In this document: positions 1 to 64,000 of the stretch, one piece after another
Position numbering within the stretch: the first letter of the stretch is position 1
How the letters are laid out: every line of letters starts with the position of its first letter
Assembly (NCBI RefSeq): GCF_039654945.1
Contig: NW_027361731.1
Coordinates: forward strand, 25,916,001 to 25,980,000
Source of the DNA: Dendrobates tinctorius
Lineage: Eukaryota
Direction of reading: 5' to 3'
DNA length: 64,000 nt
Notes under the pieces: model-generated
Told to the model about the DNA's origin: nothing
The model's database searches: none
Seen by the model: only the letters and a program-made list of their open reading frames with translations
Made by a program: the position numbers and the translations under genes

Positions 1-2361
1 TACAAGAATATAACTACTATAATACTGCCCCCTATGTACAAGAATATAACTAGTATAATACTGCCCCTATGTACAAGAATATAACTACTATAATACTGGT
101 CCCTATATACAAGAATATAACTGCTATAATACTGCCCCCTATGTACATGAATATAACTACTATAATACTTCTCCTATGTACAAGAATATAACTACTATAA
201 TACTGCCCCCTATGTACAAGAATATAACTACTATAATACCGCCCCTATGTACAAGAATATAACTACTATAATACTGCTCCTATGTACAGGAATATAACTA
301 CTATAATACTGCCCCCTATGTACAAGAATATAACTACTATAATACTGCTCCCTATGTACAAGAATATAACTACTATAATACTGCCCTTATGTACAAGAAT
401 ATAACTACTATAATACTGCTCCTATGTGCAAGAATATAACTACTATAATACTGCTCCTATGTACAGGAATATAACTACTATAATACTGCCCCCTATGTAC
501 AAGAATATAACTACTATAATACTGCCCCCTATGTACAAGAATATAACTACTATAATACTGCTCCCTATGTACAAGAATATAACTACTATAATACTGCCCC
601 TATGTACAAGAATATAACTACTATAATACTGCCCCTATGAACAAGAAAATAACTGCTATAATACTGCCCCTATGTACAAGAATATAACTACTATAATACT
701 GCCCCTATGTACAAGAATATAACTACTATAATACTGCTCCTATGTACAAGAATATAACTACTATAATACTGCTCCTATGTACAAGAATATAACTACTATA
801 ATACTGCCCCTATGTACAAGAATATAACTACTATAATACTGCTCCCTATGTACAAGAATATAACTACTATAATACTGCCCCTATGTACAAGAATATAAAT
901 ACTATAATACTGCCCCTATGTACAAGAATATAACTGCTATAATACTGCCCCTATGTACAAGAATATAACTGCTATAATACTGCCCCTATGTACAAGAATA
1001 TAACTACTATAATACTGCCCCCTATGTACAAGAATATAACTACTATAATACTGCTCCCTATGTACAAGAATATAACTACTATAATACTGCCCCTATGTAC
1101 AAGAATATAACTACTATAATACTTCCCCTATGTACAAGAATATAAATACTATAATACTGCCCCTATGTACAAGAATATAACTACTATAATACTGCCCCTA
1201 TGTACAAGAAAATAACTGCTATAATACTGCCCCTATGTACAAGAATATAACTACTATAATACTGCCCCTATGTACAAGAATATAACTACTATAATACTGC
1301 TCCTATGTACAAGAATATAACTACTATAATACTGCTCCTATGTACAAGAATATAACTACTATAATACTGCCCCTATGTACAAGAATATAACTACTATAAT
1401 ACTGCTCCCTATATACAAGAATATAACTGCTATAATACTGCCCCCTATGTACATGAATATAACTACTATAATACTTCTCCTATGTACAAGAATATAACTA
1501 CTATAATACTGCTCCCTATGTACAAGAATATAACTACTATAATGCTGCCCTTATGTACAAGAATATAACTACTATAATACTGCCCCCTATGTACAAGAAT
1601 ATAACTACTATAATACTGCCCCTATGTACAAGAATATAACTACTATAATACTGCTCCTATGTACAGGAATATAACTACTATAATACTGCCCCCTATGTAC
1701 AAGAATATAACTACTATAATACTGCCCCCTATGTACAAGAATATAACTACTATAATACTGCCCCCTATGTACAAGAATATAACTACTATAATACTGCCCC
1801 TATGTACAAGAATATAACTACTATAATACTGCCCCTATGTACAAGAATATAACTACTATAATACTGCCCCTATGTACAAGAATATAACTGCTATAATACT
1901 GCCCCTATGTACAAGAATATAACTACTATAATACTGCCCCTATGTACAAGAATATAACTACTATAATACTGCTCCCTATGTACAAGAATTTAACTACTAT
2001 AATACTGCCCCTATGTACAAGAATATAAATACTATAATACTGCCCCTATGTACAAGAATATAACTACTATAATACTGCCCCTATGTACAAGAATATAACT
2101 GCTATAATACTGCCCCTATGTACAAGAATATAACTACTATAATACTGCCCCCTATGTACAAGAATATAACTACTATAATACTGCTCCCTATGTACAAGAA
2201 TATAACTACTATAATACTGCCCCTATGTACAAGAATATAACTACTATAATACTGCCCCTATGTACAAGAATATAACTACTATAATACTGCCCCTATGTAC
2301 AAGAATATAACTACTATAATACTGCCCCTATGTACAAGAATATAACTACTATAATACTGCC
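1..2361 (+). repeat. 35-bp minisatellite array (TATGTACAAGAATATAACTACTATAATACTGCCCC), left part
   Basis: Directly visible head-to-tail units of 34-36 bp; runs off the window start. Confidence 0.98.
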
Positions 2362-2397
2362 TCCTAGCTGTGAGGTTGTGTGTCAGTGGTTCTCCTG

Positions 2398-5056
2398 ATG
2401 TCTGGAGCAAGCCCAGGGAGGGGCCACCCTGGGCAGGGAAGCTCCCCAAGCAAGGCCCAGGCTTCCAGGCCTACACTGGGAGGAAACTCCCATCCTTCTC
2501 ATGTGGATGGAAATCCCAGAGTTGCCTCTGCTGGAAATAAACCTCAGAATGGAAGTCCCAGCAGCATGGAGAAAGATCCTGTGTTGAAGTTCAGCACAGG
2601 AAAGAAACAAGAGAAAGCTTTGTCTGTGTGCAAGGATGTTTCTGTTAAACAGTCGGCCAGTCAAGGCAAACAGTGTCCAGAGCCTGGAAGGAAATCCCAG
2701 AAGGCATCTTCTGCTGAGAACCTGAGTGTTGGAGGGCAGGTGGCTGCACAGAAGGTGAGGCAGAGTCCATCACCAGCTTCAGGTGTGCAGCTCACTCCAG
2801 GCAGACAGAGACGGACATCTCTGGAGAAGCAAACACTCCAGGAGAACCTTCAGCTGGGACATGTGGTGACCAGCATGGCGAGCTCTGGACGCACGAGGTT
2901 GCAGGCTGGTGGCAGTGGTAAAAGTGTTGCGGAGGCTGGAGCCACAAAACCAGCGACATTAAAAACCAACGTGTCAACCCCTAAAGCAAGACCCCAGAAG
3001 GAGCCGCCGCGTGCCCCGGAGCTACAGCTGGCAGAGGAGATACCAGGACTGGTCAGGAGGATGGGTGAGTTGCAGCAGCAGAGGAATCTTCTGCAAATAG
3101 AAATTGACTGCATTTACAAGGTGAAGGCTGCAAATCCTGGGGATCACTCCGTATGTGACCAGAGACTGAACGCACTGGGGGTAGAGCTGGCGACTGTGGT
3201 GCGGGACATAGACTGTGTGCTGGCGAGGATGGGGCCCCTGGCAGAGACTTATAGGAACCAGGAGCGGTTTAGGTCCTGCACGCAGGACTCTGCTGGTTCC
3301 CGCACAGACATTGTCCCAGGTGGGACCCGGCAGCAGGTACGGCCGGTGCTGCAGCCCGCTAGCTTCTGTTTTAAGGAGGGTCAGATACTGCACCAGCAGC
3401 CGCAACTACCTGCGGCAGACCCCAAGCAGGAGCAAGAGGCTCAGATCCCAGCAGTACCACAAGTCCCAGCATGCCCAGCACAACAGCAAGACAGTGGACA
3501 TGAGACTGCATCTACTGTTGGTGTCCAGGAGAGCACTAATTCTGGGGATATTGGTACTGTTCATGTGGGGTTGGGGGCTGAAGGGGGTACAGAGACTGTG
3601 GTGGACATTGCGCATCCTGATGACACTATTGAGATTGATGATGATGATAATAATGTGCAAAATGTCTGTGATTTCCCCCCTTTGGTTTCCAGCACACAAG
3701 GTGCAACAGGCCCCTCCGCTGCAGACCCTCGCCCTGTCAGTCAGCCCAGTGTGGCCCCACAGGTCCCTCCCAGTAATGTTTGGGGCCGCGGCGCTCCATC
3801 CTTTACCTCCAGCGCCAATTACACCGGGCAGGCTTTCAAAAGGAGGAATGTGGTGCGGTTCAGGCACAGAGGTGCCAAGGAGGATCTGCCAGAGAGGAGG
3901 CTGGTGGTCAGGGAGCTTCTGTGCCGCCAGATGGGGTTTGCGCCGGTTAATATCTTGGCGGTCATCAATCTGCCAGACAGACAGGGCTATGATATCAGCT
4001 TTAAGCTTATGTCTGATCTGGACAGATTCTGGGCCAATTTCCCCAAGTTCAGGGACGCTGATGGCTGGAATAAGTTCAGCTTCATTCCAATATCTAAGCC
4101 GGATACCGCCACGGTTAACATCATCTTTTGGAATGAGGCTGTTCCCCCGCAGGACATTGTGGTGTGGCTCCGGAGGCATTGTGACCATGTCTCCGACCTC
4201 ACCAAAAACAGGGATGAGGACGGAAATGGACCGGTGGATGGAAGGTGCTGGTGAAATTGCGCCAGCACAACAATATCACGGCTCACTTACCCAACTCCTT
4301 CTTTATCGGGAGGGAGAAGGGGGTTTGCTTCTACCCTGGGCAGCCACGAAAGTGTTTTAAGTGTGGTAAAGTGGGTCACCTGGCAAACACCTGTACCGTG
4401 GTAAAGTGCAGCCTGTGCGGGGAAGTCGGCCACTTAGCGGCAGATTGCCAGAACATCAAGTGCAACCTCTGTGGGGAGGTCGGCCACCCTCACAGGGACT
4501 GTCCAGATGCCTGGCACAATATATGCAAGCTCCTTCCTGATGAGGAGTTAGTGACAGGGACAGAGGCTCAGGAGGAGGAGGCTTTAATGTCAGGGACAGT
4601 ACTGACCAGGTCAGAGGTCCACCAGGGGTCCGCTCAGGTAACATCTGAGCAGCTTTGTACAGAGGGGAGCATGGAGGTCGTCCCTCAGGTCCAGCAGCCA
4701 CATGTAGCCACCACTTCAGTATCACCATCTCTAGCTGAAGAAAGTGGCTGTAATCAGGTAAAAAGGAAAAAAAGGACAAGGCCTCCCGTAAACCTGAGGA
4801 GGAGTATGTCACTAGCCAGGGTGGCAGGAAAAAAGTCCAGAGTTCGGCAGGTGTGATGGTCGTGTCCAATAAGTTTGATGTTTTGTCTGAGTCTGATGGG
4901 GACTTGGAGGAAGAGATAAAAAGAATAGAGACTGAGTATGACAGGGACGTAGCGGACCATCCCCCTACAAAACGGAAGCCCGTACCTGCTGACACTGAGA
5001 TACAGTCTGACATGGAGACCGGTGGTAGTCAGAACATCTGTGACCCAGACTTATGA
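2398..5056 (+). pseudogene. Tx1 ORF1 (gag-like, ZCCHC3-type zinc-knuckle protein) with two apparent 1-bp frameshifts
   Basis: First ATG at 2398. Frame breaks at ~4225 (DEDG/WTGGWKVLVKL continues in the -1 frame) and in the A-run at ~4760-4773. Knuckles CFKCGKVGHLANTC, CSLCGEVGHLAADC, CNLCGEVGHPHRDC; ends ...SNKFDVLSES...CDPDL*. Confidence 0.85.
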
Positions 5057-8000
5057 TGGCGGCTTTTACATCTCTGCTCCTCTGTTGTGGTATTGTGATG
5101 GCGGATTTCTCATTAAAAATAACATCCAGTAATGTGAACAGCATTAAGGTGAGGAGGACGAGGCACGCTGTCTATGACCATCTCCGATACCTGGACGCAG
5201 ATGTCATCTTTCTGCAGGAGACGCGGCTGACGACTCAGGGGCTCATGAGGGAGGCTGAGAGGGAATGGCGGTCTGGTCCCTCTTTTTGGTCATTGGCTGT
5301 GGAGTCGTACGCCGGGGTCGCCATTCTGTTTAACACCAGGGATGTGACAGTACATAGGATGACGGAGGTGGTTATGGGAAGGTGTCTGGTCCTGAAAGTC
5401 ACTGTCCATGGGAGGCGACTCCGGCTTATTAACATCTATGGGCCACAGACGGTGACTGACAGGATACAGTTATTTAATGATGTCAAGCCTTATCTGTTCA
5501 CCTCTCTTCCAGTGATAATGGCGGGGGACTTTAATGCCATACTGACATCAGGTGACAGCTCCTCAGGTAGAACCGTGACGAGGGATGGTAGGATCTTGAA
5601 TAACATAGTCCTGCAGGCCGGATTAGGGGACGTCTTTAAACGGGGAGGTCGAAAGCCAAAATTAAACTATTCCTGCTCCAATAGAGGCAGTAGAATAGAT
5701 CTGGCTTTTGTAAGTCCCATGGAAGTCATTGGTGCCATGAGTGAGAGAGTCGTCCCATACTCAGACCATCTTGCCCTATATTTCTGCCTGGGGGCCACTA
5801 AGCGAGCTGATGTTGGTAGGGGGTTATGGAGACTGAATTCCAGCCTCCTCCATGATGTCTCTGTCCAGAGTTGTGTCCACTCCCTTTTGCAGGGTCATCT
5901 ACAAAGAGTGGACTTCTATGACGACATGGCCGACTGGTGGGAGGACATCAAGGATGATATCAGATACCTCTTGAAGAGACTGTCAGTTAAGAAGGGCAGG
6001 AGTAAGTATAGCCAGTACCTAAGGCTGCGCAAAGAATTGGAGTCACTCTATTCGGAGGGCGGGGGTAACAAAGAGAAGATCGACCGGTTGAAATCTGAGA
6101 TAAGGCAGTATCAGTACAGCAGGTATACCTCCTTGGTTCTTGAACGGGATTATGGGGTTTTGGGGGCACCTGATCCCTTTGAGAATTGCCGGGAGCGGGT
6201 GGCCAATAAATTGGTCACAGGTCTCATTGACTCCCAGGGTGTATTGCAGGAATCTCGGGAGGGTATCCTGGGGGTTGTGAAATCTTATTATACTGACTTG
6301 TTTCAGAGGAAGGCTTTGGATAAACATAAAATGACTCAGTTCTTGGAGGCAACTCCAGCGCCTGATACTAATGATCTGGACTTTTCTCCTTTGACAGCAG
6401 AATTAACGGTGGAGGAGGTTAAGGAGGCCATTGATAAGTTACATCTGAAGAAGGCACCAGGTCCGGATGGTATAACAGCAGAATGTTATAAGATATTCAG
6501 AGACCTCCTGGCTCCAATTCTTGTGGATGTTTACAAAAATTGTCTAGAAAATCACCTGATGCCTCCATCCATGAGAGTGTCCTCATTAATTCTGCTGTCT
6601 AAAGGTAAGGAGCCGAGCGACATCAAGAACTGGAGGCCAATTGCCCTCTTGAATGTTGACAGGAAGATTCTGGCGAAGATCTTGTTTTCTAGGTTAGTCT
6701 GTTTGTCCCCGGCACTGTTGGTAGGCTCTCAGTTTGGCACGGTAAAAGGGCGGAACATCTCTGGAGCGGTCATCTCGATACGGGAGATGTTTGAGAGATG
6801 TAAAGCTCTGCGGTGTGGGAGATATGTTGTCAGTCTGGACCAGGCTAAAGCCTTTGACAGAGTTGATCATGATTATCTGTGGGCCACTTTGTCAAAGTAC
6901 GGTATTCCAGGACAATTTGTGGATTGGCTGAAGACTTTGTACAGAGAGGCGGTGAGCTTTCCTCTGATTAATGGTTGGCAGGGTGGCACTTTTGGAGTTG
7001 AGGCGGGGGTGAGACAGGGCTGCCCGCTGAGTCCACTCCTGTATGTTTTTGCCATAAACCCGTTTCTGAGGTCACTGCAGGAGTGTAACTTTTGGGGGGT
7101 GCCGGTCCCCCACTGCTTGCCTCTGAAGGTGGTTGCCTACGCGGATGATGTGACACTGGTGATATCTAATCCTCATGAGGTGCAGATGTTGTCTGCGGCC
7201 ATCAGAAGTTACTCAGAGGCCTCCGGGTCTCTGGTCAACCTTGAGAAGAGTCAAGCTCTGTGGACATTGCAATCTGACCCAGACTTTGATCTGCCGCAGT
7301 TTGTTAAGGCCTCCACCCATATTAAGATCTTAGGGGTTAAATTTGGGAGGGAAGATAATGCCAGCCTAAATTGGGAGGAAAAATTGGAGACCGGAAATGC
7401 AAAGGTTCAGCGATGGAAGAACTGGAGGCTGACTTACAGAGAAAGGGTTGCTATGTTGAAGACGTACCTGGTCCCCGTCTTCTTGTATGTCTCTGTCGTT
7501 TTTCCTTTGCCAGAATCCTTCTCGGCGAGGCTCCTCAGCCTGTTCTTCCAGCTCTTGTGGGGGAACAGGATGAACCTGATAAAGGGGGGAATAACGTACC
7601 TACGGCGGAGTGAGGGCGGGCTGGATATGTTAAATCCAAGGGTTTTCTTTGACTCCTTGTTTCTGAAAGTAAATTTTGGGAGCATGGATTCAAACAGTAG
7701 CTCCCTGTGGGCGAATAGTATCAGGTATTGGATATTGCCTTTTGCGGAATCTTGGGTGCGAGGCGGCAGTCTCAAGAGGAGGAGATGGACAGGTGACCAC
7801 CTCCCCCAGTATCTGGAATATGGTCTGAAGTGTGTTAGGAAGTGGGGACTGGAGAAGTCCTACATTGAGAGTAATACGAGGAAAGATCTGTGTGCTCATA
7901 TATGTAGGACTTTCTTCTACTCTCCACTGGCCCTAAGAGATTGTGCCACCAGGACCCTTCAGGACAGTCTCCGGTTCCTCAACGGGAGGCGACTTCCAGC

Positions 8001-8460
8001 AAAGTTTTTTGACATTGCTTGGCTGTCGCTACATGGGAAGCTCTTTGTGAGGGGGAACTTAAAATATTTAAGTGTTTTGGATCGGAACTGTCCCCTTGGT
8101 TGTCAGCAGGAGGAAACCATGGAGCATTTTATTTGTGATTGCTGGGGAGGTAGGGAAATATGGACGGAAGTATCGACCAAGCTGAAAATCCCCAGACTGC
8201 TGTCCCTGAAATACCCTGACATTATCTATGGAGTCCCATCCACTGACGGTAACATCGACAGGGGGACAATGTACCTGATCATTACCACCATTAAGTATCA
8301 CCACTGGCACATGAGAACCCGAGTGTCCCTCCACAGCGAGCCCTTCCATCCCGTCACCGCAGCCACAAAGATACTGTCCGAGCTCAGATGGATAAGAGCG
8401 ATAGAGATAAAGAAAAGTCAGAGTAATGAGAGACTATGGAGGAATGTGTCTGTGGGATAA
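5053..8460 (+). CDS. Tx1 ORF2: apurinic-like endonuclease + reverse transcriptase, 1135 aa, uninterrupted
   Basis: APE motifs NVNS, LQET, GDFN, RID, SDH; RT motifs KAPGPDG, WRPIALLN, DQAKAFDRV, GVRQGCPLSP, YADD, ILGV; C-terminal CPLGC..ETMEHFICDC. Confidence 0.96.
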   Translation: MMAAFTSLLLCCGIVMADFSLKITSSNVNSIKVRRTRHAVYDHLRYLDADVIFLQETRLTTQGLMREAEREWRSGPSFWSLAVESYAGVAILFNTRDVTVHRMTEVVMGRCLVLKVTVHGRRLRLINIYGPQTVTDRIQLFNDVKPYLFTSLPVIMAGDFNAILTSGDSSSGRTVTRDGRILNNIVLQAGLGDVFKRGGRKPKLNYSCSNRGSRIDLAFVSPMEVIGAMSERVVPYSDHLALYFCLGATKRADVGRGLWRLNSSLLHDVSVQSCVHSLLQGHLQRVDFYDDMADWWEDIKDDIRYLLKRLSVKKGRSKYSQYLRLRKELESLYSEGGGNKEKIDRLKSEIRQYQYSRYTSLVLERDYGVLGAPDPFENCRERVANKLVTGLIDSQGVLQESREGILGVVKSYYTDLFQRKALDKHKMTQFLEATPAPDTNDLDFSPLTAELTVEEVKEAIDKLHLKKAPGPDGITAECYKIFRDLLAPILVDVYKNCLENHLMPPSMRVSSLILLSKGKEPSDIKNWRPIALLNVDRKILAKILFSRLVCLSPALLVGSQFGTVKGRNISGAVISIREMFERCKALRCGRYVVSLDQAKAFDRVDHDYLWATLSKYGIPGQFVDWLKTLYREAVSFPLINGWQGGTFGVEAGVRQGCPLSPLLYVFAINPFLRSLQECNFWGVPVPHCLPLKVVAYADDVTLVISNPHEVQMLSAAIRSYSEASGSLVNLEKSQALWTLQSDPDFDLPQFVKASTHIKILGVKFGREDNASLNWEEKLETGNAKVQRWKNWRLTYRERVAMLKTYLVPVFLYVSVVFPLPESFSARLLSLFFQLLWGNRMNLIKGGITYLRRSEGGLDMLNPRVFFDSLFLKVNFGSMDSNSSSLWANSIRYWILPFAESWVRGGSLKRRRWTGDHLPQYLEYGLKCVRKWGLEKSYIESNTRKDLCAHICRTFFYSPLALRDCATRTLQDSLRFLNGRRLPAKFFDIAWLSLHGKLFVRGNLKYLSVLDRNCPLGCQQEETMEHFICDCWGGREIWTEVSTKLKIPRLLSLKYPDIIYGVPSTDGNIDRGTMYLIITTIKYHHWHMRTRVSLHSEPFHPVTAATKILSELRWIRAIEIKKSQSNERLWRNVSVG

Positions 8461-8656
8461 TAACATGATCGTGTTACTAAAAGTGTTTATTTCATATTCT
8501 TCCTTCCACAGGAGTGAACTCTAAGTTACCTTTATTCCTAATGTATTAATTTAGTTCTGTAATTATTGTCTGATGCATTCATGAGAATTTATGTTTTGTA
8601 TTAAGGAAGAATTCTGTTTATTTTAATTGTATTTGTTGGATTTATACAATAAAAAT

Positions 8657-11329
8657 TGCCCCTATGTACAGGAATATAACTACTATAATACTGCTCCTAT
8701 GTACAAGAATATAACTACTATAATACTGCTCCCTATGTACAAGAATATAACTACTATAATACTGCTCCCTATGTACAAGAATATAACTACTATAATACTG
8801 CCCCCAATGTACAAGAATATAACTACTATAATACTGCCCCCTATGTACAAGAATATAACTACTATAATACTGCTCCTATGTACAGAATATAACTACTATA
8901 ATACTGCCCCTATGTACAAGAATATAACTATTATAATACTGCCCCTATGTACAAGAATATAACTACTATAATACTGCCCCTATGTACAAGAATATAACTA
9001 CTATAATACTGCTCCTATGTACAAGAATACAACTACTATAATACTGCTCCTATGTACAAGAATATAACTACTATAATACTGCCCCCTATGTACAAGAATA
9101 TAACTACTATAATACTGCCCCCTATGTACAAGAATATAACTACTATAATACTGCCCCTATGTACAAGAATATAACTACTATAATACTGCCCCTATGTACA
9201 AGAATATAACTACTATAATACTGCCCCTATACAAGAATATAACTACTATAATACTGCCCCCTATGTACAAGAATATAACTACTATAATACTGCCCCTATG
9301 TACAAGAATATAACTACTATAATACTGCCCCTATGTACAAGAATATAACTACTATAATACTGCCCCTATACAAGAATATAACTACTATAATACTGCCCCT
9401 ATGTACAAGAATATAACTACTATAATACTGCCCCTATGTACAAGAATATAACTACTATAATACTGCCCCTATGTACAAGAATATAACTATTATAATACTG
9501 CCCCTATGTACAAGAATATAACTACTATAATACTGCCCCTATGTACAAGAATATAACTACTATAATACTGCTCCTATGTACAAGAATACAACTACTATAA
9601 TACTGCTCCTATGTACTAGAATACAACTACTATAATACTGCCCCTATGTACAAGAATATAACTACTATAATACTGCCCCTATACAAGAATATAACTACTA
9701 TAATACTGCCCCTATGTACAAGAATATAACTACTATAATACTGCCCCTATGTACAAGAATATAACTACTATAATACTGCCCCTATGTACAAGAATATAAC
9801 TACTATAATACTGGTCCCTATATACAAGAATATAACTGCTATAATACTGCCCCCTATGTACATGAATATAACTACTATAATACTTCTCCTATGTACAAGA
9901 ATATAACTACTATAATACTGCCCCCTATGTACAAGAATATAACTACTATAATACTGCTCCTATGTACAAGAATATAACTACTATAATACTGCCCCTATGT
10001 ACAAGAATATAACTACTATAATACTGCCCCTATGTACAAGAATATAACTACTATAATACTGCCCCTATGTACAAGAATATAACTACTATAATACTGCCCC
10101 TATACAAGAATATAACTACTATAATACTGCCCCTATGTACAAGAATATAACTACTATAATACTGCTCCTATGTACAAGAATATAACTACTATAATACTGC
10201 CCCTATGTACAAGAATATAACTACTATAATACTGCTCCTATGTACAAGAATATAACTACTATAATACTGCCCCCTATGTACAAGAATATAACTACTATAA
10301 TACTGCCCCCTATGTACAAGAATATAACTACTATAATACTGCCTCTATGTACAAGAATATAACTACTATAATACTGCCCCCTATATACAAGAATATAACT
10401 ACTATAATACTGCCCCTATGTACAAGAATATAACTATTATAATATTGCCCCCTATGTACAAGAATATAACTACTATAATACTGCTCCCTATGTACAAGAA
10501 TATAACTACTATAATACTGCCCCTATGTACAAGAATATAACTACTATAATACTGCCCCTATGTACAAGAATATAACTACTATAATACTGCTCCTATGTAC
10601 AAGAATATAACTACTATAATACTGCCCCCTATGTACAAGAATATAACTACTATAATACTGCCCCCTATGTACAAGAATATAACTACTATAATACTGCCTC
10701 TATGTACAAGAATATAACTACTATAATACTGCCCCCTATATACAAGAATATAACTACTATAATACTGCCCCTATGTACAAGAATATAACTATTATAATAT
10801 TGCCCCCTATGTACAAGAATATAACTACTATAATACTGCCCCTATACAAGAATATAACTACTATAATACTACTCCTATGTACAAGAATATAACTACTATA
10901 ATACTGCCCCCTATGTACAAGAATATAACTACTATAATACTGCTCCTATGTACAAGAATATAACTACTATAATACTGCCCCCTATGTACAAGAATATAAC
11001 TACTATAATACTGCCCCCTATGTACAAGAATATAACTACTATAATACTGCCTCTATGTACAAGAATATAACTACTATAATACTGCCCCCTATATACAAGA
11101 ATATAACTACTATAATACTGCCCCTATGTACAAGAATATAACTATTATAATATTGCCCCCTATGTACAAGAATATAACTACTATAATACTGCCCCTATAC
11201 AAGAATATAACTACTATAATACTACTCCTATGTACAAGAATATAACTACTATAATACTGCCCCCTATGTACAAGAATTTAACTACTATAATACTGCTCCT
11301 ATGTACAAGAATATAACTACTATAATACT
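8657..11329 (+). repeat. 35-bp minisatellite array, right part
   Basis: Same unit and orientation as 1-2361. Confidence 0.98.
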
Positions 11330-12740
11330 CACATTAATAATAATGTTATCTAGATAATTATTTACACGAGTTGATCAGAATGAGAATGAAAAAGTGATAT
11401 ATTATTTTTTTAAATATGTTTTTAATTCTTATGTCGTGATAGAAAAATAATTGAATCATATTCCCTCCGGTCTTTTGCTCTGGGGTTTTTGAGGGTCACA
11501 AAACCCAAGTTGAGCCTTTTGTTTTTGGGTTAATTGCAGGAATGAGCACATTCACAAGTCTTGACAGTTCATGATTTCTCCCTACATAACCAGATAATAG
11601 TAGTTTTCCTACAATAATCTCCTTTTTCTACAATGATCAGTGTATTTGGGTCTCAGCTACTGATTTTTACCCAGCACAGAGAGCAGCGTGAAGGGTCTCC
11701 ATGAAGGTGACGGGAAGGTGTGCGGGTGGCTGATGGGTGACCGTGAAGGTGTGCGGGTGGCTGATGGGTGTGCGGGTGGCTGATGGGTGACGGTGAAGGT
11801 GTGCGGGTGGCTGATGGGTGACTGTGAAGGCGTGCGGGTGGCTGATGGGCTCACACAGCTCATAGAAAGACAGCTGCCCGGCCTCATAGTCTACATAAAT
11901 CCTTATTCTCTGGCTGAGAACCTGATGCTGGTGGAGCATGGTCAGCTCCTGATTTTCCATCGCATAGTAATGATATTCGAGTCTGCGTAGGCACCAAGAC
12001 TTATTGCTACAACCCCTCTCCTGTAGGCCCCTCTCCGATCAATACTGGGGTACGTCATACCAACTCTCCAGGTCCCCTTTATACTGCTCTGTATTTCCCA
12101 GTCATGTGTGAACCCTGTCATTACTTATAACCTGGGAATTCTCAAATCTCCTTGGTGTCTGGACACGAGGTAGAGTCTTGTCTGAACTGAAGGCCATTTT
12201 TAGGTCTTGTGAAATGTCGATGTTGTTTCCAGCTGTTTCCACATCTAAATGAACCCAAAAAGTCCACCAATACTGCAATGGCACTTCCTTAACAATGTAC
12301 ATAAACCAAGAAGACAGTGTTTAGACTGACTCCTAATGAAGAGAACCATAAATGGATAACAAATAATTTTATTTAGCCTATTAAAATACATAAAATGCTA
12401 CCTGTATTCATTACAAACAAACATACCCCAGGGGAATAGCACAATACAGGATCACAAAAACCTCAAAAAAATGTTGGTAAAGTTCCCTTGAGCATACAAT
12501 ATATAAAATGGAATAATGAACAGGTCAATTTACATATAGACAGAGGGCCCAAAAAATCTTATTATCACTTGCCAACGGCATTAAATTACTAAAGTGCCCT
12601 TTTGTCCTATAGTTGACCATATGTAATAAAGTTATACCGCAATAAAATATATTGCAAATCGCATAAATGCCAATGATTTAAGAGAGGTGTACTTACTAAA
12701 GGGAAAAGAGGTGATTGTAGCCCGCAGTGATAACCCCGCG

Positions 12741-12777
12741 CCCCGACGCGCGTTTCGCCCGCTTGCTTCACCGGGGG
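12741..12777 (-). ncRNA. Second hammerhead-like motif in the opposite arm
   Basis: Minus strand CCCCCGGTGAAGCAAGCGGGCGAAACGCGCGTCGGGG; palindromic ACGCGCGT helix III; core box has a 1-nt deletion relative to the other arm. Confidence 0.45.
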
Positions 12778-12815
12778 CCCCCGGAAGAAGCAAGCGGGCG
12801 AAACGTGCGTCGGGG
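12778..12815 (+). ncRNA. Minimal type-I hammerhead-ribozyme-like motif (Penelope type)
   Basis: CCCC-CGGAAGA-A-GC..GC-GAAAC-GTGC-GTC-GGGG: helix I CCCC/GGGG, core box differing from CUGANGA at position 4, GAAA box, GUC triplet. Confidence 0.55.
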
Positions 12816-13345
12816 CGCAGGGTTATCACTGCGGGCTGCAATCACCTCTTTTCCCTTTAGTAAGTACACCTCTCTTAAATCATTGGCATTTATGCGATTT
12901 GCAATATATTTTATTGCGGTATAACTTTATTACATATGGTCAACTATAGGACAAAAGGGCACTTTAGTAATTTAATGCCGTTGGCAAGTGATAATAAGAT
13001 TTTTTGGGCCCTCTGTCTATATGTAAATTGACCTGTTCATTATTCCATTTTATATATTGTATGCTCAAGGGAACTTTACCAACATTTTTTTGAGGTTTTT
13101 GTGATCCTGTATTGTGCTATTCCCCTGGGGTATGTTTGTTTGTAATGAATACAGGTAGCATTTTATGTATTTTAATAGGCTAAATAAAATTATTTGTTAT
13201 CCATTTATGGTTCTCTTCATTAGGAGTCAGTCTAAACACTGTCTTCTTGGTTTATGTTTCCACATCTAGAAGAATATGAGAAGTTTTCTCTCCTCATGTG
13301 TCACCCATCATGAGTGTCTGGTTATGAGTTAGGGTCATGTCAGAC

Positions 13346-14277
13346 CTACCTCGCCTCAGTCTACCACAACCTTACCTGTGCCCTCCACAGCTCAGCACCA
13401 CCCTACATCTCCTCCCTCGCCTCAGTCTATCACCCTTCCTGTGCCCTCCACAGCTCAGCACCACCCTACATCTCCTCCCTCGCCTCAGTCTATCACCCTT
13501 CCCGTGCTCTCCACAGCTCAGCACCACTCTACATCTCTTCCCTCATCTCAGTCTACCACCCTACCCGTGCCCTCAGTTCTGCTGATGACATGAGATTAAC
13601 ATCCTCAATAATCAGAACCCTACCTGTGCCCTCCACAGTTCAGCACCATCCTACAGCTCCTCCCTCTCCTCAATCTACCACCCTTCCCATCCTCTCCGCA
13701 GTTCAGCACCACCCTACATCTCCTCCCTCGTCTCAGTTTACCACCCTACCCGCGCCCTCCGTTCTGCTAATGACCTGAGGTTAACATCCTCATTAATCAG
13801 AACCTCTCACTCCCATCTCAAAGATTTCTCACGTGCTGCGCCAATTCATTGGAATGCACTACCCAGGATAATTCGATTAACCCCCAATACTCACAATTTT
13901 AAGTGTGCCCTAAAAATCCATTTCTTCAGACTGGCCTACCACCTCAACACATTTATCTATCCTTGTGTTGCCCATTCAATATTTTTGACCATAACTAGGT
14001 TCCTTGTATCATGTTCTCTAACCGGTTCATGCAGCATTACATGAACACCCGATTTCCTGCATTATGGGCTGGTAAGCAAATGTTACCATCCACCTTTCGT
14101 GTCTCCCCTTTTCCGCATAGATAGTAAGCTTGCGAGCAGGGCCCTCATTCCTCTTGGTATCTGTTGCTTTATGTGTTTATTGTAATGCTGTAATGTCTAT
14201 TGTCTGTAGAAGTCCTCTCTATAATGTAAAGTGCTGCGGAATATGTTGGCGCTATGGAAATAAAATTATCATTATTA
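13346..14277 (+). mobile_element. L2-clade LINE 3' fragment with local ~60-bp tandem duplications
   Basis: Degenerate C-terminal LINE ORF2-like text (SAPPYISSLISVYHPTRAL...) followed by a 3' end GTAAAGTGCTGCGGAATATGTTGGCGCTAT..AATAAAATTATCATTATT resembling amphibian L2. Confidence 0.7.
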
Positions 14278-15389
14278 TGTGGTCCTCAGACAGAAGAGTT
14301 TCACAATGTAGACATGTCTTCACCGCAGGAGCAATAGAGCGTATACAGTAACTGCAGAAGTTCCTCCCGCCTCCAGAGCTGAATCTCATACTTTGGAAGT
14401 GCTCTAACAAGTTGACTAGCCTCGGGTATCCCCGTGATCTTGATGGTACCATGTTTTGGTGATGCACACGAGGTTGTCTTCTTCACAGTAGTCACTGGTC
14501 GGCATTGGGATGACCACAATGATGGAACTGGAAGGTAGTTAGATGAAGCCTTGGGTCAGAACCAGAAGATTAATCTGATCTGACAATCCAGAAGGGTCAA
14601 ATAATGGCAGAGTCAGAGTTGAAGCCATGAATCAAAACCAGAAAATACTTGGAAGATCGGCAATCTAAAAGGACAAGGCAAAACCTTGGGCAGAACAGGG
14701 TCAAATAAAGGCAGACAACACAGGTATATGAGGCATTAGAGTCAGGGTCTGTTTAGAGACTGATACTCAGGCAATGAGTGAGAGACCTGGCTGGGCTTAC
14801 AGAGCAGACCTTGATGGCATCATCACAAGCATCCCAGGAGTAAGCCTTCTCTTTGCACTTTTGTTGCAGCAATAGGTGGCATGGTGGGGCTAATACCTGC
14901 CTGAACCCCCAGATCCTCAGGTATGGTTTAATATATGTTATATTGGAGTCACTATGATATAATACTACCACAGGAGCTCTCTGTTGTCTTACCCAAGAAC
15001 ATCCAGCATGGACAGGTTAGGTGTATGCTGAGTCACGGCTCTCACAGGCTTCTCTTACGTTTTGGTGGTACAGAGCTCAGTGATGTTATCTGATATAATC
15101 TTGACCCTATTATAACTGATGGAAAACAATATCTTTAATCAACAGCTCCAGGGCTTCAACATTCAAGTGTTATTTCTGGACTCATCCAGTCTTGGATGAC
15201 ATCAAATCTCAGTAGTTCTGGGAGACTATCCGAATTAGCAGTCAAGATCGGGATGGAAGTCTACTGTGTACCTTCTCTAGTGGTCTTTGCAAAGGATGGC
15301 TGACTAAGGTGTAGGGGACCATACTGTCCTACAATGGGGAGATAGTGAACCATGGTAGCCAATGGCCTGCTGCTCCAACTCCAAAACCA

Positions 15390-18300
15390 CCATGTGTGAG
15401 AGGTGCATTTTGGTGGAAAGTTTATTAACCTTTCAGGTGCTTCACAGGAATTTTTTGAATGTTTAAAAAAAATGAACATTTAACTTTTTTTCACCCAAAA
15501 AATACTTCAGGTTCAATTTTTTTATTTTACCATGGGTAAGAGGAGAAATTGGACTGCAAAAGTTATTGTGCAATTTGTCCTGAGTACGCTGATACCTGAT
15601 ATGTGGGGGGGGGGAACCACTGTTTTGGCGCATGGCAGACCTCAGAAGGGAAGGAGCGCCGTTTGACTTTTTCACTGCAAAATTGGCTGGAATTCAGATC
15701 GGATGCCATGTCAAGTTTGTAGAGCCCCTGATGTACCTAAACAGTGGAAACCCCCCACAAGTGACCCCATTTTGGAAACTAGACCCCCCAAGGAACTTAT
15801 CTAGATGTGTGGTGAGAACTTTGAACCCCCAGGGGCTTCACAGAAGTTTATAACGTGCAGCCGTACAATTAAAAAATCATATTTTTTCCACAAAAATTAT
15901 CTTTTCACCCCCAATTGTTGTTTTCCCAAGAGTAACAGGACCCCAAAAGTTATTGTGCAACTTGTCCTGAGTACGCTGATACCCCATGTGTGGGTGTAAA
16001 TGACTATTTGGGCGCATAGCAGAGCTCGGAAGGGAAGCAGCGCCATTTGACTTTTTTGGCTGGAATTGAGATCGGACGCCATGTCACGTTTGGAAAGCCC
16101 CTGATGTGCCAAAACAGTGGAAACCCCCAATTCTAACTCCAACCCTAACCCCAACACACCCCTAACCCTAATCTCAGCCCTAACCCTAGCCCTAACCCTA
16201 ACCCTAGCCCTAGAATCATAGAATCGTAAAGTTGGAAGGAACCTCCTGGGCCATCTGGTCCAACCCCCTGCTCAAAGCAGGATTCGCTAAATCATCCCAG
16301 TCAGATGTCTGTCCAGCCTCTGTTTGAAGACATCCATTGAAGGAGAACTCACCACTTCTCGTGGCAGCTTGTTCCACTCATTGATCACTCTAACTGTCAA
16401 AAAGTTTTTTCTAATATCTAATCTGTGTCTCCTCCCATTCAGCTTCATCCCATTGCTTCTAGTCTTTCCTTGTGCAAATGAGAATAAAGTTGATCCTTCT
16501 ACAATGTGACAGCCCTTTAGATATTTGTAGACAGCTATTAAGTCTCCTCTCAGTCTTCTCTTTTGCAAACTAAACATTCCCAAATCCTGCAACCTTTCCT
16601 CATAAGACAGGGTTTGCAGACCGGTCACCATTCTGGTCGCTCTTTTCTGAACTTGCTCCAGTTTGTTGATGTCTTTTTTAAAATGTGGTGCCCAAAACTG
16701 GACACAATATTCCAGATGAGGTCTGACCAAAGAGGAGTAGAGGGAAATAATGACTTCACGTGATCTAGACTGTATGCTTCTGTTAATACATCCTAGAATT
16801 GCATTTGCTTTTTTTGCTGCTGCATCACACTGTTGACTCATATTCAGTCTGTGATCTATTAGTATACCCAAGTCTTTTTCACATGTGCTGTCACTTAGCA
16901 CTATTCCTCCCATTCTATATATGCTTTTTCCATTTTTATTGCCCAGATGTAGTACTTTGCATTTCTCCCTGTTAAAAACCATTCTGTTAGTTGCTGCCCA
17001 CTTCTCCAGTTTATTTAAATCTTTTTGAATCCTCTCTCTCTCTTCTCTAGTATTAGCTATCCCTCCTAGCTTTGTGTCATCAGCAAATTTAATCAGTTTA
17101 CCCTCAATTCCTTCATCTAAATCGTTGATAAAGATGTTGAACAATACAGGGCCCAGGACAGAGCCCTGTGGTACCCCACTTGAGACATTCTTCCAACTGG
17201 ATGTGCAGCCATTTACGACCACTCTTTGGGTCCGATCACTAAGCCAGTTATGAATCCACCTAACAGTTGCCTTGTCCATTCCATACTCCCTAACCCTAGC
17301 CCTAATGGGAAAATGGAAATAAATACATTTTTTTTATTTTATTATTTTTCCCTAACTAAGGGGGTGATAACGGGGGGTTTGATTTACTATTCATGGCGAT
17401 TTTTATGTTTGGCAGCTGTTGCACGCTAAAAGATGCTTTTTATTGTAAAAATAGTTTTTGCATCACCACATATTGAGAGCTATAATTTTTCCATATTTTG
17501 ACCCACCGAGTCATGTGAGGTCTTATTTTTTGCGGGACGAGTTGACGTTTTTATTGGTATCATGTTCGGGCACGTGACATCTTTTGATCGCTTTTTATTC
17601 CGATTTTTGGGACGCAGAATGAACAAAAACCAGCGTTTCATGAATTTCTTTTGGGGGGTTGCGTTTACACCGTTCCGCGTGCGGTAAAATTGATAAAGCG
17701 GTTTTATTCTTCGGGTCAGTACAGTTACAGCGATACCTCATTTAGGTCTTTTTTTTATGTTTTGGCGCTTTTATGCAACGAAAACAATTTTGTATAAAAA
17801 ATAATTATTTTTGCATCACTTTATTCTGCGAGCTATAACTCTTTATTTTTTCGCTGATGATGCTGTATGGTGGCTCGCTTTTTGCGGGACAAGATGATGT
17901 TTTCAGCGGTACCATGGATATTTATATGCGTCTTTTTGATCGCGCGTTATTACACTTTTTGTTCGGCGGTCTGATGATAAAGTTTTATTTTTTGCTTCGT
18001 TTTTTATTTTTATTTTTTAAAGGGTTCAATAAAGGGGTTAACTAGTGTGACAGTTTTATAGGTCGGGTCGTTACGGACGCGGCGATACCAAATATGTGTA
18101 CTTTTGTTGTTTTTTTTATTTTCAAAAAATGAATTTATTAGGGAATTTTTTTTTTTTTTTTATTTACCGATTTTTTTTTTTATAAATTATTTTTACACTT
18201 TTTTTTTTTTTTTACTTCATTACAATGTCCCAGGTGGGACATCACTGTCACGTGACAGATCGCTGATCTGTCACATCACAGATCGCTGTGACAGATCAGC

Positions 18301-18722
18301 GATCTGTCACAGGCACTGCAGCAGACTTCCTCATGTCGGCGCTTTGCAGGCATGAGGAAGCCGCCTCACTGCAGGCCCCCGAAGGTCCCCGCCGCCATTT
18401 TGGATTCGGGGACCTGCAGGGAAGGCGACCCCCGCAGCGGCACTGCACATCGCGCTGCTGTGGGGGGCTCAGGGAAGCACGGAGGGAGCCCCCTCCCTGC
18501 CAATGCTTCCCTAAACCCCTGGTACACTGCGATCGTGTTTGATCGCAGTGTGCCAGGGGTTACCGTGTCGGGGGCGGTCCGTGATAATCAGCTTACACCC
18601 GGCCGCGATCAGCTGCGCTCCCCCCTTGAGCGCAGCTTATCCCTCTAGACGTACTATTCCGTCCTTGGGAATTAGGTCCCAGGTCACATGGACGGAATAG
18701 TACGTCTAATGTAGGAAAGGGG
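15390..18722. mobile_element. Non-autonomous TTAA-targeting DNA transposon (piggyBac-like), left end not found; hosts the CR1 insertion
   Basis: Right terminus ...GGAAAGGGG|TTAA (18723-18726); subterminal inverted repeat GACGTACTATTCCGTCC/GGACGGAATAGTACGTC (18648-18706); internal duplicated ~370-bp blocks at ~15560 and ~15945. Left coordinate is approximate. Confidence 0.5.
16213..17287 (-). mobile_element. 5'-truncated CR1 LINE (C-terminal 330 aa of ORF2 open) with 17-bp TSD
   Basis: SGVPQGSVLGPVLFNIFINDLD, KFADDTKL, LVRPHLEYCVQFWAP; CR1 3' tail ..GATTCTATGATTCTA; CCCTAACCCTAGCCCTA at 16196-16212 and 17288-17304. Confidence 0.95.
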
Positions 18723-19754
18723 TTAAGGTTGACTGAAGCACTGACAGGAGAGCAAACAATAAGTTGCCCAAGGCAAAGAATTCAGTAAAGTAAATAGATA
18801 TCATGCAGATACCTAATGCCCCTCCTATTAAAGGGTGTTTCATCTTATTTAACCTATTAAATAAAACATTTAAAAAAAATGATGTGGGATCCCCGCTATT
18901 TGTGATAACCAGCAAAGGTAAAGCAGAAAGCTTATAAGGCTGAGAATGACCCTGGTTAATGTCCCCTTTCCAGCCTAAAAATACCATCCCACAGCCACCC
19001 TAGAAGTGGTCATCACGTGACATACTCCAATTCTGGCTCTTCCCGATTGTTCTGGTGCGGTGATTTTTTGCCAAACTACAGCTGCCATCAACCCCAAGCC
19101 ACATTACCCTACTGCCACTGCACCAGTGCGTTCGGGAAGAGCCAGGAAAAGCGCCAGAATTGGAGCATCTAATGTTATGCTCCACTTTTGGGGCAGCTGA
19201 GGGCTCATATTTTTAGGCTGGGAAGGGGCCAATAACCATGGATCTTCCAAGCCTGATAATATAAGCTGACTGATGAACGCAGCCTTAGATGTCGACCCTC
19301 ATTTAGAAGACAATGAATACTGGAGTAATGGATACTGTTTATTGGGAAATTGTAATTTACACGTAACATCTCTCTCACCAAATGGAATCAGTGGTCCTTG
19401 GTCTTTTTGGGTCATTTGCTCTATTTTCAAAAAATAAAGCCAATCTGATGTAACGTGGGGCTAAAGTTGTGTCAAAAATCCACTTAATGTCTTAGAAAGT
19501 TGAGAATTGGCAATCAGCACCAGTCAGATATGGGCCTACTGGGCTTCAGGTCAGATGATATTCTGGATAAACATGTTCTTCACCTGCTAAGTATATGGTG
19601 GGATGGAAAGGCTACCCATTGTGACATTGCAAACCAAGGACCAACATTTGAGTGGTATGTCATCCATCTGTTAGAAAAGACGGAAGAACTTGGCTCTAGA
19701 TCATATTACTTCTCAATAACATGGACAAAAAAATCCAGTTAATCAGTCAAATTG

Positions 19755-21326
19755 TTAGTTTGCGATAGTCACAGAACCTTGGAAAAGGCTGATGAGGACA
19801 TGGAGGGGCTCCGAGAAGGTAGCGGTGAAGGTGTGAAGGTGTTTGATGGGGTCACACAGCTTATAAAAGGACAACTGCCCGGCCTCGTAGTCCAGATACA
19901 CCCTGAATTTATGGCTGGTAATTCTGTGACCTACCTGGGTGTTACAATTGTTATGTTTTAGATTATATTCCTGATTGCTCCTCCGCAGACACCAGGATTT
20001 CTCATTCTGACCACTCAGGAAATGGTCACCTCCTCTACTAATACTGGGATAACACATACCGACTCTCCAGCAATTGGAATCATTGGTGTCCACTTCAAAG
20101 AAATGTTGTCCAGTAGAGAAGCTCCTCGAGCTTAGAACTTGATAGCCAAAAAACCTCTTAGGTGTTTTGTCACGATTCTGGTTGACCTTTAACTTGGAGG
20201 CTGTTTTCAAGTCATCAGATAGAAGTATATCATTCGCGGCTGTACTTATATCCAGTACTATGTCTGTCGAGGTTTGCAGATACAGTCCTGTCCTCACATG
20301 TCTTATCATATCGGACAGTGAGTGTAATGACTTAGTGATCAGAACCATGTTTGGATCCTGTACAATCTGCTCTTTCTTGCGATCTTCCCACCAGTCATCA
20401 TCTCCTGCCTCTTCTGTATCTCAGAAGTCATCCCTCTCCGATTCCTGCTCTCGTAGGATAGTTAACGGATCAGTCGTGTGGCACAGTTTCTCGATGTGAG
20501 CCAACTTCTTGGACAACTCGGCCTTCTCCTCTTCCACCTGATGGATCAGTTTTGAGAATGAAGCTGACACCTGTTCCTCCTGCGTGGAGATCTCATTCAT
20601 GACCTTCTTTTCCAGATCATCCAGGTGTCTCCTGAGGTCTCTGAATAGGTCCAAGACTTTCTCGGTAAGACCAGCTGCTTTTTTCTTCTCAATTTTACTG
20701 CGCTCTTGTAGACTCTTAAATCTTTTCTCAGTTTTCTCTTTCTTAGATGTCAGTGTGTCCAGAACTTTTCTCAGTCTTTCTTTCTTTTTTGTAGACGCCT
20801 CATCAAGCATCTCCAGCTTATGTCCTCGATGCAATCTAGCTGAGCAATATACACATATACAGGCCGCGTCCTCAAAGCAGTAATACTCCAAGATCTTCTT
20901 ATGGATGGAACATTTTATGCTCTCTGGGTTAGTAATGAGGTCAGATAGGACGTGTTCTGGAGTCTTCCTGTGGGCTAAGAGGTGGTCCTCACACAGAGAA
21001 GCTTCACAATGCAGACAGGATTTAAGAGCAGGAACCTGGGAATGAAGGCAGTAGCTGCAGAAGACTCCAGGCATCAGTTCTGGCAAAGTAGGCCGGAAAC
21101 GCTCTGCGATGTTACGTAGAGTGATGTTCCTGAGCAGCGCAGGACGCTCTGGAAACTCTGCTCTGCATTCAGGACAGGCCCAAACTCCTGCTTGGCCCTG
21201 TGTGGCCAGCACCCGACTGATACAGGCCTGGCAAAAGTTGTGTCCACAGCTCAGGGTGACAGGATCCGTGTAGATGTTCAGGCAGATGGAGCAACTTAGA
21301 TCGTCCCTGAGATCAATGGAGGACAT
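19755..21326 (-). pseudogene. Intronless TRIM (RING, B-boxes, coiled coil, PRY/SPRY) with one in-frame TGA at 20421-20423
   Basis: ORFs 20421-21326 and 19755-20348 are in the same frame and the 24 codons between them are open. RING CSICLNIYTDPVTLSCGHNFC..CPEC; SPRY VYLDYEAGQLSFY. Confidence 0.88.
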
Positions 21327-22136
21327 TGTGGAATCTAGGAGCTACAGGAGGCGCTTCTGGTGGACAATCACAGGAAATAATCTTCCTGAAAGTTGGGAGG
21401 AGGAGACTGAAAAAAATCTGTCTAGCAGAGGAAACCACCCAAAAGGCTGGAGGTTTGTACTGAGCCATAAAGTGAGTCACTGTTCCATAGTGACTTTTAG
21501 GATTGCTACTTCCAATAGGTGGCACTACAGATCTTGTCCTCTTCCTCTCTGAAGAGTCAATTTGAATGTTAAAAACAATTCACAAAGAAATGCTGCGCTC
21601 CTCTCCAAGGAGGAAAATGTTTCCAGTCCTAAGGCCTCTTGCACACATCAGTTTTTTGGCGTCAGTCGAAATCCGTTGTTTTTAGAAAAAAACGGATCCT
21701 GCGTTTCGTCCGTCGTGTGCTGGATCCGTTTTTTTCTCATAGACTTTTATTTGTGACGGACGGCCGCACGTTTCATCCGTCGTGTGCTGGATCCGTCGGA
21801 ATTTGTCCGTCGTCTGTAGCGTTTTTTGTCTGCGTCGAAAAGTCGGACAGCGGCGGATCCAGCGCCGTCCGTCGTTGGCTATAATGGAAGCCTATGGGCG
21901 CAGGATCCGTCGCTGTCTGACAAATGACGGAATCCAGCGACGGATTCCGTTTTTTTTAACTGAGAGCATGCTCCAAATAGCTACTTGGCCAGACAGCCCC
22001 AAATCTATATAAACCTGAAGGTGGCTTCACTTCTCAATGTGCCAGCAAGACGACTGCCAGCAAGAATATGTCCTGCCAGCCAGAGTCCTGCCAGCCAGTC
22101 AGTATGAGTCCTGCAAGTCAGTATGAGTCCTGCCAG

Positions 22137-22980
22137 CGTGTGCGCGGCGTGTGTGTGAGTGCGGCGTGTGTGTGTGTGTGGCGTGTGTGTGAGTGCGGCG
22201 TGTGTGTGTGTGGCATGTGTCCAGCCATGTTTTTTGTGTGTGAGTGCGGTGTGTGTGTGGCGTGTGTGTGAGTGTGGCGTGTGTGTGGTGTGTGTGAGGT
22301 GTGTGTGTGTGGCGTGTGTGTGAGTGTGGCGTGTGTGTGAGTGTGGCGTGTGTGTGAGTGTGGCGTGTGTGTGAGTGCGGCGTGTGTGTGAGTGCGGCGT
22401 GTGTGTGAGTGCGGCGTGTGTGTGAGTGCGGTGTGTGTGTGAGTGTGGCGTGTGTGGCGTGTGTGTGAGTGTGGCGTGTGTGTGAGTGCGGCGTGTGTGT
22501 GAGTGCGGCGTGTGTGTGAGTGCGGCGTGTGTGTGAGTGCGGCGTGTGTGTGAGTGCGGCGTGTGTGTGAGTGCGGCGTGTGTGGCGTGTGTGTGAGTGT
22601 GGCATGTGTCCAGCCATGTTTTTTGTGTATGAGTGCGGTGTGTGTGTGGCGTGTGTGTGAGTGCAGCGTGTGTGTGAGTGTGGCGTGTGTCCAGCCATGT
22701 TTTTTGTGTGTGAGTGCGGCATGTGTGTGAGTGCGGCGTGTGTGTGAGTGCGGTGTGTGTGTGAGTGTGGCGTGTGTGGCGTGTGTGTGAGTGTGGCATG
22801 TGTCCAGCCATGTTTTTTGTGTATGAGTGCGGTGTGTGTGTGGCGTGTGTGTGAGTGCGGCGTGTGTGTGAGTGTGGCGTGTGTCCAGCCATGTTTTTTG
22901 TGTGTGAGTGCGGCGTGTGTGTGAGTGCGGCGTGTGTGTGAGTGCGGCGTGTGTGTGAGTGCGGCGTGTGTCCAGCCATG
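22137..22980. repeat. GT-rich compound minisatellite (GTGTGTGTGAGTGCGGC-like, ~17 bp) inside the Harbinger element
   Basis: Directly visible; source of the His/Thr-rich spurious ORFs. Confidence 0.95.
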
Positions 22981-24282
22981 TTTTTTTTTTATTTTTCATT
23001 TACTGTACTTGTATTTACAGTAAAGAGCAGTGTAGCTCCCTCCTACTTGCTTTCACCAAAAGTAAAAAAAAAAGTTAAAAAAAAATTAAAACTTGCTTCA
23101 AAACCTGTCTGTGTTATCATTCCACCAAGGTCACTATAAAATTGTGGGTATGTCACACAGGAGAGCACAACATCCAATACAGAAGTGTTTGAGGTTATAT
23201 TTTTTTAAAGAAAGGTGTATACAAATGGGGAATGAAGAAATTCGGTGTATTAAAATTTTAGCTAGGTTTTTAAAACATTGCATCTGGGGTCAATAGATTT
23301 TCAAGAGGGGGGGTTTAGGTATTTAAAGTTGGAAGGGGTGTAGGTGTTTGCAAGGTATAGGTTGTTTTTTTTGGGGGGGAATACAGGAGGTGAAGGGTTT
23401 GCCAGCTTGCGCATTGCGCATATCAAGTTGGATGGAGGGTATTAACCGTTAAATTAGAGAGGGGGGTGAACCTACTGAAGTACTTTGCATTTTTTGTTTT
23501 GGGGGGTATAGGGGGATTTTTTTGGGGGGAGAGGGGTTGAAATCAAAATAGCTCTGTAGCTACCTTTGTTATTTTCTAATTCAGTGGACAACACAGAAGT
23601 AGTCAGTATAATACCTAACAAGTGTCTTTATACTTGCAGATACTAAAAGAATTTTCTGGTTGAAAGCCAGGACCCAAGCCAGGGAAGCAGAGGGAGTCGA
23701 GACGTAGGTATAAAGGCCAGAAAGCTTGATATATAATTTGTATAGTAGCGAACAATTGTCTTAATACTTGCAGATCCTTCAAGACAACAGGCAATGTCTT
23801 CTTCTGGGAGCCCCCCCTCACAGCGTCGGTGAACTGAGGTAATTAACATTTTTATTTTTTGTGATTGTAACATTTTTTGTAACCCTGTATGTATTCATTC
23901 TGTTTTCAGCTGAAGCATCATAGGGGCTTCCAGAAGGAGACAAACGGGGTGGAGAAATGCCAGGAGCGGGCGCGCAGAGTGTAAGTTTTGCAGAAACTGA
24001 TTCTACAGACATCACAGTGCACCCAACACATAACAAACAGACATCACAGTACACACAATGCATATGCCGCCATCCAAGCACATATTTTTTTTTTTATAGT
24101 CTTCACATTCTGGGGCTAGGCCTAGAGGTTCTCCAAGAACCTTCCAGGGTCGTCAACATGAGCGTTGCGGCGGTCAGCATAGAGTAAGTACCCTTTTTTT
24201 CTTTTTCGGTTGCTTTATTATTTTTTTTAGTTCATGGGGATGGTTTAAGTTTAATGTGTTTGATTTTTTCTTTTTTTCACAG

Positions 24283-24494
24283 GCTTCACAGCGTGCTCCC
24301 GAATCAGACAGTGAGGAGGCTGGAATGGATGTTGACCACCTCATCAACGAAATACGAGAGCAGGAGCTGCTGTGGAACATGGTGGACTGCCACCATGCTG
24401 AACTTGTCATCACCCGTCGGCTCTGGGAGGAAGTTTGTTCCACAGTTGTGGACGACTGGGAGGGCCTCGGACCTCGGGCCCGGGATCAAGCGCG
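24283..24494 (+). pseudogene. Harbinger MADF/Myb-SANT-like DNA-binding protein exon remnant
   Basis: MDVDHLINEIREQELLWNMVDCHHAELVITRRLWEEVC; preceded by a polypyrimidine tract and CAG, followed by GTAAGT. Confidence 0.7.
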
Positions 24495-25575
24495 TAAGTA
24501 GTCACAGTTCAGTAAGTTATTTTTTTTTTTACAGCACCGTCTGCAGCACTCGGGAGCCTGCTGCTGAGTTGGACCCTTCTGGAGCGATCCCACAGGAGAC
24601 CGCCACCGGGGACCACGTCGAGAGACCCAACCCCTCTGCACCTTCCCTCATGTCTGGTACCTAGGCCCCATCCACCAGCGCTGGAGCATCATGGCAGAAT
24701 TCGTCACATGAAGCTGCTGGTGACGAGGTAGCTTTCCCTTTACCCCACCCCTCTGACACTGCCGCCACCTCAAGAACACCTTTGGGTTCTGGACGGCAGC
24801 GCCAGAGAGGTCAGGAAAGGAGCTACGCGCCCGAGTTCTTGCATCTGAATGTAGCCTTCCAGAACTCGATAAAGCTTTTGGCCTGAGCAAATGATTGCTG
24901 GCTTCAACCTGTTGAGCAACAGCATCCTTGAACTTGGCAGTCGTCTGGATAGGATACATGCAGATGCAAGCAAATCGCGAATCATTGCTTTTTTCAGGCA
25001 GTACTCGGCCGCATGGAAAAGCTAACTCCTGACCATAAGATGCATGTAATTCAAGGCTGCCAGGTTGCCACTTCCCAAGCCCCTCCACCTACCCAGTAGT
25101 TCCTCTCACACCTAACCCCCCTCCAGCCACTGTCCCTCCTCCTCCCACTCCTTCGCCATTACAGCTTTACCCATACCTTCCTTCCCGTTACCTTCACTGT
25201 ACCCGATCTCACCAACACCTTCACCGTACCTGGTCCCACACACAACATTTGTACCTCCACTCCCTGCCCAACCTCATGTTTACACCACCCCTTCTGATCC
25301 ACACCAACCCGGTCTCCAGTCCCCCACTATCGATGTGGTCCGCCCTGTCAGCCCCTCCGGTAATATCTCCACCCCACGCAATACAAATCTGTAAATACAT
25401 TTTAGGTTTTTTAATGCAAGGTTATAACATTTTGGGTAAGGTACAAAACTTGGTGTAAAAGGTACAAAAATTGGGGTAAAGGTACAAAACAAGGTACAAA
25501 CGTTTGTTAATAGACAAAAATGATGGTATAATCACAACTACGACAACAGTAATAATTTTGGCACTCCAATATACA

Positions 25576-26100
25576 TCATATCAAAAGCCAAAGATCCCAA
25601 ACCATCTCATCCTGCCATTCTACTCTTCCTTGAGGTGACATAAAGTACTCACCAAATTTGTCCCTCATTCTGGAAACAGCCACAGCACTCCAAAAAGTCA
25701 GATTTTGATAATCACGCAAGGTGGTTTCAAACACATTGTCTTCCATGGCAACCTGTTTCTTGCATATGACAATATTGTGCAGGACCACACAAGCCATCAC
25801 CACCTCATCCACAGTCTCAGTCTTCAGTTTTATAGCGGTCAACAGAACTCGCCATTTCGACGTTAGGATGCCAAAAGCGCACTCCACCACTCTTCGGGCT
25901 CGTGTTAACCGATAATTGAAGACTCTTTTAGTTGGCGTCAAGCCACTACTTCCGTATGGCTTGAGGAGATGTTGCAAAAGTTGGAAGGCTTCATCTCCAA
26001 CACATACAAATGGCATTGGTGGCCCAGAGGTTCCAGGAAGTGGTCTTGGTGGTGAAAATTGGAATGTGTCCCCGTATAAACGACACCCCATTGCAGACAT
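25576..26100 (-). pseudogene. Harbinger DDE transposase C-terminal fragment (HARBI1-like family)
   Basis: VGDEAFQL..LLKPY, FNYRLTRARRVVECAFGILTSKWRVL, ACVVLHN; N-terminal part missing. Confidence 0.88.
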
Positions 26101-27256
26101 TTTAAAATCCTGCGCTGTCTTACTTCCTCCTTTTCCCGAACGATCACAGCCAACTGATTTGCCTCAAAAGCAAATCCGCATAGATGTTCACAATCTTCGC
26201 TATAACTCCTTCCATTTCTGACACTTGATCTACAACCTTTCAAAGATGGGGTGTTAAAACCCCCTATATATAGGTCTCCAGTAGCTTCCAATCATGTTTG
26301 GGAGCCTCCCATTTGGCGTTTTAAAAAACTTGTCGGATCCGTCCAAAAAACGGATCCATCGCATCAGTTTTTCAACATTTTTGATGGATCCGTCGATCCG
26401 TCGCAACGACGCATTTCGACTGACGCCAAAAGACTGATGTGTGAAAGAGGCCTAAGACCTTCTTCAGGCCTCCAGACTTCCTTCTATTGTCACACCTTGA
26501 TAGTATGTGGGCGGCCTGAAGGTCTGAAGGGTGAGGTCATCAGATCACTCACCCCTTCCTGTGACAATCACCTAGATCTCCTCTGTGTTCTCTGCTGAGC
26601 AGTATACAGAGAGGATCTCCTTGTAGGTGGAGCACCAGCTCAGGGGTGGGCTCACACAACACGTCTTCTGCTGCCTTGCTGTTGACTCTCAGTAGCTTCT
26701 TCATGCAGATATGTTCTTCAGCAGGCATCTGGGAATGATGGGAGTTTTTTTGACCTGTAAATCTTGCCCAAGTGTCAATTTAAGACATTTCTAAACCTTC
26801 TAGTAGGTTTTGCTAAGTATCAGATCTCAGTGATTGTGTCTCGGAGGGCTGTGTTAGCGGTACGCTCCGTCTCTGCCCTCCCGGCGCCCTTGTTCCTGCC
26901 AGAGAAGAGTCTGTAGCGTCAGCTAATGTCACAGGCGGAAGGTTTTATGGCGGATATAAAGTGATGCACTCAGGAATGTGATTAGTGCGTCATTGTGGAC
27001 TCGCTGTCTGCTCCTCTGGAGCCGGGGGAGTTATGGGCGAGTCTGCCATCTCAGAGCTTTCTCTGTAGATATTCCAAACATTTTGCAGAGCGGATGTGAA
27101 TATTTCCTGTAACTGACACAACAAGACCACGGTACAACATCTACCACCAAGCACTGTGACTCCCAAATACAAGGAAAAGTCAGGACGTGAGAAGGGGGAG
27201 GGGCAAATGTTTAAGCCCGCCCGGTTATATAGGACATGTTTTCATTCTTCCCTTAA

Positions 27257-28592
27257 TACAGACCCAGAAAAAGACCCACATTATACAGACCCCAGACCAG
27301 ACCCTCTGTATACAGTCCCCAGACCAGACCCTCTGTATACAGACCCCAGACCAGACCTCCTGTATACAGACCCCAGACCAGACCCCTGTATACAGTCCCC
27401 AGACCAGACCCCATTATACAGACCCCAGACCAGACCCCATTATACAGACCCCAGACCAGACCTCCTGTATACAGACCCCAGACCAGACCTCCTGTATACA
27501 GACCCCAGACCAGACCTCCTGTATACAGTCCCCAGACCAGACCCCATTATACAGACCCCAGACCAGACCCCATTATACAGACCCGACCAGACCCCATTAT
27601 ACAGACCCCAGACCAGACCCTCTGTATACAGACCCCAGACCAGACCTCCTGTATACAGACCCCAGACCAGACCTCCTGTATACAGTCCCCAGACCAGACC
27701 CCATTATACAGACCCCAGACCCCATTATACAGACCCCAGACCAGACCTCCTGTATACAGTCCCCAGACCAGACCTCCTGTATACAGACCCCAGACCAGAC
27801 CTCCTGTATACAGACCCCAGACCAGACCTCCTGTATACAGACCCCAGACCAGACCTCCTGTATACAGTCCCCAGACCAGACTCCATTATACAGACCCCAG
27901 ACCAGACCCCATTATACAGACCCCAGACCAGACCTCCTGTATACAGACCCCAGACCAGACCCTCTGTATACAGACCCCAGACCAGACCTCCTGTATACAG
28001 TCCCCAGACCAGACCTCCTGTATACAGTCCCCAGACCAGACCCCCTGTAAACAGACACCAGACCAGACCCCCTGTAAACAGACACAAGACCAGACCTCCT
28101 GTATACAGACCCCAGACCAGACCCCCTGCATATAGAGCCTAGACCAGACCCCCTGTATACAGACACCAGACCAGACCCTCCTGTACAGTCCCCAGACCAG
28201 ACCTCCTGTATACAGACCCCAGACCAGACCCCCTGTATACAGACACCAGACCAGACCCTCCTGTATACAGACCCCCCGACCAGACCTCCTGTATACAGAC
28301 CCCAGACTAGACCCTCCTGTATACAGACCACAGACCAGACCCCCTGTATACAGGCACCAGACCAGACCCTCCTGTATATAGACCCCTGACCAGACCTCCT
28401 GTATACAGACCCCAGACTACACCCTACTGTATACAGACACCAGAACCCCTGTATACAGACCCCAGACCAGACCCCTTGTATACAGACCCCAGACCAGACC
28501 CCCTGCATACCGACCCCAGACCCCTGTAAACAGACACCAGAGTGAACCCCCTGTGTACAGACCCCAGACCAGACCCCCTGTATACAAACCCC
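27257..28592. repeat. ~26-27-bp minisatellite (TATACAGACCCCAGACCAGACCTCCTG)
   Basis: Directly visible. Confidence 0.96.
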
Positions 28593-30384
28593 AAGTCCCG
28601 ATGTGTAAAACTGACCTCTCACCAGGTCAGAAGTGGGCAGTTTCTTGTTCTGCTGCTCCCCTGAGTATTCTGTGGGTTTTTAATCCGCCATATGGTTCCA
28701 GAGTTATGTGACTTTTTATTTGGTGCTCATTTTTAGGGACTTTACGTGGGGGTGTGGCAGCATAAAGACATGCCCTTTACCTTCGTAAAAAGCATAAAAA
28801 CTAGCATGGATTAAAAAAAAAAAAAAGAAATCAAGAAGACAAACAAAGTAAAACAAAATACTGGGGGGGGATTAAAAAAGTAAAAACTGACCACTTGTGG
28901 CCTGGTAGGAGGTCCCTTATAAAGAATGTCTGCAGCTCGATACTAGAGCTGTGAGTATAATGCTGCATATAGGTGGCTAATCACCTTACCATGTGTAGGG
29001 GGCTGTGGGGACATCATACCATGTATTGGGGATGGTGGGGCATTATAACAAGTATAGGGACATCATACTGTATGGGCAGTACACTACAATCTGGGTGTCA
29101 ATAGCGATAACTTAGCCAATTAGATGTATGTATTGTGAGGCAGTGACCCCTGTTACAGTTAGGGGTCGCTGTGTATTCTCCCCAGGATGTGCATGGAGGT
29201 GTGCGAAGTCCATAGGCGTGAATGGCAGTCACGGGCGTAGTGGTGACTGCAATGCAGACAAGAAATAATAGAAATAAGTGTAATCTTGGACATGCATGTG
29301 TCCAAGACAGATTTAGGGAAAACCTGCTCTGAGTTTTGTGTTTTGAAACAGACTTCCGTATGGTAGTGGTGCAGTCCGTTTAATTTACAGTCCGGGTTTT
29401 CTTTGTGGCCTAAGACCACAGGTTTGTTTGTAAAAACCCCTGCAGAAGAGCATTGCTTGGTGTGGAGCAGACAGCCTGCAGGGGCACGGCCTGCGTGAGA
29501 GTAACACGGAGCCCAGAAGAGCATCTACTGGCACCCACAGCGGTGCAGGACACCCACGGGAACCAGCCAGAGGTGGCTAGTGGAGTATTGTTACAGTGCA
29601 TGAATACTAATAACCTATATAAAGACTGACCTTACGACAGAATAAAGGAGTTCCGTTCTGATACTAAGAGTGTCAGTGTGGTTCTCTCTCTCTGTACATG
29701 TGCTTAGATTGTACAATCTAAGTTGGAGCAGATGCAACGTCTCAGAACGTCCCACAATACGTGGCGACGAGAGTCGCGGACGCCTCAGGCTTCTCTGCAG
29801 GACGTCTCTGTCTCTGTCACTTCCATAATTCATAAGATTTCTTCTTTTATTTGTTCTCCCCATGTTACCTGCGTTCCTCCAGGTTCTCCGGGTGGTCTTG
29901 ACTGGAGACAGTGACCGCCCGTCACCGCACATCACACACCTCGCGTCACACACCTCGCGTCACACACCTCGCGTCACACACCGTTGCAGCTGCACTCTAT
30001 ACATTACTGTTTATTATGGCGGAGGTTGCGGCACACACAGGAGACGGGATTATCACAGCGATACAATGATGGATACAGAGGAAGCGTCCGGTTACACGGA
30101 TGTGATCAGCCATGACAGTCTCACCATGTGCAGATCTCTGATTACTGTCAGTGAATGGAAACGTCCTTATTTAATGTCTCTGACAGCTGAGAGTTTGCTA
30201 CAGTGCATCAGTCCAGATGATCCTCTGCGAGCAGAACCATAGAGGACAGAGACTTGTGCTGATGATGTGTTTGACTCATGGAGGATTGTCCACATCAGAG
30301 ACCGCGACTCCTCTGGGGGCCGAAGCCACGGGCTGATATTAATTCCGCTTTATAATAAGTTTATAAACCACAATGTTCCTGGAA

Positions 30385-32810
30385 TACAGTATGCCCCCCC
30401 GCACAGTATGATGTCCTCACAGTCCCCCGCACAGTATTATGTCCTCACAGCCCCCTCACAGTATGATGTCCTCACAGTCCCCCCGCACAGTATGATGTCC
30501 TCACAGTCCCCAGCACAGTATTATGTCCTCACAGCCCCCTCACAGTATGATGTCCTCACAGTCCCCCGCACAGTATTATGTCCTCACAGCCCCCTCACAG
30601 TATGATGTCCTCACAGTCCCCCCGCACAGTATGATGTCCTCACAGTCCCCCCGCACAGTATGATGTCCTCACAGCCCCCTCACAGTATGATGTCCTCACA
30701 GTCCCCTCACAGTATGATGTCCTCACAGCCCCCCACACAGTATGATGTTCTCACAGCCCCCCACACAGTATGATGTTGTCCCAGCTCCCGCACAGTATGA
30801 TGTCCTCACAGTCCCCCCACACAGTATGATGTTGTCCCAGCTCCCGCACAGTATGATGTCCTCACAGCCCCCCACACAGTATGATGTTCTCACATCCCCC
30901 CACACAGTATGATGTCCTCACAGTCCCTCGCACAGTATTATGTCCTCACAGTCCCCCCACACAGTATGATGTTGTCCCAGCTCCCGCACAGTATGATGTC
31001 CTCACAGTCCCCCGCACAGTATGATGTTCTCCAAGCCCCCGCACAGTATGATGTCCTCACAGTCCCCTGCACAGTATGATGTCCTCACAGTCCCCCGCAC
31101 AGTATTATGTCCTCACAGTCCCCCCACACAGTATGATGTTGTCCCAGCTCCCGCACAGTATGATGTCCTCACAGTCCCCCACACAGTATGATCTCCTCAC
31201 AGCCCCCTCACAGTATGATGTCCTCACAGCCTCCCACACAGTATGATGTCCTCACAGTCCCCCCACACAGAATGATGTCCTCACAGCCCCCTCACAGTAT
31301 GATGTCCTCACAGCCCCCCCGCACAGTATTGTCCTCACAGTTCCCCACACGGTATGATGTCCTCACAGTCCCCCCACACAGTATGATGTTCTCCCAGCCC
31401 CCTCACAGTATGATGTCCTCACAGTCCCCACACAGTATGATATCCTCACAGCCCCTGCACAGTATGATGTTCTCACAGCCCCCGCACAGTATGATGTCCT
31501 CACAGCCCCCTCACAGTATGATGTCCTCACAGCCCCCCCGCACAGTATGATGTCCTCACAGTCCCCCACACAGTATGATTTCTTCACAGTCCCTCCGCAC
31601 AGAATGATGTCCTCACAGCCCCCCACACAGTATGATGTCATCACAGTCCCCCGCACACAATGATGTCCTCACAGCCCCCCTCACAGTATGATATCCTCTC
31701 AGTCCCCACACAGTATGATGTCCTCACAGCCCCTCACATATGGTATGATGTTCCCCTCAGTCCCCCAGACATTGTATAATGATCCTCACAGCCCCTCACA
31801 TATGGTATGATTGTCCTCACTGCTCCACAGATAACGTATAATGGTCCTCATAGTCCTCCACATAAGGGATGATAATCCTCACAGCCCCCAATATATGGTA
31901 TAATGGTCCTCACAGTCCCCCAGGCATTGTATAATTGTCCACATAGCCCCCATGCATGGTATAATGAGCCTTACAAGCCCACAAATAAGGTATAATGGTC
32001 CTCACAACCCCCCCCTATATGGTATAATGGTCCTTTCAGCCCCCCACATGATATAATGGTCCTCACAGCCCCTCACAAATGGTATAATGGTCCTCACAGC
32101 CTCCCACATATGGTGTGATGGTCCTCACAGCTGCCACATTTGGGATGATGGTACTCACAGCCAGGCCCGGACTGGCCCACAGGGTAACAGGGGAATCCCC
32201 CGGTGGGCCCCTGTGCACATCTGGGCCCCATCCCCACTATATGGGCAGTACTTGGCATAATTCACTTGATTCACTCTGAACAGAAAAAGCAGCATCTCAT
32301 CATTCATTAACCAAACTACCCAGTTTATTATTATGTAGAGATATACTGTAGGTAAATTTGTGAAGGTTTGTGAAGGAGGGTAGTGTAATATTCGTATGCA
32401 AGTGAAAAGTGGGCCCCTCAAAGTCAATGTTACTGGTGGGCCCTTGGCACCCCAGTCCGACACTGCTCACAGCCCCTATAAACAGTATGAGCCTCCACAT
32501 AGCCCCTCTATATACAGTATGACCCCACACACAGCCCCTATAATCAGTATGAGGCCCCAATATACAGTATGAGTCCTCACATAGCCCCTATATACAGTAT
32601 GAGCCCCCACATAGCCCCTCTATATGCAGCATGAGCCCACACAGCCCCTATTAATTTGTATGAGCCTCCACGTAGTCCCTCTATACGCAGAATAAGCCTC
32701 CACATAGCCCCTCTACATACAATATGAGCCCACACACAGCCCCTATAAACAGTATGAGCCTCCACATAGCCCCTCTATATAAAGTTTGAGACCCCACATA
32801 GCTTCTCAAA
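30385..32810. repeat. ~26-bp minisatellite (CACAGTATGATGTCCTCACAGCCCCC) grading rightwards into ~30-bp degenerate units
   Basis: Directly visible; homogeneous to ~31740, diverged beyond. Confidence 0.93.
32162..32465. mobile_element. hAT-type MITE
   Basis: Imperfect TIRs CAGGCCCGGACTGG / CCAGTCCGACACTG; 8-bp TSD CTCACAGC at 32154-32161 and 32466-32473. Confidence 0.85.
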
Positions 32811-33256
32811 TGGTATGATGCCCTGACACATTCATATGTTTGGAAAATAAAGCACGTCCCCTCGATAGCGCAGAAATTGTGATGCCGGGTGGAGGAGGGC
32901 GGACGAAGGATGCGACCCATGGGCCACAGTGTTCAGTCCTTCAGCTGTCTCGGTCTATGGGCCGGACAGGAACAGCCAGAGGGCCGGATGTGCCCCACGG
33001 GCCGCATTTTGCCAAGGTCTGGTCATGAACACTCATGGCAGGAAATAGATGTGTTCAGTGCAGGTTGTCTAGGCTGATGCACTGTAACAAAACTTTGCTG
33101 TGGCTATTCACTGGGATATCTGCTGAAATCTGTGACAACCCCCGGGGGAAAGAAATGGCTGCAATATTGGTTATGAGGTGAACCCTAATTGTCCAGCACT
33201 CCCCAATAGCTCTGCCCTGATATATGGCAGGGCCACATGGAAACCTCTTACGCCCT

Positions 33257-35116
33257 CTACAAGCGACCACCACCTACTGGCCAGGCAGCGACATGAGGTC
33301 CACTGTTCTTCAGCATCATCCACGCCCCACCATGCGAATCCAACCAGAGTCTGAAGATGGCGTGAAGTGGTTTGGTGAAGGTGGCGTGGAAGGAGAACAG
33401 GTGTCGGATGGGGTCACTCAGCTCGTAGAAGGACAGGTGACCCGCCTCATAGTCTAGGTACACCCCAAAGCGCTGACAGGTAAACTTATCCGGCAGCTGG
33501 ACCTCCTTGCAGGCATGCATCACCGAGTACTGGTTGTTCCATTTGCACAAGCCCCACGATTTGTTGTTGCAGCCGATGTAGGAGCGGAAACCTTTCCTGG
33601 AGATACTGGGATACGACATTCCCAGTCTCCAGTTTCCCCACTTACTTGTTTCCACCATCCAGAAGTGACGTCCCGTGGAGAAGCTAGAGCTGCTTAACAC
33701 TTGGTGGTCTTTGAACCTCTGTGGGGTCTTTGGTTTTGGTTCATGTGTTTCTACCCAATAGAAGGATTTCATATCTGGGAGGACCCGAATATTATTCCCA
33801 GCCGTGTCCTCATCCAGAAAGATGTCCGACTCTTCATTCATGAAGAGACCATTATGGGCAATGGTGACCAACTCAGCAAAACCAGTGTGCAAAATCTCTG
33901 AGACCGGAGATTGATCTGGACTGTGAGCAGCTCTAGAATAGTCCTGTTGGTGGTTACCACCATCAATGTTTTTTTGTTTCAGTCCATTGAGGCCTGGGGT
34001 TGGATCGGATGTGATACGCAGCTCTTCGATCGTGGGCATCTGCTTGAATAAGTCAACATTCTTCACTAACAGGTCCTTGAGGACTGAAATAGGATCAGAT
34101 TTGGTACTCAGTTCCTCGTTGGTGGTCATCTTCATGGACACCTCTTCCTTCTTAATTTCTAATCCATTGAGGTCTGTGATAGGATCAGATGTGGTATTTA
34201 GTTCCTCAATGGTGGTCATCTTCATGGACAACTCTTCCTTCTTAATTTCTAATCCATTTAGGACTGTGATAGGATCAGATGTGGCACAAAGCTCTTTGAT
34301 AATGGCCATCTTTTTGGACAACACATCCTTCTTTGCTTCCAGTTCTTGGATCTCCTCCTGACATGGTGCTGAAGCTTTCTCTGCTTGCTTGGAGATCTCT
34401 CTCAGGACTTTCTTCTCTAAAACTTCCATGTGTTTCCTCATGTCCTTAAAGACCACATTAACCTTCACGCTAAGACCCTCAGCTTCCAGTTGAAGCAGTT
34501 GACCATGTTCCTTCAGATCTTGGATTCTGTCTTCAGCTTCTGATCTTGATTGCAACAGTTTCTCCAAGATATTGTCCAGCTCATCGTTCATGGGAGTCTC
34601 ATCGACTGACTCCAACTGGTGTCTTCTGTGTTCGGCCATGCAATAAAGGCAGAAATAAGCGGCATCTTCCGCGCAGGAACTTTCCAGCATCTTCTTATGG
34701 ATGGAGCATCTTTTGACGTCCATATTAAGGGTTGGGTTGGACACGTCGTGTTCTGCAGACTTGGTGTGGACTTTTAGATGGTCTTGACGTAGAGAAGCTT
34801 CACACAGCAGGCAGGATTTGATGTCGGGTACCGGAGAATGAATACAGTAAGTGCAGATGTTGACAGGTGCCTCCTCACCAGGCTGAGCAGACGGGGAGCA
34901 AAGGATGACATCGCACAAGGTCTGGTCCCTTCTCGGAGAGGAATTGGGTTGCGTCTTGCAGTCAGGACACTTAAAATCTCCGGCCTCCCCATGCATTTCC
35001 AGGTGACGAGCAATGCATCCCCGACAGAAGCTGTGCCCACATCTCAGCGATGAAGCTTCTTTACAAATGTTCAGGCACATTGAGCACGTCATGTCCCTCA
35101 GATTGTCAGTCGCCAT
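33257..35116 (-). CDS. Intronless TRIM E3 ligase (RING, B-box, coiled coil, PRY/SPRY), 619 aa, with a 4x30-aa internal repeat
   Basis: RING CSMC..CGHSFCRGC..CPDC; PRY FLDEDTAGNN; SPRY GRHFWMVE, GVYLDYEAGHLSFY; open ORF. Confidence 0.9.
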   Translation of the reverse strand: MATDNLRDMTCSMCLNICKEASSLRCGHSFCRGCIARHLEMHGEAGDFKCPDCKTQPNSSPRRDQTLCDVILCSPSAQPGEEAPVNICTYCIHSPVPDIKSCLLCEASLRQDHLKVHTKSAEHDVSNPTLNMDVKRCSIHKKMLESSCAEDAAYFCLYCMAEHRRHQLESVDETPMNDELDNILEKLLQSRSEAEDRIQDLKEHGQLLQLEAEGLSVKVNVVFKDMRKHMEVLEKKVLREISKQAEKASAPCQEEIQELEAKKDVLSKKMAIIKELCATSDPITVLNGLEIKKEELSMKMTTIEELNTTSDPITDLNGLEIKKEEVSMKMTTNEELSTKSDPISVLKDLLVKNVDLFKQMPTIEELRITSDPTPGLNGLKQKNIDGGNHQQDYSRAAHSPDQSPVSEILHTGFAELVTIAHNGLFMNEESDIFLDEDTAGNNIRVLPDMKSFYWVETHEPKPKTPQRFKDHQVLSSSSFSTGRHFWMVETSKWGNWRLGMSYPSISRKGFRSYIGCNNKSWGLCKWNNQYSVMHACKEVQLPDKFTCQRFGVYLDYEAGHLSFYELSDPIRHLFSFHATFTKPLHAIFRLWLDSHGGAWMMLKNSGPHVAAWPVGGGRL

Positions 35117-35639
35117 CGCCGATCACAGGAGGCCAGAAGAAGGTGTAGTGACAGGCGGTGGAGGTGTCCTCAGGCTTACACTCTTGGCAATAGTCTATGG
35201 TGTTTACTTTGCAGCTGAGGCAGGGAAGATTTGCAGATCTCATGCAGGGAGGTCCCTCATCCACATCACCATCACATGGTCCAGGAGCCACTGTAATAGC
35301 AGAACTGGAGACAGGAAGGGATGAGGGAAGCCATTATTGTGTGGTGACGCAGGAGGGCGAGAGCACACACCATCTGTCCATTAACTCCATCCTGCCCACT
35401 CCGAGCAGAAATTAAAGGGGCTTGAACAATCTTTTAGAATGTTAAAAAAAAAAAACTAAAGAAGTCGTCTCCGACCTAATGGACCATGGGCCTCTCGGGT
35501 TTTGGCACATCTCATCTGTATTTCCTACTCCTGTGATTTCACCCTGATTCGTACATGTGTAAACTGAAAAATGTTCTCTCTCCTCTTGTAGCTGGAGTAC
35601 CCCGTTAATGAAATACTATATGGTCACTAAATGGCATCT

Positions 35640-35963
35640 GTCAAGAGTGCAAACCTGAGGACCCATCCACCGCCCGTCATTACACCTTCTGCGGACCTTC
35701 TGTGATCGGTGGTGGACCTTCTGTGATCGGTGGTGGCGTCAGACAATCTGAGGGACGAGCTGACCTCCTCGCTCTGCCACGACATTTCTATGGATGCTTC
35801 ATCCCGGAGGTGTGCGAACAGCTTCTGCCGGAGTTTACAAGTGTCCTAACTGCAAGGCGCCATCCAGGTCCTCTCCGAGAAGAAACCAGACCTTGGGCGA
35901 AGACATCCAAAGTGTCTCATCTGCCCAGCCTGGTGAGGCGGCGCCTGTCACTGTCTACACTTA
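35640..35963 (+). pseudogene. Inverted, degenerate 5' fragment of a TRIM paralogous to the 33257-35116 gene
   Basis: VASDNLRDELTSSLCHD..RCANSFCR / YKCPNCK..SSPRRNQTL..SAQPGEAAPV matches MATDNLRD..SSPRRDQTL..SAQPGEEAPV; the upstream leader also matches the reverse complement of 35117-35190. Confidence 0.85.
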
Positions 35964-36300
35964 GGGTACGTGCACACATTGCGGATTTTTACGCTCGGAA
36001 CCTGCATCTCTTGGATGTCTCCACGGTCAGTAAACGCTGTGGATTGGACGCTGCATACAGCCGCAACGTCCAGATGTTACAGCATAGTGGAGGGGATTTT
36101 ATGAAACCACATGTCCACTCTGCGTGCTCCGACCCCCGCGGCTTCCCTGCGGAGACGGACATGAGGCGCGTCTTTCTGGACCGCAGCACGTCTATTTATC
36201 CTGCAGAAACACTCACCTTCCTATATAGAGGATGCGGTGACTCCACACGGTTCAATGACACATCCGGAATCACCGCGGAGCTCACAAACGCCGGCAGCGG
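35964..36300. mobile_element. Harbinger-type MITE fragment truncating the inverted TRIM piece
   Basis: Begins TTA|GGGTACGTGCACAC exactly where TRIM homology stops; no matching right TIR found; right coordinate approximate. Confidence 0.5.
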
Positions 36301-36371
36301 ACTGACCGAGGAGACATAATACACCAGCACAATGATAAAGAGGAGCAGCGAGCACCGTATAATCATCACAC

Positions 36372-39050
36372 ATCATTCTCAGTCACCTCCAGAGCTGCGC
36401 TCACTATTCTGCTGGAAAGTCACATCTTATCCTCCAGTCACCTCCAGAGCTGCACTCACTATTCTGCTACTATATCGTGCCTTATCCTCCACTCACCTTC
36501 AGAGCTGCAGTCAATATTCTGCTGCTACGTTATGTTTTATCCTCCAGTTACCTCCAGAGCTGCACTCACTATTGTTACATTGTGCCATCCTCCAGTCACC
36601 TCAAGAGCTGCACTCACTATTCTGCTGTTACATCATGTCTTATCCTCCAGTCACCTCCAGAGCTGCAGTCCCTTTTCTGCTGTTACATGTCTTATCCTCC
36701 AGTCACCTCCAAAGCTGCAGTCATTATTTTGCTGTTACATCTTGTCTTATCCTCCAGTCACCTCCAGAGCTGCACTCACTATTCTGCTGTTATATTGTCA
36801 TATCCTCCAGTCACATCCAGAGCTGTAGTCCCTTTTCTGCTGTTACATCATGTCTTATCCTCCAGTCACCTCCGAAGCTGCAGTCCTTTTTCTGCTGGTA
36901 CATCTTGCCTTATCCTCCAGTCACGTCCAGAGCTGCAGTCACTATTCTGCTGTTACATCGTGTCTTATCCTCCAGTCACCTCTAGAGCTGCAGTCACTAT
37001 TCTGCTTACATCGTGTCTTATTCTCCGGTCACCTCCAGAGCTGCACTCATTATTCTGCTGTTACATCGTGTCTTATCCTCCAGTCACATCCAGAGCTGCA
37101 GTCACTATTCTGCTGTTACATCGTGTCTTATCCTACAGTCACCTCCAGAGCTGCAGTCACTATTCTGTTTACAGTGTCTTATCCTCCAGTCACATCCAGA
37201 GCTGCAGTCACTATTCTGCTGTTACATTGTGTCTTATCCTCCAGTCACATCCAGAGCTGCAGTCACTATTCTGTTTACATTGTGTCTTATTCTCCAGTCA
37301 CCTCCAGAGCTGCAGTCACTATTCTGCTGTTACATCGTGTCTTATTCTCCTAGTCACCCCCAGAGCTGCAGTCACTCTTCTGCTGTTACATTGTGTCTTA
37401 TCCTCCTGTCACCTCCGAAGCGGCAGTCCTTTTTTGCTGCTGGTGCATCTTGCCTTATCTTCCAGTCACCTCCAGAGCTGCAGTCACTATTCTGCTTACA
37501 TCGTGTCTTATTCTCCAGTCACCTCCAGAGCTGCAGTCACTATTCTGCTTACATCGTGTCTTATTCTCCAGTCACCCCCAGAGCTGCAGTCACTATTCTG
37601 CTGTTACATCGTGTCTTATCCTCCTGTCACCTCCGAAGCTGCAGTCCTTTTTCTGCTGGTGCATCTTGCCTTATCCTCCAGTCACCTCCAGAGCTGCAGT
37701 CACTATTCTGCTTACATCGTGTCTTATACTCCAGTCACCTCCAGAGCTGCAGTCACTATTCTGCTTACATTGTGTCTTATTCTCCAGTCACCCCCCGAGC
37801 TTCAGTCACTATTCTGCTGTTACATTGTGTCTTATCCTCCAGTCACCCCCAGAACTGCAGTCACTATTCTGCTTACATCGTGTCTTATTCTCCAGTCACC
37901 TCCAGAGCTGCAGTCACTATTCTGCTTACATCGTGTCTTATTCTCCAGTCACCTCCAGAGCTGCAGTCACTATTCTGCTTACATCGTGTCTTATTCTCCA
38001 GTCACCTCCAGAGCTGCAGTCACTATTCTGCTTACATCGTGTCTTATTCTCCAGTCACCCCCAGAGCTGCAGTCACTATTCTGCTGTTACATCGTGTCTT
38101 ATTCTCCAGTCACCTCCAGAGCTGCAGTCACTATTCTGCTGTTACATCGTGTCTTATCCTCCAGTCACCTCCAGAGCTGCACTCACTATTCTGCTTACAT
38201 CGTGTCTTATTCTCCAGACACCTCCAGAGCTGCAGTCACTATTCTGCTTACATCGTGTCTTATTCTCCAGTCACCTCCAGAGCTGCAGTCACTATTCTGC
38301 TGTTACATCGTGTCTTATCCTCCAGTCACCTCCAAAGCTGCAGTCCTTTTTCTGCTGGTACATCTTGCCTTATCCTCCAGTCACCTCCAGAGCTGCAGTC
38401 ACTATTCTACTTACATCGTGTCTTATCCTCCAGTCACCTCCAGAGCTGCACTCACTATTCTGCTTACATTGTGTCTTATTCTCCAGTCACCTCCAGAGCT
38501 GCAGTCACTATTCTGCTTACATTGTGTCTTATTCTCCAGTCACCCCCAGAGCTGCAGTCACTATTCTGCTGTTACATCGTGTCTTATCCTCCAGTCACCT
38601 CCAGAGCTGCAGTCCTTTTTCTGCTGGTACATCTTGCCTTATCCTCCAGAGCTGCAGTCACTATTCTGCTTACATTGTGTCTTATCCTCCAGAGGTGCAC
38701 TCACTATTCTGCTTACATCGTGTCTTATTCTCCAGTCACCTCCAGAGCTGCTCTCACTATTCTGCTTACATCGTGTCTTATCCTCCAGTCACCTCCAGAG
38801 CTGCAGTCCCTTTTCTGCTGTTACATCGTGTCTTATCCTCCAGTCACCTCCGAAGCTGCAGTCCTTTTTCTGCTGGTACATCGTGCCTTATCCTCCAGAG
38901 CTGCACTCACTATTCTGCTTACATTGTGTCTTATTCTCCAGTCACCTCCAGAGCTGCAGTCACTATTCTGCTGTTACATCGTGTCTTATCCTCCAGAGCT
39001 GCAGTCACTATTCTGCTTACATTGTGTCTTATCCTCCTGTCACCTCCAGA
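36372..39050. repeat. 53/56-bp minisatellite (TCCAGTCACCTCCAGAGCTGCAGTCACTATTCTGC(TG)TTACATCGTGTCTTAT..)
   Basis: Directly visible; period of 53 measured at 37511/37564. Confidence 0.96.
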
Positions 39051-39341
39051 GGTGAATTTAAGGACCATAAAGAGGATCAATAAAGAGCAAACAACGTCTC
39101 ACCAAAGGAGGCGCCACTACAAATCCCAGCAACTTCGCATTATGGGATCAGCAGTCAGTTATATGCAATCAATATAGGGTATATCCACAAACTCTAGAAA
39201 ACCCTGGCCCATAAAAAGTCTCCTAAATGCTGCAGAGCCTAGTGCGCTTATCAGTGAAAGAGAGAAGCTTAAATGCAGCCAAGGAATAAATATGATGAAT
39301 GGATAACTACCTGAGGGTCAAAGAAGTGGTGGGGCTCCCCA

Positions 39342-39379
39342 CCCCAACGCGCGTTTCACCGCTGGCTTCTTCTGGGGGG
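39342..39379 (-). ncRNA. Third hammerhead-like motif, probably in another Penelope-like remnant
   Basis: Minus strand CCCCCCAGAAGAAGCCAGCGGTGAAACGCGCGTTGGGG, same layout as the 12.7-kb motifs. Confidence 0.45.
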
Positions 39380-39898
39380 CGTCAGCTGATGCTCCCTCCT
39401 CCATTATTGCTTTAAACTGTATTGGCATCCAGGATTCCGGCTAAAATTGCAACACCAGACAGGTGATCTACCTGGCATCATGGGCTAAATATACTCACCC
39501 TGCGGGCCAGATGCGGCCCAGTGACATGTGTACTCTAAACTAATACATACCCTAGGCCAGACTCCCCCCCCCCCCCCCCCCCCCTCAAAAAAAAAAAAAG
39601 GCGAGGTGCACAGCTTCCTTTACCCATGTGTATCCACCGTGTAAGGTGCCAGGCTGGGCAGTGGGCAATGTGTGGGCGCATCTAGTCTGGGGGTCACATA
39701 AACCAAGCGATGCTCATTCTCTAATTTTATTTGTCTGCACAGTAGTCACAAAGAATAATTATTTACATACGTTACCATCAATTCCCATCATTAGATCTAG
39801 ACAGTGTGAGTGCAGCGCATGGACATAATCCGAATCACTGATCAGACATGTATCACTTATCTTGTGGCACAACCTTATAGGTCATATATATCCCTTAA

Positions 39899-40264
39899 AG
39901 GGAATCGGGCATTTGCCATAAATCTGTAATTTTTTCATGTGAGGTAAATGCCGCTGATCTCCTGAATCCGGCGATCTTTTTCTTTTGTTCCTGCGCCTTT
40001 CCATTCCAGAGATATGGCCCTTTCTTTCCTATGTATAAATCTAGTCTTTGTAGTCATGGGGGCGTTTCTAAGACAACCCCCTTTCAAGAAAAAGTCCACG
40101 CCCACAGTGCTAAGAAGACTAGATTTACATACTGGAAAGAAGGGGCTGTATCTCAGGAATGGAAAGGCTCAGGAACAAAAGAAAAACAGCGCCGGATTCA
40201 GGAGAACAGCGGCATTAATATGAGATTACAAAATTACATATTTATGACAAGTGACAAGTCCCCT
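39899..40264. mobile_element. T2/Kolobok-type MITE
   Basis: TTAA|AGGG...CCCT|TTAA termini; long internal inverted arms (39950-40015 vs 40149-40216). Confidence 0.85.
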
Positions 40265-40579
40265 TTAAGGGAGAAAAACTTTGATATTAATTGACATTGT
40301 ACAGTGTTTAATAGATTACAATATTTCTGCATTATAAGGTGGTAATGATGCTGTATAACACTGTAAAGAAATCGTATGAGGAGGCCCACAGTGTGCACCA
40401 TATGGCATAATTAATTACGTACTATTTGACTGTGCGCCACATAGTCACCAACAAAAGGTAACATGCAGACACCATCTTGGATATGTTATCAGATAAACCT
40501 CTCATACTAGAATCACCTTCTTGATTTAGGGGCGCTGGAGCTTCATTAGGCCTAAAGTACTTTTAAGACAGGTAGGTCC

Positions 40580-42145
40580 TTAGCTTTGGATTTTGATCCA
40601 GGCTGCAGAGCCATTACCATTTAACCAAAACGAAGCATGAAGAGGTTCGGTGAAGGTGGCAGTAAAAGTGTGCAGGTGTCGAACAGGGGTACTCAGCTGG
40701 TAAAAGGACAGCTGTCCGGCCTCGTAATCCAGATACACCCCAAACATGGTAGATAAATTCTTGGACAACGATAACTGGGCAGAGTTTTTCCCATGCACTG
40801 CTGCACACTGGTTATAATCCCGCCACAAACACCAGGAGGCCTCACAGACACCATCTATAAAGGGGTAGCTCACACCAAACTTCCAGTTCCCTAATTTACT
40901 GGTGTCCACCACCCAGTAATGTCTCCCGGATGAAAAAGTCTGGGTACTCAGAACCTCATTTTCTGGAGACCTCTCTGGGCAAACTGGTCGGTCTTGGTCT
41001 ACGCAAGTAAATAATGCAGTCTTCAAGTCATCTGATATACTTAGATTATTAGCGGCCGTGTTTACATCCAACGAAAGGTCCAAAGGATCCAGCAAAAACA
41101 GCCAGGCGTTGACATGGGCGGTCAGATCAGATACTTGGTCATGTATGGTCTTCTTGATCTGGCCCTCATCTAGATCACCTGTATCTATAATCTTCTGATC
41201 ACACTCGTCTTCAGCATTCTCTTGATCATAATGGACAAAGGTTTGACAATTCAGGTCTTGTAAGACAAGTATGGGATCGGTCACCTTACACAAATCCTCG
41301 ATCTGACCCATTGTCCTGGACAGAAGGTTCTTCTTCGTCTCCAGCTCTTGGATCAGAGCCGAGACAACGTCTGACACGTGCTTCTCCTGGCTGGAGATCT
41401 CACTTATGATACTTGTCTCTAGTTTCTCCAGTTGTCTTCTGATGTCTACGAACAGAGCCAAGACTTTATCTTTTATCTCAGTGGCTTTTTCATTTTCATT
41501 TTTCAGCCGTTCGTGGAGATTCTGAATTTTTATCTCGGTTTCGTTCTTCTTCGAGGTCAACTTTTCCAGAACTTTGGTCATTTTTGTCTTCTTCTCCTCG
41601 GAGGCTTCTTCCAAGGATTGAACTGGGTGGCCGTTGTGGTCTCCATCGACCCGACAGTAGATGCAGATACAGGCCTCATCTTCGGGGCAGTAATACTCCA
41701 GGATCTTTTTGTGGACCGAGCATTTTCGGTTCTTCAGGGAAACGGTGGGGTCAATCAAGACGTGTTCCGAAGACTTGTTGTGGACGTCCAGGTGTTTTCC
41801 ACACAGAGAAGCTTCACACAAGACGCAGGAGGTCACGGCCAGTACCGGGCAGTGCAGGCAGTAGGTGCACAGAATGGTGGCTTTACCTTGAGGACCCTCA
41901 GGGATCTTGAAGTGTCTGGCTATGCTCCTCAGAGTGATGTTCTTGTACAACGATGGCCGCTGACTGTACTCCTTCCTGCATTCGGGGCAGGTATAAATCC
42001 TGGTGTTGGAGTCCCTCTGAGAGTCCAGCAGACGAGTGATACAGTCCTGGCAGAAGTTGTGTCCACATCTCAGGGCCACAGGGTCCAAGTAGATGCTCAG
42101 GCAGATGGAGCAGCTCAGCTCGTCCCTCAGATCAGTGGAGGCCAT
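40580..42145 (-). CDS. Intronless TRIM E3 ligase (RING, two B-boxes, coiled coil, PRY/SPRY), 521 aa
   Basis: CSICLSIYLDPVALRCGHNFCQDC..CPEC; CVLCEASLCGKH; CSVHKKILEYYC; LDVNTAANNL; GRHYWVVD; GVYLDYEAGQLSFY; Kozak-like AAGATGG start. Confidence 0.95.
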   Translation of the reverse strand: MASTDLRDELSCSICLSIYLDPVALRCGHNFCQDCITRLLDSQRDSNTRIYTCPECRKEYSQRPSLYKNITLRSIARHFKIPEGPQGKATILCTYCLHCPVLAVTSCVLCEASLCGKHLDVHNKSSEHVLIDPTVSLKNRKCSVHKKILEYYCPEDEACICIYCRVDGDHNGHPVQSLEEASEEKKTKMTKVLEKLTSKKNETEIKIQNLHERLKNENEKATEIKDKVLALFVDIRRQLEKLETSIISEISSQEKHVSDVVSALIQELETKKNLLSRTMGQIEDLCKVTDPILVLQDLNCQTFVHYDQENAEDECDQKIIDTGDLDEGQIKKTIHDQVSDLTAHVNAWLFLLDPLDLSLDVNTAANNLSISDDLKTALFTCVDQDRPVCPERSPENEVLSTQTFSSGRHYWVVDTSKLGNWKFGVSYPFIDGVCEASWCLWRDYNQCAAVHGKNSAQLSLSKNLSTMFGVYLDYEAGQLSFYQLSTPVRHLHTFTATFTEPLHASFWLNGNGSAAWIKIQS

Positions 42146-43424
42146 CTTGGAATGAAACCAAAAGTGCTCTGCAGCAGAATGTGCCCCAGGAATGTGACTG
42201 GGGAGGGGACTTTCTCAACCTTTATTGGCCAGGCTGTGTATGCTGACCTTTTTTTTTTTTAAAGGTGAGGTTTGGAGCTTATTGTTACTGCACCTTAAGG
42301 AAACCCTCCCAAACTCTGGAATCCCTTTAAGAAAGCCATCATCTATTGCTCTGGAACTGATAAGAGTTAAAAACAAACAAAAAAAACCCTCTAAACCCAG
42401 CAGATCAAGTTGCTCCATAATCAGTTACCAGCCTCACTGGGTTTTAACTCTTTCCTTTCCAGATTGCGCTGCATTATTGCATTTGTGTTTTTTTTTTTAA
42501 TATACTTTTTGCTGGGTTTTTTTTGCATATTTTTAGCCTTTTCTTATTGGAGCATTTTTTAATGTCAATTTTGCCTTTCCCCTTTTGTTTTTTTTTTTTC
42601 GGATTCATTAATTTCTACGTTAAAAAAAAAAAAAAAAAGGCAAAATTTTGGAGGGTTAACGTAAATTTTGCGACATAACGAATTTGCGCTAAAAAGCGAT
42701 AAAACGGAAAGAAAAAAAATAAACTGCATTTTTTTTAATGGTGACATTTTGCCAAAAGACAAAAATTAAAGAGGCGACTCATCAGCCGTGTTTTTTTTCG
42801 GCACTTTTTTTTTTTTTTTATTTTCTGGCATTTTTTTTTTTTACTGTTTTTTCTTTTGCTCCAAATTTTTCAAAACGGCGCATGAATTTTTGGAAAAATA
42901 AAAATTGTTCCTTGCTTTTGTTGTAAATCTTTTTAGCAGCTTTTTAGATGTTTTTTTTCGAAGAGTTTTCGGTGCAGGTCAGCGCAAAAACTCCTGAAAA
43001 AAAAAAAACGCTTGAAAATCTTCATTTCTTATGAGGATTATTTTGCCATCGCTTTTTAGAATTTTTGTTTGTCCTAGGGGGACTAAAAAAAAAAAACAAC
43101 TAAATTGATAAATGTTTGTAAAAATCTAAAGTAAAGAAAAGAAGATTAACACAATGGAGCCTCCTAATCAGTAATGACTCTGAAGGATAAACTGGAGGAT
43201 CCTGTGTCTGCCGATGGGAGGGACGGAGAACAATACAGCACCTAGACCTGGTGTCTCCTGGTATACAGGGGAAGGGCAGATGAGGTCCTAAAGAGACCCA
43301 TGTCTGGCACAGAGAGGGAGGCTGTTGGCATTCAAGGAGAAGAAAAGGCATGGAGGACGTAATCTCCAGAGGAAGATATGCCACAGAAAGATGTGGAAGC
43401 AATGAAGAAGTCCCTACAAAGAGG

Positions 43425-44220
43425 AGGTCATACACCAAGGAAGCCACGTCAAGGAGGCCACACCAAGGAAGCCACAACAGGGAAGCCACGTCAAGGAAGT
43501 CACAACAATTAAGCCACATCAAGGAAGTCACACCAACGAAGCCACATCAAGGAAGTCATGCCAACGAAGCCACACAAAGGAAGTCACACCAAGGAGGCCA
43601 CACCAAGGAAGTCACAACAAGAATGCTACACTGAAGTCACACCAAAGAAGTCATATCAAGGAAGCCACACCAAGGAAGTCACAACAAGAATGCTACACCG
43701 ATGAAGTTACACCAAGGAAGTCATATCAAGGAAGCCACACCGATGAAGTTACACCAAGGAAGTCATATCAAGGAAGTCATATCAAGGAAGCCACAACAGG
43801 GAAGCCACGTCAAGGAAGTCACAAGGAAGCCACACCAACGAAGCCACATCAAGGAAGTCATGCCAACGAAGCCACACGAAGGAAGTCACACCAAGGAGGC
43901 CACACCAAGGAAGTCACAACAAGAATGCTACACTGAAGTCACACCAAAGAAGTCATATCAAGGAAGCCACACCAAGGAAGTCACAACAAGAATGCTACAC
44001 CGATGAAGTTACACCAAGGAAGTCATATCAAGGAAGCCACACCAAGGAAGTCACAACAAGAATGCTACACCAATGAAGTTACACCAGCAAGTCATATCAA
44101 GGAAGCCACACAAAGGAAGCCACACCAAGAAAGTCATATCAAGGAAGCTACACCAAGGAAGTCACACATAGGAAGCCACACCAAGGAAGCCAGTCACACC
44201 AAGGAGGCCACACCAAAGAA
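43425..44220. repeat. 14-bp-based minisatellite (GGAAGCCACACCAA variants)
   Basis: Directly visible. Confidence 0.92.
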
Positions 44221-45239
44221 ACTGTAAAGACAGAGGAAAGCTGTTGGCACCTCCTGAACTTTGGAGTTCGAGGTGGAAATCGACGAAGCTTGGAATAAAC
44301 TCATAAAAGTGTCGTCGGAGGCACTGCGGTCAATGACTCAATATTGTTTCCAGATATTGGTGTCACTTCAAGGGCGTCCGGAGAACAAGACTCTGCACAT
44401 ACTCGTTGAAGACTATGGTGGAGCAGAGAGCCACCGACTCCACCATCTATGCTCGTATGTCAAAGCCACACTGAGAGCTGGGCCTATAGTTTATTTAGGG
44501 ACTAAAAGTGGCACCTACTGGGTGAGGACAACATGTGGCCCTACATTAGTTTCTTGGCCACTATTACTATGTGGGGCACTATGGGTGAGGAGTCTGTAGA
44601 GAGTGGGGGTGGTTGCTGGAAAATTGAGGTGTAGATGAGGTCTGTGTGTTCATGGTGGTCTGGGCCAGATGGAGGAGATGGAAAGTGACCAGCTACAACC
44701 AGAGAAGATGTTACCCCAGAACCTTTGTGTATCCATCACCATATGGTCCTTGTTGGTTATCTTGGCCACCATGTGGTGGTGATATGTGGTCCTCATATAG
44801 CGGTAATATTAATGATGGCCTTTGGTGTTCGATGTTTTGCTCAATAACAAAGAGGTAGTCATCTTCTCTTTGTATAGTCTTATTATAAGCTGCTGCCTCC
44901 GATCTTAGGGGAGACATGGAGGGAATTTGTTTTGGAGTCATCCATGTTGCAGAGTGTACATCGCTATATGGGCGCGGTATATTGTGGAGGTCATTTGTTG
45001 TGAACTCTTAACCTGAAACTCACTTACCTTCTATCTTCAGCTCTGGGAAATATTAGAGACAAGGTCGAGTAAGAGGCGGAAAAGAAACGGGAACTCTGTA
45101 CAAAGTAGGTTAGACGGCTTCACATGAGGCATCCTGAAATTCTACAGATTCCGGCCATAATGGATGAAAGGTACCAAGAAGACGAGAAAGAAGAAGAAAC
45201 AATGTCTCCATATTGGCTCTGCTGCTGATGCTATGGCCC

Positions 45240-45765
45240 ATACTGTGTGGGCGCGCTACTGCCGATACTGTGTGCGTGCTTACTGCCAGTACTGTGTGGG
45301 CGCACTACTGCTGGTACTATGGCCGGTACTGTGTGGGCGCGCTACTGCCGGTACTGTGTGGGCGCGCTACTGCCGGTACTGTGAGGGCGCGCTACTGCCG
45401 GTACTGTGTGGGCACGCTACTGCCGGTACTGTGTGGGCACGCTACTGCCGGTACTGTGTGGGCGCGCTACTGCCGGTACTGTGTGGGCGCGCTACTGCCG
45501 GTACTATGGCCGGTATTGTGTGCGTGCTACTGCCGGTACTGTGTGGGCACGCTACTGCCAGTACTGTGTGGGCGCACTACTGCTGGTACTGTGTATGCTA
45601 CTGCCAGTACTGTGCGGGCGCACTACTGCTGGTACTGTGTGCATGCTACTGCCGGTACTGTGCGGGCGCGCTACTGCTGGTACTGTGTGCATGCTACTGC
45701 CGGTACTGTGCGGGCGCGCTACTGCTGGTACTGTGTGCATGCTACTGCCGGTACTATCACTACTG
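45240..45765. repeat. 25-bp GC-rich minisatellite (GTACTGTGTGGGCGCGCTACTGCCG)
   Basis: Directly visible. Confidence 0.95.
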
Positions 45766-46196
45766 TCACAAGGATTTAGAGGGTGGAGAAAACATGGTGG
45801 CCTCCAGAGAGGAGCAGGGACAAAACAGGAGCAAGAGAGAGAAAAACGAGTCTCTATGTCCGGTCTGTTCTTTATTTCTTTACTCAGGTTCATGGTCAGC
45901 GCTACTTCAAGAAATGGACAAAACAGCAATAAACCCATATCTCCTCCTCGTCTCCTTGTAGACCAACCGGCACTCCCTGCTGGAATCATGCAAAATGCTG
46001 CAAAACACCACCATAAACCGCTGCATGGTCCCCGAAATGTACTGATGGGTGGGAGCCGGCCCCAAAATATCCTCATCACAAGAGTCTAATGGCGGAAGGT
46101 CAGAAATCAGGACTCACAAATGGCCACATGGTCACCGCAGACTCAATGATCAGACTCGTTCTATCATCACGTGCAAGAGAACCGCCACTCCTCGTC

Positions 46197-46329
46197 TCAT
46201 ATGGCCGTTCTACAGTGCTGGGGCCAAGATGTCCTCATCTCCTTGTCAACGTAGATGTAGATCCAAACCAAGAGCGGAAGAACGGAGACCGAGACGGCCA
46301 CAAATAACCTCACCCCGCCAACTGCGGCT
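46197..46329 (-). CDS. tmem220: TMEM220 exon 6 (last coding exon)
   Basis: ttttgcag|A GCC GCA...; AAVGGVRLFVAVSVSVLPLLVWIYIYVDKEMRTSWPQHCRTAI*; matches the remembered TMEM220 C-terminus WVYIYINKEMRSSWPTHC. Confidence 0.93.
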
Positions 46330-46359
46330 CTGCAAAACAGCACAAATATTACACACAGG

Positions 46360-47150
46360 AGGCAGTATTATAGTAGTTATATTCTTGTACATGGGAGCAG
46401 TATTATAGTAGTTATATTCTTGTACATAGGGCAGTATTATAGTAGTTATATTCTTGTACATGGGAGCAGTATTATAGTAGTTATATTCTTGTACATAGGG
46501 GACAGTATTATAGTAGTTATATTCTTGTACATGGGAGCAGTATTATAGTAGTTATATTCTTGTACATAGGGCAGTATTATAGTAGTTATATTCTTGTACA
46601 TAGGGAGCAGTATTATAGTAGTTATATTCTTGTACATAAGAGCAGTATTATAGTAGTTATATTCTTGTACATAAGAGCAGTATTATAGTAGTTATATTCT
46701 TGTACATAAGAGCAGTATTATAGTAGTTATATTCTTGTACATAGGAAGCAGTATTATAGTAGTTATATTCTTGTACATAGGGGGCAGTATTATAGTAGTT
46801 ATATTCTTGTACATAGGGGGCAGTATTATAGTAGTTATATTCTTGTACATAGGGGGCAGTATTATAGTAGTTATATTCTTGTACATAGGAGCAGTATTAT
46901 AGTAGTTATATTCCTGTACATAGGGGCAGTATTATAGTAGTTATATTCCTGTATATAGGGAGCAGTATTATAGTAGTTATATTCTTGTACATAGGGGGCA
47001 GTATTATGGTAGGGATATTCTTGCACTTATTAGTGGCATTACATATGATAGTAGTTATATTCTGGTACATAGTGGTAGTATTACATATTATGGTGGTTAT
47101 ATTCTTGCACATAGTGGTAGTATTACATATTACAGTAGTGATATACAGCT
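46360..47150 (-). repeat. 35-bp minisatellite (same family as 1-11329, opposite orientation) filling TMEM220 intron 5
   Basis: Directly visible; degenerate after ~47020. Confidence 0.95.
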
Positions 47151-47185
47151 ATATACACTGAGGACTGACGGTTGTGCCGCTGTAC

Positions 47186-47245
47186 CTGGCAGAATCCTTA
47201 CAGAGGAGCATCCACACTGCGATGATCACTAATCCTGACAGTTCC
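47186..47245 (-). CDS. tmem220: TMEM220 exon 5
   Basis: tcctag|G GAA CTG TCA..GCC AG|gtacag; ELSGLVIIAVWMLLCKDSA; 60 bp, phases consistent. Confidence 0.92.
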
Positions 47246-47324
47246 CTAGGAGACATATTGTGAAAAGTCATTGTTGCCTTCCTCATCGATGGGACGGTGC
47301 CGCCATCTCCCCGTGTTTTCTCAC

Positions 47325-47439
47325 CTCCCCTCCTCCTGGTGTAAGATGTTTCTTATATTACCAGACAGCAGCAGATAAGAAGCTCCGATCACGCAGACGG
47401 CACCGTGGAGCGCGGACATTGTCCTCCAGATCACGTGAC
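47325..47439 (-). CDS. tmem220: TMEM220 exon 4
   Basis: catag|GT CAC..GGG AG|gtgaga; HVIWRTMSALH..NILHQEEGR; 115 bp. Confidence 0.92.
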
Positions 47440-47527
47440 CTATGTGGCGGAACATAATGGACGCCGGTGAGGTATAGGATTGCGGAGCCTGCGGTGACCC
47501 AGGACACGGCTTATCCCGAGCACTCAC

Positions 47528-47588
47528 CCGCTATGTCTGGATTGATGCTGAGGAGGAATATCAGGGCGGCGGGGATCACATAGATGAC
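47528..47588 (-). CDS. tmem220: TMEM220 exon 3
   Basis: ctgcag|GTC ATC..GCG G|gtgagt; VIYVIPAALIFLLSINPDIA; 61 bp. Confidence 0.93.
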
Positions 47589-47887
47589 CTGCAGACGACA
47601 AATAATGGGGACCACACCCCGAAAATACGATAAGAGATCCTCAGCCACTGGGAAAGCTGGGTGACCCAATATGGCCGCCATGTACGAGGCAGGACAGGGT
47701 GAGATGCCTCCCATGCCTACACTTATAGGGGAGCGACGAGAAGTGCGGGGTCGTCAGGCCCCAGAATACTCGCCACATACACAAGATGGCGCCCGGCCAT
47801 GTGAGACCCCAGAGAAGCCGACCTCGCAGGACATCGGGCAGGGGCTCAACATTAATAAGGGACAAAAATCCCTAATCTTATCCCATA

Positions 47888-48104
47888 GCCATAGTGTCCG
47901 TACACCTCACAGAGGAGAGAGAGAGCGGCCATAGTGCCCGTACACCTCACAGAGGAGAGAGAGCGGCCATAGTGCCCGTACACCTCACAGAGGAGAGAGA
48001 GAGCGGCCATAGTGCCCGTACACCTCACAGAGGAGAGAGAGCGGCCATAGTGCCCGTACACCTCACAGAGGAGAGAGAGAGCGGCCATAGTGCCCGTACA
48101 CCTC
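47888..48104. repeat. 38/40-bp tandem repeat in TMEM220 intron 2
   Basis: GCCATAGTGCCCGTACACCTCACAGAGG(AG)nCG, about 5.5 copies. Confidence 0.93.
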
Positions 48105-48342
48105 TCCTGACACCCTGTACCCATGGACACTGCTTTTGTTTTCTCTCTACAGAAGTCCAGCAGCAGAGGAGTTTCCTTCCTCCCCACCCCCCATCCTCCT
48201 CTCTTCCTGACTCCTCTCTCTCTTCCCTACTGCAGAGGGCAAAAATTAACCCTTTCCGCTACGAGGTGCTGCGAGGACACTGGCATAATGGTGTCTGGGA
48301 TCCCCGCTCCTGTACAGGATCACACTGTGCTCAGCTACTCAC

Positions 48343-48372
48343 AATCCAGATCTCAGCGTCCGGATCATTGAT
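48343..48372 (-). CDS. tmem220: TMEM220 exon 2 (30-bp micro-exon)
   Basis: ttttacag|ATC AAT GAT CCG GAC GCT GAG ATC TGG ATT|gtgagt; INDPDAEIWI, the NDPDA family signature. Confidence 0.94.
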
Positions 48373-48442
48373 CTGTAAAACACAGAAGAAAAATGTGAAA
48401 AAAACTGCCAACACCATTATATCCTCATCAGCACTGCATAAA

Positions 48443-51400
48443 CACTCTGTGCTGCTGTCACCCTGCTCCTTCCTCCATATATCTCTCTCTGTGCCCCCCA
48501 TAGACCAGCACACTGCTCTCCTGAAATACTCTGTGCTGCTGTCAACCTGCTCCTCCACCATATATCTCCCTCTGTGACCCCCATAGACCAGCACACTGCT
48601 CTCCTGAAATACTCTGTGCTGCTGTCACCCTGCTCCTCCCCCATATATCTCCCTCTGTGACCCCCATAGACCAGCACACTGCTCTCCTGAAATACTCTGT
48701 GCTGCTGTCACCCTGCTCCTCCCCATATATCTCCCTCTGTGACCCCCCATAGACCAGCACACTGCTCTCCTGAAGTACTCTGTGCTGCTGTCACCCTGCT
48801 CCTCCACCATATATCTCCCTCTGTGACCCCCATAGACCAGCACACTGCTCTCCTGAAATACTCAGTGCTGCTGTCACCCTGCTCCTCCACCATATATCTC
48901 CCTCTGTGCCCCCCATAGACCAGCACACTGCTCTCCTGAAATACTCTGTGCTGCTGTCACCTTGCTCCTCCACCATATATCTCCCTCTGTGCCCCCCATA
49001 GACCAGCACACTGCTCTCCTGAAATACTCTGTGCTGCTGTCACCCTGCTCCTCCACCATATATCTCCCTCTGTGACCCCCATAGACCAGCACACTGCTCT
49101 CCTGAAATACTCTGTGCTGCTGTCACCCTGCTCCTTCCCCATATATCTCCCTCTGTGACCCTCCATAGACCAGCACACTGCTCTCCTGAAATACTCTGTG
49201 CTGCTGTCACCCTGCTCCTCCACCATATATCTCCCTCTGTGACCCCCCATAGACCAGCACACTGCTCTCCTGAAATACTCTGTGCTGCTGTCACCCTGCT
49301 CCTCCACACTATATCTCCCTCTGTGACCCCCATAGACCAGCACACTGCTCTCCTGAAATACTCAGTGCTGCTGTCACCCTGCTCCTCCACCATATATCTC
49401 CCTCTGTGCCCCCCATAGACCAGCACACTGCTCACCTGAAATACTCTGTGCTGCTGTCACCCTGCTCCTCCACCATATATCTCCCTCTGTGACCCCCATA
49501 GACCAGCACACTGCTCTCCTGAAATACTCTGTGCTGCTGTCACCCTGCTCCCTCCACCATATATCTCCCTCTGTGACCCTCCATAGACCAGCACACTGCT
49601 CTCCTGAAATACTCTGTGCTGCTGTCACCCTGCTCCTTCCTCCATATATCTCTCTCTGTGCCCCCATAGACCAGCACACTGCTCTCCTGAAATACTCTGT
49701 GCTGCTGTCACCCTGCTCCTCCACAATATATCTCCCTCTGTGACCCCCATAGACCAGCACACTGCTCTCCTGAAATACTCTGTGCTGCTGTCACCTTGCT
49801 CCTCCACCATATATCTCCCTCTGTGACCCCCATAGACCAGCACACTGCTCTCCTGAAATACTCTGTGCTGCTGTCACACTGCTCCTTCCCCATATATCTC
49901 CCTCTGTGACCCCCCCATAGACCAGCACACTGCTCTCCTGAAATACTCTGTGCTGCTGTCACCCTGCTCCCTCCACCATATATCTCCCTCTGTGACCCTC
50001 CATAGACCAGCACACTGCTCTCCTGAAATACTCTGTGCTGCTGTCACCCTGCTCCTCCACCATATATCTCCCTCTGTGACCCCCCATAGACCAGCACACT
50101 GCTCTCCTGAAATACTCTGTGCTGCCGTCACCCTGCTCCTCCACACTATATCTCCCTCTGTGACCCCATAGACCAGCACACTGCTCTCCTGAAATACTCT
50201 GTGCTGCTGTCACCCTGCTCCTCCCCCATATATCTCCCTCTGTGACCCCCCATAGACCAGCACACTGCTCTCCTGAAGTACTCTGTGCTGCTGTCACCCT
50301 GCTCCTCCACCATATATCTCCCTCTGTGACCCCCATAGACCAGCACACTGCTCTCCTGAAATACTCAGTGCTGCTGTCACCCTGCTCCTCCACCATATAT
50401 CTCCCTCTGTGACCCCCCATAGACCAGCACACTGCTCTCCTGAAATACTCTGTGCTGCTGTCACCTTGCTCCTCCACCATATATCTCCCTCTGTTCCCCC
50501 CATAGACCAGCACACTGCTCTCCTGAAATACTCTGTGCTGCTGTCACCCTGCTCCTCCACCATATATCTCCCTCTGTGACCCCCATAGACCAGCACACTG
50601 CTCTCCTGAAATACTCTGTGCTGCTGTCACCCTGCTCCTTCCCCATATATCTCCCTCTGTGACCCCCCCATAGACCAGCACACTGCTCTCCTGAAATACT
50701 CTGTGCTGCTGTCACCCTGCTCCCTCCACCATATATCTCCCTCTGTGACCCTCCATAGACCAGCACACTGCTCTCCTGAAATACTCTGTGCTCCATCCAC
50801 CATATATCTCCCTCTGTGACCCTCATAGACCAGCACACTGCTCTCCTGAAATACTCTGTGCTGCTGTCACCTTGCTCCTCCACCATATATCTCCCTCTGT
50901 GACCCCCCATAGACCAGCACACTGCTCTCCTGCAATACTCTGTGCTGCTGTCACCCTGCTCCTCCACCATATATCTCCCTCTGTGACCCCCCCTATAGAC
51001 CAGCACACTGCTCTCCTGAAATACTCTGTGCTGCTGTCACCCTGCTCCTCCACCATATATCTCCCTCTGTGACTCCCCATAGACCAGCACACTGCTCTCC
51101 TGAAATACTCTGTGCTGCTGTCACCCTGCTCCTCCACCATATATCTCCCTCTGTGACCCCCCATAGACCAGCACACTGCTCTCCTGAAATACTCTGTGCT
51201 GCTGTCACCCTGCTCCTCCACCATATATCTCCCTCTATGACCCCCATAGACCAGCACACTGCTCTCCTGAAGTACTCTGTGCTGCAGTCACCCTGCTCCT
51301 TCCCCCATATATCTCCCTCTGTGACCCCCCATAGACCAGCACACTGCTCTCCTGAAATACTCTGTGCTGCTGTCACCCTGCTCCTCCACCATATATCTCT

Positions 51401-53425
51401 CTGTGACCCTCCCATAGACCAGCACACTGCTCTCCTGAAATACTCTGTGCTGCAGTCACCCTGCTCCTTCCCCCATATATCTCCCTCTGTGACCCCCCAT
51501 AGACCAGCACACTGCTCTCCTGAAATACTCTGTGCTGCTGTCACCCTGCTCCTCCACCATATATCTCCCTCTGTGACCCCCATAGACCAGCACACTGCTC
51601 TCCTGAAATACTCTGTGCTGCTGTCACCCTGCTCCTTCCTCCATATAGCTCCCTCTGTAACCCCCATAGACCAGCACACTGCTCTCCTGAAATACTCTGT
51701 GCTGCAGTCACCCTGGTCACCCTGCTCCTCCACCATATATCTCCCTCTGTGACCCCCCATAGACCAGCACACTGTTCTCCTGAAATACTCTGTGCTGCTG
51801 TCACCCTGATCCTCCACCATATATCTCCCTCTGTGACCCCCCATAGACCAGTACACTGCTCTCCTGAAATACTCTGTGCTGCTGTCACCCTGCTCCTCCC
51901 CCATATATCTCCCTCTGTGACCCCCCATAGACCAGTACACTGCTCTCCTGAAATACTCTGTGCTGCTGTCACCCTGCTCCTCCCCCATACATCTCCCTCT
52001 GTGCCCCCCATAGACCAGCGCACTGCTCTCCTGAAATACTCTGTGCTGCTGTCACCCTGCTCCTCCACCATATATCTCCCTCTATGACCCCCATAGACCA
52101 GCACACTGCTCTCCTGAAATACTCTGTGCTGCTGTCACCCTGCTCCTCCACCATATATCTCTCTCTGTGACCCCCCATAGACCAGCACACTGCTCTCCTG
52201 AAATACTCTGTGCTGCTGTCACCCTGCTCCTCCCCCATACATCTCCCTCTGTGCCCCCCATAGACCAGCACACTGCTCTCCTGAAATACTCTGTGCTGCT
52301 GTCACCCTGCTCCTCCACCATATATCTCTCTCTGTGACCCCCCATAGACCAGCACACTGCTCTCCTGAAATACTCTGTGCTGCTGTCACCCTGCTCCTCC
52401 CCCATACATCTCCCTCTGTGCCCCCCATAGACCAGCACACTGCTCTCCTGAAATACTCTGTGCTGCTGTCACCCTGCTCCTCCACCATATATCTCTCTCT
52501 GTGACCCCCCATAGACCAGCACACTGCTCTCCTGAAATACTCTGTGCTGCTGTCACCCTGCTCCTCCACCATATATCTCCCTCTATGACCCCCATAGACC
52601 AGCACACTGCTCTCCTGAAATACTCTGTGCTGCAGTCACCCTGCTCCTCCACCATATATCTCTCTCTGTGACCCCCCATAGACCAGCACACTGCTCTCCT
52701 GAAATACTCTGTGCTGCTGTCACCCTGCTCCTCCCCCATACATCTCCCTCTGTGCCCCCCATAGACCAGCACACTGCTCTCCTGAAATACTCTGTGCTGC
52801 TGTCACCCTGCTCCTCCACCATATATCTCCCTCTATGACCCCCATAGACCAGCACACTGCTCTCCTGAAATACTCTGTGCTGCTGTCACCCTGCTCCTCC
52901 ACCATATATCTCCCTCTGTGACCCCCCATAGACCAGCACACTGCTCTCCTGAAATACTCTGTGCTGCTGTCACCCTGCTCCTCCACCATATATCTCTCTC
53001 TGTGACCCCCCATAGACCAGCACACTGCTCTCCTGAAATACTCTGTGCTGCTGTCACCCTGCTCCTCCACCATATATCTCCCTCTGTGACCCCCCATAGA
53101 CCAGCACACTGCTCTCCTGAAATACTCTGTGCTGCTGTCACCCTGCTCCTCCACCATATATCTCCCTCTGTGACCCCCATAGACCAGCACACTGCTCTCC
53201 TGAAATACTCTGTTCTGCTGTCACCCTGCTCCTCCACCATATATCTCTCTCTGTGACTCCCATAGACCAGCACACTGCTCTCCTGAAATACTCTGTGCTG
53301 CTGTCACCTTGCTCCTCCACCATATATCTCCCTCTGTGACCCCCATAGACCAGCACACTGCTCTCCTGAAATACTCTGTGCTGCTGTCACCCTGCTCCTT
53401 CCCCCATATATCCCCCTCTGACCCT
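48443..53425. repeat. 83-84-bp minisatellite, about 60 copies, filling TMEM220 intron 1
   Basis: Directly visible (CATAGACCAGCACACTGCTCTCCTGAAATACTCTGTGCTGCTGTCACCCTG...). Confidence 0.98.
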
Positions 53426-53446
53426 CTCCGGCACACACAGGGTTAC

Positions 53447-53545
53447 CTGCACATAGGCCGCCATGGTGAGGAATGCCGCCATGAGGACATTGCAGAGCCT
53501 CCACAGTGGCTGCTGGTCCCGGGCTGTGGGCCTTGCTGTCTCCAT
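53447..53545 (-). CDS. tmem220: TMEM220 exon 1 coding part
   Basis: METARPTARDQQPLWRLCNVLMAAFLTMAAYVQ|gtaacc; the six exons total 498 nt = 165 aa + stop. Confidence 0.93.
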
Positions 53546-53980
53546 ATTCCTCTGGTCTCTCTCGTCCTCTGTGTGTGGCTCATGTGACTCCTCCTGATGT
53601 TGCGGAAGCTCCGCCCTCTGTTTAACCCTTCTCTGACTGTTTCCGTCACGGCGTGTTCCTGCTATTCATTGCCGGGATGCCAGGGGCTGAGTGCGGGCGG
53701 GCGGGCGGGCGGCTGATAACAGAGAGCAGCAGCTCACAGCGCAAAGTGACAGATTTTGCCTGTGGAGATGCAGAACTGTGATCTTGGCGTCCTCTGGCGG
53801 CTGTGGCGGGTATGGCGGTTCCCTCTCATGAGGGCGTGGTGTCACGTGTGTGCGGGAGAGGTGTCTCTTGTGTGGGCGGGGTCTGCTGTGTGCGATGGAT
53901 CGTAGGATTAGATGGTGGGTGGAGTCTCCATGTGGGCGGGGCGGGCTGTGACAGGAAGCGTTTGCCCGCAGCGCCGGGTA
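53546..53980. promoter_or_regulatory. GC/CpG-rich putative bidirectional promoter for tmem220 and adprm
   Basis: Multiple GGGCGG boxes (53695-53712, 53874, 53934-53945), an ETS-like CGGAAG at ~53603, CpG enrichment between two divergent genes. Confidence 0.6.
53945..53977 (+). other. adprm: Probable non-coding first exon of adprm (start uncertain)
   Basis: Strong donor CGG|GTAAGG after 53977; the ATG-bearing exon has its own acceptor (TTTCAG|G at 60054/60055), so an upstream exon is implied. Confidence 0.5.
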
Positions 53981-54402
53981 AGGGCAGGATTAACCCCTGC
54001 GGTGCTGCACCCCTCCTCTCGGTATGCACAGGCTCCGAGGAGCACCGCGTTATTTGGGGGGAGGAGTACACGAGGCCGGGTGGTGCGGAGCTCCCTGCCG
54101 CCTTGTGGGGAGTTCTGCGGTCACCAGGAGGGTGTAGTCAGGGTGACTCCAGCATTAGGGGGTCATAGTGACAGAGACGCCTCACCTAGGAACAGAGGCC
54201 TAGGAAGAAGGATCGTTGTAATGGCCGGGGTCAGAGGAGGGTGTGAGGGAGCGGTATGAGGCAGAAGTCGGTTTCTTAGTCCTCAGCTCTTATGCAAATC
54301 TGTGAAAATCACCTCTCTGCCCAGTTCTGAGGCCCAGAACCCATTTGGGTCAGGCTGGAGGGTCCCGGGTGTGATGTGGGGCTCCCTGGTCTATATGTAC
54401 TT

Positions 54403-57400
54403 GTGGGGTCTTCTAGCGTGTGACAATGGTGGACACGTGGGGTCTTCTAGCGTGTGACAATGGTGGACACGTGGGGTCTTCTAGCGTGTGACAGTGGTGG
54501 ACACGTGGGGTCTTCTAGCGTGTGACAATGGTGGACACGTGGGGTCTTCTAGCGTGTGACAGTGGTGGACACGTGGGGTCTTCTAGCGTGTGACAGTGGT
54601 GGACACGTGGGGTCTTCTAGCGTGTGACAATGGTGGACACGTGGGGTCTTCTAGCGTGTGACAGTGGTGGACACGTGGGGTCTTCTAGCTTGTGACAATG
54701 GTGGACACGTGGGGTATTCTAGCGTGTGACAGTGGTGGACACGTGGGGTCTTCTAGCGTGTGACAATGGTGGACACGTGGGGTCTTCTAGCGTGTGACAG
54801 TGGTGGACACGTGGGGTCTTCTAGCGTGTGACAATGGTGGACACGTGGGGTATTCTAGCGTGTGACAGTGGTGGACACGTGGGGTCTTCTAGCATGTGAC
54901 AATGGTGGACACGTGGGGTATTCTAGCGTGTGACAGTGGTGGACACGTGGGGTCTTCTAGCGTGTGACAATGGTGGACACGTGGGGTCTTCTAGCGTGTG
55001 ACAGTGGTGGACACGTGGGGTCTTCTAGCGTGTGACAATGGTGGACACGTGGGGTCTTCTAGCGTGTGACAGTGGTGGACACGTGGGGTCTTCTAGCGTG
55101 TGACAGTGGTGGACACGTGGTGACTTCTAGCGTGTGACAGTGGTGGACACATGGGGTATTCTAGCGTGTGACAGTGGTGGACACGTGGGGTCTTCTAGCG
55201 TGTGACAATGGTGGACACGTGGGGTCTTCTAGCGTGTGACAATGGTGGACACGGGTCTTCTAGCGTGTGACAGTGGTGGACACGTGGGGTCTTCTAGAGT
55301 GTGACAGTGGTGGACACATTGGGTATTCTAGCGTGTGACAGTGGTGGACACATGGGGTATTCTAGCGTGTGACAGTGGTGGACATGTGGGGTCTTCTAGC
55401 GTGTGACAATGGTGGACACGTGGGGTCTTCTAGCGTGTGACAATGGTGGACACGTGGGGTCTTCTAGCGTGTGACAATGGTGGACACGTGGGGTCTTCTA
55501 GCGTGTGACAGTGGTGGACACGTGGGGTCTTCTAGCGTGTGACAGTGGTGGACACGTGGGGTCTTCTAGCGTGTGACAGTGGTGGACACGTGGGGTCTTC
55601 TAGCATGTGACAATGGTGGACACGTAGGGTCTTCTAGCGTGTGACAGTGGTGGACACGTGGTGACTTCTAGCGTGTGACAGTGGTGGACACTTGGGGTCT
55701 TCTAGCGTGTGACAGTGGTGGACACGTGGGGTCTTCTAGCGTGTGACAGTGGTGGACACGTGGGGTCTTCTAGCGTGTGACAGTGGTGGACACGTGGGGT
55801 CTTCTAGCGTGTGACAGTGGTGGACACTTGGGGTCTTCTAGCGTGTGACAGTGGTGGACACGTGGGGTCTTCTAGCGTGTGACAGTGGTGGACACGTGGG
55901 GTCTTCTAGCGTGTGACAGTGGTGGACACGTGGGGTCTTCTAGCGTGTGACAGTGGTGGACACGTGGGGTCTTCTAGCGTGTAACAGTGGTGGACACGTG
56001 GGGTCTTCTAGAGTGTGACAGTGGTGGACATGTGGGGTCTTCTAGCGTGTGACAGTGGTGGACACGTGGGGTCTTCTAGCATGTGACAGTGGTGGACACG
56101 TGGGGTCTTCTAGCGTGTGACAGTGGTGGACACGTGACTTCTAGCGTGTGACAGTGGTGGACACGTGACTTCTAGCGTGTGACAATGGTGGACACGTGAC
56201 TTCTAGCGTGTGACAGTGGTGGACACGTGGGGTCTTCTAGCGTGTGACAGTAGTGGACACGTGGGGTCTTCTAGCGTGTGACAATGGTGGACACGTGGGG
56301 TCTTCTAGCATGTGACAATGGTGGACACGTGGGGTCTTCTAGCGTGTGACAGTGGTGGACACGTGGGGACTTCTAGCGTGTGACTGTGGTGGACACGTGG
56401 TGACTTCTAGCGTGTAACAGTGGTGGACATGTGGGGTCTTCTAGCGTGTGACAGTGGTGGACACGTGGGGACTTCTAGCGTGTGACAGTGGTGGACACGT
56501 GGGGTCTTCTAGCATGTGACAGTTGTGGACACGTGGGGTGTTCTAGCGTGTGACAGTGGTGGAGACACGTGACTTCTAGCGTGTGACAGTGGTGGACACG
56601 TGGGGTCTTCTAGCGTGTGACAGTGGTGGACACGTGGGGACGGGGTCTTCTAGCGTGTGACACTGGTGAACACGTGGGGTCTTCTAGCGTGTGACAGTGG
56701 TGGACACGTGGGGACGGGGTCTTCTAGCGTGTGACAATGGTGGACACGTGGGGTCTTCTAGCGTGTGACAGTGGTGGACACGTGGGGACTTCTAGCGTGT
56801 GACAGTGGTAGACACGTGGGGTCTTCTAGTGTGTGACAGTGGTGGACACGTGGGGTTTTCTAGCATGTGACAGTGGTGGACACGTGGGGTCTTCTAGCGT
56901 GTGACAGTGGTGGACACATGGTGACTTCTAGCGTGTGACAATGGTGGACACTTGGAGTCTTCTAGCGTGTGACAGTGGTGGACACGTGGGGTCTTCTAGC
57001 GTGTGACAATGGTGGACACGTGGGGTCTTCTAGCGTGTGACAGTGGTGGACACGTGGGGTCTTCTAGCGTGTGACAGTGGTGGACACGTGGGGTCTTCTA
57101 GCGTGTGACAATGGTGGACACGTGGGGTCTTCTAGCGTGTGACAGTGGTGGACACGTAGGGTCTTCTAGCATGTGACAGTGGTGGGGACGGGGTTTTCTA
57201 GTGTGTGACACTGGTGGACACGTGTGGTCTTCTAGCATGTGACAGTGGTGGACACGTGGGGTGTTCTAGAGTGTGACAGTGGTGGAGACACGTGGTGACT
57301 TCTAGAGTGTGACAGTGGTGGAGACACGTGGTGACTTCTAGCGTGTGACAGTGGTGGACACGTGGTGACTTTTAGCGTGTGACAATGGTGGACACGTGAC

Positions 57401-59885
57401 TTCTAGCGTGTGACAGTGGTGGACACGTGGGGTCTTCTAGCGTGTGACAGTGGTGGACACGTGGGGACGGGGTCTTCTAGCGTGTGACAGTGGTGGACAC
57501 GTGGGGACGGGGTCTTCTAGCGTGTGACAATGGTGGACACGTGGGGTCTTCTAGCGTGTGACAGTGGTGGACACGTGGGGACTTCTAGCGTGTGACAGTG
57601 GTAGACACGTGGGGTCTTCTAGTGTGTGACAGTGGTGGACACGTGGGGTCTTCTAGCATGTGACAGTGGTGGACACGTGGGGTCTTCTAGCGTGTGACAG
57701 TGGTGGACACATGGTGACTTCTAGCGTGTGACAATGGTGGACACTTGGAGTCTTCTAGCGTGTGACAATGGTGGACACGTGGGGTCTTCTAGCGTGTGAC
57801 AGTGGTGGACACGTGGGGTCTTCTAGCGTGTGACAGTGGTGGACACGTGGGGTCTTCTAGCGTGTGACAATGGTGGACACGTGGGGTCTTCTAGCGTGTG
57901 ACACTGGTGGACACGTGTGGTCTTCTAGCATGTGACAGTGGTGGGGACGGGGTTTTCTAGCGTGTGACACTGGTGGACACGTGTGGTCTTCTAGCATGTG
58001 ACAGTGGTGGACACGTGGGGTGTTCTAGAGTGTGACAGTGGTGGAGACACGTGGTGACTTCTAGAGTGTGACAGTGGTGGAGACACGTGGTGACTTCTAG
58101 CGTGTGACAGTGGTGGACACGTGGTGACTTTTAGCGTGTGACAATGGTGGACACGTGACTTCTAGCGTGCGACAGTGGTGGACACGTGGGGACGGGTTCT
58201 AGCGTGTGACAATGGTGGGGACGGGTTCTAGCGTGTGACAATGGTGGACACGTGGTGACTTCTAGCGTGGGACAATGGTGGACACGTAGGGACTTCTAGC
58301 GTGTGACAGTGGTGGACACGTGGGGACTTCTAGCGTGTGACAGTGGTGGACACGTGGGGACTTCTAGCGTGTGACAGTGGTGGACACGTAGGGTCTTCTA
58401 GCGTGTGACAGTGGTGGACACGTAGGGTCTTCTAGCGTGTGACAGTGGTGGACACGTGGGGACGTCTAGCGTGTGACAGTGGTGGACACGTAGGGTCTTC
58501 TAGCGTGTGACAGTGGTGGACACGTGGGGACTTCTAGCGTGTGACAGTGGTGGACACGTAGGGTCTTCTAGCGTGTGACAATGGTGGACACATGGGGACA
58601 GGGTCTTCTAGCGTGTGACAATGGTGGACACGTTGGGTCTTCTAGCATGTGACAATGGTGGACACGTGGGGACTTCTAGCGTGTGACAATGGTGGACACG
58701 TGGGGACAGGGTCTTCTAGCGTGTGACAATGGTGGACACGTAGGGTCTTCTAGCACGTGACAATGGTGGACACGTAGGGTCTTCTAGCGTGTGATAGTGG
58801 TGGAGACACGTGGGGACTTCTAGCATGTGACAATGGTGGACACGTAGGGTCTTCTAGCGTGTGATAGTGGTGGAGACACGTGGGGACTTCTAGCATGTGA
58901 CAATGGTGGAGACGTAGGGTCTTCTAGCATGTGACAATGGTGGACACGTGGGGACTTCTAGCATGTGACAATGGTGGACACGTGGGGACTTCTAGTGTGT
59001 GACTGGTGGACACGTGGGGACTTCTAGCGTGTGACTGGTGGACACGTGGTGACTTCTAGCGTGTGAGTGGTGGTCACGTGGTGACTTCTAGCGTGTGACA
59101 GTGGTGGACACGTGGTGACTTCTAGCGTGTGACAGTGGTGGACACGTGGTGACTTCTAGCGTGTGACAGTGGTGGACACGTGGTGACTTCTAGCGTGTGA
59201 CAGTGGTGGACACGTGGTGACTTCTAGCGTGTGACAGTGGTGGACACGTGATTTCTAGCATGTGACAGTGGTGGACACGTGAATTCTAGCATGTGACAGT
59301 GGTGGACACGTGGTGACTTCTAGCATGTGACAGTGGTGGACACGTGGTGACTTCTAGCATGTGACAGTGGTGGACACGTGGTGACTTCTAGCATGTGACA
59401 GTGGTGGACACGTGGTGACTTCTAGCATGTGACAGTGGTGGACACGTGGTGACTTCTAGCATGTGACAGTGGTGGACACGTGGTGACTTCTAACATGTGA
59501 CAGTGGTGGACACGTGGTGACTTCTAGCATGTGACAGTGGTGGACACGTGGTGACTTCTAGCATGTGACAGTGGTGGACACGTGGTGACTTCTAGCATGT
59601 GACAGTGGTGGACACGTGGTGACTTCTAGCATGTGACAGTGGTGGACACGTTTTGACTTCTAGCATGTGACAGTGGTGGGCACGTTTTGACTTCTAGCAT
59701 GTGACAGTGGTGGACACGTGGTGACTTCTAGCATGTGAGAGTGGTGGACACGTGGTGACTTCTAGCATGTGACAGTGGTGGACACGTGTCTTCTAGCATA
59801 TGACAGTGGTGGACACGTGACTTCTAGCACGTGAGAGTGGTGGACACGTGGTGACTTCCAGCATGTGAGAGTGGTGGACATGTGT
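54403..59885. repeat. 34-bp minisatellite (GTGGGGTCTTCTAGCGTGTGACAGTGGTGGACAC), about 160 copies, in putative adprm intron 1
   Basis: Directly visible; period of 34 at 54437/54471. Confidence 0.98.
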
Positions 59886-60079
59886 GCGACTGGGCATGGA
59901 CCCAGCAGCTGGCGGGTGTTAGAGGGAATAATGAGGCTCCACATGTGCCGTTGTGCATTGCGATGACTTTGGGTCTCACCCACCAGTGGGTCCAGTCATC
60001 ATTGATCCATTTCTTTGCATAGTGATTGACGCCTCTCTGAATATTGTATTTCAGGAGCTGAGACCCTGCGAATGAAGAC

Positions 60080-60647
60080 ATGGAGGACCCCTTGTTTACA
60101 TTTGGCGTGATAGCTGACATCCAGTACGCTGACATAGATGACGGGTACAACTATGTGAAGACCAGGATGAGACACTACAGGAATAGTCTATCGTTGCTTC
60201 AAGGAGCCATGCGAGAGTGGGCCTCTGAGCCCGTCACCCCTCAGTTCATCCTCCAGCTTGGGGACCTCATCGATGGCTACAATGTCACCCACCAATCCTC
60301 CGACACGTCACTGAGAAAAGTCCTGACTGAGATTGAAAAGCTGAAGACCCCCATCCATCATATCTGGGGGAACCATGAGTTCTACAACTTCAGCAGGCAG
60401 CACTTAATGGAGTCGAGTCTGAACAGCTCCAGGCTCCCTGGGACATCAAGGTTTTCTGAGACTGGTGGAGACTCCCTGGACTCATTTTACGCCTATCACT
60501 TCAGTCCTTACCCCAAGTTTCGACTCCTTTTAATTGACTCCTATGACTTTAGTGTGATTGGAAGGGATCCGTCCAGTGATGAGCACGTCAAGTCCTTGAA
60601 GCTCTTGAGACAGAAGAATCCGAATGATGATAAGAACAGTCCAAAAG
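60080..60647 (+). CDS. adprm: Mn-dependent ADP-ribose/CDP-alcohol diphosphatase, first coding exon
   Basis: FTFGVIADIQYAD, QLGDLIDG, WGNHEFYNF; donor AAG|gtatca. Confidence 0.95.
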
Positions 60648-60879
60648 GTATCAAAGAGGAACATCATTCAGGTGACCCACCATAAATGGCATTCCTCAAG
60701 GTGCCCATACATCTTCAATAGCTGATGACCCACAGCTAGTAGTCTCAGCTCTCAGCCACAATTTCACCAACCTCTGAGGGCGTCTTATCTTCCCTAGGAA
60801 CAAAAGGATCAGGGGTAGAAATTTAGCATGGCCAGTCAGTCTTTCGACCGTCAAGAGGCTCCCAAAGACTTAGCCCTAA

Positions 60880-61340
60880 GGCCTCTTTCACACTTCAGTT
60901 TTTTGCATCAGTTCAAATCCGCCAAAAAGTCAGACAAGCGGATCCGTTCTCAACTGATGTGAACGGATGGCACAGGATCCGTTTTCAGACGGATCCTGAA
61001 AATGAGGAAATTTAAAGGAAGAGAGAGAGAGAGAGAGAGAATTTTTTTTTTGTCCGGCACCCAGAAAGAATTTCGGGTTAAATTAGTGTCTGAAGGATCC
61101 GCCAGAGGAAAAAAACGTTGCAAGCTCCGTTTTGAAATCTTTGAGGATGGTGACGGACAGCAACTTTTGGCGGATCCTCAAAAAAAACGGATGCAACGGA
61201 CGGCAATCCGTCACAATCCGCCATTAATGGAAGTCAATGGGGAAAAAAAAACGGATCCTCAAAAGAAAATTGAGGATCCGTTTTTTTCAAAACCTGGCGG
61301 ATTGTGACTGATTGTAAAAAACTGAAGTGTGAAAGAGGCC
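60880..61340. mobile_element. Harbinger/Tourist-type MITE in adprm intron
   Basis: TIRs GGCCTCTTTCACACTTCAGTTTTT at both ends; TAA TSD at 60877-60879 and 61341-61343. Confidence 0.9.
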
Positions 61341-61389
61341 TAATTGAGAGGTTATACCAACTTTGCTCTAATGTGAATGAGCACCTTAA

Positions 61390-61464
61390 AGGGGTATTCC
61401 AGTCTAAAAAGTTATTACCGATCACCAACCCTCACCGATTACTATCATAGGCTGAATTACCCCT
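61390..61464. mobile_element. 75-bp miniature T2/Kolobok-type element
   Basis: TTAA|AGGGGTATTCCAG ... CTGAATTACCCCT|TTAA. Confidence 0.6.
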
Positions 61465-61490
61465 TTAAAACCTCACCTGGGTGCATCAAA

Positions 61491-61595
61491 GTCACCTTCT
61501 GGGGACCGTCACCTTCTGGGGACCGTCACCTTCTGGGGACCGTCACCTTCTGGGGACCGTCACCTTCTGGGGACCGTCACCTTCTGGGGACCGTC
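61491..61595. repeat. 17-bp tandem repeat (GTCACCTTCTGGGGACC), about 6 copies
   Basis: Directly visible. Confidence 0.95.
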
Positions 61596-61791
61596 GACTA
61601 CTGAGGAACGTCACCTAGTGAGGAACCACCTACTGAGGAACGTTGACTACTGAGGAACATCTACAGGGTTGTAACACAACTCTTGGGTCTTGTCTTTGTA
61701 ATGTCAGAAATGGGCAGGGGTGTGAAAACTTCTCATTATTTTTTCTGTGTTGTCATTGCCATCAGTTTTGTTGTTTTTTTTTGCCTTTTAG

Positions 61792-61908
61792 ATCTTGCTG
61801 AAACTCGTTTTGTCCAGTTTAATGGCGGGATAAGTGTCTCTCAGCTCGGCTGGATTACTGAGGTTCTCGAAGAGTCGGATAAAAACAATGAAAAAGTGAT
61901 GGTGGCAG
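61792..61908 (+). CDS. adprm: ADPRM second coding exon
   Basis: tttag|AT CTT..GCA G|gtaggt; LAETRFVQFNGGISVSQLGWI; 117 bp. Confidence 0.94.
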
Positions 61909-62045
61909 GTAGGTCACCTTCAGTGGAGACATTACATGTGTGTCTATGCCTCAAGAGGGTGTTGCGTTACATGAACCCATTGACGTCTGGTGGCCTGGTT
62001 GGTCTGATGATGCACATGGTATAACAAACGTCTTCTCCTCTACAG

Positions 62046-62341
62046 GCCACCTCCCAGTCCACCCCAGCTCCACAGACCCGGTATGTCTGACCTGGAACTA
62101 TCTGGACGTCCTAGACCTTCTACAGTCTCACCCCTGTGTGGTGGCCTATTTTGCTGGACACGATCACGATGGCGGATACTTCCAGGACCAGTGCGGAATC
62201 CACCACTTAACCTTTAATGGCATCATTGAGACCCCCCTTGACAGCCAGGCGTTTGGCACCATGTTTATATATGAGGACAAGATGGTCCTGAGGGGCCGCG
62301 GCCTCATCCCTGACAGAACCCTGGTCTACCGAAAGACCTAG
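62046..62341 (+). CDS. adprm: ADPRM last coding exon
   Basis: ctacag|GC CAC; GHLPVHP, AGHDHDGGY, GIHHLT, GIIET; spliced CDS 981 nt = 326 aa + stop. Confidence 0.95.
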
Positions 62342-62816
62342 AGGACCATGGAAACATCTGCTGACAACCCGCCTGGAAGACTGAGGAATGTATGGACACA
62401 CAGTGAACTATAGTAATGGCGACCCAGCGCTCCATCAAGTCATTGCTTTAAAGGGACGCTGTGTTTTTTGTATCCCAGGAAAATTTTTGGACCCGGAACA
62501 AAAATTATTTTTTAGCGGGAATCTGGCAATGAGATCAGCCCTCGTAGGCCGCCTTACATGGACACGTGGCTCGTAGGAAGGTGAGTGAAATGACACCTTG
62601 ATATCTTCAATCTGATGTTTTATTACCGAAAAAGCCACGTTTTTCTTAAGATCTACGGGCAGGACATAGATCTCAACAATAATCGGTTTATATGAGAAAA
62701 CTGTCATTCATTACATGTCTCACACTGCTAAAGCCCCTTTATATAGAACTAGCTGAAGAGCCCGGTGCTGCCCGGGCATATTAACTAACTGTGGTTAGTT
62801 ATAGCAAATTATAATT

Positions 62817-63133
62817 ATCCTCCATCCCATAGTCCCGTGCCCATATACCCGCCATACATATCCTCCATCCCATAGTCCCGTGCCCATATACCCATCATAC
62901 ATATCCTCCATCCCATAGGCCCGTGCCCATATACCCATCATACATATCCTCCATCCCATAGGCCCGTGCCCATATACCCATCATACATATCCTCCATCCC
63001 ATAGTCCAGTGCCCATATACCCATCATACATATCCTCCATCCCATAGTCCCGTGCCCATATACCCATCATACATATCCACCATCCCATAGTCCCGTGCCC
63101 ATATACCCATCACACATCCTCCATCCCATAGTC
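62817..63133. repeat. 43-bp tandem repeat, about 7 copies
   Basis: TCCATCCCATAGTCCCGTGCCCATATACCCATCATACATATCC. Confidence 0.93.
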
Positions 63134-63660
63134 AACCATTATGACATCATAATGAGCGGCGGGGCTTGATGACATCATTGTCGCCATGGCAACCATTGTG
63201 ACTTCATAATGAGGGGCGGGGCTTGACATGCAGACACTTTTTCCCCAGTATGTAGACAGGGGCAAAATTGTTTGGTGACTTGGAACGCGCGGGGTTAAAA
63301 TTTCACCTCACAACATAGCTTAGGACGCTCTCGGGGTCCAGATGTGTGACTGTGCCAAATTTTGTGGCTGTAGCTGCGACGATGCGGATGCCTATCCCGC
63401 CCGAACTAACAGCTCATTTGCATATTAAGAAACGTGGATTTCTGTAGAATAAAATATCAGATCAAAGATATTAAGGTGTCATTTTATTCACCTTTCTATG
63501 ACCTACATGTCCATATAGAAAGCAAAGGAGTCAAGATCCTGCTGACGGATTCCCTCCATAGAAGAAATAGATAGTCATATATGAAAACGACATATGGAGC
63601 ACATGTAACATGGAAGATAATATATCCCCAACATAACACCTAACTGTCATTCTTACCTAC

Positions 63661-64000
63661 AGGGGGCAGTATTATAGTAGTTATATTCTTGTACATAGGG
63701 GGTAGTATTATAGTGGTTATATTCTTGTACATAGGAGCAGTATTATAGTAGTTATATTCTTACACATAGGAGCAGTATTATAGTAGTTATATTCTTGTAA
63801 ATAGGAGTAGTATTATAGTAGTTATATTCCTGTACATAGGGGCAGTATTATAGTAGTTATATTCTTGTACATAGGAGCAGTATTATAGTAGTTATATTCT
63901 TGTACATAGGGGGCAGTATTATAGTAGTTATATTCTTGTACATAGGAGTAGTATTATAGTAGTTATATTCTTGTACATAGGAGTAGTATTATAGTAGTTA
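63661..64000 (-). repeat. 35-bp minisatellite (same family as 1-11329), runs off the window end
   Basis: Directly visible. Confidence 0.96.

What the first reader, a model, noticed from the sequence alone, without database searches (positions are those of the whole stretch)
2340..8680. Candidate minisatellite-targeting Tx1 retrotransposon
Seen: a full-length two-ORF element sits inside a 35-bp minisatellite array with both junctions at the same register of the unit (..ATAATACTGCC|element..CAATAAAAAT|TGCCCCTATG). At least TGCC is duplicated, or about 9 bp if TGCCTCCTA is read as a variant unit. Known: Tx1-clade elements are often sequence-specific (Tx1L/Tx2L into Xenopus DNA transposons, Keno into U2 snRNA, Mutsu into 5S rDNA, Kibi/Koshi into microsatellites). 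Inference: this family may target the dispersed frog 35-bp minisatellite, which occurs at three loci in this window alone, using it as a large safe-harbour target. I know of no description of that target, but one insertion cannot prove specificity.
Basis: partly seen in the sequence, partly recalled or inferred. Interest (0 to 1): 0.8.

Follow-up and report, generated by a model that had tools for sequence, protein, structure and literature searches.

The report
Retrotransposon that targets a frog minisatellite
A 6.3-kb jumping gene of the L1/Tx1 type sits at one exact base of a 35-bp tandem repeat, and a diverged, independently inserted relative in the common toad sits at the same base, so this family very probably uses the repeat as a safe landing site.

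Summary
A non-LTR retrotransposon (window 2362-8656, + strand) splits one 35-bp minisatellite array (1-2361 and 8657-11329) cleanly between ...ATAATAC and TGCC..., with TGCC duplicated.

One correction: ORF2 (1135 aa: APE endonuclease, RT, zinc-binding tail) is open, but ORF1 is broken into three reading frames.

- A full-length relative in Bufo bufo (locus L009) has 79% ORF2 amino-acid identity and both ORFs open.
- It lies in the same 35-bp repeat, in the same orientation, at the same nucleotide.
- The two loci share no other sequence.
- The two ORF2s differ by dS 0.85 with dN/dS 0.15, so two long-separated active lineages inserted independently at one site.
- Assembled contigs from four sequencing studies show the family is multi-copy. 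Two contigs run from the 3' UTR into the repeat.
- A more distant relative in Pelobates cultripes shows identical junctions at six 3' ends on four chromosomes, in a different repeat.

I could not count copies genome-wide. I had no named Tx1 sequence, so Tx1 clade membership rests on architecture.

Kojima 2015 already lists satellites among Tx1 targets, so this is a new member of a known kind. First-reader notes (unchecked) report similar Tx1-in-satellite cases elsewhere in this genome.

The parts
1..2361 (+). Upstream part of the 35-bp minisatellite array that is the target. The unit, written from the insertion site, is TGCCCCTATGTACAAGAATATAACTACTATAATAC.
   Evidence: TRF; pattern scan; sequence.
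2358..2361 (+). 5' copy of the duplicated target bases TGCC.
   Evidence: The same four bases begin the 3' flank at 8657-8660. The Bufo bufo copy has TGCC at both junctions too.
2362..8656 (+). The retrotransposon (6295 bp). It has no poly(A) tail. It starts at TCCTAGCTGTGAGG, or at 2367 if TGCCTCCTA is read as a target copy.
   Evidence: The 5' end aligns with the Bufo bufo copy from the junction onward.
2362..2397 (+). Very short 5' UTR (31-36 nt). An in-frame TGA lies at 2371-2373. The ORF1 ATG is at 2398 and is conserved in L009.
2398..4251 (+). ORF1 segment a: a long low-complexity N-terminal part, the first ZCCHC3-type RNA-binding domain, and the first half of the second one. The frame breaks at about 4218-4251.
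   Evidence: Pfam PF23057 (E 5.6e-22) and PF23058 profile positions 1-35; frames. Contigs of other copies differ in length at 4223/4225.
4218..4853 (+). ORF1 segment b, in another frame: the second half of the second RNA-binding domain and three CCHC zinc knuckles. A second frame change lies at about 4754-4853.
   Evidence: PF23058 profile positions 44-72 and zf-CCHC (E 5e-15); frames. Contigs differ in length at 4766/4767.
4754..5056 (+). ORF1 segment c, in a third frame: the acidic C-terminal tail. Its TGA stop overlaps the ORF2 start (ATGA at 5053-5056).
   Evidence: The same ATGA overlap joins the two open ORFs of L009.
5053..8460 (+). ORF2, open, 1135 aa.
   Evidence: Residues 21-916 align with LINE-1 ORF2 protein structures at E 8e-79.
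5125..5769 (+). APE-type endonuclease domain (ORF2 residues 25-239), the presumed reader of the target. The catalytic motifs are present: SNVN, QET, GDFN, RID, SDH.
   Evidence: PF03372 at E 3.7e-14; alignment to L1 endonuclease structures; translation.
6622..7344 (+). Reverse transcriptase domain (ORF2 residues 524-764).
   Evidence: PF00078 at E 7.8e-37.
7987..8163 (+). C-terminal zinc-binding region (zf-RVT, ORF2 residues 979-1037).
   Evidence: PF13966 at E 5.3e-5, below the gathering score. The same match occurs in L009.
8461..8656 (+). 3' UTR (196 nt). Only the last ~17 nt (TTTATACAATAAAAAT, 8641-8656) are conserved with the Bufo bufo copy. AATAAA lies at 8648-8653, three bases before the end of the element.
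8657..8660 (+). 3' copy of the duplicated target bases TGCC.
8657..11329 (+). Downstream part of the same 35-bp array.
46353..47083 (-). Second array of the same unit, uninterrupted (unoccupied targets).
63666..64000 (-). Third array of the same unit. It runs off the window and is uninterrupted as far as it can be seen.

Best explanation
The element is a young but disabled copy (ORF1 frame-broken) of an L1-superfamily, Tx1-type LINE family. The family inserts sequence-specifically into the 35-bp minisatellite, between ...ATAATAC and TGCC....

Proposed mechanism (inferred except where marked):
1. The ORF2 APE endonuclease recognises the unit and nicks the bottom strand at 5'-...GGGGCA^GTATTAT-3'.
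2. The freed 3' end primes reverse transcription of the element RNA (target-primed reverse transcription).
3. The AAUAAA signal lies only 3 nt from the element's end (shown). Transcripts are therefore probably cleaved inside the next repeat unit and carry a few target bases.
4. Those bases can pair with the nicked strand. This would fix the register and explain why integrated copies have no poly(A) tail (shown).
5. A top-strand nick 4 nt downstream gives the TGCC duplication (shown).

The repeat offers a very large number of harmless sites, which makes it a safe harbour.
For: Anatomy:
- APE, RT and zinc-binding tail in an open 1135-aa ORF2; ORF1 with two RNA-binding domains and three CCHC knuckles.

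Junctions:
- Clean insertion with TGCC duplicated and no poly(A).

Independent second insertion:
- Bufo bufo L009 holds a full-length relative with both ORFs open.
- It is in the same satellite, on the same strand, at the same nucleotide.
- The loci share no flank or gene.
- ORF2 identity is 79% aa, dS 0.85, dN/dS 0.15.
- The 3' UTRs are unalignable except the terminal ~17 nt.

Multi-copy evidence:
- Near-identical contigs occur in runs from four studies.
- Junction-bridging contigs: X5 record 14 (8233-8690) and X9 record 29 (7984-8677).
- One X5 contig with a diverged 3' UTR joins at 8623.
- No listed loose end diverges at 8656.
- 5'-junction words are held by 22 runs of 10 studies, but this rests on only 2 sampled words.

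Control:
- Another truncated LINE in the L009 array sits at a different register with a ~16-bp duplication.

Relatives:
- The Pelobates family shows six identical 3' junctions...AAATAAAAT(A) followed by (ACTG)TCTCCCC, a 12-bp duplication, and a head-to-tail pair.

Background: Tx1-clade elements are typically target-specific (PMC4494074).
Against: - Only two full insertions of this lineage were read base by base. No genome-wide count of flanks was possible.
- Logan contigs drop rare variants, so copies with other flanks could exist unseen. The junction contigs could partly reflect amplification of element plus array.
- The window copy itself cannot be autonomous, because ORF1 is broken.
- The two TSD-side sequences differ if more than TGCC is counted.
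- A related degenerate copy in another frog (L002) has an A-run tail and a non-satellite flank.
- No biochemical evidence for the nick site.
- Tx1 clade membership was not tested against labelled sequences.
Confidence: 0.8

Rival explanations
1. Chance insertion. A LINE without sequence specificity happened to land in a very abundant satellite.
For: - The satellite is extremely abundant. It makes up 9.5% of this window, and its summed contig depth is thousands of times that of the element.
- Another unrelated LINE fragment also lies in the satellite in L009.
- 'Same register at both junctions' is automatic for any clean insertion.
Against: - An independently sampled, 21% diverged relative sits at the same nucleotide and strand in Bufo bufo. 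That is 1/70 even if both are granted to be in the satellite.
- Contigs bridge the junction in low-coverage runs.
- There is no poly(A) tail, and the 3' terminus is conserved.
- The relatives in Pelobates are site-specific.
Confidence: 0.06
2. One old insertion was multiplied passively. Element and flanking repeat were copied together by unequal crossing-over or segmental duplication, or inherited by both species. The shared junction would then reflect descent, not targeting.
For: - Satellite arrays expand by unequal exchange.
- The array shows large internal duplications: the same pair of variant units recurs at 103-171, 1409-1477 and 9818-9886.
- Part of the multi-copy junction signal in contigs could arise this way.
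Against: - The window and L009 ORF2s differ at dS 0.85 but dN/dS is 0.15 and both are fully open. Dead passengers would decay neutrally.
- The 3' UTRs have diverged beyond alignment while the junction is kept.
- The flanking unit variants differ.
- No synteny was found.
Confidence: 0.09
3. Regional rather than sequence targeting. The element is tethered to satellite heterochromatin by a chromatin or protein factor and inserts anywhere within it.
For: - Many first-reader notes in this genome place Tx1-like elements in several different satellites. These notes are unchecked.
Against: - Tethering would not give single-nucleotide and strand precision in two diverged lineages, nor in six Pelobates 3' junctions.
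Confidence: 0.03

Closest known systems
Tx1L of Xenopus laevis (Tx1 clade), which inserts at one site in the internal repeats of the DNA transposon Tx1D
   Same: - Frog LINE with an APE-type endonuclease and RT.
- Precise insertion at one sequence inside repeated DNA.
- For Tx1L the endonuclease has been shown to nick its target specifically (as cited in PMC1950540 and PMC4494074).
   Different: - The target here is a free-standing 35-bp minisatellite, not a site inside a DNA transposon.
- Sequence relationship to Tx1L was not measured, because no labelled Tx1L sequence was available.
- No biochemistry has been done here.
Kibi and Koshi (Tx1 clade, teleosts) and the crocodilian Tx1 families in (TTCC)n/(TTTC)n
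   Same: Tx1-type elements that use simple tandem repeats as abundant, harmless targets (PMC4494074).
   Different: Those targets are 2-4-bp microsatellites, where the register is nearly meaningless. Here a 35-bp unit is read at one defined base and in one orientation.
Tx1 families with 'Sat' (satellite) targets in Fig. 3 of Kojima 2015 (PMC4494074)
   Same: The same class of target, a satellite, is already recorded for the clade.
   Different: The text does not name the families or satellites, and the supplements are not held. I cannot tell whether any is this bufonid 35-bp repeat.
Pelobates cultripes relatives found here (L003, L004, L007, L008)
   Same: - Same ORF1/ORF2 architecture; 42% ORF2 identity.
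- 3' end ...AATAAAAT without poly(A).
- Identical junctions at every copy.
- Target lies in a 42-48-bp repeat.
- A head-to-tail pair is present.
   Different: - Different target (ACTGTCTCCCC...), with a 12-bp duplication.
- The flanks are conserved over more than 100 bp, so the target may be a dispersed composite repeat rather than a plain array.
R1 and R2 elements of arthropod rDNA
   Same: - The safe-harbour strategy.
- Precise junctions.
- Downstream target sequence in read-through transcripts helps set the register. This is my own knowledge of R1Bm and R2 work; I did not check it in a paper here.
   Different: - R2 uses a restriction-like endonuclease.
- R1 belongs to another APE clade.
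- Both target rRNA genes.

Membership tests
Tx1 clade of the L1 superfamily (non-LTR retrotransposons) | ORF2 has an N-terminal APE-type endonuclease followed by RT, with no restriction-like endonuclease and no RNase H. | tested here: met
   PF03372 at residues 25-239 and PF00078 at 524-764; no other catalytic domain. The catalytic motifs align with L1 endonuclease structures.
Tx1 clade of the L1 superfamily (non-LTR retrotransposons) | ORF2 is nearest to the L1 group among solved or known LINE proteins. | tested here: met
   LINE-1 ORF2 protein matches at E 8e-79 over residues 21-916. R2 proteins match only in the RT core, at E 1e-17 to 6e-21.
Tx1 clade of the L1 superfamily (non-LTR retrotransposons) | ORF1 has RNA-binding domain(s) followed by CCHC zinc knuckles, not the vertebrate L1 ORF1 type. 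| tested here: met
   PF23057, PF23058 and zf-CCHC match; no L1 ORF1 family matches. That this architecture marks Tx1 is my own knowledge.
Tx1 clade of the L1 superfamily (non-LTR retrotransposons) | The RT groups with named Tx1 elements (Tx1L, Keno, Kibi, Koshi, Mutsu) in a phylogeny. | not testable with these tools
   No hit carried a clade name. The Tx1L papers are not held. The nearest hits are unnamed Xenopus tropicalis RT proteins, at 52-56% over the whole protein and 70% in the RT.
Tx1 clade of the L1 superfamily (non-LTR retrotransposons) | Insertion at a specific target sequence. | tested here: met
   Two independent insertions at the same base and strand; bridging contigs. The sample is small and there was no genome-wide census.
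L1 clade in the strict sense (mammalian-type LINE-1) | L1-type ORF1, poly(A) tail, and loose TTTT/AA target with variable duplications. | tested here: not met
   ORF1 is of the ZCCHC3/CCHC type. The element ends in AATAAAAAT directly on the target. The junction is identical in L009.
R2-like site-specific elements (restriction-like endonuclease) | Single ORF with a C-terminal PD-(D/E)xK endonuclease and N-terminal DNA-binding motifs. | tested here: not met
   Two ORFs and an N-terminal APE domain. Similarity to R2 is confined to the RT.

The most novel reading that the evidence does not exclude
Frogs may carry a radiation of Tx1-type families, each specialised on its own minisatellite.

- First-reader notes in this genome alone list such elements in repeats of 35, 36, 40, 61/62 and 81/86 bp.
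- A separate repeat is targeted in Pelobates.
- The endonuclease would read a core that can be retargeted over evolutionary time.
- The 35-bp unit and one Pelobates target share CCCCTWTGTACA next to the insertion site.

If this holds, it would be a natural series of APE-type LINEs with long, defined, shifting target sites. It would also mean an arms-length co-evolution of satellites and their resident LINEs.
Probability: 0.35. Interest if true: 0.7.

Novelty: new member of a known kind. Interest (0 to 1): 0.5.

Why it matters
- Site-specific LINEs with APE-type endonucleases are few. Each new pairing of endonuclease and long target helps to work out how an APE fold reads sequence. That question also matters for attempts to steer LINE-based gene insertion.
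- Here the target is a defined 35-bp unit, and the site has been kept across two lineages separated by dS 0.85. The Bufo bufo copy has both ORFs open, so the nicking specificity can be tested directly with a short duplex.
- For genome biology, it shows that part of the LINE load of toad genomes is stored inside satellite arrays. It also shows that gene models there can be contaminated by these elements: a Bufo bufo 'UVS.2-like' model starts inside ORF2.

Tried and rejected
- A megablast of the element against the phage collection was pointless and blank.
- The exact window ORF2 is not on record in the contig collection.
- A search with the last 200 aa of ORF2 gave a single hit. Its 995-bp contig L002, from another frog, is a degenerate relative with an A-run tail and a non-satellite flank. 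It is too distant and decayed to bear on this family.
- L001 (80% RT identity) and L006 are contigs without element ends.
- Two metagenome scans, for the 3' terminus and for the conserved 5' junction, were blank. This was expected, since frogs are not in that collection.
- The search of earlier findings by sequence was blank.
- The Bufo gargarizans model P0056 spans too long a range for its DNA to be returned.
- The Ranitomeya model P0019 is not on record.
- The Xenopus laevis locus L005 holds a relative interrupted by 8.7 kb. Its 5' end lies in an assembly gap, which I left alone, and its 3' end is ambiguous. No conclusion was drawn from it.
- Attempts to obtain a labelled Tx1 sequence or the Tx1L target failed. 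The papers are not held, and cluster names and Atlas names are uninformative.
- The idea that the satellite derives from the element's ends was rejected. The termini share nothing with the unit beyond TGCC/TCCT, and arrays exist without the element.
Full report
THE OBSERVATION

The window begins inside a 35-bp minisatellite. Tandem Repeats Finder reports 66.9 copies at 1-2366 and 76 copies at 8657-11329. Shorter arrays of the same unit lie on the other strand at 46353-47083 and 63666-64000. A 33-nt unit pattern with up to 3 mismatches matches 166 times against none expected.

Between the two halves lies 6.3 kb of GC-richer DNA.
- 5': ...ACTATAATACTGCC|TCCTAGCTGTGAGG...
- 3': ...TTTATACAATAAAAAT|TGCCCCTATGTACAGG...

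TGCC is present on both sides (2358-2361 and 8657-8660). Removing 2362-8656 and one TGCC restores a perfect unit.

A caution: any clean insertion with a short duplication has both junctions in the same register. This feature on its own says nothing about targeting.

ANATOMY

ORF2 (5053-8460, 1135 aa) is open. It has three recognisable parts:
- an endonuclease/exonuclease/phosphatase domain at residues 25-239;
- RVT_1 at residues 524-764;
- a weak zf-RVT match at residues 979-1037.

Residues 21-916 align with solved LINE-1 ORF2 proteins at E 8e-79. R2 proteins match only in the RT core. The endonuclease motifs (N of SNVN, E of QET, GDFN, RID, SDH) are in place.

ORF1 is of the type that Pfam models on ZCCHC3: two RNA-binding domains and three CCHC knuckles. 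Here it lies in three frames, 2398-4251, 4218-4853 and 4754-5056.
- The first break cuts the second RNA-binding domain in two. Profile positions 1-35 are in one frame and 44-72 in the next.
- Contigs of other copies differ in length at both places (4223/4225 and 4766/4767). The window copy is therefore the deviant one.

The ORF1 stop overlaps the ORF2 start (ATGA at 5053-5056). The 5' UTR is only 31-36 nt. The 196-nt 3' UTR ends in AATAAAAAT directly on the target, with no poly(A) tail.

OTHER COPIES IN THE SAME SPECIES

The window holds no second copy. Twelve sequencing runs from four studies of one organism hold the 3' UTR. All are kept as Logan contigs.

Laid on 2740-8730, near-identical contigs cover the element in all four runs:
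- 0 differences in 331 nt;
- 2 differences in 208 nt;
- 4 differences in 653 nt.

Their word depths are roughly flat along the element within each run. The family is therefore multi-copy and the window copy is young.

Evidence at the 3' junction:
- Two contigs run from the 3' UTR across 8656/8657 into the repeat. X5 record 14 covers 8233-8690, 34 nt into the repeat. X9 record 29 covers 7984-8677, 21 nt into it.
- One X5 contig with a different 3' UTR joins the window sequence at 8623.
- Among the listed loose ends, none leaves the element at 8656 for a different flank.

X5 is a very small data set (8 million letters of contigs) in which only repeated sequence assembles. The junction itself is therefore very probably multi-copy. 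However, contigs drop rare variants and the table is truncated, so this is not a census.

Words spanning the 5' junction (2337-2396) are held by 22 runs of 10 studies and several coded organisms. This rests on only two sampled words and I could not lay those runs.

AN INDEPENDENT INSERTION IN BUFO BUFO

A Bufo bufo gene model (P0017, 'UVS.2-like') matched 80 residues of ORF2 at 75%. I fetched its locus without any knowledge of its flanks (L009). It contains:
- a full-length relative at about 4994-11604, with ORF2 79% identical over 1134 aa and nucleotide identity about 80%;
- both ORFs open: ORF1 of 987 aa with the complete domain set, and ORF2 of 1132 aa, joined by the same ATGA overlap.

The relative lies inside the same 35-bp minisatellite (arrays at 1-2080, 3338-4993 and 11605-14163). 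It is on the same strand and at the same nucleotide:
- 5': ...ACTATAATACTGCCTCCT|TGCTGAGAGGTTGTGTGTCAGG
- 3': ...TTTTATACCAATAAAAAT|TGCCTCCTATGTAC

Outside element and satellite the two loci share nothing detectable. The astacin/CUB exons that follow in L009 are absent from the window.

More decisive is the coding comparison. The two ORF2s differ by dS 0.85 but dN/dS is 0.15. A single old insertion inherited or duplicated as dead DNA would have decayed neutrally. Instead, both lineages evolved under selection as active elements and each inserted at this site.

The 3' UTRs are almost unalignable except for the last ~17 nt, TTTATAC(C)AATAAAAAT. This points to a constrained 3' terminus.

Granting that both copies are in the satellite, the same register and strand has probability 1/70. 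Without that grant the probability is lower by the satellite's genome share.

As a contrast, L009 2077-3337 is an unrelated 5'-truncated LINE in the same array. It sits at a different register with a ~16-bp duplication. That is what a non-specific hit looks like.

MORE DISTANT RELATIVES

Pelobates cultripes proteins with 51-52% RT identity led to four loci on four chromosomes.
- Their elements have 42% ORF2 identity and the same ORF1 type.
- They end at ...AAATAAAATAAAAT|ACTGTCTCCCC... in L003 (twice), L004 and L007. L008 has a near-identical form, twice.
- The 12-nt ACTGTCTCCCCT is repeated at the 5' side.
- L003 holds two copies head to tail, sharing that 12-mer.
- The target lies in 42-48-bp repeats. 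The flanks are conserved for more than 100 nt, so it may be a dispersed composite repeat.

Strict site choice in repeated DNA is therefore a property of this frog lineage, not of one locus.

THE 5' BOUNDARY

The octamer TGCCTCCT at the window's 5' junction is not among the variants of the host array. It occurs in 0 of about 122 units; the commonest variants are TGCCCCT (55), TGCCCCCT (27) and TGCTCCT (19). The Bufo bufo copy has the same octamer.

The simplest reading is that TCCT is the first four bases of the element and the duplication is TGCC. The alternative is that a few bases of the donor's upstream unit travel with the RNA. I cannot decide between them.

MECHANISM

Shown:
- the domains;
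- the junctions;
- the 4-nt duplication;
- the lack of poly(A);
- the AATAAA signal three bases from the end;
- the conserved terminus;
- recurrence of the site.

Inferred:
- The APE domain nicks the bottom strand at GGGGCA^GTATTAT, and reverse transcription is primed there.
- Transcripts end in the downstream unit and pair with the nicked strand, which sets the register. This follows what I know of R1 and R2 work, which I did not check in a paper here.
- The top strand is cut 4 nt further on.

The promoter is unexplained, given a 5' UTR of about 35 nt.

COMPARISON WITH WHAT IS KNOWN

Tx1-clade elements are known for target preference (PMC4494074):
- Tx1 inserts into the transposon Tx1D.
- Keno inserts into U2 snRNA genes.
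- Kibi and Koshi insert into (TC)n and (TTC)n.
- Crocodilian families insert into Mariner-type elements, LTR elements, Harbinger elements and (TTCC)n/(TTTC)n.

The legend of that paper's Fig. 3 lists 'Sat, satellites' among known targets. The Tx1L endonuclease nicks its site specifically (as described in PMC1950540). Full-text searches found no paper on Tx1 elements in frog minisatellites.

Membership in the L1 superfamily was tested and met. Membership in the Tx1 clade rests on ORF1 architecture, the Xenopus neighbours and the targeting behaviour. No labelled Tx1 sequence was available for a tree.

EARLIER NOTES OF THIS SCAN

First readers reported Tx1-like elements in satellites of 35, 36, 40, 61/62 and 81/86 bp on other pieces of this genome. 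One of these lies in the 35-bp repeat 469 kb upstream of this window. All are unchecked and I could not read their DNA. I used them as leads only. They motivate the 'radiation' reading given in the section on the most novel reading.

VERDICT

This is a new member of a known kind. Interest is moderate.

Noticed in passing
window 11706-64000: The window is a mosaic of many unrelated minisatellite arrays:
- 17 bp at 22144-22971
- 27 bp at 27256-28593
- 27/28 bp at 30396-32162
- 53-55 bp at 36380-39051
- 14 bp at 43432-44220
- 25/50 bp at 45236-45755
- 40 bp at 47888-48104
- 83 bp at 48440-53420
- 34 bp at 54403-59884 (161 copies)
- 43 bp at 62816-63133

None carries a copy of this element.
   Followed up: partly
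window 16950-17315 (-): A weak reverse-transcriptase match to ORF2 residues 606-736 (24% identity, E 2.7e-4). It is probably a fragment of an unrelated LINE.
   Followed up: no
window 103-171, 1409-1477, 9818-9886: The same pair of variant units (CTATATAC...CTGC followed by ...CATGAATA...CTTC) recurs three times, on both sides of the element. The array therefore contains large internal duplications.
   Followed up: no
L009 2077-3337 (Bufo bufo): A different, 5'-truncated LINE with a CWRC...HC zinc motif lies in the same 35-bp array. It sits at another register with a ~16-bp duplication, AAGAATATAACTWCTA. It serves as a useful contrast to the targeted element.
   Followed up: partly
L009 8001-8939 (Bufo bufo): The annotated 'embryonic protein UVS.2-like' model (P0017) takes its first ~150 residues from ORF2 of the retrotransposon. 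It then joins astacin/CUB exons 24 kb downstream. This is probably an annotation chimera.
   Followed up: partly
L003 3958-21250; L004, L007, L008 (Pelobates cultripes): A related family is inserted at ACTGTCTCCCC(T) in 42-48-bp repeats.
- L003 holds two copies head to tail, sharing the 12-nt target.
- In L008 the 3' end region occurs twice, 1274 bp apart.
- The flanks are conserved over more than 100 nt between chromosomes.
   Followed up: partly
window 8657-8675 versus L003 21238-21260: The two targets share CCCCTWTGTACA just downstream of the insertion site. Seven of 5000 shuffles reach the score for L003; the similarity is weaker for L004 and L007. This could be a conserved recognition core, or chance.
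   Followed up: partly
window 8641-8656 and L009 11588-11604: The last ~17 nt of the 3' UTR are conserved between the two subfamilies, while the rest of the UTR has diverged beyond alignment. The Pelobates elements, and perhaps the X. laevis one, also end in ATAAAAT.
   Followed up: partly
L005 9580-18282 (Xenopus laevis): A relative of the element is split by an 8.7-kb insertion that holds 70-bp and 186-bp tandem arrays. 28-bp and 31-bp minisatellites follow 0.2-1.3 kb after its 3' end.
   Followed up: no
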